Source: Candidatus Dadabacteria bacterium (lineage in GTDB: Bacteria; Desulfobacterota_D; UBA1144; Nemesobacterales; Nemesobacteraceae). From it: 64,000 nucleotides of DNA. Of the stretch, positions 1-64,000 are shown piece after piece. Position 1 is the stretch's first letter. Each line of letters opens with the position of its first letter. The translations under genes and the position numbers were made by a program. The notes under the pieces are model-generated. The model ran no database searches. It saw only the letters and a program-made list of their open reading frames with translations, and was not told the DNA's origin. Location of the stretch: contig JAJDTG010000022.1 in assembly GCA_022827275.1 (NCBI GenBank), positions 129,455 through 193,454 of the forward strand, given 5' to 3'.

Positions 1-1
1 G

Positions 2-544
<543 letters not shown>

Positions 545-632
545 TTCGCATGTATTAACCAAGAGGCCACCATGTCTATTGCTGATTTTCAGACATAAGT
601 CTTTAATCTAGGTAATAATTTATAATTTCCAA

Positions 633-1694
633 ATGAATGATCAGAGCGAGAAAAATTCTGTGAATTTATATGATTATCTTTATGTTGATTTGGAAAAAGT
701 AATTTCTCTATACAGTCAACTAACAGGTGGTGTAGTAGAATTAATAGAAACGCAGTTGGAAAAGGGTTCTGCATTTGAACATAAAGGGAGCCTTGACTTG
801 AAATTGTTTAAATATGGTGCAGGGGGTGCAAAAGAAGAGAAAGAGCAAGACAAGATAACTGTTAAACCACATCATGCCTTATTGCAAGAATTGGAGGAAA
901 AACTTTCTTCTTCAGGCTATTTATTGGACCTAGATAGATTAGGAGATGGAGAAACATTAAAAGACCATAATGTAAGAAGTTCTCTCAAGAAAGTGTTATG
1001 TGTGAAATGTAAAGGCAGAATTGTAATTGAAGATTATGAAAGAATGAAAAGTATTGGCCAAGCTTTTCCTGAAATTGTGAAGCTAATTAGCATGAGCAAC
1101 ATAGAAGCTGTCAAAGGAACCCCTGAATATCAAGAATTTGAGGCGAAAATGAAAGAACTTGAAAATGTTGAGGGAAATAGAAATCAAAAAAGTGCAGGAA
1201 AACAAAAAGCCAAGCGACTTCAGAAAGAACTTGATGAAATGCTTGCGACTTTTTCTGATATAGACAATGTGCCTCAATGGATTCTAGATGGTCTTGGGAC
1301 ATGGATTGATACTTTCCTGCCGAATATAACAAATATTCGCGTTTACCCTTTTCCTGGTCAACATGACGAACATATATTCGGACGTTTAGACGCATCGAAC
1401 TTCACTATATCCGACTCTACTGCATTTCATTTTACTTATGGTTCTTTTCCTACTGAAGAGTTTACTATGCTTGGCATTATCACGTCCGTGCCTTTGGATG
1501 AAGAGGAAACCTTCGTGCCACTAAAGGAGTTTGAGAAGGAGGACTTAGATGATAAGGAAAGCATTGAAAATGGGTTTCGCGGCTTGTTTAAGGGTTTTGA
1601 GGGTTTCGAAGCTATGATAAGGACTTGTCGTTATCCCAGAGTTCTAGTTCATCCTATTTTGATTTATCGAGAGACTTCACCTTGCAAAACTTGA
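633..1694 (+). CDS. Hypothetical protein (353 aa), first gene of the islet; no recognisable catalytic motif
   Basis: A 353-codon ORF in AT-rich DNA is very unlikely by chance. ATG at 633 lies 6 nt after a TATAAT hexamer (621-626). Stop is 29 bp before the GTG of the next gene. Central K/E-rich predicted coiled-coil (EAKMKELENVEGNRNQKSAGKQKAKRLQKELDEM). No TM segment or signal peptide seen. Confidence 0.75.
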   Translation: MNDQSEKNSVNLYDYLYVDLEKVISLYSQLTGGVVELIETQLEKGSAFEHKGSLDLKLFKYGAGGAKEEKEQDKITVKPHHALLQELEEKLSSSGYLLDLDRLGDGETLKDHNVRSSLKKVLCVKCKGRIVIEDYERMKSIGQAFPEIVKLISMSNIEAVKGTPEYQEFEAKMKELENVEGNRNQKSAGKQKAKRLQKELDEMLATFSDIDNVPQWILDGLGTWIDTFLPNITNIRVYPFPGQHDEHIFGRLDASNFTISDSTAFHFTYGSFPTEEFTMLGIITSVPLDEEETFVPLKEFEKEDLDDKESIENGFRGLFKGFEGFEAMIRTCRYPRVLVHPILIYRETSPCKT

Positions 1695-1723
1695 TTGGAT
1701 AAATATTTAAATTTTCTTCAACC

Positions 1724-4700
1724 GTGGATACAAAAAAACCTTTTCGGGGAAGTCTTTTCTCCAACGATTTCTTAAGCCAATCTATAGTCAAACTACCCGA
1801 CTGGAAGAATCTTGATTCCGAGTCAGTAGACAGATTTTACGAATCGCTGAAGGAAATATTCAACAAGTTTCCGGTTTCGGGTAAACCTAACGAAAGCCAG
1901 ACGGAAACCGATCTGGTCTGGCCCATACTGGAATGTTTGGGCTGGATCGCGAGTCTGCGACAGCAGAATCTTGCCGTAAAAGGAAGGCAGGATGTGCCCG
2001 ACGGCCTTCTATTTGCGGACGATGCGGCCAAGGAGCGGGCTAACGGTTTTGCGGAAGAATGGAAACGCTACCAGTTCGGTCTTGCGGTAGTTGAGTGCAA
2101 ACGATGGCTTCGACCGCTCGACCGCTGGTCAGGACTCCCTGATGAGGTGACGGCACCTTCAACGCAGATACTTCGCTATCTTCGACGAGTGGATGATCTG
2201 ACTTCGGGAAAACTCAGGTGGGGCATTCTTACCAATGGCGCGAGATGGCGGCTTTACTACCAGGGCGCCCGGTCGGTTTCCGAGCAGTTTCTGGATATTG
2301 ACCTCGGAAAGATATTGAATATTTACGATCGGGACGATGATTCGCCCGTTCTTTCCGAATCCGAGCGTCGCCACTGGCTTTGCGTGTTCGTTCTGATGTT
2401 CAGGCGCGAGGCCTTTCTTCCCGGCGCTGCTGATCCGCGCACGTTTCACCAGCGCTCTCTTGATGAAAGCAAGTTCTACGAAGAACGCGTCGCGGGCAAT
2501 CTCTCGGAACTGATTTTCGGCAAGGTTTTCCCTGAACTTGCCCGCGCTTTCGCCCTTGCTTCGCCCGGGGCCCCTTTGGACCAGGTGCGCGAGGCTGTCC
2601 TGGTTTTTCTCTACAGGCTTCTTTTCATTCTCTACGCCGAGGACCGCGAGTTGCTGCCCGTGCGCGATACGCGTTACGACGACTATGCCCTGCGGGATAA
2701 AGTGCGGGGGGATGTAGGACGACGCAAGGACGAGAATGATGTTTTTTCCAAAAAAGCGTCGAGATACTGGAATGCCATTGACGATCTCTGTCTCGCTATT
2801 GATCAGGGCGATTCTTCAATAGGGCTGCCGCCATACAACGGTGGCCTTTTTGACAGGGAGAGCACCCCGCTTCTTGAAGAAATCCGGATCGGAGACCAAG
2901 TTGTCGCCGACGTGGTTGATGCCCTTTCCTTTGAACAGACGGAGCATGGACGCCGGTATATCAATTACCGCGACCTCAGCGTCCAGCAGCTCGGGTCCAT
3001 ATATGAACGTCTTCTTGAATACGAACTCGCGCGGGGTGATGGTGAAATAGTCGTTCGCCCGAACATCTTCGCGAGAAAAGAATCGGGAAGCTACTACACT
3101 CCGGACGACCTAGTCGGTTTGATAATAAAGGAGACGATTGAGCCTCTGACGCAGAGATCCATGGATGAGTTTGAGTCCAGAATCGCGGAACTCGCCGAAA
3201 GCGGATTGTCCGAAGATATGAAAATCGGACTTCTGAAGGAAACCGATCCGGCGGAAAAGCTTCTCGAACTGAAAATCTGCGACCCCGCCATGGGTTCAGG
3301 GCATTTCTTGGTCAATCTCGTGGATTTTCTTACCGACAGCGTGATTGCGGCAATGGCCGACGCCGAGGCCGCGGTGGAAAACTATATATCTCCTCTAAAC
3401 GCGCGGATTGACAGGATTCGCAACAGGATTATGGCAAACGCGCAGAAGCGCAAGTGGAGCGTTAATTTCGAGCAGCTTGACGACCGTCACGTAATCAGGC
3501 GGATGGTGCTCAAGCGTTGCGTTTACGGAGTCGACAGAAATCCCATGGCGGTTGAGCTTGCCAAGGTGTCTCTATGGCTCCATACGTTTACGCCCGGGGC
3601 TCCCTTGAGCTTCATTGATCACCACCTGCGCTGCGGAAACAGCCTGTTCGGCATGTGGGTCAGGGATGGGGTGAAAAAGGCCGAGGAGTACGGAGGGCCG
3701 CTTCTGCTTCAAAAACCCATAGCGCGGGCTATTTCGACCGCGGCTCCCATGCAGATAATTGAAGGCCTGACCGATGAGGAGATATCCGAAGCCCACCGTT
3801 CCGCCGACATCTTTGACGGGATCAAGGAAGACACGGCGCCTCTGGATGCTTTTCTCTCGGTTGTGCGTGCCTTTGACTGGCTGAACATCAGGGATCGTGA
3901 CGACAAGAGCGCTCTCTATGCTTTTTTCGAGGGCATACTCGGCGACCCTGTCGACATTTCTCTGGGAGAGTCTGATATACAAAACGGGAAAACGCAGTCG
4001 GAGCGTTTTGCGGGGATTTTTGAAAAAGCGCGGGAACTTATCGAGGAAGAACGTTTTTGCAACTGGCAGGTGATGTTTCCGGCAGTATGGTCGGAGTGGG
4101 AGAGTTGTGGACTGCAGGGGGGTTTTGACGCGGTAATAGGGAATCCGCCTTGGGACCGGGTAAAACTGCAGCAGGTCGAGTGGTTTGCAACTCGCCGTCG
4201 TGAGATTGCCTTGGCGGTCCGGGCCGCCGACCGCAAGCACATGATCGTTGAGTTGGAGGAATCAGGTGACCCGCTAGCCGAAGATTTCAATGTGGCTAAA
4301 GAACGAGCGGAGCATGCGGCCCGTGTTGCCAGAACATGCGGCGATTATCCTTTGCTTTCCAGAGGTGATTTGAATCTCTATTCTCTTTTTGTTGAACGGG
4401 CTATGACTATCGTCAAACCTGATGGGATGGTAGGCCTCCTTACTCCCTCTGGAATTGCCTCTGACAAGACTGCTGCGAAGTTTTTCAAAAAAGTGGCGAC
4501 GGAAGGCAGATTAAAAGTACTCTACGATTTTGAAAACCGACGCACGCGTTTCAAGACCACACCCTTTTTTCCGGATGTGGATAGTCGCTTTAAATTTTGT
4601 GTTTTTGTCGCAAGTCCGTTGCCGATTCCTAGTCCAACTCAATGTGCGTTTTTCTTGCAGGATGTATCCGAACTCGAAGGTCAAGATTGCTGTTTCCCTA

Positions 4701-5809
4701 TGACTGCAGAGGACTTTGCGCAAGTCAATCCAAACACAGGGACTGCGCCGGTTTTTCGGTCTCGTCGGGATGCGGGATTGACGAAGGCAATTTATGAGCG
4801 TTCGCCTGTCCTGGTTGATCGATCCAGCGGTGAGGAAGTGAAAACATGGCCCGTGAAATATGTTCGTATGTTTGATATGAGCAACGACTCTGGTTTTTTT
4901 CGTACTCGCGAGGAACTTGAGGAAAGAGAGGGGGCCTACCCAGTTGGAGGCAACAAATTTGCCAGTCAGCTGGGTGAATGGGTACCGCTCTATGTTGGCC
5001 GCATGATCCATCAATTTGACCACCGAGCGGCTTCGGTGAAAGTGAATCCGGAAAGTCTTCACAATCCGGCGTTGAGTAGAGATATAACGTTAGCACAAAA
5101 AGCAGATCCCGATTTTGTTCCCACACCACAATATTGGGTTCATGCCGATAAAGTGGTTTTTCCAAGCGGTTTAGAGTGGGCCATAGCATTTCGTGACACT
5201 GCGAGGCCAACGGATGTCAGGACGATGATTGCCACTGTCGTTCCGTTCGTCGGATTAGGGAACAAAGCTCCTATTCTAACAGCGGAGGATCTCGAAATTT
5301 ATCGTCAATTTGCATCTTGCTTCACTGCTAATCTTAATACATTGCTTCTTGACTATGTGGTGCGTCAAAAGGTGCATGGTACTAATTTAAACTGGTATAT
5401 CGTTGAACAATTGCCTGTAATTCCTGTGGATCATTATGAAGCTACCCGTTTCGGTCCGAAAACAGCCAAGGAGATCATACGGGAAGCTGTGTTGGAACTC
5501 ACGTATACCGCCCACGATATGGCACCATTTGCCCGCGACATGGGTTATGTCGACCAGAACGGAAAAATAAAACCACCATTTCTGTGGGATGAGGAACGTA
5601 GACTGAATTTACGTGCCAAACTTGACGCAGTATTTTTTCACCTTTACGGAATTACTGACCGCAACGATGTGCGCTATGTTTTTTCCACTTTTCCAATAGT
5701 GGAAGCTCAGGAAATTAAAACTTACGGCACTTACAGGTCCCGTGAACTTTGCCTTGCATATATGAATGCGCTTGAATCAGGAGATCCTGATGCGAAGATA
5801 AGTTTGTGA
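1724..5809 (+). CDS. Type IIG-like fused restriction nuclease / gamma-class N6-adenine DNA methyltransferase (Eco57I / MmeI / PglX-like architecture), 1361 aa
   Basis: N-terminus has PDGLLF...(x)...VVECKRW, a PD-(D/E)xK-like motif (2000-2101). Also LLFILYAEDRELLP, YNGGLFD, SGSYYTPDDLV, DPAMGSGHFLV (motif I, from 3281), YGVDRNPMAVELAKVSLWL and VIGNPPWDRV (motif IV, NPPW at 4142-4153). ~500-aa C-terminal region with no MTase motif, a putative target-recognition part. GTG start; the frame only opens after the TAA at 1700-1702. Confidence 0.85.
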   Translation: MDTKKPFRGSLFSNDFLSQSIVKLPDWKNLDSESVDRFYESLKEIFNKFPVSGKPNESQTETDLVWPILECLGWIASLRQQNLAVKGRQDVPDGLLFADDAAKERANGFAEEWKRYQFGLAVVECKRWLRPLDRWSGLPDEVTAPSTQILRYLRRVDDLTSGKLRWGILTNGARWRLYYQGARSVSEQFLDIDLGKILNIYDRDDDSPVLSESERRHWLCVFVLMFRREAFLPGAADPRTFHQRSLDESKFYEERVAGNLSELIFGKVFPELARAFALASPGAPLDQVREAVLVFLYRLLFILYAEDRELLPVRDTRYDDYALRDKVRGDVGRRKDENDVFSKKASRYWNAIDDLCLAIDQGDSSIGLPPYNGGLFDRESTPLLEEIRIGDQVVADVVDALSFEQTEHGRRYINYRDLSVQQLGSIYERLLEYELARGDGEIVVRPNIFARKESGSYYTPDDLVGLIIKETIEPLTQRSMDEFESRIAELAESGLSEDMKIGLLKETDPAEKLLELKICDPAMGSGHFLVNLVDFLTDSVIAAMADAEAAVENYISPLNARIDRIRNRIMANAQKRKWSVNFEQLDDRHVIRRMVLKRCVYGVDRNPMAVELAKVSLWLHTFTPGAPLSFIDHHLRCGNSLFGMWVRDGVKKAEEYGGPLLLQKPIARAISTAAPMQIIEGLTDEEISEAHRSADIFDGIKEDTAPLDAFLSVVRAFDWLNIRDRDDKSALYAFFEGILGDPVDISLGESDIQNGKTQSERFAGIFEKARELIEEERFCNWQVMFPAVWSEWESCGLQGGFDAVIGNPPWDRVKLQQVEWFATRRREIALAVRAADRKHMIVELEESGDPLAEDFNVAKERAEHAARVARTCGDYPLLSRGDLNLYSLFVERAMTIVKPDGMVGLLTPSGIASDKTAAKFFKKVATEGRLKVLYDFENRRTRFKTTPFFPDVDSRFKFCVFVASPLPIPSPTQCAFFLQDVSELEGQDCCFPMTAEDFAQVNPNTGTAPVFRSRRDAGLTKAIYERSPVLVDRSSGEEVKTWPVKYVRMFDMSNDSGFFRTREELEEREGAYPVGGNKFASQLGEWVPLYVGRMIHQFDHRAASVKVNPESLHNPALSRDITLAQKADPDFVPTPQYWVHADKVVFPSGLEWAIAFRDTARPTDVRTMIATVVPFVGLGNKAPILTAEDLEIYRQFASCFTANLNTLLLDYVVRQKVHGTNLNWYIVEQLPVIPVDHYEATRFGPKTAKEIIREAVLELTYTAHDMAPFARDMGYVDQNGKIKPPFLWDEERRLNLRAKLDAVFFHLYGITDRNDVRYVFSTFPIVEAQEIKTYGTYRSRELCLAYMNALESGDPDAKISL

Positions 5810-5861
5810 GGTATAGATTTTCTGGAAGACGATAGAGTGGTAATGACTGAACATAATAAGG

Positions 5862-8800
5862 TCAATCCACTTGATTGAACCAAGGACCCATGTTGTTGGC
5901 GGTTCTCTGACCCAGAAAGTTTTTCTCAAGCTCTTTTTCCTTTTTATTCAGAGCACGTTTTATGTTCGATCGGTTGAGTTCAACATGAATCATTTTGAGA
6001 TCAGCAAAACTGTTTGAATTTTTTGCAGTATCTTTATCTCGGGATGTATATTTATATGTATCGATGCGACGGTCTGCCGAATGTAAAAACAATGCCCACG
6101 CAGCGTAGGCTTGGGCTGGATCTGGGGCGTCAAGGAATGCTTTCCACCAGTGTTTAGCACATGCCTCAATCCATCTTTGGCGTGCTGATTTCCAACGAAG
6201 GCTAGAATGAATCGTTTTCATTTCTCCCTCTGGCCAAGCACCGACAACTGGCAATTGATTGTTTTGTGTAAAGCCTGCCAAGATAATAGCTCGACGCTGG
6301 CGCCAACTCAATGGCGATGCTTGATCTTCACTGATTAAGGCATCAATCCAGTCGGCTTTGCCGTTGTATGATGCGGCAATTACAATATCAAATAAATCAC
6401 GATCGGTATGACAATTCTTCAATTCTGTTAACTCTTCTTGTAGTGCTGTTACCTCTGGCGAATCCGGCACTCGAAAGACCATATGCAGAAGATCTTCTAC
6501 ATCAGCGGCACCATAATATCGAGTTTCTAAAATCGTACGAAGAATTCGCCACAATTTAACTCCACGTTCAGGGTTGTGGATAAGTAAAGCTTCGCAAAGT
6601 GCAAGAAATGCTCCTTCAGCCAAGAGGATACGATGTATGAATTCAACTGTTGGATTAGATAGGTCGGCCAGCCATTTTTCAACGAAGTCCGAAGCATGAC
6701 AAAGAACAGGCTCAAAGTCCCTGTAATCAAAGTCTTTTAAATAGAGAATGGCGCCTGAACTATGTGCTTTAGGCATGAGAAATTTAGCGGCTCTAATAGC
6801 TTCATTCAACTTTTTGGTTCGAAGCTCGGAGTCGAAAATTTGCCGTAAATTCTCGACTTCGTTTGAAGGTGGTCGTAGCGCAATTGAAAACGAGCCCGGC
6901 GGGGATTTTTTTTTGAACCGGTCGACTGAAATGATTGAACCCGGGTCTAATTTTTTAATATCGTTTGTAATAAGCATCTGGTCCAACTCTTTGGCTGCTA
7001 GCCTTATCTCTCTTTGATTGGATCCACGTCGGCAAGCAACTTTCAAAAGAAGCCATGGTGCCAGTCGAGCTATCAACTTGTCAAAAGAAGAAGATAGCGT
7101 TGCCTCTGTAAGTGCAAGTGTTCCATAATGATTAACCCATAAATCCTTTTTCGGGTGCCAAGACCAATTGTTATTCTCAAGTGTCTTACCAAATCGTTTG
7201 GGGTTGGAGTGGGTCAGTATATTAAACGCAAGTTTACGAAGGTTCTCCTCTTGTCTTGCACAGTTTTCGATCCATGACCATGCGTTATCACTAAGTTTAA
7301 TCTTGGAATCCAACAACAGACTGAGCAGGTTGCATTTCTGTTTATATGAACCATTGGAGTAGCGAGAAATTAATTTGTCAATATCTTCCGATGTTGGAGT
7401 TAAGAGAATTTTAGTGAAATCGCTAGAGATGTATTTCAAATCTGCCTGGATTAACGTATCAAACTGTCCCTGTGCCCGCATATCTAAGACTTCCATAAGT
7501 AAAAGTCTGTTGGCAGTAATTGTTTCTTCATCATCATTGTTACTATAGTTGCTACTCAAACGCAATTTTCGTGCTGCGGTTGCTTCGGCAGTCGCAGTAA
7601 ACACAAAATGGTTTGTTGAACTTAATGCACACCAGTACCGAGACTCTGCTGAACAGGTCTCCATGCTTCTCATTTTTTGTCGTATAATATTTTGGAGAAG
7701 GTTTGAATTGAACCGCGCGAGAACTGGTTCGAGGGATTCAAGAAGAAAATCTTCTTCGGTTCTTGAACGGTGCCGACTCAGTTTCTTGACATCTATATCG
7801 GCTATTGCTTGCTCAACTTTCTTAATGAAGCTTTTAGGTGGTTGAAAGTCAGGGTCAAGCCATAGTTCTTCTGTTCTTTCAACCCGGAATTCTGGTTTTA
7901 TTTCTGTATTGTTGAGTACCGTTTCAGCATGTCGTTTTTCAAGAGGGAATAATTCTTTGCTAGGGTTCGCAAGATAATCTTTCTCGTAGCTGAACGCATG
8001 CAAGGATTCGGGATCAATAGATGCTGCTTTATTATCGTCTTCCTCCTGTCCAGTTAGCCGAAGCAGAAGTGCAGCGATGCGAGACGGAAGGTCTGGATGA
8101 ATGTGTGACTCAGGTTTTTGGCAAAGAACTGATTCTGATAATTTACGTAAAGTTTCTGCCGTCTCGTCGGGGTCAACTTCATTAAGAAGGCAGAGCCACT
8201 TCATGTCATTCCAGATTCTGCTAGTGCTGCGTATTGCAAATTCAATAGCCGCGGCTTTGAAGACTGGCTGAATTTCTGCTAGTGGGAATCCTTCAATAAT
8301 TGAAGGGACTGTAGATCTCAAAAAACTAGGATTATGGTTGACTAGTTCAATTTCTGTTTCTAAGATGTTAGTTCGTCCTGAAGAATCGGTTCCAATCAGT
8401 TTTCTGAAGTGTTCCGAGCGCCATTTTTCACTTTCTTTGTTGGCTTTTGGGTCAAAGTCAAGGGAGACTACGCACAGCCAGAGATACGTGCGTTTGATTA
8501 TAAGCGATAGGATTTCGGTGTTTGTTCTGGGGATTGTTCTCAGTGCTCTAACGGCCCAATTCCGTGCGGACGAGTAAACTCGACTGTTTGAATGCTCAAC
8601 GGCATCAAGTAATGCGTCGGGAAGATTGGATGCTAATCTAACAAGTTCTTTGCGATGCTCGTCAGGTACATTCTGGGTTTGTAGCCATGCCGTAACAAGA
8701 ACTCCGGAAGTTAGTGATTTTTTAGGATGGTCCTGTCCCACTAGAATGGATACTGCTGCACGTAAAATCTCTGCTTTTTTATCAAGACCTGAAATTGGGT

Positions 8801-10520
8801 CGAACCATTCTGTCAATTTGCTCTCTAATTTTTCAAACGTTGGTGAGTCTGCTTGATAAAGGTTGTCTAAAAGCAGAAGTCCTAAGGAATGTGCAAGAAT
8901 GGAAGGTATAATTTCAAAATTCCCTGACTCGTTACGTGTAGTGAAACGGCCGTCAATTATTTCACTTAGTCGTTGATAAACTTGATTTTCACTAAGATCT
9001 GAGCGTTCTAAAGTTTGGCCAAGAGACCTAGACGAAAACTCTCGTATGCCGCTCCTATGCTCTTGTGCGATTTCCCTTAGCCATTCTTTCCACTCGTTTT
9101 CGCTGAATGATTTCCCTGCCCGTTCACCCAAAGAATCTCGCCCATATTCCCAGAGTAGTCTGTGTATTGTTAACTCGCCTGGTTCAAGCAACTTTTCCCG
9201 CAATCTGATTACAAGCCTGAAGAGACGAGGATTCCGTGCGAGTTCAATAACATCGGGATGCAAATCGGCTCGGGTTAATTCTTCAAGTTTGAGCATCTGA
9301 TCAAGCTCTCCTTCAGGTTCTATATCGAAAGGTCCAACGTCAACATGTTTTGGTTTAAAGACAAGGTCACGAAATTTCGATAATCTCTCCTCAAAATAAT
9401 GATTACGCGTGCTGATAATCACTCTCACTCGCCCTATGAATTTTTCTTTCTGCAAAACTTTCAGAAGTTTTAACCATTTAACGGAAGGTTCTTGGTTTAA
9501 TCCGTCAAAGAAGAGGGTTAAAACAGGTCCTTCATCCATTGGACGTTTAAGCAGCCTATTTAGGCGGTGTAACCAATGTTTTGAATCTTGTACTTGGGTA
9601 ATTTCGTAGAGGCAATTAGCCAGTAATTCTTTCACGGTTGTTTCGGAAACATCGCCAGTTGGCATTGAGGATGAAGCTATAGTCAAAATGATTGGTTGAT
9701 TGTGCTTGTTATCAATTATCCAGTGGAGCGTTGCCCATGTTTTCCCCACACCCTCATATCCGACTACTGTGACCGGAGTTTCTTTTTCCGGGTTTTGCCA
9801 CCATGAAGTCAGTTCATTATGAACAGAGATACGTTTAATTTTTTTGGCTTCGGTTCCGCCAGCAGTGTTCTGTCCGAGTTCAGCGGTTGCTTCTTGTGGA
9901 GAGTTCCAGATCTTTTCGAGTTTTTCGTGAGATGCTTCTCTTAATATTTCAAATCCCAAGCACCAAGATTGCAAATCACGGTTTAGCTTTTCAATAGTGT
10001 CTCCTAAAACTGGTCTAAGCTTCCGTGCTAATACTCCAGCTTCCTTCGAGAACTTCGACTCAACTATGTCAGGGGCATAAGCGCACAATCCAGCAAGCGG
10101 TGTCAACTCATTACCCTTTGGCCAATCAAGAATTAATATAGGTACACCTGTTTCTTTGCCTTTAAGAAATAGTGAGTGTCGTATTTGCTCTGAGACACTA
10201 CCTGTTGTAATTAACACCCAAGCTTCTAGAGCTTCATCTCGGTCTAATGCTTGGTCAATTTCCCCGCGTAATTCTCTTTCATTAAGTTTCCTGGAATCAC
10301 TGTATTTTTTGCATTCTAAGCGAAACCGTCTACCTTGTTGTCCTGCCGGACCAGCATCTGCGCCATGCTGAAAACCTTTACTGGCTACAGTTATAGGTAT
10401 ATCAAGAAGGTGGCTTAGCAGAGAGGATACGAGACATTCGAATTTGAACGCATCTCCACCATTTTGAAGTTCACGCTTAAGTTCTTCCTGAAGATTTATA
10501 TTTTTTCTGCTAAGAGGCAT
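5862..10520 (-). CDS. STAND/NACHT-type P-loop NTPase with N-terminal Mrr-like PD-(D/E)xK nuclease domain and ~1150-aa helical C-terminal region (Avs / bNACHT-like antiviral candidate), 1552 aa
   Basis: N-terminus has GFQHGADAG...FRLECKKY, a D...ExK Mrr_cat-like pattern (aa 53-71, 10308-10364). Walker A is GYEGVGKT (aa 254-261, 9738-9761). Walker B is VLTLFFDGLNQE (aa ~333-344), followed by RVIISTRNHYF (NACHT-like hhhTSR). The rest is long, helix-rich and Leu-rich with no enzyme motif. Confidence 0.8.
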   Translation of the reverse strand: MPLSRKNINLQEELKRELQNGGDAFKFECLVSSLLSHLLDIPITVASKGFQHGADAGPAGQQGRRFRLECKKYSDSRKLNERELRGEIDQALDRDEALEAWVLITTGSVSEQIRHSLFLKGKETGVPILILDWPKGNELTPLAGLCAYAPDIVESKFSKEAGVLARKLRPVLGDTIEKLNRDLQSWCLGFEILREASHEKLEKIWNSPQEATAELGQNTAGGTEAKKIKRISVHNELTSWWQNPEKETPVTVVGYEGVGKTWATLHWIIDNKHNQPIILTIASSSMPTGDVSETTVKELLANCLYEITQVQDSKHWLHRLNRLLKRPMDEGPVLTLFFDGLNQEPSVKWLKLLKVLQKEKFIGRVRVIISTRNHYFEERLSKFRDLVFKPKHVDVGPFDIEPEGELDQMLKLEELTRADLHPDVIELARNPRLFRLVIRLREKLLEPGELTIHRLLWEYGRDSLGERAGKSFSENEWKEWLREIAQEHRSGIREFSSRSLGQTLERSDLSENQVYQRLSEIIDGRFTTRNESGNFEIIPSILAHSLGLLLLDNLYQADSPTFEKLESKLTEWFDPISGLDKKAEILRAAVSILVGQDHPKKSLTSGVLVTAWLQTQNVPDEHRKELVRLASNLPDALLDAVEHSNSRVYSSARNWAVRALRTIPRTNTEILSLIIKRTYLWLCVVSLDFDPKANKESEKWRSEHFRKLIGTDSSGRTNILETEIELVNHNPSFLRSTVPSIIEGFPLAEIQPVFKAAAIEFAIRSTSRIWNDMKWLCLLNEVDPDETAETLRKLSESVLCQKPESHIHPDLPSRIAALLLRLTGQEEDDNKAASIDPESLHAFSYEKDYLANPSKELFPLEKRHAETVLNNTEIKPEFRVERTEELWLDPDFQPPKSFIKKVEQAIADIDVKKLSRHRSRTEEDFLLESLEPVLARFNSNLLQNIIRQKMRSMETCSAESRYWCALSSTNHFVFTATAEATAARKLRLSSNYSNNDDEETITANRLLLMEVLDMRAQGQFDTLIQADLKYISSDFTKILLTPTSEDIDKLISRYSNGSYKQKCNLLSLLLDSKIKLSDNAWSWIENCARQEENLRKLAFNILTHSNPKRFGKTLENNNWSWHPKKDLWVNHYGTLALTEATLSSSFDKLIARLAPWLLLKVACRRGSNQREIRLAAKELDQMLITNDIKKLDPGSIISVDRFKKKSPPGSFSIALRPPSNEVENLRQIFDSELRTKKLNEAIRAAKFLMPKAHSSGAILYLKDFDYRDFEPVLCHASDFVEKWLADLSNPTVEFIHRILLAEGAFLALCEALLIHNPERGVKLWRILRTILETRYYGAADVEDLLHMVFRVPDSPEVTALQEELTELKNCHTDRDLFDIVIAASYNGKADWIDALISEDQASPLSWRQRRAIILAGFTQNNQLPVVGAWPEGEMKTIHSSLRWKSARQRWIEACAKHWWKAFLDAPDPAQAYAAWALFLHSADRRIDTYKYTSRDKDTAKNSNSFADLKMIHVELNRSNIKRALNKKEKELEKNFLGQRTANNMGPWFNQVD

Positions 10521-10757
10521 GGCAGTGTGGTAATTCTATTTACAGCGGAGTTCATAGAGGAATTATTGCTTTTTTCTCAGTTGAATTATGATAATTAAAC
10601 CGAACAGTTATTGCGAGTTGGAAAATTAGTAACCACGAGATATTTTATTCTTGATTTTTTTTGCGAAATTAGTACCCACTTAGAGGCGAAGCGTATTCTC
10701 GGGGAATTTCCATCTAACTACTGCAGAATTTACAAAGTAACCACGAAGATTCCCATG

Positions 10758-10786
10758 TTGCCTGTCAGCTTGTTATTAAGTATATA
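10758..10786 (+). promoter_or_regulatory. Candidate sigma70-type promoter of carB (TTGCCT-17 nt-TATATA)
   Basis: TTGCCT at 10758-10763, 17-nt spacer, TATATA at 10781-10786, about 30 nt upstream of the carB ATG. Sequence pattern only. Confidence 0.35.
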
Positions 10787-10816
10787 TTTGCAACCTGTTG
10801 CAAGCTTTTCCGTTCC

Positions 10817-13800
10817 ATGCCCAAGCGAACTGACATAAAAACCATAATGGTCATCGGTTCCGGTCCGATAGTCATAGGACAGGCCTGCGAGTTCGATTAT
10901 TCGGGCACTCAGGCGTGCAAGGTACTGAAAGAAGAGGGCTACAGGGTGGTTCTGGTAAACAGCAACCCGGCCACCATAATGACCGACCCGGACTTTGCCG
11001 ACAAGACTTACATAGAGCCGCTCGTTCCCGAAATACTGGAAAAAATAATAAAGAAGGAAAAGCCCGACGCCCTTCTGCCCACAATAGGCGGACAGACGGC
11101 CCTTAACCTCGCAGTTTCGCTTGCCGAATCAGGCGCGCTCGAGCGCCACGGCGTGGAACTCATAGGCGCAAAAATCCCTGCCATAAATAAGGCGGAGAAC
11201 AGGGATCTTTTCAAAAAAGCCATAGCTGACATAGGTCTTGAGGTGCCGAGAAGCGGCATCGCGCATAACATGGAAGAGGCCTGGGACGTCGTGGAGGAAA
11301 TAGGGTTCCCGGTCATCATACGGCCTTCTTTTACCCTCGGGGGAACCGGCGGAAGCGTCGCCTACAACAGGGAGGAATTCCAGGAGTTCGCCAAGGCGGG
11401 AATCGAAAGCTCTCCGGCAGACGAGATACTCATAGAGGAATCCATAGTGGGGTGGAAGGAGTTTGAGTACGAGGTGATGCGGGACCACATGGATAACGTC
11501 GTCATAATCTGCTCCATAGAGAATTTCGACGCCATGGGCGTTCACACGGGAGACAGCATAACTGTTGCTCCCGCGCAGACCCTTACCGACAAGGAATACC
11601 AGCATATGCGCGACGCGTCCATAGCGATAATAAGGGAAATCGGCGTTGAAACCGGCGGCTCTAACATCCAGTTTGCCGTTAACCCAAAAGACGGGAGGAT
11701 GATGGTAATAGAGATGAACCCGAGGGTTTCGCGAAGCTCAGCGCTTGCCTCAAAAGCCACCGGGTTTCCAATCGCCAAGATAGCCGCGAAGCTTGCGGTC
11801 GGCTATTCGCTTGATGAGATCTCAAACGACATAACGAAATATACCCCCGCGTCTTTCGAACCGACGATAGATTACGTTGTGGTGAAAATACCCAGATTCA
11901 CTTTTGAGAAATTTCCGCAGACAAGCCCGACCCTCACCACACAGATGAAATCCGTGGGGGAAGCCATGTCCATGGGGAGAACCTTCAAGGAGTCACTGCA
12001 GAAAGCGATGAGATCTCTTGAGATAGATTCCTACGGTTTCGAGAAGATGTCTGATGACCCCGAGGAAGTGAGGGAGAAGCTCAGGGTTCCTTCTCCGCGG
12101 CGGCTCTGGTACATAGCCGATGCGTTTCGGCTGGGCATGGAGTTGGAGGAAATCTACTCGATTTCTCATGTGGACCCTTGGTTTCTTCGGAACATAAAGC
12201 AGATTGTCGATTTCGAGTCGGATATTGCGAAGGACGGGCTTAGCCACGAGACCATACTCCAGGCCAAGCGTTACGGTTTTTCGGACATCGAGATCGCCAG
12301 GATTCTTTCCACGGAAGAAAGGGAAGTGAGGGATTTCCGCCTGCGCGAGGGAATCGAACCTGCTTTTAAGATGGTTGATACCTGCGCTGCTGAGTTCGAG
12401 GCCTACACGCCTTATCTCTACTCGACTTTCGAGAGCGAAAGCGAAGCGCTTCCCACGGACAGGAAAAAAGTGGTGATACTCGGCGGGGGGCCGAACCGCA
12501 TAGGCCAGGGCATAGAGTTTGACTACTGCTGTGTGCATGCGTCTTTTGCGCTCCGGGAAGAAGGGTACGAGGCCATTATGGTTAACTGCAACCCCGAGAC
12601 CGTGAGCACGGATTACGACACCTCGGACAGGCTTTATTTCGAACCGCTTACGCTTGAAGACACTCTGGCTCTTATAAGAAGGGAAGATCCTTGGGGAGTC
12701 ATAGTTCACCTTGGAGGCCAGACCCCACTTCGCCTGGCACTCGCGCTTGAAGAGCAGGGGGTGAGAATAATAGGAACTTCCCCAGAGAGCATAGACCTTG
12801 CCGAGGACAGAGACAGGTTCAGGAAACTCGTTTCGGATCTGGGACTTCTTCAGCCCCAAAGCGATACCGCTAGAAGCGAGGGGGAAGCCATTGGCATAGC
12901 CCGCGAAATAGGATATCCGGTCATGGTCCGCCCGTCCTACGTTCTGGGCGGCCGTGCCATGGAAATAGTCTACGACGAGGAATCTCTTCGGACCTATATA
13001 CGGGAAGCCGCAAGCGTTTCGCCGAATCACCCGATACTGATAGACAAGTTTCTGAAGGATGCGAATGAAATCGATGTGGACGCGGTTTGCGACGGGAAAA
13101 CCGTTGTTGTGGGAGGGGTGCTTGAGCACATAGAGGAAGCGGGGGTTCATTCCGGAGACAGCGCGGCGATTCTGCCGCCGTTTTCGATGGAACCTGAAAT
13201 TGTCGAGGAAATAAAATCCCAGACGAAAAAACTCGCCCTCTCTCTGGATGTAAAAGGACTTGTTAACATCCAGTTTGCGGTAAAGGACGGGAAGGTCTAC
13301 ATAATCGAGGTAAATCCAAGAGCCAGCCGCACCGTTCCTTTCGTGAGCAAGGCCATAGGGGTTCAATTGGCCAAAATAGGGACCAAGATTATGACGGGAA
13401 AATCTCTTGAGGAACTCGGCTATACGGAGGAAATCGTCCCTGAGCACTACTGCGTAAAGGAATCGGTCTTTCCTTTCGTCAAGTTCCCGGAGGTTGACAC
13501 GATTCTGGGCCCGGAGATGAAATCGACCGGCGAGGTAATGGGAATTGCTCCCGACCTTGATCAGGCGTTCGCCAAATCACAGATCGCGGCCGGCAACAGC
13601 CTTCCTTCAGACGGCGTGGCCTTCATAAGCGTGAAAGACGAGGATAAGTCCGACAAGATGCTTGATATAGCCCGGAGGCTCAGCGATATAGGTTTTGATA
13701 TAATGGCTACCGGGGGCACATCTGAATTTCTCAATAAAAATGGTATATTTTCCCGAACGGTGAACAAGGTTAAGCAGGGCCGGCCCCACATAGTCGATCA

Positions 13801-14005
13801 CCTTAAAAACGGTGAGGTGCAGTTGGTTATAAATACCACTTTTGGGAAAAAGGAAATCGCGCAGTCATATTCGATAAGAAGAACCGCGCTTGTAAACAAT
13901 GTTCCTTATTTCACCACCCTTGCCGGTGCGGTCGCCGGAGTCGGTGCTATCGAGGCCTTGGTGAGAATCGGTCTCGACGTAAGGGCTTTGCAAAGCTACT
14001 ATTAA
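10817..14005 (+). CDS. carB: Carbamoyl-phosphate synthase large subunit
   Basis: 1062 aa. [35 protein letters not shown]..., duplicated ATP-grasp halves (second half [23 protein letters not shown]) and a C-terminal MGS-like domain. Confidence 0.97.
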
Positions 14006-14043
14006 TCCGAGTGGGGTATTGTTGAGGTGAGGAGGAGATATTA

Positions 14044-14520
14044 ATGAGTGTCCAAAGAGTTTTAATTACCCCCGATGGTTGGAAAAAGCTTCGGGACGAA
14101 CTGCGCAGGTTAAAAACCGTCGAAAGACAGGAAGTAATCAAGCTTATAGAATATGCGAGATCCCTCGGGGATCTTTCCGAAAATGCCGAGTATGAGACTG
14201 CCAAGCAGAAACAGTCATTCATAGAGGGAAGGATACAGGAAATAGAAGACCGCCTTGGTCGCGCCGAAGTAATTGACCCAGAGAAGATCACTGCCCGGGA
14301 CAGAGTGGTTTTCGGTCTTACGGTTACGGTGGAGGATATTGATTCCGGGGACATAAAAAAGTACAAGCTTGTGGGAGAGGATGAATCCGAGCCCGAAAAT
14401 GGTTTTATATCGGTTACTTCTCCGGTCGGGAGCGCGCTTATCGGAAAGAGAGTCGATGACGAGATACAGGTCAGGGCTCCCGGAGGAATTAAGGAATTTC
14501 TGGTTATTAATATAGAATAA
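14044..14520 (+). CDS. greA: Transcription elongation factor GreA
   Basis: 158 aa. LITPDGWKKLRDELRRLK...GDLSENAEYETAKQKQSFIEGRI motif. Strong GGAGG SD upstream. Confidence 0.93.
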   Translation: MSVQRVLITPDGWKKLRDELRRLKTVERQEVIKLIEYARSLGDLSENAEYETAKQKQSFIEGRIQEIEDRLGRAEVIDPEKITARDRVVFGLTVTVEDIDSGDIKKYKLVGEDESEPENGFISVTSPVGSALIGKRVDDEIQVRAPGGIKEFLVINIE

Positions 14521-14529
14521 TCTTTTGGT

Positions 14530-15108
14530 ATGGGCAGGCCGGTTGACAATCTCAAGAAATTCATACTGTTTTCAATTGTTTTCCATGTTCTTATATCTTT
14601 TGCTTGGGGAAAGATTGTCGTGCAAAAAAGCGTTCCCGTATACGGCGATCATATACAGGTTTCCCTAAGGCATTTTGAATTCAAAAAGCCCGAACCCGCA
14701 AAAAAAGTCGTAAAGAGAAAAAAGGTTGTTAAAAAGAAGAAAGAAAAAGTCGAAAAAGTAAAAAAGCGGGATGACTCCCTGGCGCTTAAAAAGGAAGCAA
14801 AACCCGCCCCGGAGGAGCAACCCGAAGAGAGTTATGCCGTCGCGAGGCCGTCTTACGGTTTTACCCCGAGGCCCGGCTATCCCGCGGTTGCCATAAGACG
14901 CGGTTACGAGGGCAGCGTGTTGCTTAATGTGCATGTGCTTCCAAACGGGGAGCCCAAGGAGGTAACTATCTCCAAATCCTCGGGCCACAAGGTTCTTGAT
15001 AATGCCGCTTTGAAGGCTGTAAAAAGGTGGAAATTTGTCCCGGCGCAAAGAGGCTTCAAAGCGGTCTCAAGCTGGGTCAAGGTTCCTATAGAGTTTCGCC
15101 TGGAATGA
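14530..15108 (+). CDS. TonB-family energy-transducer-like protein
   Basis: N-terminal TM helix, K/E/P-rich spacer, and a C-terminal TonB-type domain (YPAVAIRRGYEGSVLLNVHVLPNGEPKEVTISKSSGHKVLDNAALKAVKRWKFVPA). Confidence 0.8.
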   Translation: MGRPVDNLKKFILFSIVFHVLISFAWGKIVVQKSVPVYGDHIQVSLRHFEFKKPEPAKKVVKRKKVVKKKKEKVEKVKKRDDSLALKKEAKPAPEEQPEESYAVARPSYGFTPRPGYPAVAIRRGYEGSVLLNVHVLPNGEPKEVTISKSSGHKVLDNAALKAVKRWKFVPAQRGFKAVSSWVKVPIEFRLE

Positions 15109-15172
15109 TATTTAGCCATCTGCCGGGAGTCTGCGGGATTTTCTTTCGGGTGCGGGAATTCTTGTTTTTTTC

Positions 15173-15661
15173 ATGAGAAATTATCTGAGCGTATTCGTTA
15201 TATCTTTTCTGGTAGTATCGTTTGACCAGCTGACCAAGTGGCTTGTTAAAGACCACGTGCCGTTTCTATCAAGAATAAACGTGTTTTCATGGTTCGATAT
15301 AACGCATTTGCGAAATCCGGGAATCGCGTTTGGCATGTTAAGAAACATGTCCGAGGATCTAAGACTTTACTTCTATATAGTTGTTTTCGTTTTGGTGCTG
15401 GTCGTGATTTTTTTCTTTCTTCGCAGACTTGAAGAGGAGCAGAGGGTTTTTCGATATGCGATTGCCTTGGTGCTGGGGGGAGCCATTGGAAACTCAATAG
15501 ACAGGTTTACCTATGGATACGTGACCGATTTCATTGCAGTCTACTGGCCGGGGAACCCGGACCTTCTCTGGCCCCCTTTTAACGTGGCTGACTCTGCGAT
15601 CACGATCGGGGCAATTTCGATCTTGATTTCCGGAGTCGTGTGGCGAGGCAAGGAGAGTTGA
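15173..15661 (+). CDS. lspA: Lipoprotein signal peptidase (signal peptidase II)
   Basis: 162 aa, four hydrophobic segments. Motifs FDQLTKWLV, NPGIAFG, GGAIGNSIDR, VTDFI, FNVADSAI. Confidence 0.92.
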   Translation: MRNYLSVFVISFLVVSFDQLTKWLVKDHVPFLSRINVFSWFDITHLRNPGIAFGMLRNMSEDLRLYFYIVVFVLVLVVIFFFLRRLEEEQRVFRYAIALVLGGAIGNSIDRFTYGYVTDFIAVYWPGNPDLLWPPFNVADSAITIGAISILISGVVWRGKES

Positions 15662-16294
15662 ATGTTTAGCGGTATAGTTGAAGACATTGGAGCTGTGGGG
15701 GCGCTTGAAAAAAAGGACAAAGGCGTTCTTTTAAGAATCGGGGTTCGGAAGATTGATGCCGGGGAACTGGATCTGGGAGAGAGCGTAGCCGTAAACGGCG
15801 TGTGCCTTACGGTGGTTTCTGTGGAAGACGGGAGTTTTTCCGTTGACGCATCCCACGAAACGCTTTCCAGGACAAACCTTTCTGGCCTCCGGACGGGAAG
15901 CGGAGTAAATCTTGAGAGATCTCTTCGGGTCGGAGACAGGATGGGCGGGCATATAGTTACGGGCCATGTGGACGGAGTCGGGGTAGTTCAGTCCATTACT
16001 CCGGTAGGAGAGTCCAGGGTTTTTTCCTTCTCGATTTCCGCAGTTCTTGCGAAGTATGTGGTCGAGAAGGGCTCGGTCGCCGTTGATGGCGTAAGTCTCA
16101 CCGTCAATTCGGTGAAGGACACCGAGTTTTCGGTGAACATAATTCCCTACACGCTTCGGGAGACAACTTTTTCTGAATTTCGCCGGGGCAGTGAAGTTAA
16201 CATCGAGTGCGACATAATAGGCAAGTACGTCGAGAAAATGCTTTCCGGCGCAAACGTCTCCGCCGAGGGTTCTGCCGTCGGGAGAAAATTGTAG
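15662..16294 (+). CDS. ribE: Riboflavin synthase (alpha chain)
   Basis: MFSGIVEDIGAV... with two internally repeated lumazine-binding halves (NGVCLTV / DGVSLTV). ATG overlaps the lspA stop (TGAATG). Confidence 0.92.
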   Translation: MFSGIVEDIGAVGALEKKDKGVLLRIGVRKIDAGELDLGESVAVNGVCLTVVSVEDGSFSVDASHETLSRTNLSGLRTGSGVNLERSLRVGDRMGGHIVTGHVDGVGVVQSITPVGESRVFSFSISAVLAKYVVEKGSVAVDGVSLTVNSVKDTEFSVNIIPYTLRETTFSEFRRGSEVNIECDIIGKYVEKMLSGANVSAEGSAVGRKL

Positions 16295-16300
16295 GTTGAC

Positions 16301-16813
16301 TTGAGCGAAAAACGACATATTTTCCTTACGGGGTTTATGGGAGCGGGTAAAACAAGCGTCGGCAAGGAACTTTCCAGAGAACTGCAGATGGATTTCTATG
16401 ATCTTGACGGTGAGGTGGAACGGGCCGAAGGTCTTTCTGTAACCGGGATATTTGAAGCGGGAGGGGAGGAGAGTTTCAGGCAGAAGGAGACAGAGATGCT
16501 CGCCGCTCTTTCGCAGAAAACATCCCCGGCGGTGATCTCAACGGGGGGAGGTGCGGTTCTGCGACGACAGAACCGCGAGATAATGAATGCTTCGGGCAAG
16601 GTCTTCTATCTGCGGGCGGATGTCGATACCCTTTGGGACAGGGTAAGACGCGGGAAGGGAAGGCCGCTTCTTGAGGTCAAGGATCCGCGTGCCGAGTTCC
16701 ATGAGATCTTCATGAGAAGAAAGGATATTTACGAACTCTCGCCACATGTTGTTTTTACGGATGATATTAGTGTCTCTGAAGTTGCTGATAAAATAATCGG
16801 AATGCTTGAATGA
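16301..16813 (+). CDS. aroK: Shikimate kinase
   Basis: 170 aa. P-loop GFMGAGKTSVGKELS and STGGGAV motif. TTG start. Confidence 0.88.
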   Translation: MSEKRHIFLTGFMGAGKTSVGKELSRELQMDFYDLDGEVERAEGLSVTGIFEAGGEESFRQKETEMLAALSQKTSPAVISTGGGAVLRRQNREIMNASGKVFYLRADVDTLWDRVRRGKGRPLLEVKDPRAEFHEIFMRRKDIYELSPHVVFTDDISVSEVADKIIGMLE

Positions 16814-16830
16814 AGTTGGAGGCTTTGACT

Positions 16831-18279
16831 ATGAAGAAAACCGGTTTCTTGTTTTTTGCTGCTTGTCTTTTGCTTGTGGGTTCTCTTTCGTGCGCTAAGG
16901 TTGAGGAAGACGAAGAAGGCTCTGGATTTCTCTCGAGCGAAAATGTCCCGGAACTTCTCTCTTCTTCCGGGTCTTCGAAAAATTTTCCTTCCCTTGCGGG
17001 TCTTGTCGAGAAACAAAAACATTCTGTCGTGAACATAAGCACCACAAGTGTAGTAAAACGTGGAAAAGTGTTCCCTGATTTTGGCGAAGGGGACCCTTTC
17101 GAGGAGTTCTTCAAGAGGTTTCTTCCGAACGACCGGGATCGGGAGTTCAGAAAAAAGGGCCTGGGATCCGGGTTCATAGTAAGCAAAGACGGCTACATAG
17201 TTACCAACAACCATGTGATCAGCAGGGCGGAGGATATACAGGTCGTTCTCTACGACGGGTCGAGGTATACGGCCGAGATTGTGGGGCAGGACGCGAAAAC
17301 GGATCTCGCTGTCCTGAAGATAAAGCCTGAAAAGAAGCTGAAGCCTGTTGTTTTCGGAGATTCGGACAAGCTTAGAATCGGCGATTGGGTCATGGCGATC
17401 GGAAATCCTTTCGGACTCGGTTACACCGTAACGGTCGGAATAGTAAGCGCGAAGGGTAGGTCTCTGGGTCTCGGAGCCTACGATGATTTCATTCAGACCG
17501 ATGCGTCCCTTAACCCTGGAAACAGCGGAGGTCCGCTTTTCAACCTCGGAGGGGATGTGGTTGGTGTTAACACCGCGATAGCGGCCAGAGGACAGGGAAT
17601 AGGTTTTTCTATACCAACCAACATGGCCAGGGGGGTCATATCCCAGCTCATGGAAAAAGGCAAGGTGGTAAGGGGGTGGCTGGGAGTCGTTATTCAGCCT
17701 ATAACGCAGGAGATAGCCGAGAGTATGGGGCATAAGAGCACCGACGGGGCTCTTATATCTGATATAAGCCCGGGAAGCCCCGCGGAGAAAGCGGGACTGC
17801 AGAGGGGAGACGTGGTAGTGAAATTTGACGGAGAACCTATAAAGGAGTTTACATCTTTATCCAAACTCGTGGGAATGAAAGCTCCAGGTACTTCCTCTAA
17901 AATTACGATTCTCCGCGACGGGAAAAGCAAGGAGATTTCCGTTGTTCTCGGTAAGGTGCCGGATGAAGAGACTCCTGCCGAGTCCCAGCAGGACGAAGAT
18001 ATTGAACTAAGCGATATTACCCCGGATATCGCCGCACGGTTTGGCGTTGAGGATAAAGCGGGGGTTCTGGTTACGAACGTAAACCGCGCCAGCTTGGCGT
18101 GGGAGGCGGGATTCCGTCCGGGGGATGTGATACTCGAGGTTGACAAGAATCGCGTGGTAAACCTCGGGGACTATAACAAGATCGTAAGTGGCCTGAAGCC
18201 CGGGAAGCAGTATCTTTTTCTGATAAAAAGACGTAAGAACACGATTTACATCGGCTACGCACCCAAAAACAAACAGTAA
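16831..18279 (+). CDS. htrA: Periplasmic serine endoprotease DegP/HtrA family (trypsin domain + 2 PDZ)
   Basis: GSGFIVSKDGYIVTNNHV (His), DLAVLKI (Asp), GNSGGPL (Ser), then two PDZ-like segments. ATG at 16831 follows GGAGG (16818-16822) and gives signal peptide MKKTGFLFFAACLLLVGSLSC. The ORF track start at 16810 is an upstream in-frame ATG. Confidence 0.93.
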   Translation: MKKTGFLFFAACLLLVGSLSCAKVEEDEEGSGFLSSENVPELLSSSGSSKNFPSLAGLVEKQKHSVVNISTTSVVKRGKVFPDFGEGDPFEEFFKRFLPNDRDREFRKKGLGSGFIVSKDGYIVTNNHVISRAEDIQVVLYDGSRYTAEIVGQDAKTDLAVLKIKPEKKLKPVVFGDSDKLRIGDWVMAIGNPFGLGYTVTVGIVSAKGRSLGLGAYDDFIQTDASLNPGNSGGPLFNLGGDVVGVNTAIAARGQGIGFSIPTNMARGVISQLMEKGKVVRGWLGVVIQPITQEIAESMGHKSTDGALISDISPGSPAEKAGLQRGDVVVKFDGEPIKEFTSLSKLVGMKAPGTSSKITILRDGKSKEISVVLGKVPDEETPAESQQDEDIELSDITPDIAARFGVEDKAGVLVTNVNRASLAWEAGFRPGDVILEVDKNRVVNLGDYNKIVSGLKPGKQYLFLIKRRKNTIYIGYAPKNKQ

Positions 18280-18296
18280 CTGAGGACTCTCGGTGA

Positions 18297-18728
18297 TTAC
18301 TCTCCGGGAATGATTTTCCTTCGGAACTCCTCCGGGATCCGGACGGTTTTTCTCTCTTTGTAGTCGAAAAACACGAGAGAAGTCTTGACCTTGGCGACTT
18401 CCTTGCCGCTTTTTTCGTTCACTAGTGCGTAGATGAGCTCAAGAAAATGGTTGCCATACTCGCCGATGCCGATGCTTATTTCCATTACGTCTCCGTAAAA
18501 CGCTTCCGAACTGTAGGTGATTCCAACATCTCCCATTATGATTCCCACTCCCTCTATGTCGGCTTCGGTGTAGCCGTGTGTTGCTAGGAACCTTACACGG
18601 GCCTCGTGCGCAAGGGTTAACACCGAGTCGTGTCCAAGATGAGAACCGTAATTTATGTCGTCTATTCTTATCGGAATTTGGGTTGAAAAGACGAATTTGC
18701 TCGGTAGATCTATTTTTATTCTGGCCAT
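18297..18728 (-). CDS. Hotdog-fold acyl-CoA thioesterase (4HBT/YbgC-like)
   Basis: 143 aa. IRIDDINYGSHLGHDSVLTLAHEARVRFL pattern typical of 4HBT-type thioesterases. Confidence 0.7.
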   Translation of the reverse strand: MARIKIDLPSKFVFSTQIPIRIDDINYGSHLGHDSVLTLAHEARVRFLATHGYTEADIEGVGIIMGDVGITYSSEAFYGDVMEISIGIGEYGNHFLELIYALVNEKSGKEVAKVKTSLVFFDYKERKTVRIPEEFRRKIIPGE

Positions 18729-18860
18729 TTTCGCGGGGTTTCTCTCTGAATATATCTGTATTTTCGAGGCTATAAAAGAATTGTTTGCTTTTTACTTTTC
18801 AGGGGTTATAGTCATGCCTCAATAATTGTTCCAACAAATTTTTCTAGGAGGCAGGATCAG

Positions 18861-19082
18861 ATGGAAGAAAGGACAGAAAAGGAGCATGTAAGTAACCACG
18901 TTGATATTGAATCCAAAAGATTTTTCTTTGACGTTAAGGAAAACCACAAGGGTCAATACCTTAGGATTACCGAATTAAGCGGCGGACGCTCAAGCATAGT
19001 TGTTCCATTTGAAGGAATAGAGCAGTTCAGGGACAAACTGGTCGAAACGATAAAAGAATCCCTCGAGTTAGTCGGAAGCTAG
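18861..19082 (+). CDS. Small PUR-alpha-like nucleic-acid-binding protein (DUF3276-type)
   Basis: 73 aa. ESKRFFFDVKENHKGQYLRITELSGGRSSIVVPFEGIEQFRDKL resembles a single PUR repeat. GGAGG SD upstream. Confidence 0.6.
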   Translation: MEERTEKEHVSNHVDIESKRFFFDVKENHKGQYLRITELSGGRSSIVVPFEGIEQFRDKLVETIKESLELVGS

Positions 19083-19135
19083 AGAATTCCCAAGAGTTTT
19101 AATCTCTCCCCATTTCGGCACAAGCTTTAAGCTCT

Positions 19136-20407
19136 CTACATGATTGCTTTTGCTTTTACCACTCTGAGTTTTATAAGATTCGGGTCGGGAAGCTTGTTTA
19201 TAAATCCGACCTGAACATTCCTGAGCCACATCACCTGTTTCGGAGCCAGCACCTCTTTTATCTTGAAGCGGTTTGATCCAAAAGGTGTGTTCGAGGATTT
19301 GAAAAATTCTATTTCAAACTCTATTTTCTCGTAAGCAATGTCGCTTATGTTCTCGATTACTAGCTTGCTGAGCGTTGCGGTCGCCCCGGGGATTCCGCTT
19401 CCCCATTCAAACTCCCTTATTACTATATCGTGTTTTGGGAAAACTTCTCTGGGCTGTTCTTGGGAAAGTTCCGTGTTCTTGTTTGCAGCCGGACCGGCGG
19501 AGCCGGCCGGAGGGGGACCGCTTTCGGTTCCGCTGCCGTAAGCGCTTTCAGATTCATCTGAAGATGATGTTTCTTCCGGCGGTTCGGTTCTTTTCTCTCC
19601 GTCTTTCTTCCTGAGTATGCTGACGGAGCCGATTTTTTTCTTTATTCTCTCCCCTAGGCTCCCCCCGCCGGAAAGGATGTATTTGAGTTCTTTTGTTGTT
19701 ATCACTTCGGCTCCGGAGACGGCAATAGATCTTTCAACAGCGTTCGGACTCGAGAAGCCGACATTTATACCTGTAAAAGTTCTTTCCTCTCCGGCAGGAA
19801 GAACGTTATGTATTGTCACCGAAGAGAGGTGAGTGGTTCCCGGCCCGTCTCCTCCGTCTTTTTCGGTTAAAAGCAGCTTCATGTTTTTAAAATGGGTTTT
19901 TCCTGTGTTCTCAAGGGTGATTTCGGTTATGAAACCTTCCGTTCCGAAGCTTGCGCCTTCAAACTCCCAGTTCTTTATAAAAATCACGTTCTCGGCACCT
20001 GCGGACAAAGAGCTTCCCGACACCTCGGCACCAGTTACCCTCGCCTCGGAGTTTTCAAGATCCGAGTTCATGAGTCCCAAATTCAAGTTGGAGAAGGTTT
20101 TTTGGCTTCCTGCAGGCAGTTCCTCGGGTATTTTCCCGTGAAGCGAGCCCAGAAGCTTGCCGGTCTTCGTAAACAGGTCAATCCTGATTCTGATGTTCTT
20201 ATAGCTGTTTTTGCTGGAGTTTGCGACGGTTATTTCCCCGAGCGTCGCCATGCGTCCCACCCCGTAAGATTTCCACGAGTAGTCCGTTACGGTGAGGTCT
20301 TCACGTGGATTTGGCTGCGCATGAGCGACCTCCGCTTGCGGAGAGAGAAGAAACGGAAAAAGCAGAAGGGCAATCGTGATTGTCGCAACGCGAATTAGGC
20401 TTTTCAT
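19136..20407 (-). CDS. Secreted hypothetical protein with three related beta-rich modules and an acidic/Ser-Pro linker
   Basis: Signal peptide MKSLIRVATITIALLLFPFLLSPQAEVAHA. Three modules share I[TV].[EA]N.[SG]...[YF][KE][NK][IM]...LPAG..(K/R)TF...N(L/V)G. Linker is EPPEETSSSDESESAYGSGTESGPPPAGSAGPA. Confidence 0.7.
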   Translation of the reverse strand: MKSLIRVATITIALLLFPFLLSPQAEVAHAQPNPREDLTVTDYSWKSYGVGRMATLGEITVANSSKNSYKNIRIRIDLFTKTGKLLGSLHGKIPEELPAGSQKTFSNLNLGLMNSDLENSEARVTGAEVSGSSLSAGAENVIFIKNWEFEGASFGTEGFITEITLENTGKTHFKNMKLLLTEKDGGDGPGTTHLSSVTIHNVLPAGEERTFTGINVGFSSPNAVERSIAVSGAEVITTKELKYILSGGGSLGERIKKKIGSVSILRKKDGEKRTEPPEETSSSDESESAYGSGTESGPPPAGSAGPAANKNTELSQEQPREVFPKHDIVIREFEWGSGIPGATATLSKLVIENISDIAYEKIEFEIEFFKSSNTPFGSNRFKIKEVLAPKQVMWLRNVQVGFINKLPDPNLIKLRVVKAKAIM

Positions 20408-20589
20408 GAGGTCTTAAAGAGTATTTATAATAATATACCGGAGAGTTTTTGTTATGGAAGTTCCGGGCGAAGGCTTTTTCCCTTGAGATATCTTCCAAAA
20501 AAGTTATAAATCTAGAACGGCCAGCCGGCAACTAAAGATTTTTTCGGCGTGCAATTCGCCGTAACTCATCGAAACAGCAGGTTTTTTCA

Positions 20590-20928
20590 ATGGCAATTTA
20601 CATATTACTCAGCAGGCTTACTCCCGAAGGCAGAAAAACCGTAAAGGAACGACCCGGGAGAATAAAGGAAGTTGACGAGGAGCTTGAAGACATAGGCGTC
20701 AGGGTTATTGAGCAGTATGCGACTCTGGGCAGATATGATTTTGTAAACATAGTGGAGGCGCCCGATAACGAGACCATAGGGAAGGTCTCGGTTGACCTCT
20801 GCTCAAGGGGGACAGTCGAGTTGGTAACTCTTCCGGCGGTCTCGGTCGAGTCTTTGGTTGAATCACTTAACAGGGTGAGAGCTGAAAAGATACCCCCAAT
20901 ACCATCTGGGGAAGATGAGGATGTTTAA
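20590..20928 (+). CDS. GYD-domain protein
   Basis: 112 aa. MAIYILLSRLTPEGRKTVKE...LGRYDFVNIVEAPDNETIGKVSVDL matches the GYD family pattern. Confidence 0.7.
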   Translation: MAIYILLSRLTPEGRKTVKERPGRIKEVDEELEDIGVRVIEQYATLGRYDFVNIVEAPDNETIGKVSVDLCSRGTVELVTLPAVSVESLVESLNRVRAEKIPPIPSGEDEDV

Positions 20929-21079
20929 AAAATATTTCGGTATAGTAGAAGAACAGTCGCGGGACGTTTTCGGTACGCACCCGAAAAAAACCCTCTCGGC
21001 TTTTTCCTTTTTTTCGGTCGCCGCGGTCATCTTACCCCTGGCCATACTCATCCTGTTCATCCTGCTTAAGTTTTTCTAA
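20921..21079 (+). CDS. Candidate small tail-anchored membrane protein (52 aa), below the ORF-track cutoff
   Basis: ATG at 20921 overlaps the GYD gene stop. Translation is MFKKYFGIVEEQSRDVFGTHPKKTLSAFSFFSVAAVILPLAILILFILLKFF, with a C-terminal hydrophobic helix. TAA at 21077-21079 lies 7 nt before mutL. It fills an otherwise unexplained 158-bp gap. Confidence 0.35.
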   Translation: MFKKYFGIVEEQSRDVFGTHPKKTLSAFSFFSVAAVILPLAILILFILLKFF

Positions 21080-21086
21080 AGTATTA

Positions 21087-22889
21087 ATGGCGAAGATCAG
21101 AACACTTCCGGATGTACTTGTTTCTAAGATAGCGGCCGGAGAAATAGTTGAGAGACCAGCTTCCGTAGTAAAGGAGCTTGTTGAGAACTCAATTGACGCT
21201 GGTGCAACCAGAATATCCATACACCTTGAAGCCGGAGGCAAGCGGCTTGTAAGAGTGGTTGATAATGGCCACGGAATGTCTCGTGACGACGCCCTCATGA
21301 GCATTGAACGCCACGCCACGAGCAAGATAAGGGACATTGATGATCTTTTCTCGATAGGAACTCTCGGTTTTCGCGGCGAGGCGCTTCCGAGCATAGCCAG
21401 CGTTTCAAGGTTCAGAATGATAACTGCTGCCGAGGGTTCGAAATCTGGCACCGAAATCTACATTGAAGGCGGAGTCGTAAGAAAGATAAAAGAGGCGGCA
21501 TCTCCCGTGGGTTCGTCAGTTGAGGTTAAGAACCTCTTTTTCAACACCCCGCCGCGGCTTAAGTTTCTGAAAAGGCCGGAGACCGAACTCGGCAGGGCTC
21601 TTGAGGTTATCCAGCGCGAAGCTCTTTCACGACCCGGGGTGTCTTTTGAGGTTTCCTCAAATGGAAGAACCATCCATCGCTACGGTGCAAGCGAGTCGCT
21701 TGCGCAGCGCGTAGCACAGATAATTCCCGGCACGCCGCTTTACCTTGTAGACTTTGAAGACGAGACACTGGCACTGCATGGCTTACTGGGAAGTCCCCTG
21801 GATCCACGCTCCTCGATGCGCAGGCTCTTTACTTATGTAAATTCGAGATCCGTAAGGGACCGTTTTATAAACAGGATTATAATGGAGTGCTACGGAAGGA
21901 TGGTTGAAAAGGGGAAATATCCCCAAGGGGCGATTTTTATTGAAAGAGATCCCGCCTTGGTGGACGTGAACGTACATCCGACCAAAAGCGAAGTAATGTT
22001 CGAGAGCCAGTACGAAGTTGGCCAGAGCATTCGCCGCGCGATAAGCGGCATGCTTGCCGATGCCCCCTGGATGAAGGGCTACAGGGAAAGAACCCAGAAG
22101 GCCATTGAAGATTTCTACGAGAGGAAAAAAGATCCCGGAGTTTACGAGAACAGGGATTACTCCACCACAGCGCCCTCACTAAAAGCGGCTTCCACCCAGG
22201 CCGCTTACAAGCCTGAGACAGGGTCTCCGCACCTCCCCAATGGAGATTCCTCTATATTTGAGAAATCTCCAGAGGCAGCAGGAGAAGACATGTTCTCCAA
22301 TGGTTTTTATTCAAACCTCAGGTTCCTCGGACAGGTAGGAAAGCTTTATCTCGTATGCGAGGATCCGGACGGCATTATTCTTATTGACCAGCACGCGGCC
22401 CATGAGCGGGTTAACTTCGAGAGAATAAGAAAATCCTATCTCGAAGAAGCTTTTTCCTGCTCCCAGAAACTTCTTATTCCCGAAGTTGTTGAGCTTGCGG
22501 TCCGGGAAATCAATACGGCGCGGCAGTTTACAAACGAGATGGGAAAGCTCGGCTTTGATTTTGAAGTTTTTGGGGAAAGCGCGGTGAGAGTTAAATCCGT
22601 CCCGGGGTTTTTAAGAGACTCCGATTACGCCCGGGTTTTTGCCGACCTGTTTGATGAGCTTGATGGTCTGGGCGACCCCAAAAGCTTGGAGGAGCACCTT
22701 GACGCCGTATGCGCAACCATGGCGTGCCACAGTTCAATCACCGCAAACCGAACGCTCTCGGAACAGGAAGCGCGGACTCTTTTTGCAGATATGGATGCTT
22801 CTGAAAATCCGCACGCCTGTCCTCACGGCCGGCCGGTGGCGACCCGGATATCGTACAATATGCTTGAAAAGATGTTTAAGAGAACCTGA
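21087..22889 (+). CDS. mutL: DNA mismatch repair protein MutL
   Basis: 600 aa. IAAGEIVERPASVVKELVENSIDAGA GHKL ATPase motif, DNGHGM, and the C-terminal endonuclease-type DQHAAHERVNFE motif. Confidence 0.95.
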   Translation: MAKIRTLPDVLVSKIAAGEIVERPASVVKELVENSIDAGATRISIHLEAGGKRLVRVVDNGHGMSRDDALMSIERHATSKIRDIDDLFSIGTLGFRGEALPSIASVSRFRMITAAEGSKSGTEIYIEGGVVRKIKEAASPVGSSVEVKNLFFNTPPRLKFLKRPETELGRALEVIQREALSRPGVSFEVSSNGRTIHRYGASESLAQRVAQIIPGTPLYLVDFEDETLALHGLLGSPLDPRSSMRRLFTYVNSRSVRDRFINRIIMECYGRMVEKGKYPQGAIFIERDPALVDVNVHPTKSEVMFESQYEVGQSIRRAISGMLADAPWMKGYRERTQKAIEDFYERKKDPGVYENRDYSTTAPSLKAASTQAAYKPETGSPHLPNGDSSIFEKSPEAAGEDMFSNGFYSNLRFLGQVGKLYLVCEDPDGIILIDQHAAHERVNFERIRKSYLEEAFSCSQKLLIPEVVELAVREINTARQFTNEMGKLGFDFEVFGESAVRVKSVPGFLRDSDYARVFADLFDELDGLGDPKSLEEHLDAVCATMACHSSITANRTLSEQEARTLFADMDASENPHACPHGRPVATRISYNMLEKMFKRT

Positions 22890-22977
22890 TTCTTAAAGTT
22901 GATACATGGTGATTGCAAGCGGGGATTTCCGAGAAAAACTACTTTTTTCAAATTTATAAAGGAGGACCGAATCCGAA

Positions 22978-23547
22978 ATGGCTGTTGTCGACACGAGTGG
23001 TTTTCACAAGGGCATGAAGATCGAGACCGAAGGGGCGATCTGGGAGATAGTCGAGTACAAGCATTCAAAGATGGCGCAGAGAAGCCCGATAGTTACGGCT
23101 AGGCTTAAGAATATCGCCACGGGAGCCGTGCGGGAAATGAAGTTCCGTGCGGGAGACACGTTTAACGTTCCCGATATCCAGAAAAGAACCATGCAGTATC
23201 TCTACAGGGACGATGAGATGTTTTATTTCATGGATTCCGAGACTTTCGACCAGTTTCCTTTCAGGGCGGATACAATAGGGGATACGGTGAAGTTTCTTAA
23301 AGAACAGCAGGAAGTCACGGTGCAGATGTATGAAGGAGAACTCATAGGAGTGGAACTTCCCACCGCCGTTGTCTTCGAGGTTACCCACACGGAACCTGGA
23401 GTGAAGGGAGATACAGTTTCAAGCACCACGAAACCGGCGACCATAGAAACCGGAGCGGTGGTGGCCGTCCCTCTTTTTATCAACATCGGGGACATGATAA
23501 AAGTTGATACGAGAAACGGGAACTACCTCGAAAGGGCGAAATCCTGA
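22978..23547 (+). CDS. efp: Translation elongation factor P
   Basis: 189 aa. KGMKIETEGAIWEIVEYKHSKMAQRSPIVTARLKNIATG. GGAGG SD upstream. Confidence 0.95.
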   Translation: MAVVDTSGFHKGMKIETEGAIWEIVEYKHSKMAQRSPIVTARLKNIATGAVREMKFRAGDTFNVPDIQKRTMQYLYRDDEMFYFMDSETFDQFPFRADTIGDTVKFLKEQQEVTVQMYEGELIGVELPTAVVFEVTHTEPGVKGDTVSSTTKPATIETGAVVAVPLFINIGDMIKVDTRNGNYLERAKS

Positions 23548-23575
23548 GCAAGGCCACTTATTTGTTAATTGCGAC

Positions 23576-24877
23576 CTATTTTCCGAAAGGGTCCTCAATT
23601 CCCGGATGCCAGAGCTTGAAGTGTTCTTTGTGCAGATCGTGGTATGAATCTTTCTCGAAATACTTGTCGTAGAAATCAAGATCAAGGTGGTGGGCCTGAA
23701 ATACCAGCCGAACGAACATCGGGTCCAGGAAAGCCGGGAATCTTCCGTAGTTCTCATACACGTAGGTGCAGAAATCCTTTACTATCTGTATCCTGACCTC
23801 GGAAGGATGGTATTCGTCACGCAGGATCGACGCGGGATCTCTGTAGGGAAACGGATTGTCCTCCTTCCAGAACTGTCCCCTTATCTCTAGAAACCTGTCG
23901 ACAGCTTCGTTCATGTCCGCCACGTAGGGAGGGCAGAGGGATTCGAAAACTCCGTCCCTTCCGACGGGATAAGGCGGGTTTGTGCTCCTGATGCTTTCCT
24001 CCGGCTGGACGAACCGGAATCCGAGCCCTTTGTGGGAAGGGTCGACCCCGAGCGCGTAATGGGGAAGCAGTCCGGTGAAAGTCCAGCCTCCGAGACCCAA
24101 GGCCTGCAACGCGAGGTTCATGTTCTGGCTTATAAAGGCCTGTTCCACGTTAAGCGTGGTCAGCACCCTTAATTCCAGATCGAACAGAGAAAGCCTGACG
24201 TCGTTTCTTATGTAGCCTTTCTCTATCCACTTATCAAGGCCGCACGATCTTCCCCCGTTGAGTTCGTCGATAATGTTAAATCCGTACTTGGCTCCGAAAT
24301 ATATGAACAGAAGCACCATGTACTCGACAGTGGTGTTGGTTACCGGGATGAAGAAAGTCGTTCCCGGCTTGTTTGTGTTCCATGCGTTAAAGTCGAAAAG
24401 GCCGGGTTCTCCCTTCGGAAGATCGGCTCTTTGGTTCTCAAGGGTAATTCTGCTTGCCCTGAAAAGCTCGACTATTTTTTCAAGCTGTTTTTCCCTGTCA
24501 AGCGACATAAAGATAGAGGTGTCGGGGGGCATGAGGTCAAAAAGCCGCACCATGTAAACGCCTTGGTCGTTTGTGTAGAAAAGCTCGGTTGAATGAGAGT
24601 TGCAGGAGCACGGCCAGCTTCTGCCGGTCCACTGGAAAAGCCATGATATGCCGGTTCTCGGGAGGTCTCCCAGAGAAAGACCCGTGGTTCCCGTGCCCGC
24701 CCAGATCAAAAAAGCCTCTTCAAGTTCGGAGAGAGGGACTGGGTCGTGAGCGGAACTGTACGCCAGATTTCCCTCGGGAATTTCCATCCCGAGACCGAAA
24801 CGGCGCGACCTTCTTGAGAATATGGAATCCAGAAGACTGAAGTTTATGGCTCGTTCAAAGCCTTGGGGGATTTTCAT
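23576..24877 (-). CDS. Nitroreductase-superfamily-like protein (433 aa), function unknown
   Basis: N-terminal SIFSRRSRRFG (RRSxRxF-type) and QNMNLALQALGLGGW motifs resemble nitroreductase-fold proteins. The remainder is unassigned. Confidence 0.5.
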   Translation of the reverse strand: MKIPQGFERAINFSLLDSIFSRRSRRFGLGMEIPEGNLAYSSAHDPVPLSELEEAFLIWAGTGTTGLSLGDLPRTGISWLFQWTGRSWPCSCNSHSTELFYTNDQGVYMVRLFDLMPPDTSIFMSLDREKQLEKIVELFRASRITLENQRADLPKGEPGLFDFNAWNTNKPGTTFFIPVTNTTVEYMVLLFIYFGAKYGFNIIDELNGGRSCGLDKWIEKGYIRNDVRLSLFDLELRVLTTLNVEQAFISQNMNLALQALGLGGWTFTGLLPHYALGVDPSHKGLGFRFVQPEESIRSTNPPYPVGRDGVFESLCPPYVADMNEAVDRFLEIRGQFWKEDNPFPYRDPASILRDEYHPSEVRIQIVKDFCTYVYENYGRFPAFLDPMFVRLVFQAHHLDLDFYDKYFEKDSYHDLHKEHFKLWHPGIEDPFGK

Positions 24878-24923
24878 TTTTCCGCTCTTTTAGGCGGTCT
24901 TGCGAGAGGTGGCCCGGCTCCGG

Positions 24924-25373
24924 TCAGTTGTTAAGGGTCTTGCATTCCTCGCAGATTCCGCTGAAAAGCACCGAGTATCCAAGAATTTTGTAATTGTCTA
25001 TTTGCGGGTCAAGTTCCGAGTAAGCTATTGAATCGTCATAGATGTCTTCTATCTTTTTGCATTTTACGCATACGACGTGGTGGTGAGGTTCCATGTTGGC
25101 GTCGTATCTCGCGGCGTGATACAGGGTGTTGACTACTGATATGAGCCCCATTCTCTCGAATGTCTCAAGCGTTCTGTACACGGTGGTAAGGGATATGTTC
25201 GGATAGTAGTCCTTTATGTTTTTATAGATCATCTCGGTGCTCGGGTGCTGCATGCTTCCCGCAAGCTCCCTGTATATCGCTATTCTCTGAGGAGTTACCT
25301 TAAGCCCCAGTTCTTTGCTTCTTTTTATGAATTGCGATATCTTGTTTTCGGTTCCGAGTTCCGAATTCTTCAT
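24924..25373 (-). CDS. Fur-family metal/peroxide-responsive transcriptional regulator
   Basis: 149 aa. KVTPQRIAIYREL wHTH, HHHVVCVKCKK and CEECK CxxC pairs. Confidence 0.88.
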   Translation of the reverse strand: MKNSELGTENKISQFIKRSKELGLKVTPQRIAIYRELAGSMQHPSTEMIYKNIKDYYPNISLTTVYRTLETFERMGLISVVNTLYHAARYDANMEPHHHVVCVKCKKIEDIYDDSIAYSELDPQIDNYKILGYSVLFSGICEECKTLNN

Positions 25374-25450
25374 AATCTGTCCCTTTAGGGGGATTATAAC
25401 AGGCCAGTCTCAGTGTACCTTAAAAGTCTTTAAGTCTCAAACCGCATGCC

Positions 25451-26062
25451 ATGCAGAAAACTGTCATTGAGTTTATGAAGAAAAACAGGGTCGTGGCCGT
25501 TATCAGGTCCACGAGTTACGAAAAATCTCTTGAATTTGCAAGGGGATGCGTTGACGGCGGGATAAGAGTCATAGAGATCATATCAATCTCTCCAGGTTCT
25601 GAAAGACTTCTTCGGGAGCTTGCCTCGCAGGGCGGAATATGCGTCGGGGCGGGTACGGTTCTTGACCGCGGTTCCGCCGAGCGGATGTCTGATTGCGGGG
25701 CCCGTTTCATAGTTTCTCCGCACACCGATCCCGGGATAATCGAGTATTGCCGGAAAAACAGCATCACGGTGATCTCAGGTGCCTTTACGTCCTCTGAGAT
25801 GGTTAACGCCCGCAGCATCGGAGCGGACTTCGTAAAGATATTCCCCGCTTCGAGCTTCGGTCCTGGGTACGTGAAGGCCATAAAGGAGCCTCTCGGATTT
25901 ATGGATATCATGGTTACCGGGGGAATTACCGCGGACAACATCCAGGATTATCTCTCGGCGGGAGCCGCACTTGCCGGGGTGTCTACAGCACTTTTGGGCG
26001 GAGGAGACGACTATCAGTCCATAAAACAAAGGGCCGAGGAGTTCTCCCGGTTCTCCACATGA
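25451..26062 (+). CDS. eda: KDPG / 4-hydroxy-2-oxoglutarate aldolase family
   Basis: 203 aa. VVAVIR, RVIEI, GAGTVL, FIVSP, VKIFPA, TGGI motifs of class I Eda aldolases. Confidence 0.82.
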   Translation: MQKTVIEFMKKNRVVAVIRSTSYEKSLEFARGCVDGGIRVIEIISISPGSERLLRELASQGGICVGAGTVLDRGSAERMSDCGARFIVSPHTDPGIIEYCRKNSITVISGAFTSSEMVNARSIGADFVKIFPASSFGPGYVKAIKEPLGFMDIMVTGGITADNIQDYLSAGAALAGVSTALLGGGDDYQSIKQRAEEFSRFST

Positions 26063-26430
26063 AGATGGATACAAAGCCGCAGGCGAGGGAGTTTTATCTT
26101 GACTCAATAGACGAAGTATTTGCCGAGATTTTTTTTCTTTTCGGCGGCGGCTTTGAGGTCCGGATGGAAATCGCTTCCGAAACTTCGCTGGTAAGCTCTT
26201 CTTTCTCGCCCCGCATCACGGCGGTTGATCGAGAGGGGGCAGTCGATTTTGAGCTTTGTGCCTTTGAGTGTTCGGGGGTTTCTGCGGAGAACTTCGAGGA
26301 GTATCTTGGGATCCCGGTGCATACAAGCAGCGCGCTTGAGTTTTTTGACTATGTTTTTTCCCAAAGATCGAAAGTCGTCTGCGACGTAGATTTCGCGGGA
26401 AACAGCTGGATAATAACCGTTGTTAACTGA
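26059..26430 (+). CDS. Hypothetical protein (123 aa)
   Basis: ORF overlaps the eda stop by 4 nt (ATGA coupling). No motif recognised. Confidence 0.5.
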   Translation: MKMDTKPQAREFYLDSIDEVFAEIFFLFGGGFEVRMEIASETSLVSSSFSPRITAVDREGAVDFELCAFECSGVSAENFEEYLGIPVHTSSALEFFDYVFSQRSKVVCDVDFAGNSWIITVVN

Positions 26431-26522
26431 AAATGGTCATGATTTCCGCTGTTTTTAAATATTGATTTTCCTTTCCTGATTGCTTTTTTGCAGGCCTGCT
26501 TAAAACCTGTTACCTTAGCAAA

Positions 26523-26885
26523 ATGAAGTTTTTACCGTTATTGCTGATGTTAGTGACCGCGTTCTCGCTACCTGCTTATGCCCAAAGCAGCGGGACGGGC
26601 CACGACTGGCATTCGGGAAACAGCTACTATTGGAATACGGATTCCGGGGGCAAGACGACCGTTCATGGCTTTGACACGAAAACAGGGGCGTACTGGAATG
26701 CGACTATCGAACCGGATGGGGACATGAAGGGCTACGACAGCAATTACAATCCCTGGAGTTACGATAGCGGGACGGGATATTACCATAATTTCGGCACAGG
26801 CGAGAATTGTATCGGAAAAGGCTATGTCCGTACATGTTACTGGGGAGGCGTGCTGAATGGTCCCATGGGCAGGGGCAATCAATGA
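26523..26885 (+). CDS. Small secreted Tyr/Trp/Gly/Asn-rich protein (120 aa)
   Basis: Signal peptide MKFLPLLLMLVTAFSLPAYA. Mature part has three loosely repeated aromatic units (SYYWNTDSGG / GAYWNATIEPDG / NPWSYDSGTG) and 2 Cys. Confidence 0.6.
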   Translation: MKFLPLLLMLVTAFSLPAYAQSSGTGHDWHSGNSYYWNTDSGGKTTVHGFDTKTGAYWNATIEPDGDMKGYDSNYNPWSYDSGTGYYHNFGTGENCIGKGYVRTCYWGGVLNGPMGRGNQ

Positions 26886-26954
26886 GTAAGACGGTCGCTA
26901 TGAAGATGGTCAGTAAGGGGGAGGATTGCCGGTGTCAAGGGCATTTGATAGACT

Positions 26955-28034
26955 CTAGAATCGCTCCAGAATCTCGTAATAGGTATTTCTCTGTGCGGGA
27001 TTAAACCCGGCGCTTTTTATCATGTGAACAAGTTCGTCCACAGTCGAGCGGATCTTGTTCTCAGCGCACCCTAAGACGTTTTCGTCGTAAAGAGTCCCGC
27101 CAAGGTCGCTCGCGCCGTAGTGCAGGGACATTGAACCCATTTTTTTTCCCTGGGTAAACCAAGAGCCTTGTACATGCTTGAAGTTATCAAGGAATATCCT
27201 GCATACTGAGAGGACCCTAAGGTATCTCTCTCCACCGACCTCGTCTTTTATTCTTTTCTCAAGCAGGGTGTTCTTGGGCTTAAATGTCCAGGGGATAAAC
27301 GCCAGGAAATTTCCCGTTTCATCCTGAAGCTCTCTTATTCTGAGTAGGTGCTCGATTATGTCCTCATCTTCCTCGAGGTGGCCGAACATCATGGTCGCAG
27401 TTGTTTTGAAGCCCGTCAGGTGAGCTTCCCTGGTGATTCTCATCCAGGTGTCGGCATCTATCTTGAGAGGGCTTATCGCTCTTCTCGCCCTGTTGGACAG
27501 TACCTCTGCTCCGCCTCCTGGTATTGTTCTTAGCCCCGCGTCCCAGAGGCTTTGCAGCACGTACCTCGTGTCGAGGTTTTCATACTTGGCAATGGCGGCT
27601 ATCTCCGGGGCGGAGAATGCGTGGAGATGAAGATCTGGTATCTCTTTCGTGGTCCTTTTTACGATTTCGATGTAGTAGTCAAGCTTCAGTTCCGGGTTAT
27701 GGCCGCCCTGCAGAAGGACGGTAGTGGCGCCGTTGTGGTAGGAAGTGCGCATTATCTCAATCACTTTGTCGACGCTCATGGTGTAGGCGTCGTAGGCGCC
27801 CGGCGGTCTCCAGAAGGCGCAGAAAAGACATTCCGTGTCGCAGACGTTCGTGTAATTGGGGTTTGTGTCCGCAACGAAGGTCACTATATTTTCCGGATTA
27901 AATTTTTTTCTTACTATATCGGCCAAGGAACCCAACTGGAGCAGGTCGGCCTTTCCGAGAAGCTGGGCGGCTTCGTCGGTCGATATACGCTTACCTTCAA
28001 AAACCTTCGCGTAGATATTTTCAAGCGAACTCAT
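26955..28034 (-). CDS. Radical-SAM menaquinone (futalosine pathway) enzyme, MqnC/MqnE family
   Basis: NYTNVCDTECLFCAFWRPPG is a CxxxCxxC cluster in the context typical of MqnC/MqnE/CofH. TVLLQGGHNP also present. I prefer the ATG at 28034 (MSSLENIYAKVFEG...) over the track start at 28100. Confidence 0.8.
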   Translation of the reverse strand: MSSLENIYAKVFEGKRISTDEAAQLLGKADLLQLGSLADIVRKKFNPENIVTFVADTNPNYTNVCDTECLFCAFWRPPGAYDAYTMSVDKVIEIMRTSYHNGATTVLLQGGHNPELKLDYYIEIVKRTTKEIPDLHLHAFSAPEIAAIAKYENLDTRYVLQSLWDAGLRTIPGGGAEVLSNRARRAISPLKIDADTWMRITREAHLTGFKTTATMMFGHLEEDEDIIEHLLRIRELQDETGNFLAFIPWTFKPKNTLLEKRIKDEVGGERYLRVLSVCRIFLDNFKHVQGSWFTQGKKMGSMSLHYGASDLGGTLYDENVLGCAENKIRSTVDELVHMIKSAGFNPAQRNTYYEILERF

Positions 28035-28290
28035 AGAGAAAATTAATAAAGCTAATAGCGGAGGCAAAGTCAATTCCGCAAGCGGTGTTCCTGAAACCAA
28101 ATTCGAAACAGGTCCGAACGAAAAATCTCCAGCAGTTAAGAAAAAACGTAATAATCTAGAGATTTAGTGTCTATGCCTACGGGCTGGTGATGTGATAAAA
28201 GTTTAAAAGATTATTTGCGAGTGATTTTAAGGTTTTATCCAGAACTCTGACCGCCAGCGCTCCGTATTTACCACTCAGCTATTTCATTTG

Positions 28291-28334
28291 AATAAAAAAA
28301 GGAAGGCTAAGCTGTGGTAGCAACCTGGCCTTCC
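28291..28334 (-). terminator. Intrinsic terminator-like hairpin on the minus strand (orphan: no annotated gene upstream of it)
   Basis: Minus strand reads GGAAGGC-(20 nt loop)-GCCTTCC followed by TTTTTTTATT. Stem arms are at 28328-28334 and 28301-28307; the A-run on plus is 28294-28300. Confidence 0.5.
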
Positions 28335-28780
28335 CATTCAAAGCGCAAAGACTTATAAAGAACCGCCTTGGCTCTTCCAAGGAGGTAACACAGATATGAA
28401 GCCATGTTACCGAAGAGTTAGTACTAATACCAGAAAAGAGAGATAATGTCAACCAGGAGGTTGACGTCAACCTACCATCCAAGCACTACATACTGTCCAT
28501 TACTTGCAAGTGGTTTTACATTTGGAGAAGAAATGCGTGACTATTCTCTGATTTTCTTCGTGAGAAGGCGATTTATAATTGGAGGAAGTTGCAGTATTGG
28601 TATTACATTTAAGAAACTGTTAGTGTGAGGATACACATTTTGATAGAAGGTCGGGCTCTGCTGGTTCCCTACCGACTGTTTTTAAGATGACGTATAATGA
28701 GAAATAATGGAGTTCACGGAATTAAAGATGTTGTTCCCAAAAAAATATGCTCTGTACCTGTTCAGAGGTTTTGGACATCC

Positions 28781-29581
28781 ATGGTCAAGATCTCAATTGT
28801 TGCCGTTTTGTGTATGATGGTAACGGCATGCTTCGCGGATTCTCGGGTATCCCCACCTGCTGTTATCTCACCTGATTCGTGCGGCGACAAGGCACCGGTT
28901 GTCACTCGCGGAATTCTTGAGCGGACTAGCGAGTCTGATTCTGTGATTCTAGCCCGTCGCATCTTAGAACTCCCGGATCCTTCCGAACACAGTCTGATCG
29001 ACGAGATAGCGCGGGTCCTAGGGATAATACGTTCTACATGGCCGGAGATGGCCGAGGTGAACGCGCGCCCAAGATGGGAACCCGGGACGCTAATCCTGCG
29101 TTTGGAACCATCGTTGTTTGAGGCTGTGTCTGCCGGTCTGCCCGGAGAGGGCGTTTCCGCTCCCTTCTGCACAAGGCATCCCGAGTTTGACGCTCTTAAC
29201 GCTGCGTTCGGCCTTCGAGCCGTGGAAATTCTTCCTTTTGAATATACGCGGGTCATCGTGATCAGGTTTGACCCGAGCGAGCATATCTACTCTGCGGGCG
29301 CATCATATGAGGAAATAGAAGAAGTCATTTACGCCAGGCCCGAGCTCATGTTGGGAGGTGGTTCCGATATTGAAGTGCTGCGGTCGGAGGGGAAATGGTA
29401 CGCGGTGTTTCGCAGGGCATGGGGCGATTGTCCGTCGGGCTGTATTTTCTCAGAGCTCCACTTCTTTGTCGAACACAAAGGTGAAGTCGAACGAATTGAT
29501 CCGGAGCGCGCAGCGAAAATCGAGGAATTTTCCAAGATCCTTGCGGAGCGCAGATGGACGCACCGGCCCGAAGGACAGTAG
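28781..29581 (+). CDS. Hypothetical lipoprotein
   Basis: ATG at 28781 gives MVKISIVAVLCMMVTAC, a lipobox-like VTAC. The track start at 28697 is an upstream in-frame ATG. No functional motif. Confidence 0.6.
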   Translation: MVKISIVAVLCMMVTACFADSRVSPPAVISPDSCGDKAPVVTRGILERTSESDSVILARRILELPDPSEHSLIDEIARVLGIIRSTWPEMAEVNARPRWEPGTLILRLEPSLFEAVSAGLPGEGVSAPFCTRHPEFDALNAAFGLRAVEILPFEYTRVIVIRFDPSEHIYSAGASYEEIEEVIYARPELMLGGGSDIEVLRSEGKWYAVFRRAWGDCPSGCIFSELHFFVEHKGEVERIDPERAAKIEEFSKILAERRWTHRPEGQ

Positions 29582-29757
29582 TTATTGGCCGGCTAGCTTG
29601 CTGCACAGAAGCAGTCGGTGCTGTTTTTCTTTGCTGTGTATTTTGATCCATTTTTGTTATTCTGTTTGAGGAGGTCTTGCCCGGTGGTATGTCGGGGTTT
29701 TCCCTTCCGTGACTGGTGTGCGCCGGGACTTGTAACCGAGGATTGATATCTGCTTAG

Positions 29758-31512
29758 GTGTGTGGCTTGAAGAAATTTCCTGAAAAAAAGCTCTTCCTTC
29801 TTTTTTTTCTGTTTCTTTGTCTTTCCTGCAGCGGCGCGGGGCTTTTCATTGGCCTCGACCGGGGTCTTGAGAGCGGAGACCAGGAGGATGCCTATTATTA
29901 TTTTGCGCTTTCAAGACTTTATTTCGAGCAGGGAAATCTGCCGGCTGCGCTAGAGAACCTTGAAGCGGCGGAACAGATCGACCCAAAGTCTTCTGAAATA
30001 AAATACCGTCTCGCTCTAATTTATGTGATTCTCAATATGCGCGAGAAGGCCGTCGCCAAGTTTACCCAGTCCATAGTTCTTGATCCGTCAAATTCTCCGG
30101 CTTACAGGGACCTTGCCCGCATTTACCTCGCATACCCTGACGAAACCATGAAGAAGAGGGGCAAGAAATTCCTCCTCAAGGCCGCCGAGATCAATCCCGG
30201 AGACAGGGAAGTCTATCTGCTTCTTTGCGCAACTGAGCTGTATTCCGGCAATCTTGAGGAGGCGCAGCAGTACGCCGAAAAAAGCCTTTCGATAAGTCCT
30301 AGAGATGTCACGGGCCACTTCTACCTTGGAAATATCGCATCCAGACAAGATGATTTCGACACCGCCGTAAAGCACTACGAAAGGGCGCTTGAAATCCAGC
30401 GGACATACTACCCTGCTTTCGTCGGGCTTGTTGAAACCCTTGAGAAGGCGAAAAGAATTGAAGAGGCGATAGAACAGTACGAGTCGGCGATCAGGAAATT
30501 TGCCCCTTACCGGGATGTCTTTATTTCCTACGGGAACATGCTTTACCGCCAGCGCAGGTTCGAAGAGGCCATCAAACAGTACCGCAATGCGGAGGCCTCG
30601 GATCCGGACAATCCCGAGATCAGGTTCAGAGTCGGTCTCCTGCATCTTGAAAGCGGTAATTATGAAGAGGCGATCGGGAAACTGAAGCAGGTTATCAACC
30701 GTCTTCCCGCCCACTTCGAGGCAAAATACTACTCTGCCTTAGCCCACACTAAGCTGGGACGGTATCACCAGTCAAGAAAGCTTCTCGATTCCATACCCGA
30801 GAGTTCCGACCTTTACATAGACGCAGTCATCCACGGGGCCTACATACATGAGCTTGAAGGTTCGCCGCAGAAGGCAATCAAGATACTGAAACCGCTTTAC
30901 GAGAAGAACCCGTACAATCCCAAGGCCGTGAATTCCCTGGGGGAACTCTACGGAAGGCAGGATAGGCAGGAAGACTCGATTTCCTTGTACGGCAAGTATC
31001 TTGAAAAGCACCCCGAAGACGAATCCGTTCTTTATTCTCTAGGAGTCTCCTACTATTACAGCGACCGCATACCGGAGGCGCTCTCGGTAATGGAGGATAT
31101 AGTCAGCAGGAATCCGCAGAGTTTCGATGCGATGAATTTCATCGGGTACACATACGCCGAGCGGGGGAAAAAACTTGATTACGCCGAGGAACTCATTAGC
31201 AGGGCTCTTGAGCTTGCTCCCGGGCGAGGTTACATAATCGATAGCCTTGGGTGGGTTTACTACCAGAAGGGCGATTTCACCAGAGCTCTTGAGTATCTGC
31301 TTCGCGCCTCGAAGATCCCTCCTCCCGACGCGGCCATTTTAGAGCACGTGGGCGATGTGTATGAGAAACTTGGTAGAAGAGAACTCGCGGCGGAGAATTA
31401 CGCAAGGGCCCTTGAGCTTCTGGATTCCAAGAAGCTTGTTACGGCTGAAGATAGAAAAATCCGCGCGAGACTTCAAGAAAAGCTAAAGGAATTCAAACGC
31501 GATGAGGCATAG
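29758..31512 (+). CDS. TPR-repeat lipoprotein (584 aa)
   Basis: Signal/lipobox FLFLCLSCSG. Many 34-aa TPR units (e.g. AYYYFALSRLYFEQGNLPAALENLEAAEQIDP). Confidence 0.85.
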   Translation: MCGLKKFPEKKLFLLFFLFLCLSCSGAGLFIGLDRGLESGDQEDAYYYFALSRLYFEQGNLPAALENLEAAEQIDPKSSEIKYRLALIYVILNMREKAVAKFTQSIVLDPSNSPAYRDLARIYLAYPDETMKKRGKKFLLKAAEINPGDREVYLLLCATELYSGNLEEAQQYAEKSLSISPRDVTGHFYLGNIASRQDDFDTAVKHYERALEIQRTYYPAFVGLVETLEKAKRIEEAIEQYESAIRKFAPYRDVFISYGNMLYRQRRFEEAIKQYRNAEASDPDNPEIRFRVGLLHLESGNYEEAIGKLKQVINRLPAHFEAKYYSALAHTKLGRYHQSRKLLDSIPESSDLYIDAVIHGAYIHELEGSPQKAIKILKPLYEKNPYNPKAVNSLGELYGRQDRQEDSISLYGKYLEKHPEDESVLYSLGVSYYYSDRIPEALSVMEDIVSRNPQSFDAMNFIGYTYAERGKKLDYAEELISRALELAPGRGYIIDSLGWVYYQKGDFTRALEYLLRASKIPPPDAAILEHVGDVYEKLGRRELAAENYARALELLDSKKLVTAEDRKIRARLQEKLKEFKRDEA

Positions 31513-32254
31513 ATGGGTTTTTATTCCGCTCGTTTTTCTCCTTTTTTCCTGCGCCGGCAAACTCCCGCCCGTTACTGCAGACCATCCTGATCTCTCCGCC
31601 ATATTGGCAAAGGCGAAACGCACTCAGATGGGCTTTACTTCGATAAAAGCCAGAGCGAGGATATCAATAAAATCCCCGCAGGGGAAAATTGTTTTCGATC
31701 AGGTGGCCACCGTCGTCCGCCCGGAGTTTTTGAAAGTTTCGGTTTTCGCTCCTTTCGGCGAGATGCTCGCAAGGATAATTTCCGACGGAGAAAGCGTGAG
31801 AATGAAGACCAACTGGGAAGAGTTGATCTTTGAGAATCCGAAAGATTTCAGACTTTCCTACCTTTATCCGGGACTCCCGCCCCAGCTCGGAGTTGAGGAC
31901 ATAGTAAACTTCCTGCTGGGGGGATCCCCGTTTGCTATTCCCCAGAAAAACTACTCTGTGCGGGCCGGGGAGAAGGAAGGGGAGATAATTTTCGTGTTTT
32001 CGGGAAGTGCCCCCCTGCGGGTCACGGTCGATTTCCCGAAAAACTTCATAACCAGAGTAGAAGGCACTCTTTCTGACGGAGAGAAAGCTAAAATTGAGTT
32101 CTCGCTTCTGAAACGGATTACCTCAGACACCTATTTCCCGAGAAAACTGCTGTTTGAGACGGCCGATTACAGTCTCAACGTGAATTATGACGAGAATTTG
32201 CGGGTAAACTCAAAGGCGGATATTTCTTTTTTCCGATCCGCGGAGGAACAGTGA
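31502..32254 (+). CDS. Outer-membrane lipoprotein, LolB/DUF4292-like (tentative)
   Basis: 250 aa with lipobox LLFSCAG. Size and position after a TPR lipoprotein resemble LolB-like proteins. Weak motif support. Confidence 0.4.
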   Translation: MRHRWVFIPLVFLLFSCAGKLPPVTADHPDLSAILAKAKRTQMGFTSIKARARISIKSPQGKIVFDQVATVVRPEFLKVSVFAPFGEMLARIISDGESVRMKTNWEELIFENPKDFRLSYLYPGLPPQLGVEDIVNFLLGGSPFAIPQKNYSVRAGEKEGEIIFVFSGSAPLRVTVDFPKNFITRVEGTLSDGEKAKIEFSLLKRITSDTYFPRKLLFETADYSLNVNYDENLRVNSKADISFFRSAEEQ

Positions 32255-32255
32255 A

Positions 32256-32549
32256 TTGTCGCAGAAACCGCTTGTAAGAAACTTCGTAATAAGAAACCGT
32301 TTGGGTCTTCACGCAAGAGCGGCTGCGGTTCTGGTCGCCCTGACCAGCAGATTCAGTTCCAGTATAATGATAAAGAAAGACAGTTTCGAGATAGACGGAA
32401 AAAGCATACTGGGCGTTCTGTCCCTTGCGGCCATTTGTGGCACTGAAGTTGCCGTTACGATAGAAGGGGAAGACTCGGCGCTTGCAATGAAGGAAGTCTC
32501 CCGTCTGATTGAAAGCGGCTTCGGAGAAGGGGTTAATCTGGAGAACTGA
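32256..32549 (+). CDS. HPr-family phosphocarrier protein
   Basis: 97 aa. NRLGLHARAAAVLV (active-site His) and GKSILGVLSLA (regulatory Ser region). TTG start. Confidence 0.8.
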   Translation: MSQKPLVRNFVIRNRLGLHARAAAVLVALTSRFSSSIMIKKDSFEIDGKSILGVLSLAAICGTEVAVTIEGEDSALAMKEVSRLIESGFGEGVNLEN

Positions 32550-32615
32550 GTTCGGGGCACTCTACAAACAAAATAAGCTGAGCTTGGCTTTCAAGAGAAA
32601 AACACTGTTAGAACC

Positions 32616-33908
32616 ATGAAGATTATAAGGATAAACTCGAAAAACCTGGAAAGAAGGTCAAGAGAAATAGAGAAATCGGCCTCACATTTCGATCCTGAGC
32701 TCGTTTCGCAGACGGAAAAGATTGTAGAGGATGTCAGAGAGCAGGGAGATTCGGCGCTTTTTCGGTATGCGAAGAAGTTTGATGGACTGCATGTAACTGC
32801 GAAAAACGTAAAGGTCACCGATCGTGAGTTTGAAGAAGCGAGAACAGCCGTCGCGCCGGGCATTGCAAGGGATCTTAAGAAAGCCGCTTCGCGGATTCGC
32901 TCCTACCAGAAAAAGAAGCTTCCAAGGGCCGGAGTCTACAAGGATGCGCTCGGAAACGAACTTGGCTGGCTGATAAGACCTATTGAGAAGGTGGGAGTTT
33001 ATGTTCCTGGAGGCAAGGCTTCGTACCCTTCGACCGTACTCATGACCGCCATACCGGCTCGGGTTGCCGGAGCAATCGAGATAAGCGTTGTCACCCCGTG
33101 TTCCGGGAAACGGGTGAACCCCGAGATTCTTCTGGCGTGCGAGATTGCCGGGGTGAGCAACGTCTACAAAATAGGCGGGGCCCACGCCATAGCAGCCATG
33201 GCTTTTGGAACCAGGAGCATACCGAAAGTGGATAAAGTAGTAGGCCCGGGGAATATCTATGTTACGATAGCCAAAAAACTGGTTTATGGTTTCTGCGACA
33301 TTGACATGCTGGCAGGGCCGACCGAGGTTCTGATTATCGCCGACGGTTCGTGTCCGGCGGGATGGGTGGCTGCGGACCTGCTTGCCCAGGCCGAGCATGA
33401 CGAAATGTCAATCCCGATTCTCGCGACCACCAGCTACGATTACGGTAAAGAGGTGAAAAAGGAAGTGCTCTCGCAGCTAAAGGAGCTTGACAGGGAAGAA
33501 ATCGCGGGCGCCGCGGTCTCAAACAACGGGAGAATCTACGTAACCGAGAACATGGAGCAGGCCGTGGCGCTCTCAAACGCGGTTGCTCCCGAGCACCTTG
33601 AACTCTGCGTGCGCGCCCCCAAATCTCTTCTCAAGGGTATAAAACACGCGGGAGCCGTGTTTATGGGTTCTCTCTCGACCGAGCCTTTCGGTGATTATGT
33701 CTCGGGTCCAAGTCACGTTCTTCCAACGGGAGGGGCGGCGAGGTTCTCTTCCCCTCTTAGCGTTTATGATTTCCTGAGGATGCCAAGCACCATATCGATG
33801 TCGAAAAAAGGCTTTTCGTCTCTCGGCGCAACGGTTATGAACCTTGCCCATGCCGAGGGCCTTTCAGGTCACGCATTTTCGGTAAAAAGACGGATTGAGG
33901 ATTCCTGA
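32616..33908 (+). CDS. hisD: Histidinol dehydrogenase
   Basis: 430 aa. GGAHAIAAMAFGT, QAEHDE, APEHLEL, GDYVSGPSHVLPT motifs. Confidence 0.95.
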   Translation: MKIIRINSKNLERRSREIEKSASHFDPELVSQTEKIVEDVREQGDSALFRYAKKFDGLHVTAKNVKVTDREFEEARTAVAPGIARDLKKAASRIRSYQKKKLPRAGVYKDALGNELGWLIRPIEKVGVYVPGGKASYPSTVLMTAIPARVAGAIEISVVTPCSGKRVNPEILLACEIAGVSNVYKIGGAHAIAAMAFGTRSIPKVDKVVGPGNIYVTIAKKLVYGFCDIDMLAGPTEVLIIADGSCPAGWVAADLLAQAEHDEMSIPILATTSYDYGKEVKKEVLSQLKELDREEIAGAAVSNNGRIYVTENMEQAVALSNAVAPEHLELCVRAPKSLLKGIKHAGAVFMGSLSTEPFGDYVSGPSHVLPTGGAARFSSPLSVYDFLRMPSTISMSKKGFSSLGATVMNLAHAEGLSGHAFSVKRRIEDS

Positions 33909-33945
33909 GCAATGTTCACCCTACTGTTTAGGGCGGGAGACGCCA

Positions 33946-35019
33946 GTGTCTGACGCAGGTTCAATTAAAAGCAGGATTTCTAAAAGCGTAAGGTCAATAT
34001 CTGCCTACTCGGTGCCGAGGATTGAGTGCTCGGTGAAGCTTGATGGAAACGAAAGCCCTTACGATTTTGAGGGAGAAGAGAAGGTTGCGCTCTCTGAGCG
34101 GCTCGCGAGACTTCCCGTAAATCGTTATCCGGATCCCGAAGCTCTTGGAGTAAGAACCTCTCTTTCCCGTGCTGTAGATTTCCCCCTAGATGGCATATTG
34201 CTTGGCAACGGCTCAGATGAGATCATACAGATGATTATCGAGGTGTTCGGGGGAAAAAGCGGCCGCGTGCTCGTGCCCTCCCCGACTTTCTCAATGTACA
34301 GGATCACGTCGCTTATTCTTGGAAGACAGGTGACGGAGGTTGAGCTTGATGAAAGCTTTGATATAGATCTCAAGCAGACTTTGGAGACGATTCGCACGCA
34401 GGACCCTGACATCGTTTTTCTCGCGACTCCGAACAATCCTACTGGGAACTCTTTTTCGGAAGAGAAAGTGCTTGAGATCCTAGAGGCAAGCGGCGGCGCG
34501 GTGGTTGTCGACGAGGCCTACTGCGATTTTTCGAAAAAAAGCTATATCCCCCATATAGATAAATATGAAAACCTGCTGGTACTGAGAACAATGTCCAAGA
34601 TAGGGTTTGCGGGAGCGAGGCTTGGAATGTTCTTTGCACAACCGCAGATCGCAGACGAAGTGAACAAGACGCGTCTTCCCTACAACATAAATTCTTTTAG
34701 TCAGCACGTGATGTCTTTTGCTCTTGAAAACCCCGAGGCTATTGAGCGGAAGATAAGCCTTGTATTGAGCGAGAGAGAAAAAGTTCGTGCGTCGCTTGAG
34801 CGGATTGAGGAAATTCATGTTTATCCAACAGACGCGAATTTTTTCCTGGTACGGGTTCCAGACGCGGATTTTCTTTTCGAAGAACTGGTCAAAAACGATA
34901 TTCTGGTTCGCCGCTTCAAGGGAGAGGGACGCCTTGCAAACTGCCTCAGGATCACGGTTGGAACCAGGGAGGAAAACGATCAGCTTATCCAAACCCTAGT
35001 CAGCATATTTTCTTCCTAA
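33946..35019 (+). CDS. hisC: Histidinol-phosphate aminotransferase
   Basis: YPDPEA, LGNGSDE, PNNPTGN, RTMSKIGFAGARLG (PLP Lys) motifs. GTG at 33946 is preceded by GGGAG. The track start at 33895 overlaps the hisD end. Stop TAA at 35017-35019. Confidence 0.9.
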   Translation: MSDAGSIKSRISKSVRSISAYSVPRIECSVKLDGNESPYDFEGEEKVALSERLARLPVNRYPDPEALGVRTSLSRAVDFPLDGILLGNGSDEIIQMIIEVFGGKSGRVLVPSPTFSMYRITSLILGRQVTEVELDESFDIDLKQTLETIRTQDPDIVFLATPNNPTGNSFSEEKVLEILEASGGAVVVDEAYCDFSKKSYIPHIDKYENLLVLRTMSKIGFAGARLGMFFAQPQIADEVNKTRLPYNINSFSQHVMSFALENPEAIERKISLVLSEREKVRASLERIEEIHVYPTDANFFLVRVPDADFLFEELVKNDILVRRFKGEGRLANCLRITVGTREENDQLIQTLVSIFSS

Positions 35020-35037
35020 GTAGCTTTTCACTACGAA
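34996..35037. repeat. Left copy of 42-bp direct repeat (contains the real hisC end and a relic lnt end)
   Basis: CTAGTCAGCATATTTTCTTCCTAAGTAGCTTTTCACTACGAA. The reverse strand still reads FVVKSYLGRKYAD-stop, versus FVVKSYLGRKHDD-stop in the real lnt. Confidence 0.85.
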
Positions 35038-35224
35038 AATCTTGCTTAAAGCCGTTCTCTGCGCACCTGACTGATCTCTTCTCTTTGAGGAAAAGTTAAT
35101 ACAATAAATATTCGAATTTTCGCCTGAAACGTGATTTATTGCATATACAATATACTATTTTGCTTGAATGTGGATTTTAAGTAGTGTATATTCTAATATC
35201 AATAATTCACGTTTTTGGTGATTT

Positions 35225-36046
35225 ATGGACAATAGAACTATACCACAAAGATCGATACCGCAAGGCAGACGCAACCTTGTAGCCGTGATCAATGAGGCTG
35301 GTGACATCATTCGAATTGAAGATGTTGTCTCTGCGCTTCCGGTGAAGAGGCCGGCTGCCGCCAAGCTGCTTTCACGCTGGGCTAGCCAGGGCTGGCTAAG
35401 GCGTGTAGGGACGGGTGCCTATGTTGCGGTGCCTCTTGATTCTCTTGAAAGCGAGCGGATTCTGGATGATCCCTGGATACTGGTTCCGGTTCTTTATGCG
35501 CCTGCCTATATTGGTGGATGGACTGCCGCGGAACACTGGAACCTCACCGAGCAACTGTTCCGCCGAATTCTTGTCATGACCACGAAAACAGTGCGTAGAA
35601 AACACGAGATACGAGATGGGGCACAATTCATGTTGCGTCATATAGAGGAACGGAAATTCTTCGGCACTAAGGCGGTCTGGCGCGGACGGTCCAAAATTCT
35701 GGTTTCTGACGTTCACCGGACGATTGTCGATATGCTTGATGAACCGTCCATCGGCGGGGGGAGTCAGCACATGGCAGATTGCCTGGCTGTTTACCTGAAG
35801 TGTCCTGATCGAAATGATGAAATGCTAATAGACTACGCGGAAGCGCTTGACAACGGCGCGGTTTTCAAACGGCTAGGTTTCTTAGCTGAAAAATATCCCA
35901 ATACTGAGGTTTTGACCGAAACCTGTCTGAAGCATATGACAAAAGGGAATGCCAAACTTGATCCCGCATTGAAATGTTCTCGCTTGGTCTCAAAATGGCG
36001 TCTTCGGGTTCCGCCGAACTGGATAACGGGAGAAGGATATGATTAG
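35225..36046 (+). CDS. abiEi: AbiEi-family antitoxin / transcriptional regulator (type IV TA system)
   Basis: 273 aa. N-terminal wHTH-like segment (IIRIEDVVSALPVKRPAAAKLLSRWASQGWLRRVGTGAYVAVPL) and C-terminal VHRTIVDMLDEPSIGGG, typical of AbiEi. 8-nt overlap with the next gene. Confidence 0.85.
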   Translation: MDNRTIPQRSIPQGRRNLVAVINEAGDIIRIEDVVSALPVKRPAAAKLLSRWASQGWLRRVGTGAYVAVPLDSLESERILDDPWILVPVLYAPAYIGGWTAAEHWNLTEQLFRRILVMTTKTVRRKHEIRDGAQFMLRHIEERKFFGTKAVWRGRSKILVSDVHRTIVDMLDEPSIGGGSQHMADCLAVYLKCPDRNDEMLIDYAEALDNGAVFKRLGFLAEKYPNTEVLTETCLKHMTKGNAKLDPALKCSRLVSKWRLRVPPNWITGEGYD

Positions 36047-37232
36047 CAAGCGTGAGATCATTGATGCGGCGACAATTAAGGGACTCAACCCCCACATCGT
36101 CGAGAAGGACTATGTTCTTGGCTGGTTGCTGTGGGGAATATGTAATCATGAGATATTGGGTAAAAACTGGCTTTTTAAGGGCGGCACCTGTCTGAAAAAA
36201 TGCTTTTTTGAGACCTACAGGTTTTCTGAAGATCTCGATTTTACTCTTGTTGATTCCTCGCATATCGATGACGGTTTTCTTAAAATCGTGTTTGGGGAGA
36301 TATGCGAACGCGTCTATGAACAGACCGGTATCGAACTGCCATTGCATTCTCACAAGTTTGACGTTTATCAAAACCCACGTGGCGGCAAATCCTGTCAAGC
36401 CCGGATAGGGTATCAGGGACCTGTGTCGCCACGTGGCAGAAGCATGCCGAGGGTTAAGCTTGATCTCACGGCTGATGAACTCGTGGTGCTGAGCCCGATT
36501 CAGTCACAGGTCTATCATCCTTACAGCGATGCCCCGAGCGGAGGTATCACCATACGATCATATGCATACGAAGAGGCGTTCGGCGAAAAGATAAGAGCAC
36601 TTGCCGAACGGGGGCGACCTCGTGATTTGTACGATGTAATTAACCTGTTTCGCAATTCTGAGGCACGGCCTCCTGCTGCGGTATTAGATGATCTGCTCCG
36701 TCAAAAGTGCGAGTTCAAGAATCTTGATTTTCCTGTCTTCGCTCAACTTGAAATTAATAGACCTTTTCTAGAAAGCAGATGGGCGCAGATGTTATCCCAT
36801 CAGCTGCCTGCCTTGCCTCCGTTTGTAACATTCTGGGACGAGCTACCTATTTTCTTTGAGTGGCTTCACGACGGAACTTTACCGCGGATTCCCGTCGCAT
36901 ATATTGGAGATGAAGGTGAAGAGGCTATACGAGAACGCATGTTGCGCCTGCCGATTTCCGCCGTGACTCAGTCCTATATCGAAATCATCCGTTTTGCCGC
37001 TTCCAGTTTGCTTTGCGTGGATCTAGACTACGAAGGACATACAGACCGCGTTGAACCCTATTCGCTTTGCCGTACTAGTAGGGGCAATGTGATCCTTAGG
37101 GCTTACAATGTGAATAAAAACGGACACAGCAGCTATCTGGTCAGCGGTATTAAAGGAGCAAGGGTCACCGGTCAGGTTTTCAAGCCCCGTTTCGTAATTG
37201 AATTGACGCCTACCGGTCCGGCAGTTATTTAG
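36039..37232 (+). CDS. abiEii: AbiEii/AbiGii-family nucleotidyltransferase toxin (DUF1814) with extra ~100-aa WYL-like C-terminal extension
   Basis: EKDYVLGWLLWGI...LFKGGTCLKKCFFETYRFSEDLDFTL is the signature of the AbiEii NTase family. At 397 aa it is ~100 aa longer than the usual family size as I remember it. Confidence 0.88.
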   Translation: MISKREIIDAATIKGLNPHIVEKDYVLGWLLWGICNHEILGKNWLFKGGTCLKKCFFETYRFSEDLDFTLVDSSHIDDGFLKIVFGEICERVYEQTGIELPLHSHKFDVYQNPRGGKSCQARIGYQGPVSPRGRSMPRVKLDLTADELVVLSPIQSQVYHPYSDAPSGGITIRSYAYEEAFGEKIRALAERGRPRDLYDVINLFRNSEARPPAAVLDDLLRQKCEFKNLDFPVFAQLEINRPFLESRWAQMLSHQLPALPPFVTFWDELPIFFEWLHDGTLPRIPVAYIGDEGEEAIRERMLRLPISAVTQSYIEIIRFAASSLLCVDLDYEGHTDRVEPYSLCRTSRGNVILRAYNVNKNGHSSYLVSGIKGARVTGQVFKPRFVIELTPTGPAVI

Positions 37233-37268
37233 CTGATCTGAATTCAGTACGACGATGGATCCCTGTTG

Positions 37269-37310
37269 CTAGTCGTCATGTTTTCTTCCTAGGTAGCTTT
37301 TCACGACGAA
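37269..37310. repeat. Right copy of 42-bp direct repeat (contains the real lnt end and a relic hisC end)
   Basis: CTAGTCGTCATGTTTTCTTCCTAGGTAGCTTTTCACGACGAA. The plus strand still reads LVVMFSS-stop, versus LVSIFSS-stop in the real hisC. Confidence 0.85.
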
Positions 37311-38852
37311 GAGAATTGTCACAGCAAGTGCTATCCACGCGAAGATGTCTCCCACCCTTGAGTAGAGAGTTTCAAGCGAATCGATCAGAACTACCTCTCC
37401 CTTCAGATTCTCCGTAGTGAATATGCCCGTGCGGGCCTCTATCTTTCCGGTAGGAGATACGATCGCGCTTACCCCGCTGTTTGTTGATCTTACCAGGTAA
37501 CGCCGCGTTTCAATCGCCCTCGGAATTGAGAGGAGCAGATGCTGGTAGGGAGCGATACTCCTTCCGAACCACGCGTCGTTTGTTAGGTTAACGAGGAGAT
37601 TGGCTCCCATTTCCACGTAGTCCCTCGAAATCTTCGCCACTATGTCCTCATAGCATATAAGGGGCCCTATCCTCATATTCTTTCCAGGAATCTTAAGCAC
37701 CCTGAGACCTTCCCCCGGGGTGAGGTCTCCCATCATGGGGAAGACCCTTTTCAGGAACTTAAGCTCCTCGTTTATCCAGGGAAAATATTCGCCCAGAAGA
37801 AAAAGCCGAGTCTTGCTGTAGTGGCCGAGGATATCACTTTGAGAATTGACCAGGAAGGCCGTGTTGTATTTTTTGTGGTCCTCTTCATCCCAGCCGTCCT
37901 CAAGCAGAGCAGGGTCTTGGGTAAAGGAAAGTCCTCCGATGAGGAAGTGCGCTGCGTGCCCCGTCGGCACTATGTCTGTTTGGTCTTCGATTCTGTATGA
38001 GGATTTGTCTTTGGGAAACCAGGACTGAACCGATGTCTCCGGCCAGATCACGAGGTCTGCCCCCGGAAGTCTTCGCGACATCTCCCTGTGTTTTTCCGTT
38101 ATGATTGGTTCGTTGTCGAGGTTCTTTTCCGCGTAATCAAAATTTGCCTGAACCATCCCGATTTTCACCCGGGGCTCTGTCTTAAGGAAATTCTCAATTT
38201 CGTTTATTCTGAAGGATCCGTAGCCGAGCACAATTGCGATTGTGGCAATAGAGATCGCGGGTGTGGCAAGCGCAGGCTTTTTTCTCCGCCGCAAGTCGTC
38301 AACGAGGTAGAAGACCGATACATTTGCAAAAAACATCAGGAACCCCAGAAAATTTATCCCGAGCGTATCGACCACTTGTATTACCTTCGGATAGTACCCC
38401 TGGGAGACTCCTATTCCGTAGGGAAAGAGAACCGGAAAGAAAAATTCTGTGACCACCCAGGCAAAGGAAATCATGAGCGCGTTTGGGACACTTTTTCCTC
38501 GGCAGAGTCCAAACCTCGATATATACCAAGTGAAAATTCCGAATTGAAGTGATGAGTACACACAAAACAGGAACACAGCCGCCATGCTTGGGACCAAAGG
38601 GATTTCCCCGAACCTGTTGAGAGTTCCGACGAGCCAGTAAAGCGAGACGAGATTCATGGATGTCCCGGATATCATGCCTAGACGAAGCGACTGCGAAGCG
38701 CTTTTTCCCTGAAGCGCCAAAAGCATTGGGGCAAAGCATACCCAGCCCAGCACGCCGAGAGTGCTTGAAAAAAGGGATGCGGAAAAAAGAACCCCGGACA
38801 GTGCGGCTAGGATTTCGTTTCCGGTCGGCTTGGTTATCCGGATCGTTTTCAT
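37269..38852 (-). CDS. lnt: Apolipoprotein N-acyltransferase
   Basis: Multi-TM N-terminal part plus CN-hydrolase domain (WPETS, ICYEDIV, NLTNDAWFG). I prefer the ATG at 38852 (MKTIRITK...), 22 nt after the lgt stop. The track start at 38927 would overlap lgt. Confidence 0.9.
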   Translation of the reverse strand: MKTIRITKPTGNEILAALSGVLFSASLFSSTLGVLGWVCFAPMLLALQGKSASQSLRLGMISGTSMNLVSLYWLVGTLNRFGEIPLVPSMAAVFLFCVYSSLQFGIFTWYISRFGLCRGKSVPNALMISFAWVVTEFFFPVLFPYGIGVSQGYYPKVIQVVDTLGINFLGFLMFFANVSVFYLVDDLRRRKKPALATPAISIATIAIVLGYGSFRINEIENFLKTEPRVKIGMVQANFDYAEKNLDNEPIITEKHREMSRRLPGADLVIWPETSVQSWFPKDKSSYRIEDQTDIVPTGHAAHFLIGGLSFTQDPALLEDGWDEEDHKKYNTAFLVNSQSDILGHYSKTRLFLLGEYFPWINEELKFLKRVFPMMGDLTPGEGLRVLKIPGKNMRIGPLICYEDIVAKISRDYVEMGANLLVNLTNDAWFGRSIAPYQHLLLSIPRAIETRRYLVRSTNSGVSAIVSPTGKIEARTGIFTTENLKGEVVLIDSLETLYSRVGDIFAWIALAVTILFVVKSYLGRKHDD

Positions 38853-38874
38853 GCGTAGCTGCGAAATTGCGGGT

Positions 38875-39633
38875 TCAAGACGCTTCGTTGTGTTTGCGCA
38901 GAGATATGTATTTAAGCGCTCCAACAAGAATCAGTGCAAGCGCCATTATCTGCGCCACCGAAAGGCCGGATATCGGGCTTTCAGTGGTGTTTCTTATGAA
39001 CTCGACAAAGAACCTTTCAAGACCCGCTAGTCCCAGATATATGCTGGCGAGCCAGCCAATAGGCTTGTCCTTCTTCCTTATCTTCCACAGTGCTAAGAAC
39101 ACAAACGACATTATGATCGTTTCATAAATCTGAGTCGGATGAACCGCCTCAAGTGTTGGGGGGGAACCCTTCGGAAACGGCATCGCCCAAGGGAGTGTGG
39201 AGGCGATTCCGTAATCGTCTCCAACTAGAAGACAGCCGACCCTTCCAGTCGCGTAGGCTATCGCAAGAGCCGGGGCGGTAGCGTCAAGAACTTTCCAGAA
39301 ACTTTCTTTATGTTTTTTTGTTATTACGAAAGAGGCAAAGAGAGCCAGAAAAAGTCCCCCGTAGAAAGTAAGACCGCCCCTTAGAAGGAGATAGTGCATG
39401 GGGTAGGAGACAAGGTCGCTTAGGGGAACGTTCTCGATCAGGAAAAGGAGCTTGGCGCCCAGTATTCCTCCAACGAGAGCGGCGAGAAAAATGTGTTCGT
39501 GAAGTCGCCTGGACATTCCTTTTCTTTCAAATTCCATCCCGGAAATCCAGAAAGCGACAAGAAAAGAGATGGCGACCATCGCCCCGAAGGATGTAATATG
39601 AAAATCGCCTATTCTGAGAAGTTCGGGGAACAT
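38875..39633 (-). CDS. lgt: Prolipoprotein diacylglyceryl transferase
   Basis: 252 aa. MFPELLRIGDFHITSFGAMVAISF..., GRVGCLLVGDDYG, HPTQIYE motifs. Confidence 0.93.
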   Translation of the reverse strand: MFPELLRIGDFHITSFGAMVAISFLVAFWISGMEFERKGMSRRLHEHIFLAALVGGILGAKLLFLIENVPLSDLVSYPMHYLLLRGGLTFYGGLFLALFASFVITKKHKESFWKVLDATAPALAIAYATGRVGCLLVGDDYGIASTLPWAMPFPKGSPPTLEAVHPTQIYETIIMSFVFLALWKIRKKDKPIGWLASIYLGLAGLERFFVEFIRNTTESPISGLSVAQIMALALILVGALKYISLRKHNEAS

Positions 39634-39762
39634 TTATTTCTTCTCTCTTCCGGGTTTAAGTTCTTTCTCCGCTTTGGAATTCGATCTTACGAGAAGAAAT
39701 ATGGACAAAAAAAGAGCTGTGCAGAGGATTATCTGAATCAGCAGGTTGGTTTTCATTTCCAT
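39634..39762 (-). CDS. Candidate 42-aa single-TM protein directly abutting the lgt start (below the ORF-track cutoff)
   Basis: The minus strand has AAGAGGAAG SD, 9 nt, then ATG at 39762. Translation is MEMKTNLLIQIILCTALFLSIFLLVRSNSKAEKELKPGREKK. Its TAA stop (39634-39636) is immediately followed by the lgt ATG. Confidence 0.45.
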   Translation of the reverse strand: MEMKTNLLIQIILCTALFLSIFLLVRSNSKAEKELKPGREKK

Positions 39763-39877
39763 GTTAAAGGACTTCCTCTTGGCTGGGCGATGACAATTTT
39801 AACGAACAGTTAAGGAAAATAAAAGTGCTGGTGCATGCTTGAATAACCTCCGCAAGCCGGTAAATTAGTCGGCTAAT

Positions 39878-40474
39878 ATGCTTCAGTCACCGGTGCTGGT
39901 TTTGAATAGGTTTTTCGTCCCTGTCTCGGTAACGAGTCTGAAAAGGGCCTTTATCCTTCTTTACGGTGGTGCTGCAAAGGCTGTAAACAGGGAGTATGAG
40001 ACCTTCGACTTCGATTCGTGGAAGGATATACGTTCGGTCGACGCTGACGACTGCGTAAGGACCGTTACCAACGTTATAAAAGCTCCCCGGGTGATAATCC
40101 TCGTTAGGTATGAGGGGTATCACAGAAAACAGCCTAAGTTCAACAGGATAAACATTTTCAGAAGGGACGCGGACACATGCCAGTACTGCGCGAAGGCTTT
40201 TCCGAAAAGAGATCTTACCCTTGACCATGTGATTCCGCGGTCGATGGGCGGAAGAAGCACTTGGGACAATATAGTGTGCTGTTGCGTTAAGTGCAACAGA
40301 AAAAAGGGAGGAAAGACCCCCGAGCAGGCGAACATGAGACTGCTTGCCAAACCTGTGAAGCCTGCTGCCAGTATTTTTTCCAACCTCCATTTCAAAACCG
40401 TGAGGTATGAGGAGTGGGAGCCTTTTCTGAACTTTGTCGATATGTCTTACTGGAACGTTGAACTGATTGACTGA
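39878..40474 (+). CDS. Stand-alone HNH endonuclease-family protein
   Basis: 198 aa. CQYCAK...LTLDHVIPRSMGGRSTWDNIVCCCVKCNRKKG is an HNH motif with CxxC pairs. Confidence 0.85.
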   Translation: MLQSPVLVLNRFFVPVSVTSLKRAFILLYGGAAKAVNREYETFDFDSWKDIRSVDADDCVRTVTNVIKAPRVIILVRYEGYHRKQPKFNRINIFRRDADTCQYCAKAFPKRDLTLDHVIPRSMGGRSTWDNIVCCCVKCNRKKGGKTPEQANMRLLAKPVKPAASIFSNLHFKTVRYEEWEPFLNFVDMSYWNVELID

Positions 40475-40550
40475 GGGCTTGTCTCAGGACGTGCTTCTGT
40501 TACAAGATCATTGTCCGTCCGCAGCCTCGGGACTTGGAAAGAAAAAGAAG

Positions 40551-41816
40551 ATGAGATCAGCGCTTGCGGTTTTCTTTACGCTCTTGTTTATTCCCTGCTT
40601 GGCGACCGCGCAGATACAGCTTCCCCCGGTTGCTTCTCCGATAAAAAAAATACCGATTGCCGTCGCGGTGCTTAAGGCCAAGGGGGATTTAAGCGTATAC
40701 GGGAAGAATTTCACTGATGTCCTGAAGAGCGATCTTACCAACGCGGCCCTCTTTGATGTCCGTCAAGTGAACATCCTGTTTTCATCCTCCTTTGAAGATA
40801 TAGATTTCGAATATTTAGATGCCCAGAAAACCAGATATCTGGTGAGCGGAAATTTCGATGTCTCGCCTCGGGAGGTCTCTTACAATCTCATAGTTTACGA
40901 TGTACCCAGCAGGCAGGAGCGCATGAGAAAGAGATACGTGGCATCTCCGCGCCACATAAGGAACGTGGTGCACAAGTTTGCAGGTGAACTTATGAGGGAG
41001 CTTGCCGGCCTCGACGGATTTTTTGACTCCGAGATAGTGTTTGTCAGGAGGGACGGTCATGGAAGTGATCTCTTTATCATGGATTACGACGGACATAATA
41101 CAAAAAGGCTTACCAATCACGGCTCTTCAGTTCTCTCTCCTGACTGTTCGCCTGACGGAAGTCAAGTGGTTTTCACTTCGGACAGAAGCTGGGACCATGA
41201 TGTCTACTTGCTGAATTTCAAGGCCACCCGCCTTCCCGCCGAGGGCAAGAGAATAACCCGGGGAATTCATCTCGACAATTCTCCGAGCTGGTCCCCAGAT
41301 GGTAAGCGTGTGGCGTTTAGCCGTAATGGAGACATATACATAGCTTCGTCCTCGGGGGAAATGCTCAAGCGACTTACCAAGTCCCCTTCAATAGATATTT
41401 CCCCAACTTGGTCTCCCGACAGCAGAAAAATTGCCTTTGTCTCAGATCGGGCGGGAGCGCCGAACATATATGTGATAAGTTCCGAGGGTGGGCGAGCGGT
41501 AAGAATTACCTCGGAGGGTTACAATACCGACCCGGTTTGGTCTCCAAGCCCTTCGGTTAACCGTATAGTGTTTGTGAAAGTAAAAAAATCCGAGGCCGAC
41601 ATCTACTCCGTAGGACCTGACGGCCGGGGTCAGCAGAGGCTTACCTCTTCGGGAAGAAACGAGCATCCCTCGTGGTCTCCCGATGGCCACTACATCACTT
41701 TTTCTTCAAAGAGACTGGGGAAAAGGCAGATATACATCATGTACTTAAACGGTGAGAACAAGCTTCCGCTTTCCCGGGGCAAAAATGATTCGTTTTCCAC
41801 TTGGTGCGTGAAGTAG
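40551..41816 (+). CDS. TolB-like periplasmic beta-propeller protein
   Basis: Signal peptide from ATG 40551 (MRSALAVFFTLLFIPCLATAQ). Repeated P.WSPDG blades (PSWSPDGKRVAF, PTWSPDSRKIAF, PSWSPDGHYITF). No pal gene adjacent. Confidence 0.8.
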   Translation: MRSALAVFFTLLFIPCLATAQIQLPPVASPIKKIPIAVAVLKAKGDLSVYGKNFTDVLKSDLTNAALFDVRQVNILFSSSFEDIDFEYLDAQKTRYLVSGNFDVSPREVSYNLIVYDVPSRQERMRKRYVASPRHIRNVVHKFAGELMRELAGLDGFFDSEIVFVRRDGHGSDLFIMDYDGHNTKRLTNHGSSVLSPDCSPDGSQVVFTSDRSWDHDVYLLNFKATRLPAEGKRITRGIHLDNSPSWSPDGKRVAFSRNGDIYIASSSGEMLKRLTKSPSIDISPTWSPDSRKIAFVSDRAGAPNIYVISSEGGRAVRITSEGYNTDPVWSPSPSVNRIVFVKVKKSEADIYSVGPDGRGQQRLTSSGRNEHPSWSPDGHYITFSSKRLGKRQIYIMYLNGENKLPLSRGKNDSFSTWCVK

Positions 41817-41836
41817 CGGATGGGGAGGCTCTGCTC

Positions 41837-42382
41837 TTGAGACTTTTTATCGCGGCCTTTCTTCCAGAGGAAACAAAAGACGTGCTTTTTCGCTACGCTC
41901 AGTCGCTCAGGAGTTTTCTTCGAGGCGTAAGGTGGGAGCCGAGAGAGAAACTCCACGTCACGCTCAGGTTTCTTGGAGATGTTGATGAGTCGTGCCTTGA
42001 GGGTATATCAGCCGATGTGGGTTCCGCGGTTTGCGGCTCGGGGGGTGTTAAGTCTGGATTTGACGATTTCTACCTGTTTCCGGGCTCAAGAAATCCCAGA
42101 GTGTTGGCCTTAGGCCTTGTGAAAAGCGAGCAGTTCCAGTTTCTTTTTGACAAAGTGCAGAGTACGGTCCTGCGGAACGGGTTTGAGATGGAGAAAAGAA
42201 AATTCATTCCGCACGTGACTCTGGGTAGGATCAGGGGGGATTTCGAGGGAATCAGAAAAATTCCTCGGCCAGACGGAACGGAGTTCTCCATTACAAGAAT
42301 CGGGATTATTCAAAGTGAGCTTGGACCCCGGGGGTCCCGCTACACCAGCCTCAGGACGTGGAATCTTCAGGGTGGCATTTGA
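41837..42382 (+). CDS. thpR: RNA 2',3'-cyclic phosphodiesterase (2H / LigT family)
   Basis: Two HxT motifs (LHVTLRFLG and PHVTLGRI). TTG at 41837 (MRLFIAAFLP...) is preceded by GGGGAGG. The track start at 41801 overlaps the previous gene. Confidence 0.82.
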   Translation: MRLFIAAFLPEETKDVLFRYAQSLRSFLRGVRWEPREKLHVTLRFLGDVDESCLEGISADVGSAVCGSGGVKSGFDDFYLFPGSRNPRVLALGLVKSEQFQFLFDKVQSTVLRNGFEMEKRKFIPHVTLGRIRGDFEGIRKIPRPDGTEFSITRIGIIQSELGPRGSRYTSLRTWNLQGGI

Positions 42383-42436
42383 CAAAAGAATTTTTTAACA
42401 GGCAAAATAGTGCTTCCATAAAGTGCGGAGGATGTT

Positions 42437-42751
42437 ATGCACGCTGTTATAAAAACCGGTGGAAAACAGTATATAGTCAAGCCGGGTGACATTATTGATA
42501 TAGAAAAAATCTCCGGCGAACCCGGCGAAGAGGTAAACTTCGAGGAAGTTCTGCTTGTGTCCGCTGACGGAGAGGACATTAAGGTGGGCAGCCCTGTTGT
42601 TGAAAGTGCCAGGGTTGAGGGTAGAATAGTAAGACAGAAAAAGGGCGAGAAGATAGTAGTCTTCAAGTTCAAAAGAAGGAAAGGGTACAGGAAAAAGGCG
42701 GGCCATCGCCAGAACCTGACCAGCGTTGAAATTACGAGCATAAGCGCTTGA
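42437..42751 (+). CDS. rplU: 50S ribosomal protein L21
   Basis: [18 protein letters not shown]..., 104 aa. Confidence 0.96.
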
Positions 42752-42770
42752 TTCGCGGAGGCGAGTAAGC

Positions 42771-43025
42771 ATGTCAACCAAAAAAGGCGGCGGAAGTTCC
42801 AAAAACGGAAGGGATTCAATAGGCAGGAGGCTTGGCGTAAAGAAATTCGGAGGCCAGCCGGTTGTCAAAGGGAACATAATAGTAAGGCAGCGTGGTACCA
42901 GCATTAAGCCTGGTCTGAACGTGGGGCTTGGAAAGGATTACACGATATTCGCAATGTCTGACGGGGTTGTGAAATTTCAGAAATCCGGAAAGGGCAGAAC
43001 AAAGGTTTCCGTAGTTCCCGCCTGA
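42771..43025 (+). CDS. rpmA: 50S ribosomal protein L27
   Basis: [28 protein letters not shown]..., 84 aa. Confidence 0.96.
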
Positions 43026-43126
43026 GCGACCCCCCGTAAAACTAGTTTTTTGTTTTTCTCCTATTATAATTATTGATACCTTTACCGGCATGTTGTCCTT
43101 CTGGATAAGTTAGGCGGAAATTTACC

Positions 43127-44545
43127 TTGAGTCCTTTGAAAAACCGGAAAAAATCTTTCAATCTAGTTCCATTCTTTCCCGTATTTATTCTCTGTCTCCT
43201 GCTTTCATTTCTGGCGGTTTTCACTTTCCAGTATTTTTATTTCCCGGAAAGATACGCCGACCTCAGAGTTGCGGAGATGGAAGAAGTGTTCGGCGAGGAG
43301 GAGTTTTTCGCCGACCGCGCAAGAAGCGTTCTTGATACCAGAAATGATGTAGGATACGTAAGGCTCCTTGATCATAACGGGGTGCTTGAGAAGAGTTTCG
43401 GTTTTCAGGATGACAAGGGTTTTGAGAAGTTCACCCTTAAGGGACCTGAGGGAAAGACTGTCCTCTTGGGGCTGAGAAGTTCCGTCGGTGAGAAGTTCTA
43501 CCTTGACGCTTTGCTCTGGAGTCTCATTTTCGCTTCCCTGATAGCAGTTATTTTCACCTTTCTAATACGCTTTATAAGTGATCGGGCATTCCGATTCCTA
43601 GGAGAATTCTCTGAAGCTGTAAGCTCTGTTGCCAGCGGAGATTATTCGGTTCGTCTGGATGGACGATCTTCGCTCATTGCGGGGGCAGGGGTTCAGTGGC
43701 TCTGCCGTGAATTCAACGAAATGACCTCTTCGCTTGAAGGCGGGTCAGCCGACCGGGACGACACGGGAGATTCGGCAGAGGTGGATTTTGACCGTTCGGA
43801 TGAACTGCCGACGGATTTCCGGCCGAAGATAGTCTTAAGCCAGGAGCAATCTTCTGATGCTTCTCCATTTGAGGCTCCCGAAGATCCGTTTGATGAGGGT
43901 CTGGTGGAAATCGTGCATGTTGAAGAAGAGGATGCCGAACCTGAACAAGAAGCTCCCTCCGCCGTTACCGAAACTGCGGATTCCGAGGGAAAGAAGACAG
44001 ATATCAGCATACTCGTCGTAAAGATCGCGGATTTTGAAACCCTGATAGAAGATGTTTCGCCATCCAGTGTCAACTCTCTTACGGCCGATTACAGAAAATC
44101 CGTTTCAACCACTATAGCCTCCTTTGGAGGAACGGTAGAGGCCATACTTCGCGATGAGGTCGTGGCTTTTTTCACTAACCCCGATCCCGGACCCGCTGCA
44201 AAGCTTAACTGCGTATGCTGCGCGGTTGAGATGATGCAGCTTTTCGCCGGGGTGGTTGATGGTCAGAAAGTATCTGCCCGGTCGGATATAAAGCTTAAGA
44301 TGGGCATTTCCTCGGCTGATTTGCCGGTGTCAGATGAATCGGATGTTTTCGCGCTTGCAAAACCCTTTGTGGACGAGGCCAAGGCTCTTTGCAATGGAGC
44401 GAGGGCTTGGAGCGTATTTGTTACGACCGGTTTCCGCGAGGGCGCGAGCGATTATCTCGAAGTGAGACGTGAAAAGGTCGATGGAAATCTCTGTTACGCC
44501 ATTACCGGGGTTGAGGAAGAAGCGCTGCAGCGGGCCGGAAGATAG
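43127..44545 (+). CDS. Membrane protein with HAMP-like linker, long acidic spacer and class III nucleotidyl-cyclase-like C-terminal domain
   Basis: Two TM segments, HAMP-like FISDRAFRFLGEFSEAVSSVASGDYSVRL, and a D/E-rich ~90-aa spacer. The cyclase-like core (ILVVKIADFETL...EAILRDEVVAFF...LKMGIS) keeps both candidate metal Asp. TTG start. Confidence 0.5.
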   Translation: MSPLKNRKKSFNLVPFFPVFILCLLLSFLAVFTFQYFYFPERYADLRVAEMEEVFGEEEFFADRARSVLDTRNDVGYVRLLDHNGVLEKSFGFQDDKGFEKFTLKGPEGKTVLLGLRSSVGEKFYLDALLWSLIFASLIAVIFTFLIRFISDRAFRFLGEFSEAVSSVASGDYSVRLDGRSSLIAGAGVQWLCREFNEMTSSLEGGSADRDDTGDSAEVDFDRSDELPTDFRPKIVLSQEQSSDASPFEAPEDPFDEGLVEIVHVEEEDAEPEQEAPSAVTETADSEGKKTDISILVVKIADFETLIEDVSPSSVNSLTADYRKSVSTTIASFGGTVEAILRDEVVAFFTNPDPGPAAKLNCVCCAVEMMQLFAGVVDGQKVSARSDIKLKMGISSADLPVSDESDVFALAKPFVDEAKALCNGARAWSVFVTTGFREGASDYLEVRREKVDGNLCYAITGVEEEALQRAGR

Positions 44546-44677
44546 CGTTCTTTCCTTGCTTCGTTCCGCTCTTTCAATTCAGTTTTCTACCATTCCTGTT
44601 ATATTTTCTCATCCGGGCTGAACAACCGGTTTTGCAGACGGTTGGGGTTTACCCTTTTGCATCCCGGGGGTTGCTAG

Positions 44678-47296
44678 ATGAAAGGATACGAAGTTAGAAG
44701 AGAATTTATCGAGTATTTCTCCGCAAATGGGCACGAACCGGTGCGCAGTTCCACTCTTATACCGGAGAACGATCCGACTCTCCTTTTTACCAACGCCGGG
44801 ATGGTTCAGTTCAAAAATGTTTTCACGGGGAACGAAACTAGGGATTTCAAAAGGGCGGTTTCTTCCCAGAAGTGCCTCAGGGCCGGAGGAAAGCACAACG
44901 ATCTTGACAATGTAGGGTATACAGCGAGACACCACACTTTTTTTGAAATGCTCGGGAATTTTTCCTTTGGCGACTACTTCAAGGAAGGAGCCATCAATTA
45001 CGGATGGGATCTTATGACTAATGTTTACGGGCTGCCTAAGGAAAAACTCTGGGTCACCGTTTATAAAGACGACGACGAAGCTTTTGATATCTGGAATAAA
45101 GATATCGGTGTTGCCAAGAAAAGAATCGTGAGGCTGGGGGAGAAAGACAATTTCTGGTCAATGGGGGATACGGGTCCGTGCGGTCCGTGTTCCGAGATAC
45201 TGATAGATCAGGGAGAATCGCTCGGTTGCGGTAAAGTCGGATGCGCTGTCGGATGCGAGTGCGATCGTTACCTTGAGCTCTGGAACCTGGTGTTCATGCA
45301 GTTTGAGAGAAATGAGAAGGGAGAGATGACGCCTCTTCCCCGTCCCAGCATCGACACGGGGCTTGGACTTGAAAGACTTGCGGCGGTTCTTCAAGGCGCA
45401 AGAAGCAACTATGAGACCGACCTCTTAAGAGGGGTAATAAGCAAGATAGAGGAGCTTTCCGGGAGAGATTATTCCACGGACCGCTCGACCGAGGTTGCGA
45501 TGAGGGTTATAGCGGACCACTCAAGAGCGGTCGCTTTTCTCATCTCGGACGGGGTATTCCCGTCAAACGAGGGTAGGGGATACGTTCTTAGGAGAATACT
45601 CAGAAGAGCCGTCCGCCACTCGAAGTTTTTGGGGATAGACGAACCTTTTATCTACAGAGTCCTGCCCGCGGTTGAGGGGATCATGGCTGATGCATATCCT
45701 GAGATCAGGGAAAAGGGGGATTTCGTATCCCAAGTTGTAAAAAGCGAGGAGGAGAGATTCCTCGAGACGGTGGACAGGGGACTTGAACTTCTTAACCAGG
45801 AAATCGCGAAGCTTGGGAAAAAGAAGAAGCTTCCGGGCAAGGTGGTTTTCAGTCTTTACGATACATACGGGTTCCCGGTTGACCTAACCGAAGACATAAC
45901 TAGAAACGAGGGCATAGATATTGACCTCCAGGGCTTTGAGAAGGAAATGGAGAGACAGAGAACCAAGTCAAGAAAAGCCCGTGGCGGCGGAGAAAACGAC
46001 CTTACATCTGTTTTGCTTGAACTCGCCGGAGAGATGACAACAGAGTTTGTTGGCTACAAGACCCTTTCTTCCGAAGGCTCGGTTACTGGAATAATAAGTC
46101 AGGGAGAGATTTCCGATACAGCTTGGGAGGGTCAAGAAGCCCAGATAATTACCGATATTACTCCTTTTTATGGGGAATCGGGCGGACAGATCGGGGACAG
46201 GGGCGAGATTGCCGGGCCGGGATTTCACGCTAAAGTCCTCGATACGAAAAAGCTCACCCCCACGTTTTTCATCCACAATGTCATTGTCGAGAAGGGGAAT
46301 GCGCAGGTCGGTGATCAGGTACACCTGGATGTTGACCCCGTGTTCAGACAGGGGGTCATGGCTCACCATACCTCAACACATGTGCTTCACGCCGTTTTAA
46401 AGGAAGTTCTCGGCACTCACGTTAACCAGGCGGGATCATTCGTCGGGCCCGACAGGCTCAGGTTTGACTTCAGCCATTATTCCTCGATTGAAAAACAGCA
46501 ACTTGATTCAATAGAACAGATCATTAACGAGAGAGTAAGGCGTGACGATGAGGTTGTGACAAAGGAAGATGTTTCGTACGACGAAGCCATAAAGGACGGG
46601 GCCACCGCTATATTCGAAGAGAAATACGGCGACAGGGTGAGAGTGGTGATGATAGGGGACTACAGCAAGGAACTTTGCGGAGGTACCCATATCAGGGCCT
46701 CGGGTGAGATAGGAATGGTGAAAATAGTGTCTGAGAGCGCGTCTTCTGCGGGAGTAAGAAGGATAGAGGCCGTAAGCGGTCAGGCGGCATGGAATTACAT
46801 GAAAGGGCAGGAAGATATCCTGAACGAATTTTCCACCACCCTTAACGCTCCCCGTTCCGAACTTCTTTCTAGACTTGCCGGAGTGATTGATGAAAATGCC
46901 CGCCTCCAGGCGGAAATCGAATCTTCCAGGGCGAGGACTCTTGTGGAAACGGCCGCCGGGCTGATTGACAAAGTTGAGGATGTGGGAGGAGTCAATCTCC
47001 TTCGGGTCAAAGTTTCTGTTTCGAAACCTGCGGAACTGCGTTCTCTTTGGGATTATTTGAAGGGGAAAATGAATAACGCCATCGCCGTGCTTGTCGCTGA
47101 GAACGGAGGCCGGGTTTTTATTCTTGTGGGTATTACCAAGGATCTTGTCGGCAGTTATCACGCTGGAAAAATCGTAAAGGAGCTTGCCGGAATTGTAGGT
47201 GGAAAAGGGGGCGGGGGTGCCGAGATGGCGCAGGCGGGCGGAAACATGCCCGGCAACATACCGAATATGCTGAATTATCTGGGAGAGATTATATGA
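44678..47296 (+). CDS. alaS: Alanine--tRNA ligase
   Basis: 872 aa. FTNAGMVQFK, RAGGKHNDLDNVG, FFEMLGNFSFGDYFK, the editing-domain HTSTHVLH motif and a C-terminal DHHA1-like GGKGGGG. Confidence 0.97.
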   Translation: MKGYEVRREFIEYFSANGHEPVRSSTLIPENDPTLLFTNAGMVQFKNVFTGNETRDFKRAVSSQKCLRAGGKHNDLDNVGYTARHHTFFEMLGNFSFGDYFKEGAINYGWDLMTNVYGLPKEKLWVTVYKDDDEAFDIWNKDIGVAKKRIVRLGEKDNFWSMGDTGPCGPCSEILIDQGESLGCGKVGCAVGCECDRYLELWNLVFMQFERNEKGEMTPLPRPSIDTGLGLERLAAVLQGARSNYETDLLRGVISKIEELSGRDYSTDRSTEVAMRVIADHSRAVAFLISDGVFPSNEGRGYVLRRILRRAVRHSKFLGIDEPFIYRVLPAVEGIMADAYPEIREKGDFVSQVVKSEEERFLETVDRGLELLNQEIAKLGKKKKLPGKVVFSLYDTYGFPVDLTEDITRNEGIDIDLQGFEKEMERQRTKSRKARGGGENDLTSVLLELAGEMTTEFVGYKTLSSEGSVTGIISQGEISDTAWEGQEAQIITDITPFYGESGGQIGDRGEIAGPGFHAKVLDTKKLTPTFFIHNVIVEKGNAQVGDQVHLDVDPVFRQGVMAHHTSTHVLHAVLKEVLGTHVNQAGSFVGPDRLRFDFSHYSSIEKQQLDSIEQIINERVRRDDEVVTKEDVSYDEAIKDGATAIFEEKYGDRVRVVMIGDYSKELCGGTHIRASGEIGMVKIVSESASSAGVRRIEAVSGQAAWNYMKGQEDILNEFSTTLNAPRSELLSRLAGVIDENARLQAEIESSRARTLVETAAGLIDKVEDVGGVNLLRVKVSVSKPAELRSLWDYLKGKMNNAIAVLVAENGGRVFILVGITKDLVGSYHAGKIVKELAGIVGGKGGGGAEMAQAGGNMPGNIPNMLNYLGEII

Positions 47297-48153
47297 AAAA
47301 GATTGTCAATTTCTTTTTAGGTACTGTGCCGACAGGAAACAATAGAATAGAATTTCTGGCAGGCAGTTTGGCAGTTTTTCTGCTTGTTTTCCTGATAAGT
47401 CCAAATGCCGGTTTTTCAGGCGTTGTACCGGATGATCTAACGCAGAGCGAAACCGAGGACCATTCTACGCAGAGCGAGACCGGACTTGTGCGTTTTAACA
47501 ATTACGCGGGCGTCTTTGCCGGTCCTGGTTTTATGAGAAACCGGATATTAGATGTTGACGGTTTTGCTAACTGGGGTAATCCCGGTTCGGTTTCCAAATA
47601 TGACGATACGGGCTTTGTCGGCGGCGTTCTTGTAGGAAGAAAACTTGATGTTGGTGGCTTGACCCTGAGAATGGAGCTTGACGGTACGTTGACCAACGTG
47701 TCGGCATCGACCGACAAGCTTGATCCTGAAGGTTTGGACGAAACTGCCGAATCGGAATTTTCGTGGATCGTTTCTGCCCGCGGAGGAGTTGAACAAGGAA
47801 TCGGCTGTGTAACGGTGTTTGTCACGGGAGGGCTGGCTCTTGCCGGCATCAGCAACTCGGTGACCGATATTGATTCCGGTGATTCGGGTTCCATGGTTGA
47901 CCCCGACGATTCTTTCAGCAAAGATTCAACGGAAGTGGGTTGGGTGATCGGAGCTGGTGCGGAAGCCGCGTTGTCCGATGCCTGGGCTTTGAGGCTTGAG
48001 GGCTTATATCTGGATTTCGGAGAGAGCACTCATCTTGTTAATCGTTCCGCAAATAACCGCTGCTGCGGGCCCGAAACTCCCAGAAGGGCCGCATCCTACG
48101 AGGTTGAAAACAGACTTTCCACCGCCCGCCTGGCAATAATTCGCCGGTTCTGA
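47293..48153 (+). CDS. Outer-membrane beta-barrel protein (OMP_b-brl-like)
   Basis: 286 aa. Start overlaps the alaS stop (ATGA). N-terminal hydrophobic segment, alternating beta-strand pattern, C-terminal ...ARLAIIRRF aromatic terminus. Confidence 0.65.
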   Translation: MKKIVNFFLGTVPTGNNRIEFLAGSLAVFLLVFLISPNAGFSGVVPDDLTQSETEDHSTQSETGLVRFNNYAGVFAGPGFMRNRILDVDGFANWGNPGSVSKYDDTGFVGGVLVGRKLDVGGLTLRMELDGTLTNVSASTDKLDPEGLDETAESEFSWIVSARGGVEQGIGCVTVFVTGGLALAGISNSVTDIDSGDSGSMVDPDDSFSKDSTEVGWVIGAGAEAALSDAWALRLEGLYLDFGESTHLVNRSANNRCCGPETPRRAASYEVENRLSTARLAIIRRF

Positions 48154-48190
48154 TTTCAATAAATCCATCGGACTATCTTGTGAATTCCAA

Positions 48191-48466
48191 GGGGCCTTTG
48201 AAGAATTGCTCTTTGCGATGCTCAGGCTATCCAGGCAAATAGTAGGGTTCATTCCTACTCAGAAAATTCATAGAGGGGGGATGAATAGTGGGTATTTAAA
48301 GGCCCCGGAAAAGGTGATTGCGAGAGGAGACAATCAGATTTTTTGCTGAAGCGGAATCGAGGGTCCCCTATGAATTCACGGCGACTGGCCCTATGTCTTC
48401 ATTTCTACGTGAAGTCACCGCCATGTCCCAGAAACCACAAGGGACCTCGATCCGCTAGATTTTTTC
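48191..48466 (+). other. Highly structured convergent intergenic segment (two long-range helices with nested hairpins, then T6): candidate ncRNA or complex terminator
   Basis: Helix 1 pairs 48191-48199 with 48298-48306 (9 bp) and encloses hairpins at 48241-48259 and 48266-48286. Helix 2 pairs 48351-48367 with 48441-48455 (15 bp, two 1-nt bulges). TTTTTT at 48460-48465. Confidence 0.3.
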
Positions 48467-48490
48467 CGTCTCGCTTGGAGAAAACGGAAA

Positions 48491-49423
48491 TCAAAACGCA
48501 TATTTCATTACCAGACTGACCCCAAATGCACTTAAGTCCTCAGTTTCAATCGTGTACTCAACCGTATTTGTTCCCGGGCCGTTGTTTGGTTCATGACCCC
48601 GCAACTGGTCCCACACATCTCCGCCGCTGAATTTGGCGTACTTAACCCAGCGACCCTTGACTCCGATGGAGGCGCTTTCGGTCAGCATGTAGTCTACTCC
48701 TACAATCGCCTGGTAACCGAACACTGTATCTTCGAGAGTATGGCTTGCCGTGCTCGTGACGCCGGCGATTCTTTGATGCAGAGCTTGGCGATCCTGTTCT
48801 TCGTTGCCGGAACCTAGATATTCCGCATCATCCGCCGTCGTAATTACATCCGGGTTTATGTTACGAGCCCAGACAGCGTCAAATTCCAATTCGGCCATTC
48901 CGAAACCTACTCCACCTCCGACGTAAGGACGGAGTTGCCCGGAGACCGGGAGGTCATAGTAAACGTTGACAAACAGACTGTTTATATTTACCGCTCCTAT
49001 GCGCTCATCGGAACGGACAAGCTCCTGATCTGCTTTATCCGCAATATCCTGACCTCCTCCAACAACCGAGGATGTCGTATCGTATTGCGAGCCGAAATAA
49101 AAATACTCGGCTTCAATCCTCGCGCCCAAGTCTGTGCTGACGCCCAAAGCGACTCCAGCGATTACTCCCGTTGAACCGTCAAAGCTGTTATTCCAGACTG
49201 ATGTCTCGTAAGAACATACGCCAGGGTCGAAATGACTGTCGCCTTCTGGGTTTAAGTGTTGATCGCACAGCGTGCCGAAATCATTATCACTGGCGTCGGT
49301 ATCCAGAGAATTCCCGATGCCGAGTCCCAATTCAGTACTTATATACAACTGCTGGGCATTTGATGAAAAAGGAATCAGTATGAGGAGAAGTAAAAAAGAG
49401 GTAAAGGTTATGAATCTGCTCAT
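48491..49423 (-). CDS. Outer-membrane beta-barrel protein
   Basis: ATG at 49423 (MSRFITFTSFLLLLILIPFSSNAQQ, signal peptide) is preceded by an AGGAG SD. Alternating strand pattern and terminal ...LVMKYAF. The track start at 49486 is upstream in-frame. Confidence 0.7.
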   Translation of the reverse strand: MSRFITFTSFLLLLILIPFSSNAQQLYISTELGLGIGNSLDTDASDNDFGTLCDQHLNPEGDSHFDPGVCSYETSVWNNSFDGSTGVIAGVALGVSTDLGARIEAEYFYFGSQYDTTSSVVGGGQDIADKADQELVRSDERIGAVNINSLFVNVYYDLPVSGQLRPYVGGGVGFGMAELEFDAVWARNINPDVITTADDAEYLGSGNEEQDRQALHQRIAGVTSTASHTLEDTVFGYQAIVGVDYMLTESASIGVKGRWVKYAKFSGGDVWDQLRGHEPNNGPGTNTVEYTIETEDLSAFGVSLVMKYAF

Positions 49424-49616
49424 TTCATACCTCCTATTAGATTTGCTATGTAGGAATAAAAACCCGCACACCCTACTATAGAACATATTATAATTCGGGT
49501 CCTAATTCAATTAAAATTTGCAACTGTGATTGAAAAATGGAAGATTTATAAATAGTTAGAAATTTCAGGGAGTTATAAGTAAAAATCCTCTCGAACCTGT
49601 GCTTACCCCAGAAATT

Positions 49617-50510
49617 CTATACGTGAAAATGTTCTTTTTGGAATTCCTGCTTGATTTTCTTAAGAGCGTTTTTTTCTATCTGTCTTACACGTTCTCTTGA
49701 GATGCCGAATTTACGGGAAAGCTTTTCAAGAGTTTCGGGAGAATCGGTGAGAACCCGTCTTTCGATAATGTATCTTTCCCTGTCCTTTAGGTTCGCCAGG
49801 GTTTCTTTTATCTTCTTGGCCACAAGCGGGCGGATCTGGGAATCTTCGAGGAACTGCTCCTGATCAAACGTGTCTCCCAGCATGTCAACGTAGGTCCGTT
49901 CCGTGCTGCCTTCTATGTTTGCGTCAAGAGACAGGTCTTTTCCCGACATTATCCGATCCATCTCGATCACCTGGCTGTCCGGCACGTCAAGTTCCTTGGC
50001 TATCTCGGAGTAAATATCCTCCCCCATCTCGGCCCCTGTAGCTTCAATCTTGCTTTTCGTTGACCTCAGTTTGTAGAAGAGCTTTCTTTGCGACTGGTTC
50101 GTCCCGACTTTTACCAGGCTCCAGCTCTTCATTATGTGGTTCTGCATGTATGCTCTTATCCACCAGACTGCGTATGAGATGAGTCTGTATCCCTTGGTAG
50201 GATCAAAGCCTCTTACGGCCTTCATGAGCCCTATGTTGCCTTCCTGGATAAGATCTAGGGTGTTTATGTTGTAGTTCTTATATTCGTTTGCAATACGCAC
50301 GACGAACTTCAGGTTTGATACGATCAGTTTTCTGGCGGCCTCAAGATCACCCGTTTCCCTGTGCATCATTGCGAGTTCATATTCTTCTTCCCTGCTCAAA
50401 ACAGGGTAGTCTCTGATCTGTGCCAGATAGCTTTGCAGGGAGTTTGAAAGTACTGGAAGAGATGAACTCACTTTCTCCGGCTTTTTTTCTTCTTTTTCGG
50501 CCATTTTCAC
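49617..50510 (-). CDS. rpoH: RNA polymerase sigma-32 (heat-shock sigma factor)
   Basis: 297 aa sigma-70 family protein with an RpoH-box-like QRKLFYKLRSTK. Region 2 is LIQEGNIGLMKAVRGFDP; region 4 is ISRERVRQIEKNALKK. Confidence 0.9.
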   Translation of the reverse strand: MKMAEKEEKKPEKVSSSLPVLSNSLQSYLAQIRDYPVLSREEEYELAMMHRETGDLEAARKLIVSNLKFVVRIANEYKNYNINTLDLIQEGNIGLMKAVRGFDPTKGYRLISYAVWWIRAYMQNHIMKSWSLVKVGTNQSQRKLFYKLRSTKSKIEATGAEMGEDIYSEIAKELDVPDSQVIEMDRIMSGKDLSLDANIEGSTERTYVDMLGDTFDQEQFLEDSQIRPLVAKKIKETLANLKDRERYIIERRVLTDSPETLEKLSRKFGISRERVRQIEKNALKKIKQEFQKEHFHV

Positions 50511-50525
50511 TCGGTATTAGATTTG

Positions 50526-50553
50526 TTGACTGTTTTTCTTATCTATATAAAAT
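50526..50553 (+). promoter_or_regulatory. Candidate promoter of tRNA-Asn (TTGACT-16 nt-TAAAAT)
   Basis: TTGACT at 50526-50531, 16-nt spacer, TAAAAT at 50548-50553, ~35 nt upstream of the tRNA 5' end. Pattern only. Confidence 0.4.
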
Positions 50554-50588
50554 TAACTATTCTTTGGCTTTTTTCTATTTTCAACAGT

Positions 50589-50664
50589 TCCGGCGTAGCT
50601 CAGTTGGCAGAGCAGATGACTGTTAATCATCGGGTCGCAGGTTCGAGCCCTGCCGCCGGAGCCA
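50589..50664 (+). tRNA. tRNA-Asn (anticodon GTT), CCA encoded
   Basis: Hand-folded cloverleaf. Acceptor TCCGGCG/CGCCGGA, D arm GCTC-AGTTGGCA-GAGC, anticodon arm GATGA-CTGTTAA-TCATC, variable GGGTC, T arm GCAGG-TTCGAGC-CCTGC, discriminator G, CCA. Confidence 0.95.
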
Positions 50665-50675
50665 AATTTTTGTTC

Positions 50676-51845
50676 CTAAAAATCTGTTTCATGCAGCTTA
50701 TGCCAGGGAACGATATTTCCGTCCGCACGTTTCTGAAATTGATCACCGCCATAGACTATGATGGCGTTACACGGACTGGGTAATTCGGTTAAATGCCGAC
50801 GGACGCGCCGTATCCCGCTGAACAGACTGGACGATGCCGTCGCGGTGGATTTTGCATCGACAAGAGTAATGCGGGAGGGAGACTCAATGATAAGATCTCC
50901 TTCCGCTCCGTTGCGGTCGCGGTAAAATGACAGACCTCCCGTTTCACCCCTGTTGCTTCGATGTTTTTTTATCTCGGAGATTGCCCAGGTTTCGAAGATT
51001 GGCCCGCGGAGTGGATGTGAGTGCAGTTGCTCGGGCGTACGGATGCCCAGAAGCCAGCAGACAAGCCCGGTGTCGTAGAAATGCAGTTTCGGCATTTTCA
51101 CAAGCCTCTTGCGCAGATTCGAGTGAAACGGCGGAAGGCGGAAAATGATAAAACTCGTCTCAAGTATGTTAAGCCAGGCTTTCGCGCTCGGTTGTGATAT
51201 GCCGCAGTCATCAGCCAACGACGAATAGTTAAGCAGTTGCGCCGTACGGCCGGCACATAGTTGGATAAACCGTTGGAATGTCGCAATATCGGCCACATTG
51301 CTGATTGTCCGCACGTCACGTTCTATGTAAGTGGTAACATACGAGCGGAACCAGTCTGCCGGGTCAAGATCAAGATCAAATATGCGCGGGTATCCACCGG
51401 CAAAAAGGGTTTCTCCGAGATTCCCGGGATATTTGTCAAACCGCTTAATTTCCTCATGTACTAGAGGAAACAGGTTGTATACCGCTGTCCTCCCCGCTAA
51501 CGACTGACTGACCGACTTGAGTAAAGAAAAGTTCTGTGAACCCGTTAGTATCCAACGCCCGGGGGCCGGATCCTCGTCGATTATACCTTGCAGATAGGAA
51601 AGAAGATCAGGCGCGCGCTGTACCTCATCGATAATGCAGCCTTTTGGAAATTGAGCCAGAAAAGCCCGAGGGTCTTCCGTCGCGAAAGCTCGTACATCCA
51701 GAGCTTCGAGGCTTGAGTACGGGTGACGCGGAAACAGGGACTTGCACAGGGTTGTCTTACCGCTTTGCCGAGGTCCCGTAAGCGTTATGGAGGGAAACTT
51801 CCGTGCCGCTTCAATGAGTTTTGGTGCCAGATTGCGATCAATCAT
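50676..51845 (-). CDS. AAA-type ATPase with DUF4143-like C-terminal domain
   Basis: 389 aa. ITLTGPRQSGKTTL Walker A, IIDEVQ Walker B, and a C-terminal region resembling the widespread AAA_14/DUF4143 ATP-binding protein family. Confidence 0.75.
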   Translation of the reverse strand: MIDRNLAPKLIEAARKFPSITLTGPRQSGKTTLCKSLFPRHPYSSLEALDVRAFATEDPRAFLAQFPKGCIIDEVQRAPDLLSYLQGIIDEDPAPGRWILTGSQNFSLLKSVSQSLAGRTAVYNLFPLVHEEIKRFDKYPGNLGETLFAGGYPRIFDLDLDPADWFRSYVTTYIERDVRTISNVADIATFQRFIQLCAGRTAQLLNYSSLADDCGISQPSAKAWLNILETSFIIFRLPPFHSNLRKRLVKMPKLHFYDTGLVCWLLGIRTPEQLHSHPLRGPIFETWAISEIKKHRSNRGETGGLSFYRDRNGAEGDLIIESPSRITLVDAKSTATASSSLFSGIRRVRRHLTELPSPCNAIIVYGGDQFQKRADGNIVPWHKLHETDF

Positions 51846-51871
51846 AATAAGCCGCAGTCTAACGGATAAAT

Positions 51872-51906
51872 TAGGCTATTTCAAATTATTTCTTTGAAAT
51901 AGCCTA
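51872..51906 (-). terminator. Perfect 14-bp-stem hairpin between the two genes of the tRNA-adjacent islet (terminator or operator)
   Basis: TAGGCTATTTCAAA (51872-51885), loop TTATTTC, TTTGAAATAGCCTA (51893-51906). On the minus strand it is followed by AATTTATCC. Confidence 0.45.
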
Positions 51907-51926
51907 GAATCTGTTTCGGGAGTTCC

Positions 51927-52274
51927 CTAGATCAGGTAGTAAATCAGCATGAAGAGGTACCGCATGTTCGGGCTTGAGTTGTGAGTCTCGAGCCTTGCCG
52001 AGAGGTCCCCTATGCCACCGAAGAATGAGTCGTTATAGACTTCCGCCACTCTTTTGAACTCATCGAACTTGATAAGCGGTGGTTCGCGAACGGCAAGCGG
52101 CCTCACGTTTTTCTCTGCGGAAGTTATCCTGATTCCGTCACCTTCTGTAGTGGCCAGAAACCATCGCTGGGAGTCTTCGAGCATGAGCTCTATGCCGCCT
52201 TCGGTTTTCTGTCTAAGAAGTTCCCACTCCTGCTCCTTGGATTCGCTGAAAGGTATTTTTCTGTCTGCAAGCAT
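51927..52274 (-). CDS. Hypothetical protein (115 aa)
   Basis: ORF only; no motif recognised. Lies upstream of the DUF4143 ATPase on the same strand. Confidence 0.45.
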   Translation of the reverse strand: MLADRKIPFSESKEQEWELLRQKTEGGIELMLEDSQRWFLATTEGDGIRITSAEKNVRPLAVREPPLIKFDEFKRVAEVYNDSFFGGIGDLSARLETHNSSPNMRYLFMLIYYLI

Positions 52275-52341
52275 TTTTTCTCTCCGGAAAATTGTTTTTA
52301 AGGTTTTATTCTACACCATGGCGGAAAAATACATAACCCGG

Positions 52342-55089
52342 CTAACCGAGAAGCGGTCTCAGATGCTCTCCCGTGTAGGAGTTTTTTACAGAAGCAACCT
52401 GCTCCGGAGTGCCGGAGGCCACTATGCGTCCCCCGTTGTCTCCTCCCTCAGGTCCGAGGTCAATTACATAATCCGCACATTTTATCATCTCAAGGTTGTG
52501 CTCTATGACTATTACGCTGTTGCCGACGTCGACAAGCCTGTTGAGAACGTCGAGGAGTTTTCCTATGTCGTCGATGTGAAGTCCGACCGTGGGCTCGTCA
52601 AGGATGTAGAGGATATTGTTTTTTTCTTTTTTCGAGAGTTCCCTGGCTATCTTTATTCTCTGCGCCTCTCCCCCCGACAGCGTCGTTGCGGGCTGACCGA
52701 GCCTCAGATAGCCGCACCCGACATCCTTTAGAACCTTGAGTTTTCTGGTAACGGTCGGGCTTCCCGAGAAAAAACCCATGGCCTGATCGACGGTGAGGTT
52801 AAGTATGTCGTCTATGTTTTTCCCCTTGTACCTGTAACTTAGCACTTCTTTTCCAAACCTTTTTCCTCCGCATTCCTCGCACGTCACCATTACGTCGGCG
52901 AGAAAGTGCATCTCGACCCTGTGGCTTCCCTCACCCATGCATTTCTCGCAGCGTCCTCCCCTCACATTGAAGGAAAAATGCGATGGGGTGAGCTTGCGGA
53001 GCTTCGCCTGGTAGTGTCTGGCGAGGATTTTGCGTATGTCGTCGTAAACCTTTATGTAAGTGGCGGGATTTGATCTCGATGTTCTTCCTATGCTTGCCTG
53101 ATCAAGGATTATCACGTCGTCTATATATTCTGTGCCCTCTGTGCGTTCGTGTTTTCCGACCCTTTCAGTTTTCCTTTTGAATTTTCTTAGAAGAGCGTTA
53201 TAAAGGATGTCGTTTACAAGCGAGCTTTTCCCCGAACCCGATACCCCGGTTACGCACGTGAGAGTTCCAAGGGGAAAACTGACGTCTATACTCTTAAGGT
53301 TGTTTTCACTCGCGCCCATTACGTCTATTGAATTACCTGTGGTTTTTCTGCGGGAACCGGGAACTTCGATTTTCTTTTCGTTTGCGAGGTATTTTTTTGT
53401 GGTCGAGTTTTTCGCCGAACGCAGAAAACTCTTCAGGGTCCCCTGGTACACGACTTCTCCCCCGCTGTCTCCCGCCCGGGGACCGAGTTCCACTATGTAG
53501 TCGGCGGACTTTACGGTGTCAAGGTCGTGCTCTATTAGTATGATGGTGTTGTTTCTTCCCCGGAGTTCTCTTATCAGCGAATTAAGCCGGCTCATGTCCC
53601 TTGCGTGCAGGCCGATCGAGGGCTCGTCCAGAATATACAGGGTCTCGGTAAGCCGCGAACTCATCTGGCAGGCAAGGTTTATCCTCTGTGCTTCTCCGCC
53701 CGAGAGAGTGCGGGTGAGCCTCGAGAGGGTCAGGTAGTCAAGCCCCACGTGGATAAGAAAATCCAGCCGTGAATTTATTTCCTTCATTATGTCGGAGGCA
53801 ATCTCGAGCTCCTGAGCGGACAGGGTCAAGCGGTCAGACCAGGATTTTAGATCCTTTACGGACATCTGGGAGAGATGGAATATGCTTTTTCCTTCCATCC
53901 GCACGTTAAGCGCTTTTTCCTTGAGCCTGCTCCCTCCGCAGTCCTCGCAGGTAAAGGCGGAGCGGTATCTCGAGAGAAAAACCCTTATGTGGGTTTTGTA
54001 GTTTTTCCGCTCAAGCCTTTTGAAATACCCTTTCACGCCGTAGTAGCGGCCGTCTCCGTTTAGGACTAGGTCCTTCTCGCTTGCCGAAAGTTCAGAGAAG
54101 GGCTTTTCCGTGTCTATTTCCACCTCCTCGGCGAAGGCGAGCAGCTTTCTCATCTGCCTTCTGTAGGAAGTTTTTGTGAAGGGTTCTATCGCTCCTTCGC
54201 CAAGACTGAGACTGGGGTCCGGAACAAGGAGTTCGGGGTCAATTTCTAGGTTTCTTCCGAATCCGCTGCATCGCTCGCAAGCGCCGTAGGGGCTGTTAAA
54301 GGAGAACGTGTTCGGGGTGGGTTTTTCAAACGCAATTTCGCAAAGATCACAGCGAAGTTCTCTTGAGAAACGCAGACTCTGTCCTGAAACGATATGTACA
54401 AACGCTCGGGTGCTCTCGGAAAAAGCGGCCTCAAGTGCTTCTGTGATCCTCGATTTCGACCGCTCGCCTATAGTGGTTCTTGCGGTAACTATCTGAGTCT
54501 TTGCGTCCGGGCCCTCAATAGTTTTTTCCATATCCCGGGTCTTTCCGTCCCGGTAGGTACGGGAATAGCCTTTTTTCATGTATTGCGAGAGGTCTGTGCC
54601 CTCTTCTGTCTCAAAGCAGATGACGGCTCTTTTCCCCGGGAATCTTTCGAGCAGCAGCCGGGTGAGGGACTGGGGGGAGTGCTCCGTCACTTCCTCTTTG
54701 CACTCCGGGCATCGGGTTTTTCCGATTTTTGCGAACAGGAGTCTCATATAGTCGTATATTTCTGTTGTGGTGCCTACTGTGGAACGGGAGTTTATTACAT
54801 TGTTCCGGCTTTCAATGGCTATCGGGGTCGGGAGACCTTCTATGTCGTCCATCGCGGGGCGCTCAACTTTTTCTATGAACTGTCTTGCGTAGGTTGAAAG
54901 GCAGTCGATGTACCTTCTGAGTCCTTCCTTGTAAACGGTGTCAAGCACGAGGGATGACTTGCCCGAACCGCTGAGGCCGGTCACCACCGTGAACCTGTTC
55001 TGAGGAATCCGGACGTCTATGTTCTTCAGGTTGTTTTCCCGGGCGCCTTTTATCTCTATGTATCCGTTTCGTTTCGCGGTCTTCGCCAT
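52342..55089 (-). CDS. uvrA: Excinuclease ABC subunit A
   Basis: Two ABC ATPase modules (GLSGSGKSSL and GVSGSGKSSL, two LSGGE signatures) and zinc-finger CxxC pairs. ATG at 55089 (MAKTAKRNGYIEIKGAREN...) is preferred over the GTG at 55101. Confidence 0.96.
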   Translation of the reverse strand: MAKTAKRNGYIEIKGARENNLKNIDVRIPQNRFTVVTGLSGSGKSSLVLDTVYKEGLRRYIDCLSTYARQFIEKVERPAMDDIEGLPTPIAIESRNNVINSRSTVGTTTEIYDYMRLLFAKIGKTRCPECKEEVTEHSPQSLTRLLLERFPGKRAVICFETEEGTDLSQYMKKGYSRTYRDGKTRDMEKTIEGPDAKTQIVTARTTIGERSKSRITEALEAAFSESTRAFVHIVSGQSLRFSRELRCDLCEIAFEKPTPNTFSFNSPYGACERCSGFGRNLEIDPELLVPDPSLSLGEGAIEPFTKTSYRRQMRKLLAFAEEVEIDTEKPFSELSASEKDLVLNGDGRYYGVKGYFKRLERKNYKTHIRVFLSRYRSAFTCEDCGGSRLKEKALNVRMEGKSIFHLSQMSVKDLKSWSDRLTLSAQELEIASDIMKEINSRLDFLIHVGLDYLTLSRLTRTLSGGEAQRINLACQMSSRLTETLYILDEPSIGLHARDMSRLNSLIRELRGRNNTIILIEHDLDTVKSADYIVELGPRAGDSGGEVVYQGTLKSFLRSAKNSTTKKYLANEKKIEVPGSRRKTTGNSIDVMGASENNLKSIDVSFPLGTLTCVTGVSGSGKSSLVNDILYNALLRKFKRKTERVGKHERTEGTEYIDDVIILDQASIGRTSRSNPATYIKVYDDIRKILARHYQAKLRKLTPSHFSFNVRGGRCEKCMGEGSHRVEMHFLADVMVTCEECGGKRFGKEVLSYRYKGKNIDDILNLTVDQAMGFFSGSPTVTRKLKVLKDVGCGYLRLGQPATTLSGGEAQRIKIARELSKKEKNNILYILDEPTVGLHIDDIGKLLDVLNRLVDVGNSVIVIEHNLEMIKCADYVIDLGPEGGDNGGRIVASGTPEQVASVKNSYTGEHLRPLLG

Positions 55090-55356
55090 TACAATTCCCA
55101 CTTCCCGTGTTTATCTTCTCCCGGAAGAATTTTCTGTTCCCTCAAAAAGCGTTTATAACGAAATTGAGGTTTCCGGGGCATTCGGTATTCTTTTCCTCGG
55201 GAAAGATGAATATCCCGTGGCTTCTCACTTTAAATTTACACAATTATCGTGCGACTTTTTTCCGGAATACTGGATTGCCGACGGGTCGCCGCGCCGGACG
55301 GCGCTTGTTCCAGAGGGGCCGTCTTCTAAATACTTTTCTCGTTTCGAGGTGAATAG

Positions 55357-56607
55357 ATGAGTCATCTAATGGGGGTTGATGAGCAAATAGCGGAAATTAT
55401 CCGCATGGAAACGCAGCGCCAGGAATGGAAGCTTGAGATGATAGCGTCTGAGAACTACGTGAGCGACGCCGTCATGGAGGCCATGGGGTCTGTGCTTACG
55501 AACAAGTACGCCGAGGGTCTTCCTGGAAAGCGTTATTACGGGGGATGCGAATTCGTTGACGTGGCCGAGGATCTTGCACGCGAGAGGGCCCTTGAACTTT
55601 TTGGGGCGGATGCCGTTAACGTGCAGCCGCACTCGGGAGCCCAGGCGAACATGGCCGTGTTTTTTGCCGCTCTTAAGCCTGGAGAGACGGTTCTGGGCAT
55701 GAGGCTTGACCACGGAGGACACCTTACCCACGGACATCCCGTTAATTTTTCGGGAAGGCTCTATAACGTCGTCGCTTACGGGGTCTCAAAAGAAACAGGA
55801 ACGATTGATTACGATGAGGTTAGGGAACTTGCCCTCGAGCACTCTCCCGGGCTCATAATCGCCGGCTGGAGCGCTTACCCGAGGGATGTGGACTATGCGA
55901 AATTCAGAAGCATAGCGGATGAGTGCGGGGCGCTTTTGCTTGCGGATATAGCGCATCCGGCGGGACTTGTGGTTGCCGGACTTCACTCGGATCCTGTGCC
56001 CCACTGTGATTTCGTAACAACTACCACCCATAAAACGCTTCGGGGACCGCGAGGCGGAATGGTAATGATGAAGGAGCGACACGCGAAGACCGTAAACAGC
56101 AGGGTTTTCCCAGGGACTCAGGGTGGTCCGCTGATGCATGTGATAGCGGCCAAGGCCGTTGCGTTCAAGGAGGCTCTTGGGCCTGAGTTTTTAGAGTACC
56201 AGCATCAGATAGTGAAAAACGCGCAGCGTCTCGGGGAAAATCTCCTAAACGCGGGTCTTAAGCTTGTCTCTGGCGGAACCGACAACCATCTGGTGCTGGT
56301 TGATCTCACGGAAACGGAGTTTACCGGGCAGGTTGTTGAACAGACCTTGGAGAAAGCGGGCATAACGGTCAATAAGAACACTATTCCCTTTGATCCCCGT
56401 CCTCCCATGGTTACAAGCGGCGTAAGGATCGGAACCCCCGCGATTACCACAAGGGGAATGAAGGAACCGGAAATCGACGCGATATCGGGCTTCATAATGG
56501 AAGCTTTTAACAATCATGAGAACGAAAAGGTTCTCGGTAGAATAAAGGAAGACGTGAAGGAACTGTGCCTGCGTTTTCCTGTTTACGGTCACAGGCTCGG
56601 TGGATGA
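55357..56607 (+). CDS. glyA: Serine hydroxymethyltransferase
   Basis: 416 aa. [37 protein letters not shown] (PLP Lys). Confidence 0.97.
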
Positions 56608-56610
56608 GAA

Positions 56611-57069
56611 ATGAAGTGTCCTTTCTGCAAATCTGATGACACCAGGGTAGTTGACTCAAGGGAAGGAAAAGATGGTTTTTCCGTCAGAAGACGCAGGGAG
56701 TGCAACGATTGCCAGGAGAGATTCACCACCTACGAGAGAGTCCACCACGCCGAGGTGATGGTGGTGAAAAAGGACGGCCGCAGGGAAGAGTTTGACCGCA
56801 ACAAGATAATAGCCGGAATGCGCAAGGCGTGCGAGAAAAGGCCGGTAAGCATCGAGATCATAGAGGATTTTGTCTCCGGTCTTGAAAAAGAGCTTCTCGA
56901 GAGGGGAGAGCGGGAGATATCGAGCGAAGAAATAGGGGAGAGGCTGATAGACAAGCTTTATGATATCGATCAGGTCGCGTACGTAAGGTTCGCTTCGGTC
57001 TACAGGTCGTTTAAGGACGTAAACGAGTTTCTCAACGAGGTAACGGGTCTCCTTAAGGAGAAAAAATAG
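56611..57069 (+). CDS. nrdR: Transcriptional repressor NrdR
   Basis: [18 protein letters not shown]...[16 protein letters not shown] zinc ribbon plus ATP-cone. Confidence 0.95.
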
Positions 57070-57074
57070 ATCGC

Positions 57075-57857
57075 ATGCTGGTTGATTCCCACGCCCATCT
57101 GCTTAGCATTGAAGACCCCGTGGGCGCCGTGTCAAAAGCTGCGGCCGAGGGAGTCGGGAAGATCATATCCATCGGGACTGGAATTGAATCCTCCCTTGAG
57201 ACCATAGAGCTTTCGAGGAAATACAGGGGAGTTTACGTATCGGTCGGAATCCACCCGCACTCCGCTTCCAGTTTCAGTGAAGAGGTGATGCGGGAGTTTG
57301 AGGGGATGGCCGAAGACCCCAAGGTAGTGGCGATTGGAGAAACCGGGCTTGATTATCACTACATGAATTCCCCCAAAGAGGATCAGATAAGGTCGTTTGA
57401 GGCGCACATGGAACTCGCAAAGAGGCGCAACCTACCTTTTGTGGTTCACGTAAGAGATGCGGATGAGGACCTGCTTTCGATGCTCCGGGAGGCTGACCTC
57501 GGTCCGAGGCCCGGGGTTATTCACTGTTTTTCAGGGGATTACGAAACGGCGAAGAAGTATCTTGATCTCGGTTTTTTCATTTCCTTCTCGGGCATAGTGA
57601 CTTTCAAGAGGGCCGAGGAGGTAAGGGACGCGGCGGCCAGAATACCCATTGAGAGGCTTCTTTACGAGACGGATTCTCCTTACCTGGCGCCGGTGCCCCA
57701 AAGGGGAAAGCCGAATGAGCCGTGCAATGTAGTTTACGTGGCCAGGCTTATTTCGAAGCTCAGGGGACTGTCTCTTGAGGAATTTACTCAGGTCGTGTTT
57801 GAGAACGTGACTGAGCTTTTCCCGAAGATATCGAAGGACAAAGACGGTCTTATCTAG
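57075..57857 (+). CDS. tatD: TatD-family metal-dependent hydrolase/DNase
   Basis: 260 aa. VDSHAHL, AIGETGLDYH, VVHVRDA, IHCFSG, ETDSPYL motifs. Confidence 0.9.
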   Translation: MLVDSHAHLLSIEDPVGAVSKAAAEGVGKIISIGTGIESSLETIELSRKYRGVYVSVGIHPHSASSFSEEVMREFEGMAEDPKVVAIGETGLDYHYMNSPKEDQIRSFEAHMELAKRRNLPFVVHVRDADEDLLSMLREADLGPRPGVIHCFSGDYETAKKYLDLGFFISFSGIVTFKRAEEVRDAAARIPIERLLYETDSPYLAPVPQRGKPNEPCNVVYVARLISKLRGLSLEEFTQVVFENVTELFPKISKDKDGLI

Positions 57858-57883
57858 CTGAAGAAAAACTAAGAGGTGTTTGC

Positions 57884-58834
57884 GTGAGCGGAAAACCGAA
57901 AATAGCTGTGACGATGGGAGATCCGAACGGTATAGGTCCCGAGGTCTGCATAAGGGCTTTTTACGACGGTTTCTTCGAAGAAATATACGACATCGTGTTT
58001 ATCGGAAGCGAAGCGGTGCTCCAGAGGGCTAACGGTGAGTTTGGCAAGGGGGGTCACCTGTCAATTATAGACCCCACGGATTTTTCCTTGGAGGATATTG
58101 AAGAAGGGGTGAGGTCCGAAAAAGCGGGGAGGGCGTCTGTTGTGTGCATAGAAAAGGCCGTGGCCATGGCCCTTGCAGGAGAAGTTGACGCCATAGTTAC
58201 GGCTCCCATAAGCAAGAGATCCATACACATGGCCGGTTCTACTTACCCGGGACACACGGAAATGCTTATGGACCTTACGGGTTCAGAAAACGTGGTTATG
58301 CTTTTTGAAGGAACAAGGTTCCGCGTCGCGCCCGTGACGATACATGTTCCCCTTCGCGAAGTTCCAGACATGATTACGGAAGAAAGCGTTTACGTTACCG
58401 TCTCCATATCCGCCCGGGAACTCAAAAAAAGATTTGGCGTCGAAGATCCCAAGATAGTTGTCTGTGGGCTAAACCCGCACGCCGGAGAGTCGGGATCTTT
58501 CGGAAACGAGGAGCAGGAACATATAATTCCGGCTCTTGAGAGAGCGAGAGCCGAAGGAATATCTGTTGAGGGGCCGCTACCCGCGGACACTCTTTTCTAC
58601 GATGCTCTTCGCGGCAAGTGGGACCTTGTGGTCGCTATGTACCACGACCAAGGCTTCGTACCCTTCAAGATGCTTTCTTTCGATACCGGGGTTAACGTGA
58701 CTCTCGGATTGCCTATACTGCGCACTTCTCCTGACCATGGAACCGCTTTTGACATAGCCTGGAAGGGGGCTGCCCGCCCCGAGAGCATGATTCAGGCCAT
58801 AAAGGTAGCCATGGAAATATGCGATATCAGATAA
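57884..58834 (+). CDS. pdxA: 4-hydroxythreonine-4-phosphate dehydrogenase
   Basis: 316 aa. GDPNGIGPEV, PGHTE, NPHAGE, AMYHDQG, SPDHGTAFDIA motifs. GTG start. Confidence 0.92.
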   Translation: MSGKPKIAVTMGDPNGIGPEVCIRAFYDGFFEEIYDIVFIGSEAVLQRANGEFGKGGHLSIIDPTDFSLEDIEEGVRSEKAGRASVVCIEKAVAMALAGEVDAIVTAPISKRSIHMAGSTYPGHTEMLMDLTGSENVVMLFEGTRFRVAPVTIHVPLREVPDMITEESVYVTVSISARELKKRFGVEDPKIVVCGLNPHAGESGSFGNEEQEHIIPALERARAEGISVEGPLPADTLFYDALRGKWDLVVAMYHDQGFVPFKMLSFDTGVNVTLGLPILRTSPDHGTAFDIAWKGAARPESMIQAIKVAMEICDIR

Positions 58835-58892
58835 CGGAGTGAAGAAGCTGCTGTGCCCGGCAGTATGCGTCTTTATCTTCGTCGTTTTCTGC

Positions 58893-60413
58893 TTAACGCG
58901 ACATCTCTGGGTCAATTATTTTGCCCGACAGTCCGGAAGGCTGTATGGGAATCGGATCTCCTGACAATGTCTGGTTTCCGGCTCCGGGAGCCCTCTGTGT
59001 TGCAGCTCCGACATCGGGACAGGCACCGTTTTCCCTGTACGCAAGAGCTACCTTCAGAAGAGCTTCTTCCGGGTCTCCGAGTTGATGGTTAAAGTCTTCC
59101 ACCGCTTGGCATGTCGGGATAAAGCCCTTTTCGAAATCCGCTTCACCCTTTGCGTTTACCCCTCTGAAGTTGATAGAAAAGTAAACAGTTCCACAGTTCT
59201 CCGCGGGAAGAAAACCGTAGGGCTTGCCGCAGGTAGGGGACCCGATCACGATCACTTCGATGTCGACCCCACGCAGGCTGTTTATTATTGATTCGCTTGC
59301 CGAGCAAGTGGCAGAGCTTGTGAGGACGAACAGGCGCTTCAGACCAATGCTGGGAACAGTTAAATCCGTATCGCTGAGTGTCGCGTCAGCTGGAAATTCA
59401 AGGGCAAAATCCCAGGTTTCCGAATCGATATAGCCCTTTCCGTTTGTCTGAAGCTCTTCAAAGATTTCTCCTTCTTTTTCCACTCCGGCTACCATTGAAG
59501 CGATCATCTGCGCCACATAGAGTATTCCCCCGCCGTTATAGCGAAGATCAATTATCAGATCGTTAACCCCTCCGTTATCAATAAACCATCTGCCTGTGTT
59601 TATGACTGCTTGCGCAGCGGGAGCGGAATGCTCGTTAAACAGCATATAGCCGATACGGTCTCCATTGGGAGCGGTCAGGATATCTACATTCTGGACCGGC
59701 GAGGCCTCTACCACCGCGGATGTTATGGTAACCGTGCGGGGAGTATCTGATCCGAGGTCGAGAACTATAAATGTGTGAGTTTCGCCCGATCTGGGTGGAT
59801 ACAGTCCATTATTAAGCACATTTATGTTGTTTGAATCCAGAACTTTTTCTCCGTCAATTGCAAGGATTCGCGCGCCGCGGGAAAGATTGACAGCAGACGC
59901 CGGTGAATTCGGCTCCGTATAGGCGATTCTGATGTCCCTGGGCGGTCTGGCCTGCAGGATGACAAACTCGGCACCGTATCCGCTTGAGACGCTTTCTCTT
60001 GACTGGAGGTATTGCACAGTGGGCTGGGTGTAATGAAAATTATCTTTGGGATCTCCCGCCGCGTTTTTTTCAAAGGTTTTCATCAGGTCAAAGTATACGG
60101 GGGTGCTGCAGCAGGTAGGGTCCTGATCCTTGATCTCGTCGTACCAGAGATAAGTCTCATTGCTCCAGGAACGAATCCAGTTATTTTCATCCGCGTAGAT
60201 GCCGGGAGTGGCAAAATCTTTATAGTAAGCTTTGTCGGGTTCAGCGCATACGTCCGCAAAAACTGTGCTTGGATAAAACACCGGATCTTCTTTTTCCACA
60301 GTTTCATAAGTGTCGCCGCAGCCGAGAAAGATTGATACTCCGAGCATGCATACGGCAAGCATACATATTGACGATAATCTGTTAAACGAAAGCCTTTTTT
60401 CTGATTTGCGCAA
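58893..60413 (-). CDS. S41-family (C-terminal processing/tail-specific type) peptidase lipoprotein, intact paralogue
   Basis: 506 aa. Lipobox IFLGCGD, LIIDLRYNGGG, TSSATCSASESIINSLRG (Ser region). Closely parallels the C-terminal half of the neighbouring disrupted gene. Confidence 0.8.
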   Translation of the reverse strand: MRKSEKRLSFNRLSSICMLAVCMLGVSIFLGCGDTYETVEKEDPVFYPSTVFADVCAEPDKAYYKDFATPGIYADENNWIRSWSNETYLWYDEIKDQDPTCCSTPVYFDLMKTFEKNAAGDPKDNFHYTQPTVQYLQSRESVSSGYGAEFVILQARPPRDIRIAYTEPNSPASAVNLSRGARILAIDGEKVLDSNNINVLNNGLYPPRSGETHTFIVLDLGSDTPRTVTITSAVVEASPVQNVDILTAPNGDRIGYMLFNEHSAPAAQAVINTGRWFIDNGGVNDLIIDLRYNGGGILYVAQMIASMVAGVEKEGEIFEELQTNGKGYIDSETWDFALEFPADATLSDTDLTVPSIGLKRLFVLTSSATCSASESIINSLRGVDIEVIVIGSPTCGKPYGFLPAENCGTVYFSINFRGVNAKGEADFEKGFIPTCQAVEDFNHQLGDPEEALLKVALAYRENGACPDVGAATQRAPGAGNQTLSGDPIPIQPSGLSGKIIDPEMSR

Positions 60414-60688
60414 AACAATTTCCTCCGTGGAGTGAGTCGGCAGCTGGGATTCTATTAAGCCAGAATCAATATGACTGACAAACAGGATTTATCAACTGAC
60501 ATGCAGGGCAGTGATGTTGCGGACGGGGACGGTTAAGGAGATTTTAAGCCTTATCAGTCAAGAATAAGTCCCGGAAAATCGGAATATGTCGCGGGAGGCG
60601 TATTGATGGAAAGCCCTTCTCTCGGAGAGCTTCTCTGCGCCGCTCCCTGAATCCGAGGGGAGTCCAGGGAAGGACACACGCCGTCAGC

Positions 60689-63600
60689 CTAGTAAGCCAG
60701 CGCGGTTTTCAGGAGACTTTCCTGCGGGTCGCCGAGCTGGTGCTCAAAATCATCATCCGCGACGGAGCAGGTTGGCGAGAATTCGTCATCATAGTCAGCC
60801 GTTTCAAGGTCGTTTACAACTCTTAGCTCAATGGAAAAATACGTGGTGCCGCAGTTGTCCTGTGGTATGAAGCCGTAATACTTGCCGCATGTTGAGGAAC
60901 CGATCACTATCACGTCAATGTCGATTCCGCTCAGACTGTTGATTATCACTTCGCTTGCGGAGCATGTGCTTGAGGTGGTTAGAACGAAAAGCCTTGAGAG
61001 ATCAAGCATCGGCAGGCAGGCTGAATTGTAAGATGTGATAAAGGAATAGTAATAATCTTGTTTTTTGTCATTGTGCTCGATTTTTACGAAGTTTTTACCG
61101 TTTCCGGCGGAGCTGGCTATCGTGGAAGTAATCAGTTGGGCGATACCGAGCGATCCTCCCCCGTTATAGCGGAGATCAAGTACAAGATCGTCAATCCCGT
61201 TTCCCTGAGCGAAACTTCTCACGGCGTTTATAAGAGGCTGCGCGGCAGTGGAAATGTGTCGGTTAAACAGCATGTAGCCGATACGGTCTCCGTCGGATGC
61301 GGTGATGACTTTCACATTCTGAACCGGACTTGTCGTTACCACACCTGCGGTCATTGTCACGGACCGCTGCTGTGAGGATGCGCCGGGGTCCTTGACCGTG
61401 AATGTATAGGTGTCTCCAGAAGATGGATTAAGGGCCCTGTTCATCGTTTGTATTTCCGCGCTGTTTACGGAATTCACAACGTCAAATCCGTTGATTTCCA
61501 GAATCTCCGTGCCGCGAAGGAGATTGACACCCGCCGTGGTGGCGGGGGAGTTCGGTTCCGTACGCGCTATGATTACCTTTCACGGGGGAGAGGAACTCAA
61601 TATCTTGAATACGGCGCCGTATCCCGCCTGAATTCCCTGTTGCGTGAGCCGGTTGTATTCCGCGGTGGATTGTGAGAAGTGGAACCTGTCTTTTGGATTT
61701 CCTGAAGAAGTGGTTTGCTTCGTTTTCATCAGCTCAAAGTATGCGGGCGTAGTGCAGCATGCCGGATTCCTGTCCTCAATCTCATCATACCAGAGATAGA
61801 TTTCGTGGCTCCAGGAGCGAAGCCAGTTATTCTCGTCCGTGCGTGTGCCCTGAACAGTCGCACCCTTGTTGTAGGCCCCGGCGGGATTGGCGCAGGAGTG
61901 ACGAAAATTCTCACTGGGGCAGAAAACGTCTTCTTTCCAGGGGGCATCGATAGTGGCGCAGGGGTCGGGCTTAGGGAGCGGGTCCTCAATGGAGAACTCC
62001 GCCAGACTGTCGGTTTTGCCGGCTCCGCCGCCGAGGCCCGAATACACAAGAGTGCCGAGGCCGATATTCACCGTTTCCGGGGTGCTCTCCGCAATGCTGT
62101 CCGTTGATGCCGTCAGCGTCATCGCTGCTACGGTGGCCGTGGTGCCCGAGTTCGGGCCGGTGAAGACAACTCGCGCGCTTGAGCTGTTGAGGTTGGCATA
62201 GGTTATTCCCGTGGCGTAGGTGCCCGCCAGAGTGTAGTCCGTTTTCTGTGTGGCCGTACCGGCGAAGGTCAGGGGAACGGTGAGAGTTTCGCCTCGCTCA
62301 AGCCCTCTGCCCAGTGTGATGGTGATTGCCTTCGTTGAGCCCTCCGTCACGTTGCCTGCCGCACCGGCCAGTCTCACCGTTGTGGCATCATTGTCATTTA
62401 CCGTAACCGAGTGCGAGCCCGCTGAACCTACCGTATAACCGCTGCCGTTGTTCACGGTGACCGTTCGGCTCGTCGTTTGTGTCTCCTGTGGTTGCCACGG
62501 TGAAGCTGTGCGTACCTCTCGTAGCGGGAATCGTCACAGTCCGGGATCCCTGACCCAAAGACCCGACGAAATCACTGTTCGGTGCGTCCGTCACGGTTAC
62601 CTTGACGTCAAGAGCAGCGCCTGGAGCGGGGTTTGCGGTCAGGATGAAACTTGCCGCCGTACCTTCCGTAACCGAAGTGCCTCCCGAAATGGTAATCATC
62701 GGACGCGGGACAGAGTCATTATCTGCAATGACAATCTGTCCGTTGCCTGCGATTGAACTTTTAGTTCCGTCGCCGAGATTGGCAGCAGTCAGTTTCAGAC
62801 CGTTGCCGGTTGAAGACGGTGGAATGGACACCGTCACGGTTCTGTCCTTGGCATCCTGATCTCGCGCGGCGGTGAGTGTGATTGTCACTGCGGTGGCACT
62901 GACGCCGGAACTCGGACCGGCAAATGTCACGGCGGCGTTGGAGTTTGCGAGATTCGTACAGCTTACGCCTCTGGGCGGAGAAACTGGACAGGTCAGGGTA
63001 AAGTCAGTACCCACGGAGCCTCCGGTGAACCTCAACGGGACCTTCAGAGTTTCCCCGTTCACAAGTCCTCGGCTCAGCGTAAGCGTTATTGATGCCGTAT
63101 TGGTTCCGCTGCCTTCTTCCGCGCTTGCGTCCGGCGTGGCAAGCGTCACAGTGGTAGGATCGTTGTCGTTCACCGTAACCGAGTGCGAGCTCGCTGAACC
63201 TACCGTATAGCCGCTGCCATTGTTCACGGTCACCATCACCTGGCCGTTTGGCTCGTCGTCTGTGTCTTCCGTGGTCTGGACGGTGAAGCTTTGCGTGCCT
63301 CTGGTGGCGGAAATCGTCACAGTCCGGGAGTCCTGACTCAAAGACCCGACGAAATCACTGTTCGGTGCGTCCGTCACGGTTACCTTGACGTCGAGAGAAG
63401 CACTAGGAGCGGGGTTTGCGGTCAGTATAAAACTTGCCGCCGTACCTTCCGTAACCGAAGTGCCGCCCGAAATGGTAACGACAGGTTCGGCAGTTGTGAT
63501 TGAGTCAGGAGGCGTGTTGGTAGTTGGAGGTGAGTTGGTGGTCGGAGACGGGCTTTTCTCTGAGCCTTCCGTCCCTCCGCAGCCTGCGGAACCCAGGACG

Positions 63601-63710
63601 CTTGCCAGAATCAGAAATATTCCCAGAAAACTCAGAGTGGATAAACTTCTTAAACGACCTTTCCTTCTTCTGAGGGCAGAATGCCTGTCAGATGGGTCAG
63701 ATTTCCTCAT
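60689..63710 (-). pseudogene. Disrupted gene: signal/lipobox + tandem Calx-beta-like modules + S41 peptidase domain. Interrupted by one frameshift (~62452-62466) and one in-frame TGA (61580-61582)
   Basis: Track ORFs 62394..63710, 61580..62455 and 60689..61477 are colinear pieces. The last two share one frame and are separated only by the TGA. The first two join if 1 nt is removed at the site where unit 2 lacks 11 nt relative to unit 1. The S41 part aligns residue-by-residue with the 506-aa neighbour. Confidence 0.8.
61930..63482 (-). repeat. Tandem duplication of a ~783-bp (261-aa) coding unit made of two Calx-beta-like modules
   Basis: Unit starts are VVTISGGTSVTEGTAASFILTANPAP (63482) and MITISGGTSVTEGTAASFILTANPAP (62699). 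The DNA cores 63161-63482 and 62381-62699 are ~90% identical by eye. Each module ends in V(T/I)(V/I).DND. Confidence 0.85.
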
Positions 63711-63711
63711 A

Positions 63712-63755
63712 GTAATGCCTCTTTTCTTTACATGTAATGCCTCTTTTCTTTACAT
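63712..63755. repeat. Perfect 22-bp tandem duplication (GTAATGCCTCTTTTCTTTACAT x2) spanning the sirtuin stop codon and the SD region of the Calx-beta/S41 gene
   Basis: Copy 1 is 63712-63733 and copy 2 is 63734-63755, identical. The minus strand reads ATGTAAAGAAAAGAGGCATTAC twice, then T-ATG (start at 63710). Confidence 0.95.
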
Positions 63756-64000
63756 GCGGTTATGAGAAATTTCGGATTCCGTCAGCAAAGGCAGTGTTTC
63801 AGCGGATTTGCCCATTACGCTTACGTCATAGAGACCCGTGCCCGGAGTTCTTTCAATATTGATCTCAACTACCGGTTTTTCGCTTTTCTTTGCTATAAGC
63901 CCCATTGATGCCGCCGGTTCAACCACTCCAGAGGTTCCCACTATGAGAAGAAGATCGCATTGCTCTATGGCAAACAGGCATCTGTCTATTCTTTCCATAG
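63750..64000 (-). CDS. cobB: NAD-dependent protein deacylase (Sir2 family), C-terminal part (5' end outside window)
   Basis: CDLLLIVGTSGVVEPAASMGLIAKKSEKPVVEINIERTP is the typical sirtuin C-terminal Rossmann segment. The frame is open to the window edge. Stop TAA at 63750-63752. Confidence 0.8.
   Translation of the reverse strand, partial: MERIDRCLFAIEQCDLLLIVGTSGVVEPAASMGLIAKKSEKPVVEINIERTPGTGLYDVSVMGKSAETLPLLTESEISHNRM

Follow-up and report, generated by a model that had tools for sequence, protein, structure and literature searches.

What occupies the interval between thiC and carB in a Candidatus Dadabacteria genome, and do its genes belong together? The interval lies in a 64-kb stretch of DNA (the window) whose host is probably sponge-associated, and it holds three genes, A, B and C. 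The initial annotation saw in A and B the best candidate for an undescribed multi-gene defence system. The reading favoured here is that thiC-carB is a core-gene-flanked defence hotspot, occupied in this genome by three independent single-gene modules (probability about 0.78), and the interval is accordingly regarded as a fairly ordinary defence islet and not as a new multi-gene system.

Layout and junctions of the thiC-carB interval

An ORF re-check and a tRNA check confirmed the gene coordinates first assigned, those of thiC and carB included, and likewise that the interval has no integrase, transposase or tRNA. Its features are as follows.

83-544, plus strand: 3' end of thiC
545-632, plus strand: left junction and leader of A, from an alignment of the regions downstream of thiC
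633-1694, plus strand: gene A, 353 aa, single-domain DUF6414 protein
1724-5809, plus strand: gene B, 1361 aa, GTG start, predicted single-chain Type IIG restriction-modification enzyme
5862-10520, minus strand: gene C, 1552 aa, Avs4-like STAND protein with nuclease, NTPase and presumed helical sensor
10521-10750, minus strand: upstream region of C, from an alignment of the regions upstream of carB
10751-10816, plus strand: right junction, the carB leader of ~65 nt, from the alignment of carB-upstream regions
10817-14005, plus strand: carB

The intergenic DNA around A, B and C measures only 88, 29, 52 and 296 nt, and therefore leaves no space for an integrase or transposase. No flanking or att-like repeat was found at the slot either, and the sole tRNA of the window is a tRNA-Asn at 50589. 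Other ORFs of at least 700 aa in the window are confined to those for CarB, AlaRS and a UvrA-like protein.

Both junctions of the variable slot, which runs from the thiC stop (545) to ~10750, about 65 nt 5' of carB, are exact. In the alignments, homology among all relatives ends at the thiC stop codon (542-544), and the 88 nt that follow are common only to A-bearing loci; this A leader contains a promoter-like site at 590-619, from a scan that was overall not above chance. At the other end, the region 10521-10750 travels with C, being kept in all C-bearing relatives and missing in locus L001, which has no C, and the carB leader is kept in all relatives regardless of cargo. Homology of L001 to the other loci restarts at ATRTTGCCTGYCAG...GTTATTAAGTATATATTTGCAAC.

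A (36.9% GC, GC3 29%) and C (42.3% GC, GC3 36%) are of foreign base composition, and the GC content of B is 53% over its first two thirds, like that of carB (52%), and 46% over 4499-5809. The earlier impression of an interval AT-richer than its flanks is therefore right for A and C and wrong for the first two thirds of B. A, B and C indeed have no Shine-Dalgarno sequence ahead of them, but carB has none either, so the trait is not specific to the islet.

Variable cargo in related Dadabacteria

The interval was compared across seven related Ca. Dadabacteria loci (L001, L003/4, L005, L006, L007, L037 and L065/66), whose flanks are 94-98% identical and whose cargo differs. CarB is 96% identical among these relatives (98% over its 381 aa in L001), the ThiC C-terminus 94-97% and GreA 94-98%; the corresponding values for the cargo are 83-97% for A, 75-84% for B and 71-82% for C. 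The slots are occupied as follows.

L001: thiC, A, hsdR/S/M, PDC-M19B/A, an EndoIV-like gene, carB
L003/4: A, B, PD-Lambda-4, then C and carB
L065/66: A, B, PD-Lambda-4
L005 and L037: B, C
L006: a YopA-like gene, B, C
L007: IetA, IetS, an HsdM-like methylase, C

The A-B-C trio is not a fixed core among these relatives, and the same slot holds the known systems IetAS, PD-Lambda-4, Type I RM and PDC-M19 in relatives, that is, differing known defence cargo between conserved core genes, the hallmark of a defence island or hotspot. The proposal of an integrase-less defence islet is borne out by these relatives with nearly identical flanks. Conserved flanks, exact junctions and strain-variable known defence systems are likewise features of core-gene-flanked defence hotspots, from which the thiC-carB slot differs in having no integrase, tRNA, transposase or flanking repeat. 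Because the slot has neither an integrase nor a tRNA nor an att-like repeat, cargo exchange would most likely proceed through homologous recombination within the conserved flanks.

Independent assortment of A, B and C

The proposed A-B system would be a dedicated pair in which a Type IIG/PglX-like enzyme works with a partner. Both genes are read from one strand, 29 nt apart, and nothing resembling a terminator separates them; they stay adjacent in three versions of the slot, those of the window, L003/4 and L065/66. Each nevertheless occurs without the other: B without A in L005, L006 and L037 as well as in all three plasmid contexts inspected, and A without B in L001, where A is 97-98% identical, and in ~45 loci of other phyla. 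The expectation that homologues of A would lie steadily beside Eco57I/PglX methyltransferases failed, in that no B homologue lies near A at any of the ~45 loci outside Dadabacteria and no methyltransferase stands next to A in annotated contexts; in L006, moreover, an unrelated YopA-like gene takes the position of A. A, B and C assort independently, none having a conserved partner outside Dadabacteria, and for this reason a two-gene A-B system is unsupported and is considered highly improbable.

Slightly less credible still is that B and C form a functional pair of restriction enzyme and STAND nuclease that is inherited as a unit. They are convergent neighbours in the window and in L005, L006 and L037, but this adjacency is explained by shared ancestry inside one clade. 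L007 has C and no B, PD-Lambda-4 and other genes separate the two in L003/4, and C is found in none of the three inspected plasmid contexts of B. A close B homologue is present at none of the ~50 C loci outside Dadabacteria, where a single weak methyltransferase-domain match was obtained; at these loci neither A nor B lies within 10 kb of C, and C, often found among defence genes, has no recurrent neighbour. C had earlier been considered either an independent neighbour or a third component, and the ~50 loci speak against the latter. The functions of the three genes discussed below are all predictions, a point that weighs against the favoured reading.

Gene B, a Type IIG restriction-modification enzyme

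Profile searches placed A in DUF6414 and B among Type IIG enzymes and gave no Pfam or PADLOC match for C. B matches the PADLOC profile REase_MTase_IIG (PDLC03613; residues 39-1329 on profile positions 42-1239 of 1250, E=2e-69), Pfam Eco57I (E=6e-23) and N6_Mtase, and weakly MmeI_N (aa 147-195), MmeI_hel and MmeI_Mtase. Three regions can be delimited.

1901-2323, plus strand: PD-(D/E)xK nuclease region, ~aa 60-200, with P92-D93 and E124-C-K126
3071-4168, plus strand: gamma-class N6-adenine methyltransferase domain, ~aa 450-815, matching Eco57I and N6_Mtase
4571-5473, plus strand: variable C-terminal region, ~aa 950-1250, delimited by a drop in sliding identity

The nuclease motif and the methyltransferase motifs YTP (Y458-T-P460), DPAMGSG (520-526) and NPPW (807-810) are invariant in eight homologues that are 58-84% identical, and the cores of all four motifs originally described (PD...ECK, YYTP, DPAMGSGHF and NPPW) are thereby upheld. 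Over aa ~950-1250, the presumptive target-recognition domain, sliding identity is 0.54-0.64 among Dadabacteria copies and 0.27-0.44 against plasmid copies. Full-length homologues, annotated as Eco57I RM methylase or restriction endonuclease, occur in 113 plasmid records, among them stand-alone copies, 58-65% identical, on alphaproteobacterial plasmids; in the three contexts inspected, B stands alone beside varied genes. A sequence-level search of B against solved structures gave no match.

Like MmeI/Eco57I-like Type IIG enzymes, B combines a PD-ExK nuclease, a helical spacer, a gamma-class N6A methyltransferase and a variable C-terminus in one polypeptide, and its plasmid homologues likewise stand alone; at 1361 aa it is longer than MmeI or Eco57I. 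The sequence of B is that of an intact Type IIG restriction-modification enzyme in a single chain. It would read a DNA motif via the variable C-terminal region, N6-methylate adenine of host DNA with the NPPW domain, and cut incoming unmethylated DNA with the N-terminal PD-ExK nuclease.

Profile and motifs thus sustain the Type IIG part of the original assignment but not its PglX-like part. With NCBIfam BREX-1 PglX, B reaches 34.8 bits where the cut-off is 500, and the scores for PglX of BREX-2, -5 and -6 are also far under the cut-off. DISARM DrmMI was rejected as well, the PADLOC matches spanning only the methyltransferase segment (450-811). No BREX or DISARM partner (PglZ, BrxC, BrxL; DrmA, DrmB, DrmC/DrmD) was found, the slot consisting of A, B and C and the large ORFs of the window being different.

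Gene A, a solitary DUF6414 protein

A was initially taken for a motif-less orphan; it instead matches Pfam DUF6414 (PF19952) over the full profile (E=5e-23, residues 12-345 on profile positions 1-283 of 283) and has hundreds of homologues. A word index returned 361, 50-98% identical and spread across phyla, with relatives of 50-80% identity in many of these, and the family comprises 527 cluster representatives at 50% identity; among the 150 representatives listed, nearly all are ~340-360 aa or shorter fragments. Since most homologues start at MNLYDY, an alternative GTG at 660 may be the real start of A. There is no match in NCBIfam or in PADLOC (0 families at E<=0.1), PADLOC 2.0 being assumed to include Dodola models. 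AlphaFold yields a weak model (pLDDT 65.7), for which Foldseek searches of PDB and BFVD gave no match; A has no recognisable fold and no catalytic motif.

Neighbours of A in a PADLOC scan include mad3, NsnB, AriA, HEC-01A, AbiLi, ThsA, DpdF and a CBASS cyclase, and annotated neighbours include hsdR, a PcfJ-domain gene, unknowns, and glyoxalase-like and Rap1a-like genes. Some homologues lie amid housekeeping genes (Sulfuricurvum) and others adjoin toxin-antitoxin or immunity-protein genes. Among 47 A loci no neighbour recurs, and a ClpB-like partner was not found. Because no fold or motif can be assigned and some homologues are flanked by housekeeping genes, what suggests a defence role is the family name and association.

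The DUF6414 domain was reported for one protein of Dodola (10.1101/2024.10.26.620412), which is described as a two-gene system (PMC11514479). A resembles Dodola (DolA and DolB) in this domain and in often sitting among defence genes, and differs from it in being solitary, in having no DolA profile match and in having no ClpB-like neighbour in about 50 loci. If defensive, A would work without the ClpB-like Dodola partner.

Alternatively, A might be an accessory gene of another kind (toxin or addiction module, mobile-element or anti-defence gene) that hitch-hikes in variable regions. The want of a partner, a recognisable fold and a catalytic motif agrees with such a role, as do the toxin-antitoxin, immunity-protein or housekeeping neighbours of some homologues and a match of PHROG 9699 to the N-terminus of A. 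Membership of a family reported from Dodola and the many defence genes among its neighbours speak for defence instead, and a phage or plasmid gene is argued against by the absence of homologues from 50,697 phage and 72,556 plasmid records. An accessory role is rather unlikely, and A is preferably read as one of three defence modules.

Gene C, an Avs4-like STAND protein

C is a fusion of an Mrr-type nuclease and a NACHT-like STAND NTPase, followed by a long helical region.

10116-10520, minus strand: Mrr-type PD-(D/E)xK nuclease domain, aa 1-135, with D55 and E69-C-K71
9291-9788, minus strand: STAND/NACHT-like P-loop NTPase, aa ~245-410
5865-8903, minus strand: all-helical repeat region, aa ~540-1552, presumed ligand sensor

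Across 18 diverse homologues, D55 and E69 never change and at least 90% keep K71; C70 is invariant too. Pfam Mrr_cat matches 6 of 18 family members weakly (best E=0.007), and at NCBI one homologue bears the name 'restriction endonuclease'. Across 14-26 homologues the NTPase motifs, Walker A GxxGxGKT (254-261), Walker B D339 (LFFDGLNQ) and sensor T371-R372 (IISTR), vary little or not at all, GKT (259-261), D339 and R372 being invariant. C itself matches neither Pfam NACHT nor nSTAND at E<=0.1; a full-length homologue on a Sphingobium plasmid (24% identical, E=6e-48) has a borderline Pfam NACHT match (PF05729, 26.6 bits, marginally under the cut-off of 26.7). This match covers aa 259-420 of the homologue, a stretch aligned with aa 250-409 of C.

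A model of aa 1-1200 (pLDDT 74), all-helical from ~aa 540, has Avs4 (8dgf) as top Foldseek match (E=6.5e-9, probability 1.0), with further matches to SAMD9, Avs3, NLRC4 and AVAST5, and to HEAT/ARM/TPR-like proteins and Avs sensors for the helical part; because pTM (0.41) and TM-scores (~0.16) are low, the likeness to Avs4 is architectural and not rigid-body. An identity profile reveals a hypervariable linker at aa ~1201-1250. The motifs first noted in C are all present, and its designation as an Mrr-nuclease/NACHT STAND protein is corroborated by the Mrr_cat matches in the family, the Avs4 match and the NACHT homologue alignment.

C shares with Avs4 the succession of Mrr-type nuclease, STAND NTPase and long helical sensor, a near-equal length, and the Walker A, Walker B, sensor and D...ExK residues. 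It differs in sequence (12% identity), in having no profile match to described Avs families, and in how strongly its whole length is conserved across phyla, which is unusual. Searches of Pfam, PADLOC, NCBIfam, PHROG and PDB sequences, including a family-profile search, gave no match. The 458 homologues share at least 50% identity with C from end to end and are patchily distributed over many phyla, one megaplasmid copy lying between IS66 elements. Neighbours of C include LmuB, mad2/mad3, Type IIG, Dsr1, DRT, GajB and PDC-M03, in a PADLOC scan that, like that for A, lists families rather than hit fractions and has no background rate.

C could conceivably be a resident cellular factor, for instance a DNA-repair or regulatory STAND protein, with the defence slot restricted to the thiC-proximal part of the interval. 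It adjoins carB in six of the seven relatives, together with its own conserved upstream region, its full-length conservation is at least 50% across phyla, and non-defence clades are common in a survey that sorts STAND proteins into 589 clades (PMC13581612). It is absent from L001, however, diverges ~5x faster than the flanks and has foreign GC, and its patchy phyletic distribution, IS66-bracketed megaplasmid copy, Mrr-type nuclease effector with conserved catalytic residues and frequent defence neighbours also tell against residency, which is judged improbable. The position beside carB and the whole-length conservation are less typical of fast-evolving immune sensors and also count against the favoured reading.

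With C read as an immune module, its helical C-terminus would bind a phage protein, whereupon the NACHT-like NTPase would oligomerise in an ATP-dependent manner and so unite the Mrr-type nuclease domains; the assembled nuclease would then degrade DNA and abort infection. Tentatively, A and C may each be the first representative of an uncharacterised single-gene family active against phage. If so, a solitary DUF6414 protein would operate in the absence of the ClpB-like partner by which Dodola is defined, and C would represent an Avs4-like Mrr-NACHT-helical family overlooked by current defence-finder profiles, a modest novelty made up of these two families. That C is so unusually conserved along all of its 1,550 residues is a hint that its trigger, whether phage- or host-derived, is itself highly conserved.

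The thiC-carB defence hotspot

The interval between thiC and carB is a defence hotspot, and the reading that its cargo, genes A, B and C, represents three independent single-gene modules is given a probability of about 0.78. Recomputed ORF coordinates agree exactly with the map of the initial annotation, and all the motifs quoted there were found in the translations.

Genes of the interval (window positions, strand, feature; from the ORF map)
83-544, +, 3' end of thiC
633-1694, +, gene A, 353 aa
1724-5809, +, gene B, 1361 aa, GTG start
5862-10520, -, gene C, 1552 aa
10817-14005, +, carB

From thiC to carB the intergenic gaps measure only 88, 29, 52 and 296 nt, which excludes further genes. No tRNA, integrase ORF or transposase ORF lies in the slot, and across all 64 kb of the window the tRNA and Rfam searches matched nothing but a tRNA-Asn at 50589. 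Direct or inverted repeats flanking the slot do not rise above chance, and promoter and terminator scans of it stayed at shuffle level.

Base composition by region
A: GC 36.9%, GC3 29%
B, first two thirds: GC 53%, GC3 59%
B, last third: GC 46%, GC3 41%
C: GC 42.3%, GC3 36%
carB: GC 52%, GC3 62%

Given these values, the description of the islet as AT-richer is limited to A, C and the tail of B and does not extend to the first two thirds of B, where GC content is close to that of carB. The base composition of A and C is foreign. Shine-Dalgarno sequences are indeed absent from all three genes, but carB also lacks one, and their absence is therefore a host trait rather than a property of the islet.

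The closest relatives of the window are Ca. Dadabacteria genomes and sponge metagenomes, among them a JGI Ircinia sample with a copy of A that is 98% identical. In seven distinct relatives the flanks differ very little (identity 96% for CarB, 94-97% for the ThiC C-terminus and 94-98% for GreA; CarB of locus L001 98% over the 381 aa compared). Cargo identity in the seven is 83-97% for A, 75-84% for B and 71-82% for C, and the contents of the slot vary.

Slot contents in the window and in related Dadabacteria loci
Window: A, B, C
L003/4 and L065/66: A, B, PD-Lambda-4; then, shown in L003/4, an EndoIV-like gene and C
L005 and L037: B, C
L006: YopA-like gene, B, C
L007: IetA, IetS, HsdM-like methylase, C
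L001: A, Type I hsdR/S/M, PDC-M19B/A, EndoIV-like gene; neither B nor C

Differing defence cargo between near-identical flanks bears out the proposal of a defence islet at this position; because the sets of A, B and C differ among relatives, the trio is not a conserved core of the clade. Homology common to all variants stops at the thiC stop codon and restarts about 65 nt 5' of the carB ATG, and the region upstream of C moves together with C. Turnover of the cargo would proceed by homologous recombination in thiC and carB. The gain is a sharply delimited defence hotspot of the recombination type, in a little-known phylum of sponge symbionts, and one that can be mined for more cargo.

Several features of the variant slots were recorded in passing. 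An ORF-poor stretch of 4 kb after B in L065/66 was considered as a degraded C and rejected, since an intact PD-Lambda-4 gene, which extends past the end of the locus sequence, lies there. In L003 (also L004) B is present as two ORFs of 676 and 645 aa (19770-23846) and PD-Lambda-4 as 1004 and 247 aa (15907-19661); the split of B is found in two independent assemblies of the sample. Either these defence genes are decaying, or the splits are errors in the assembly of the metagenome-assembled genome. Immediately 3' of thiC, L005 (18978-19229) and L007 (about 20320-20870), both without A, have in common a short gene for about 83 aa (MDNVFTVEARWYEDMWVAASD...), which is missing in A-bearing loci. The EndoIV-like gene (L001 13227-13844, L003 15100-15750) encodes about 205-216 aa, matches Phage_T4_End_IV in Pfam weakly and has no PADLOC match. 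It recurs in two differing slot versions and is possibly a further mobile module with a defence or accessory role.

Close to the slot is a second variable spot, at 765-3332 in L066 (also 401-2083 in L065). There, a 560-aa gene, whose N-terminus may resemble DUF262/GmrSD-type proteins, is found between tsaD and Dabb-domain genes, together with a 209-aa HTH-like gene in L066; L005 has no insert at this spot.

Gene B, a probable Type IIG enzyme

Domain architectures are recognizable in the slot genes, and catalytic residues are conserved in B and C. B aligns with the PADLOC profile REase_MTase_IIG along the full length (E=2e-69), and its Pfam matches, Eco57I and weak MmeI_N, MmeI_hel and MmeI_Mtase, fall in the expected order. 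The nuclease and methyltransferase motifs (PD93, E124-x-K126, YTP, DPAMGSG and NPPW) do not vary among 8 homologues. The proposed Type IIG-like nuclease-methyltransferase is upheld: B is very probably a Type IIG enzyme, a further representative of that class with an intact single chain. Its likeness to BREX PglX and DISARM DrmMI is confined to the methyltransferase core and falls far under curated cut-offs, and a BREX or DISARM partner gene in the window is excluded because the only other ORFs of at least 700 aa, apart from the slot genes, encode CarB, AlaRS and a UvrA-like protein.

Homologues covering at least 80% of B occur in 113 plasmid records, the closest on alphaproteobacterial plasmids (58-65% identity). 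They were solitary in all three contexts inspected, with an ATPase, a PLD protein or a RES-Xre pair as neighbours. Divergence of B is concentrated at aa 951-1000 and 1101-1250, and this C-terminal region is a putative target-recognition domain. By standard Type IIG behaviour, B would methylate host DNA at the motif read by its C-terminal region and would cleave unmodified DNA.

Gene C, an Avs4-like STAND protein

C has no match in Pfam, PADLOC, NCBIfam, PHROG or PDB sequences, and its family and per-domain profiles returned nothing meaningful against PDB sequences. The AlphaFold model (aa 1-1200, pLDDT 74) has as its top Foldseek match Avs4 bound to portal (8dgf; E=6.5e-9, probability 1.0), followed by SAMD9, Avs3, NLRC4 and an AVAST5 filament among HEAT/ARM-type repeat proteins. 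Conserved residues are D55, E69 and K71 in the nuclease and G254-x2-G-x-GKT261, D339 and T371-R372 in the NTPase, and 6 of 18 family members give a weak Mrr_cat match. A Sphingobium plasmid protein annotated as 'NACHT domain-containing' is homologous to C over nearly its whole length (24% identity, E=6e-48); its Pfam NACHT segment, which scores 26.6 bits against a cut-off of 26.7, aligns with aa 250-409 of C.

These lines of evidence sustain the earlier view of C as an Mrr-nuclease/NACHT STAND protein. The predicted architecture is that of Avs4, but every sequence-profile membership test run on C failed, and C is accordingly placed as an Avs4 architecture in a separate sequence family. Members sharing 50% identity or more along the full length number in the hundreds and range over Dadabacteria, Latescibacterota, Gemmatimonadota, Nitrospinota, Verrucomicrobiota and several proteobacterial classes. 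A 2026 survey (Lee et al., PMC13581612) divides STAND proteins into 589 clades, of which 198 are associated with defence, and distinguishes at least 90 Avs families and 684 sensor clusters; C probably falls within one of the clades or families counted.

C is likely an Avs-like abortive-infection nuclease. On the Avs3/Avs4 paradigm, its helical domain would sense a phage protein, and C would then oligomerise via the NTPase and unleash the Mrr-type nuclease. The divergent C-carB intergenic region contains an imperfect 19-nt direct repeat (10618-10636 and 10661-10679, TTGGAAAATTAGTAACCAC / TTGCGAAATTAGTACCCAC, 43 nt apart), to only part of which relatives align; it might be an operator for C.

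Gene A, a solitary DUF6414 protein

A aligns with the entire Pfam DUF6414 profile (E=5e-23). A word-indexed search found 361 homologues, 50-98% identical, in Gammaproteobacteria, Campylobacterota, Desulfobacterota, Spirochaetes and others, so that A, first regarded as an orphan, is a full-length DUF6414 protein with hundreds of homologues across phyla. An exhaustive profile search of 1.84 billion representatives gave 527 clusters at 50% identity. Among the 150 clusters listed, nearly all are about 340-360 aa or shorter fragments. The five longest matches of the search carry DUF6414 alone, with no domain fusions. Most homologues start with MNLYDY, corresponding to a GTG at window position 660; starting from the annotated ATG at 633, the protein is 9 residues longer, an extension that only Dadabacteria copies share.

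A has no PADLOC or NCBIfam match, and its sequence profile found nothing in PDB. The AlphaFold model of A is of low confidence (pLDDT 65.7), and Foldseek retrieved no counterpart for it from PDB (best E=1.5) or BFVD (best E=0.12). As a test for a phage or plasmid origin, tblastn against INPHARED and PLSDB gave no match. According to a review, a DUF6414 protein together with a ClpB-related protein constitutes Dodola (10.1101/2024.10.26.620412), which is described as a two-gene system active against phage SPP1 with its mechanism given as unknown (PMC11514479); the text of the Millman 2022 preprint mentions neither Dodola nor DUF6414. A shares the domain but lacks both the defining second gene and a profile match, and is for these reasons not filed as Dodola. 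That A is a defence gene at all is suggested only tentatively; it would act alone.

Solitary DUF6414 proteins and Avs4-like STAND nucleases stand out as two widespread, strongly conserved, uncharacterised single-gene families that are missed by PADLOC, Pfam and NCBIfam or labelled as DUF only, and that are cheap to test by heterologous expression. Current concepts are not overturned, hotspots, Type IIG enzymes and Avs-type sensors being already established.

Independent assortment and genomic neighbourhoods

The three slot genes assort independently. When all ORFs within 8-10 kb were clustered (47 loci for A, 60 for C), no neighbour recurred beyond lineage-specific synteny. The C homologues examined in genomic context comprise 58 loci, 2 from the Dadabacteria clade. 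At the 56 others, A was never within 10 kb of C, B was near C once, as a weak methyltransferase-domain match only (48 bits, L059), and no neighbour family recurred beyond genus-level synteny. At 45 metagenomic loci with A homologues no neighbour recurred, and B was present at two, both Dadabacteria-like. The proposal that A and B form an undescribed two-gene system is not supported, given A without B in L001, B without A in L005, L006 and L037, and no case of the two together at the loci examined outside the clade. A tempting false lead, a new RM-plus-partner system, is thereby removed.

The contexts of A are heterogeneous: PcfJ-domain and unknown genes in Thalassolituus, housekeeping genes in Sulfuricurvum, a PhdYeFM/YafO toxin-antitoxin pair in Vibrio and Rap1a/Imm11-like genes in Xanthomonas, with no ClpB-like gene beside A in any of these annotated contexts. 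A PADLOC scan of flanking ORFs found mad3, NsnB, AriA, HEC-01A, AbiLi, ThsA, DpdF and a CBASS cyclase near A, and LmuB, mad2/3, Type IIG, Dsr1, DRT, GajB and PDC-M03 near C; as a background rate was not computed, this association with defence is qualitative.

On an Azospirillum oryzae megaplasmid (NZ_CP054617, 125-15345) a C homologue (52% identity) adjoins an nSTAND1-like gene of 1735 aa. Copies of IS66 transposase/TnpB lie to either side, so that the two STAND genes have the look of a mobile pair in a composite-transposon-like arrangement. A Sphingobium yanoikuyae plasmid (NZ_CP060127, 3411-12345) carries a distant C relative of 1512 aa, bordered on one side by the toxin-antitoxin pair VapBC and on the other by an AAA ATPase + RloB pair, with a tyrosine recombinase and an ADP-ribosyltransferase nearby; this region is a plasmid-borne defence cluster.

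Elsewhere in the window, a gene for a 389-aa AAA_14/DUF4143 ATPase (50676-51845, -) begins 12 nt past the tRNA-Asn (50589-50664) among housekeeping genes (UvrA-like, SHMT, AlaRS), and could be a small insertion at the tRNA.

Follow-up and report, generated by a model that had tools for sequence, protein, structure and literature searches.

Nuclease-STAND-sensor proteins are already well established. In Avs4, a single polypeptide (chains of 1534–1541 residues in EcAvs4, 8dgf), the N-terminus is an Mrr-like PD-(D/E)xK nuclease, the STAND NTPase lies in the middle, and the C-terminus is a large, entirely helical sensor with the portal protein as its trigger. SeAvs7 rests as an ADP-bound autoinhibited monomer; its sensor clamps the target, and ATP binding, with contacts from the Walker A Thr and Lys, the Walker B Asp and the sensor-1 Arg, leads to tetramerisation and nuclease assembly. 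It is nucleotide binding, not hydrolysis, that drives the tetramerisation and nuclease activation of SeAvs7, and EF-Tu is the host protein that SeAvs7 monitors or incorporates as a co-factor. The bNACHT25 and bNACHT32 proteins (clade 6; Kibby et al.) combine an N-terminal PD-(D/E)xK DNase, a NACHT-type NTPase and a helical C-terminus in one protein of about 750 aa that ends with the short NCH1 (575–747). The PD-(D/E)xK active site of bNACHT25 is required for defence (D48A), and its sensing depends on host DnaJ. Table S1 of Kibby et al. also contains REase/Mrr_cat + NACHT proteins of bNACHT clade 2, with the REase at about 16–133, NACHT from about 214–289 to 703–737, no C-terminal domain annotated and none experimentally characterised. 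Lee et al. 2026 describe 589 STAND clades and 684 sensor clusters, Avs7–24 included, with defence clades interspersed among non-defence clades.

The gene described here was found in a window of 64,000 nucleotides of a Candidatus Dadabacteria genome (GCA_022827275.1, contig JAJDTG010000022.1). It is a complete ORF of 1552 aa plus stop (5862–10520, minus strand) with an ATG start. We consider, with a probability of about 0.7, that its product is an antiviral pattern-recognition protein of the Avs/bNACHT kind, a STAND (NLR-like) protein that acts alone; the kind of system is known and the family itself is uncharacterised. An earlier note on this DNA had proposed an Avs/bNACHT-type sensor-effector, and the fold match to Avs4 and other STAND proteins, the conserved residues, the defence contexts and the NACHT matches in relatives agree with this proposal. 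The ORF and the motifs quoted in that note (GADAG...FRLECKK, GYEGVGKT, FFDGLNQ at aa 337–343 and VIISTR at aa 367–372) were confirmed at the positions given there, and their residues are conserved.

The gene adjoins a convergent type IIG RM-like gene (1724–5809), and the stop codons of the two genes are separated by 52 bp (5810–5861). The convergence, the gap and the lack of a terminator hairpin had been noticed before; no terminator-like site was detected in this gap and its folding did not go beyond that of shuffled controls (z −0.5 and −0.4). An AT-rich divergent intergenic region of 296 bp (10521–10816) is common to the STAND gene and carB; the promoter of the STAND gene is presumed to lie within it, and no minus-strand promoter was called there. 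In the Dadabacteria lineage, the gene is located in a variable thiC–carB island whose content differs between genomes. The flanks are 94–98% identical within this lineage, whereas the STAND protein is only 77–82% identical, having diverged far more than the products of the flanking genes, and its carB-adjacent site is unchanged in four related genomes. A search for signs of phage carriage or of a discrete mobile element revealed no phage match, tRNA or flanking repeats. The convergent type IIG RM-like gene and DUF6414 were considered as conserved partners and rejected, since neighbours differ between loci.

The N-terminal part (aa 1–140; 10101–10520, minus strand) is a putative effector domain of the restriction-endonuclease-like (PD-(D/E)xK, Mrr-like) type, as judged from the model, conservation and fold alignment. 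Its predicted order of elements is alpha-alpha-beta-beta-beta-alpha-beta-alpha-beta, and aa 51–100 are the best-conserved stretch of the whole protein (80% identity). This stretch contains the putative catalytic core Q51-x-G53-x-D55 ... E69-x-K71-K-Y73 (aa 51–73, QHGADAGPAGQQGRRFRLECKKY; 10302–10370, minus strand), which reads G53-A-D55-A-G ... F66-R-L-E69-C-K71-K72 in the window protein. In the model, D55 is located on strand 54–56 (beta2) and E69-C-K71 on strand 66–71 (beta3), followed by a helix at 81–94 and a strand at 100–105, so the predicted placement is that of a PD-(D/E)xK catalytic motif on the alpha-beta-beta-beta-alpha-beta core. Residues Q51, G53, D55, E69 and Y73 are invariant in 29 N-terminal sequences. 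The earlier note had named the loss of nuclease residues among homologues as a point against its reading; D55 and E69 are each kept in 19 of the 21 divergent members (23–47% identity), and the nuclease motif is present in 63/69 full-length representatives, with two divergent members lacking any nuclease motif. Position 71 is Lys in 15, Arg in 5 and Gln in 1 of the 21 divergent members. Note that active PD-(D/E)xK sites do not usually carry Arg at this position.

For the window protein, Pfam reported no Mrr_cat (PF04471) match up to E = 10; among relatives, this family was matched in 1/31 (E = 0.013) and 1/21 (E = 0.063). Alignment with a single E. coli Mrr sequence using hhalign placed the catalytic motifs in register without statistical significance (E = 0.087, probability < 1%), and an N-terminal-only family profile found nothing relevant among PDB sequences.

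The nuclease is connected to the NTPase by a helical linker (aa 141–245; 9786–10100, minus strand; model and conservation) with invariant R230 and W240–W241. The P-loop nucleotide-binding domain of the STAND module follows (aa 246–400; 9321–9785, minus strand), as indicated by a sub-threshold Pfam NACHT match, by relatives and by Foldseek. On the same strand it contains Walker A GYEGVGKT (aa 254–261; 9738–9761), Walker B LTLFFDGLNQE (aa 334–344; 9489–9521) with invariant D339–G340, and the sensor-1 strand VIISTR (aa 367–372; 9405–9422). G254, G257, G259 and K260 of Walker A are invariant in 21/21 divergent members, as are D339 and R372. The invariant residues K260/T261, D339 and R372 are the equivalents of the nucleotide-contact residues of SeAvs7 and SeAvs3, and R372 is a putative gamma-phosphate contact by analogy to Arg395 of SeAvs7. 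The module continues with helical domain 1, a winged-helix region and a second helical domain (aa 401–700; 8421–9320, minus strand; model and conservation), modelled as helices at 405–523, a beta hairpin at 527–537 in the winged-helix region and then further helices. Helical domain 1 carries an A428-x-x-P431-R432-L-F motif, and either H453 (in T-I-H-R-L-L-W-E-Y-G-R-D) or H544 is a candidate ADP-sensing His, again by analogy to SeAvs7. A Walker A of the GxxxxGK[ST] form, a Walker B of the hhhhD form, the sensor-1 Arg, the helical and winged-helix extension and the fold are all those of the STAND superfamily.

Assignment to NACHT is less direct. The window protein was matched by Pfam NACHT (PF05729) at aa 249–399 with 18.0 bits (E = 0.0027), which is below the threshold of 26.7 bits, whereas its relative P0286 reached 30.5 bits and the Sphingobium protein WP_228167503.1 reached 26.6 bits; 9/21 divergent members were matched at E ≤ 0.1. 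The full-length Sphingobium relative, 24% identical, is labelled a NACHT domain-containing protein in RefSeq. The NACHT-defining Walker B signature is D[GAS]hDE (Kibby et al.). In the window protein, the corresponding residues D339-G340-L341-N342-Q343 keep the small residue, but N342–Q343 replaces the acidic pair; among the 21 divergent members, position 342 is Asn in 19, and position 343 is Gln in 13 and Glu in 8. Judged from these sequences, NACHT membership would hold only by transitive homology. Thus, the description as Mrr-like and NACHT-type given in the earlier note is borne out by the motifs and by the NACHT matches of relatives, but not by the score of the protein itself, by Mrr_cat or by the DGLNQ motif. 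Because the acidic pair of Walker B is replaced by N-Q, the NTPase is probably not an efficient hydrolase and works instead as a nucleotide-binding switch.

The remaining part (aa 701–1552; 5865–8420, minus strand) was modelled as a large irregular alpha-solenoid and is the putative sensor. The model of aa 641–1552 is almost wholly alpha-helical (pLDDT 83.7, pTM 0.84), and in the more than 1100 residues after the NTPase motifs Pfam revealed no TPR, WD40 or LRR even at E ≤ 10, just as had been remarked from the sequence. A fold search of this model in PDB, of the kind suggested in the earlier note, retrieved only generic HEAT/ARM matches (E ~5e-4, TM ~0.2) and neither the Avs4 sensor nor other Avs sensors or solved NLR sensors. 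Viral structural mimicry of the sensor was considered and rejected, as nothing was found in BFVD. The sensor is co-inherited with the NTPase down to 24–25% identity and was never swapped for another sensor. Sensor swapping had been suspected from plasmid matches that covered only aa 27–654 and was rejected, because the Sphingobium protein proved to be full-length (BLASTP). Swapping of the N-terminus had been suspected from matches with 76% coverage and was likewise rejected, as the cause was an indel of about 80 aa in the sensor. Of 120 family members, 43 lack this variable insert with a small beta hairpin (aa 1191–1270; 6711–6950, minus strand). Sensor identity is about 50% across Dadabacteria, Pseudomonadota, Latescibacterota and Gemmatimonadota. 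Such strong conservation across phyla is less typical of an arms-race receptor, and a host-factor or nucleic-acid ligand would then be possible.

In a Pfam search with the whole protein and its pieces, only sub-threshold P-loop and NACHT matches were obtained. PADLOC and NCBIfam, libraries that contain models of AVAST/Avs types 1–5, gave zero families at E ≤ 1 for the window protein. No sequence relatives were found in PDB with the single protein, the full-length family profile or the N-terminal-only profile. In the fold search, for the model of aa 1–700 (pLDDT 77.8), the best Foldseek match was EcAvs4 (E = 5.5e-8, 682 columns of 700 residues), followed at E < 1e-3 by Dark, MalT, RPP1, NLRC4 and CED-4, and by NAIP5 at E = 1.1e-3.

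Like Avs4, the window protein is a single polypeptide of nearly the same length, with a putative Mrr-like nuclease at the N-terminus, the STAND NTPase in the middle and a large helical C-terminal part; the earlier description of it as unusually long thus needs correction. However, the two proteins have no detectable sequence relationship in PADLOC and NCBIfam (E ≤ 1) or in PDB sequence and profile searches, and the C-terminal model did not retrieve the sensor of Avs4. SeAvs7 and SeAvs3 differ from it in having a Cap4-type nuclease instead of an Mrr-type one, and their TPR-like bilobed sensors do not match its sensor structurally. The domain order of bNACHT25 and bNACHT32 is the same; by length and architecture, on which this comparison is based, the REase + NACHT + NCH1 organization of clade 6 differs from that of the window protein with its sensor of at least 850 aa. 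The clade 2 proteins have nearly superimposable coordinates (nuclease 1–140 and NTPase module ~246–700 in the window protein). None of six family accessions is listed in Table S1 of Kibby et al., and none of the genera given there for clade 2 occurs among the 57 genome loci of the family. The family is probably a sister of the clade 2 REase/Mrr_cat + NACHT proteins or a separate family. In addition, the available portion of Lee et al. 2026 did not contain the six accessions in its text or the family motifs in its 656 seed NTPase sequences, apart from one unrelated GKTWA match. An N-terminal effector, a STAND NTPase and a sensor of at least 400 aa near defence genes, which define the Avs functional kind according to that paper, are all present here.

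The gene is conserved well beyond what chance would give. A total of 458 homologues was found, of which the top 120 were full-length at ≥50% identity; an exhaustive search revealed 1027 representative clusters, with about 1000 clusters at 50% identity. The architecture is fixed at about 1550 aa, and the distribution is patchy across many, mostly environmental phyla. Members also occur in culturable hosts, namely Pseudomonas sp., Stenotrophomonas sp., Stutzerimonas stutzeri, Bradyrhizobium spp., Azospirillum oryzae, Nitrosomonas spp. and Sedimenticola selenatireducens. No neighbour gene is common to more than 4 of 47 loci, and the gene is a single-gene unit without a conserved partner. Counted as occurrences at loci and not as rates relative to the genomic background, the neighbours include SIR2, MNT/HEPN and PIN at some loci and, at others, Shedu SduA_C, patatin, TIR, type I/IIG RM, DRT, GajB (Gabija), SoFic, pAgo+SIR2, MADS, HEPN, HipA, Fic, Schlafen/AlbA_2, ArdC, VapBC (toxin-antitoxin) and AAA/RloB. 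One plasmid-borne copy is flanked by IS66.

These characteristics allow us to assume the following mode of action. At rest, the alpha-solenoid of about 850–1100 residues and an ADP-bound NTPase would keep the protein monomeric and autoinhibited. An infection-specific trigger, most likely a conserved phage protein and less likely an altered host factor, would bind the solenoid and release the NTPase. ATP binding through K260/T261, D339 (with Mg2+) and R372 would then lead to oligomerisation, which would let the N-terminal PD-(D/E)xK domains (D55, E69, K71) assemble as an active DNase, and degradation of DNA would abort the infection. The analysis itself shows the architecture, the conserved residues, the STAND fold, the size of the family, its lack of a partner gene and its genomic surroundings, whereas the role in defence, the DNase activity, the oligomerisation and the kind of trigger are inferred. 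We also propose, tentatively and as somewhat less probable than not, that the proteins form a distinct Avs-like family with a conserved non-TPR solenoid for a trigger beyond those of Avs1–24 and bNACHT, in which the acidic pair was lost and the NTPase became a pure nucleotide-binding switch. Such a family might sense a host factor that is universally conserved, and this would account for the sensor identity of about 50% across phyla.

Other readings of this protein should be weighed against the one preferred here. A guard-type receptor with the same architecture and effector, in which the solenoid would monitor or take in a universally conserved host protein instead of recognizing a phage protein directly, seems unlikely. 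The sensor is conserved across distant phyla and never exchanged, which fits a ligand common to all hosts, and bNACHT25 with DnaJ and SeAvs7 with EF-Tu are precedents; however, Avs sensors for phage terminase, portal and capsid folds are likewise conserved and horizontally spread, no host partner can be read from the sequence, and the 47 loci contain no linked partner gene. It is quite improbable that the protein is a nucleic-acid-directed, NTP-dependent type IV-like restriction enzyme on a STAND scaffold, with a solenoid that reads DNA or RNA that is foreign or modified and an Mrr-like domain that cuts it. STANDs that sense proteins are the best fold matches, and Pfam detected no known type of DNA-binding domain such as a winged-helix reader, SRA or YTH, although some HEAT-like solenoids bind nucleic acids and condensin and SF3B1 are among the weak fold matches of the sensor. 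The effector motifs are in register with those of Mrr, a modification-dependent nuclease, and one NCBI record titles a homologue 'restriction endonuclease'; RM genes adjoin the family gene in several loci, but they are not conserved as neighbours.

The least probable of these readings is that the gene is not an immune one and encodes a STAND regulatory ATPase of the MalT/AfsR kind or a selfish addiction-type protein, with a degenerate nuclease-like domain serving only oligomerisation or DNA binding. MalT is indeed among the fold matches, defence and non-defence STAND clades are interspersed in Lee et al. 2026, and the Arg at position 71 of some members, the two members without a nuclease motif and the retained carB-adjacent site in four related genomes are consistent with such a function. 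Against it, the protein lacks an output domain such as an HTH, and about 90% of even deeply divergent members retain D55 and E69. The gene is consistently found in defence islands or mobile elements, its distribution is patchy, and its product has diverged more rapidly than those of the housekeeping genes on either side. An antiviral receptor of the Avs/bNACHT kind remains our preferred reading.

The concept of a nuclease-STAND-sensor protein is unchanged by this finding. If it is confirmed, the NLR-like immune receptors of bacteria would gain a large family. Since no Pfam, PADLOC or NCBIfam model exists for the family, defence-annotation pipelines miss it, and this concerns especially the sponge-, soil- and sediment-associated phyla, in which few systems have been tested. 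Its members in culturable hosts make the family directly testable. The sensor is modelled confidently and has no solved counterpart; thus, identification of its trigger would widen the known sensing range of STAND receptors.

The open reading frame proposed in the earlier note was confirmed at 5862..10520 on the minus strand; it begins with ATG and encodes 1552 aa. All the motifs quoted there were found at their positions in the translated sequence, namely GADAG...RLECKK (aa 53-72, containing D55, E69 and K71), the Walker A motif GYEGVGKT (aa 254-261), FFDGLNQ (aa 337-343, with D339) and VIISTR (aa 367-372, ending in R372). Alignment with homologues at the N-terminus supports this start codon. 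No obvious Shine-Dalgarno sequence was found 5' of the ATG, and no minus-strand sigma-70-like promoter was called in the AT-rich divergent intergenic region of 296 bp (10521-10816) that separates this STAND gene from carB. On its other side, the gene is convergent, as reported, with a type IIG restriction-modification (RM)/DrmMI-like gene (1724..5809, plus strand, 1361 aa). The gap between them is exactly 52 bp (5810-5861) and contains no terminator-like site, and its structure showed no excess over shuffled controls (z = -0.5 and -0.4).

Database recognition of the protein was poor. Pfam returned zero families for the whole sequence at E<=0.01, PADLOC and NCBIfam gave no matches at E<=1, and phmmer against all PDB chain sequences found none at E<=10. 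Neither the full-length family profile nor the N-terminal-only profile had a relevant match among PDB sequences. When the protein was searched in pieces, the top Pfam match was NACHT (PF05729; aa 249-399, E=0.0027), with 18.0 bits against a gathering score of 26.7 bits. In addition, only half of the NACHT-defining signature D[GAS]hDE (Kibby et al.) is seen, as family members read D-G-L-N-(Q/E) and the window protein has N342-Q343. On these points, the description of the ATPase as NACHT-type needs correcting for the window protein. In divergent relatives the NACHT match became significant: 9/21 members were matched, the family representative P0286 scored 30.5 bits, and a Sphingobium protein labelled in RefSeq as a NACHT domain-containing protein scored 26.6 bits.

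In the NTPase module itself (aa ~246-700), Walker A residues G254, G257, G259 and K260, Walker B D339-G340 and sensor-1 R372 are invariant in 21/21 members. Since D339 is not followed by the acidic pair, hydrolysis may be weak or absent, which would make the module a binding switch; the ADP-sensing histidine could be the conserved H453 or H544. Foldseek comparison of the aa 1-700 AlphaFold2 model (pLDDT 77.8) with the PDB placed EcAvs4 (8dgf) first (E=5.5e-8, 682 columns), and the alignment spanned essentially the entire query, including the nuclease. Dark, MalT, RPP1, NLRC4, CED-4 and NAIP5 followed, with generic AAA+ proteins ranked later.

Among 50-residue stretches, conservation is highest at aa 51-100 (80% identity), within the N-terminal nuclease-like domain (aa 1-140). 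Residues Q51, G53, D55, E69 and Y73 are invariant in 29 diverse N-termini. Conservation of the nuclease-like residues had been set as a test beforehand; D55 and E69 are retained in 19/21 members at 23-47% identity, in which position 71 is Lys (15/21), Arg (5/21) or Gln (1/21). A regular expression for the nuclease motif matched 63/69 full-length representatives. The modeled elements (alpha, alpha, beta 43-45, beta 54-56, beta 66-71, alpha 81-94, beta 100-105, alpha, beta) follow one another as in a restriction-endonuclease-like fold core; in this predicted structure D55 sits on strand two and E-x-K on strand three. Membership of Mrr_cat is not established at the sequence level: the profile matched 1/31 members (E=0.013) and 1/21 members (E=0.063), and hhalign against E. 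coli Mrr gave E=0.087 and a probability of <1%. In this low-probability register, GxD55 is aligned with GDGGID of Mrr, E69-C-K71 with Q-A-K and LITT with FITT. In two deep-branching representatives (P0281 and P0286; sensor identity 25-26%), an unrelated N-terminus of ~215 aa replaces the nuclease motif. This region has no Pfam match and, judging by its sequence, looks helical; it may reflect effector replacement or loss within one subclade.

No TPR, WD40 or LRR repeats were detected by Pfam in the remainder of the protein (E<=10), in agreement with the earlier note. The confident model of aa 641-1552 (pLDDT 83.7, pTM 0.84) is nearly all helical, with irregular helix lengths and two small hairpins. 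A structural search of the PDB retrieved SF3B1, Kap123/Kap121, importin-beta, CAND1 and designed armadillo proteins, which are generic alpha-solenoid matches (E ~5e-4, TM ~0.2). No Avs, NLR or bNACHT sensors were among them, and comparison with predicted viral structures gave nothing significant.

A word-indexed search revealed 458 homologues. The best 120 of these are all 1430-1650 aa long with >=50% identity over the full length, and precomputed Pfam domains were found in 0/120. The closest homologues belong to Candidatus Dadabacteria (78-84% identity); others come from Gemmatimonadota, Nitrospinota, Latescibacterota, Xanthobacteraceae, Gallionella and further groups, and the NCBI record of one is named 'restriction endonuclease'. 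An exhaustive search with aa 401-1552 yielded 1027 representative clusters (50% identity) at E<=1e-3 and 296 at E<=1e-30. Nearly all full-length matches are 1490-1580 aa long and align from about residue 400, down to 25% identity; therefore, the sensor was co-inherited with the NTPase and not shuffled. The Sphingobium protein, encoded on a plasmid, at first resembled a relative with a different C-terminus, a reading that was rejected because it aligns as a full-length relative (24% identity). The only notable length polymorphism is an insert of ~80 residues (aa 1191-1270), missing in 43/120 members, with mean lengths of 1477 aa without and 1556 aa with it. As the sole strongly variable segment, it might confer specificity or play a regulatory role. 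It lies within the sensor (window 6711-6950, minus strand) and was modeled with low confidence as containing a small beta hairpin. Representative P0148 (1908 aa) carries an additional N-terminal extension of ~470 residues ahead of the nuclease domain; either a genuine fusion or an error in gene calling could explain it. Two divergent paralogues (32-33% identity to the window protein) were found ~2 Mb apart on one MAG chromosome (OZ241875.1).

The STAND gene occupies an island of ~10 kb (545-10816) between thiC (83..544) and carB (10817..14005), together with the type IIG gene (PADLOC REase_MTase_IIG, full length, E=2e-69) and a DUF6414 gene (633-1694, plus strand; PF19952, E=5e-23). No tRNA or flanking repeats were found at the window island. 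In four related genomes, the flanks show 94-98% identity, the STAND protein 77-82% and the type IIG enzyme 75-80%. Comparison of the window with loci L001, L006 and L037 of other genomes identifies the thiC-carB interval as a hotspot for defence islands of variable content in this Dadabacteria/Thermodesulfobacteriota lineage. The STAND gene remains beside carB while other occupants vary: L006 contains a type I RM system, and L001 has additional genes, among them an MNT gene and one resembling T4 endonuclease IV. The latter two, with a 1004-aa unknown protein, make up one changing occupant set, the others being type I RM and the type IIG gene with or without DUF6414. DUF6414 was found in the window only; it was not detected in the related genomes, where the type IIG enzyme is present, and thus appears to have been gained recently. 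The GC content of this gene is ~0.36 compared with ~0.5 around it, and it lies 30 nt upstream of the type IIG gene.

A neighbour survey covered 47 of 57 loci from species-representative genomes. No neighbour ORF family occurred in >4/47 loci, and recurrences were confined to one genus. The three nearest neighbours included type I RM subunits, type IIG enzymes, DRT, GajB, SoFic, pAgo with SIR2-APAZ, MADS, several PADLOC candidate systems, HEPN, HipA, Fic, Schlafen/AlbA_2 and ArdC. Individual loci had SIR2_2, MNT/HEPN, PIN and a transposase, or Shedu SduA_C, patatin-TPR-S, TIR and prophage remnants, and one on a mobilizable plasmid had VapBC and AAA/RloB nearby. The association with defence genes is qualitative. 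On an Azospirillum oryzae plasmid (NZ_CP054617.1, 2676-12665), a member lies directly downstream of a gene for a 1735-aa hypothetical protein, and IS66 elements on both sides of the pair suggest that it moves by transposition. No homologues were found in phage genomes.

By function and architecture, the nearest known system is Avs4, which is equal in size, has its domains in the same order and is the top fold match for the first 700 residues. The earlier description of the sensor as unusually long is not tenable, since Avs4 is of the same size; with this and the above corrections, that reading was essentially right. However, the window protein falls outside Avs1-5 by sequence, and its sensor does not match that of Avs4. 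bNACHT25 and bNACHT32 carry an effector of the same type and are likewise related to NACHT, but they are half as long. The uncharacterised 'REase/Mrr_cat + NACHT' proteins of clade 2 (Kibby et al.) resemble it in having nearly equal domain coordinates, and none of six family accessions appeared in the clade 2 listing. Thus, this is an uncharacterised family of an already known kind of system. It may be among the 589 STAND clades and 684 sensor clusters catalogued by Lee et al. (2026).

The anatomy of the protein matches that of single-chain antiviral STANDs. Apo SeAvs7 is ADP-bound and autoinhibited, and its sensor is clamped on target binding; ATP is contacted by Walker A Thr/Lys, Walker B Asp and sensor-1 Arg, and it is the binding of nucleotide rather than hydrolysis that drives tetramerisation and assembly of the nuclease. 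Defence by bNACHT25 requires its PD-(D/E)xK effector. By analogy, a trigger would bind the solenoid and release autoinhibition, ATP-dependent oligomerisation would proceed via K260/T261, D339 and R372, and the clustered N-terminal nuclease domains would cleave DNA, aborting infection. We assign this model a probability of about 0.7; within it, direct sensing of a phage protein is more likely than guarding of a host factor or nucleic-acid sensing. The nuclease-STAND-sensor concept is already well established, and the interest of the present proteins is that they form a sizeable family that lacks annotation, can be tested and has a sensor without a structural match.
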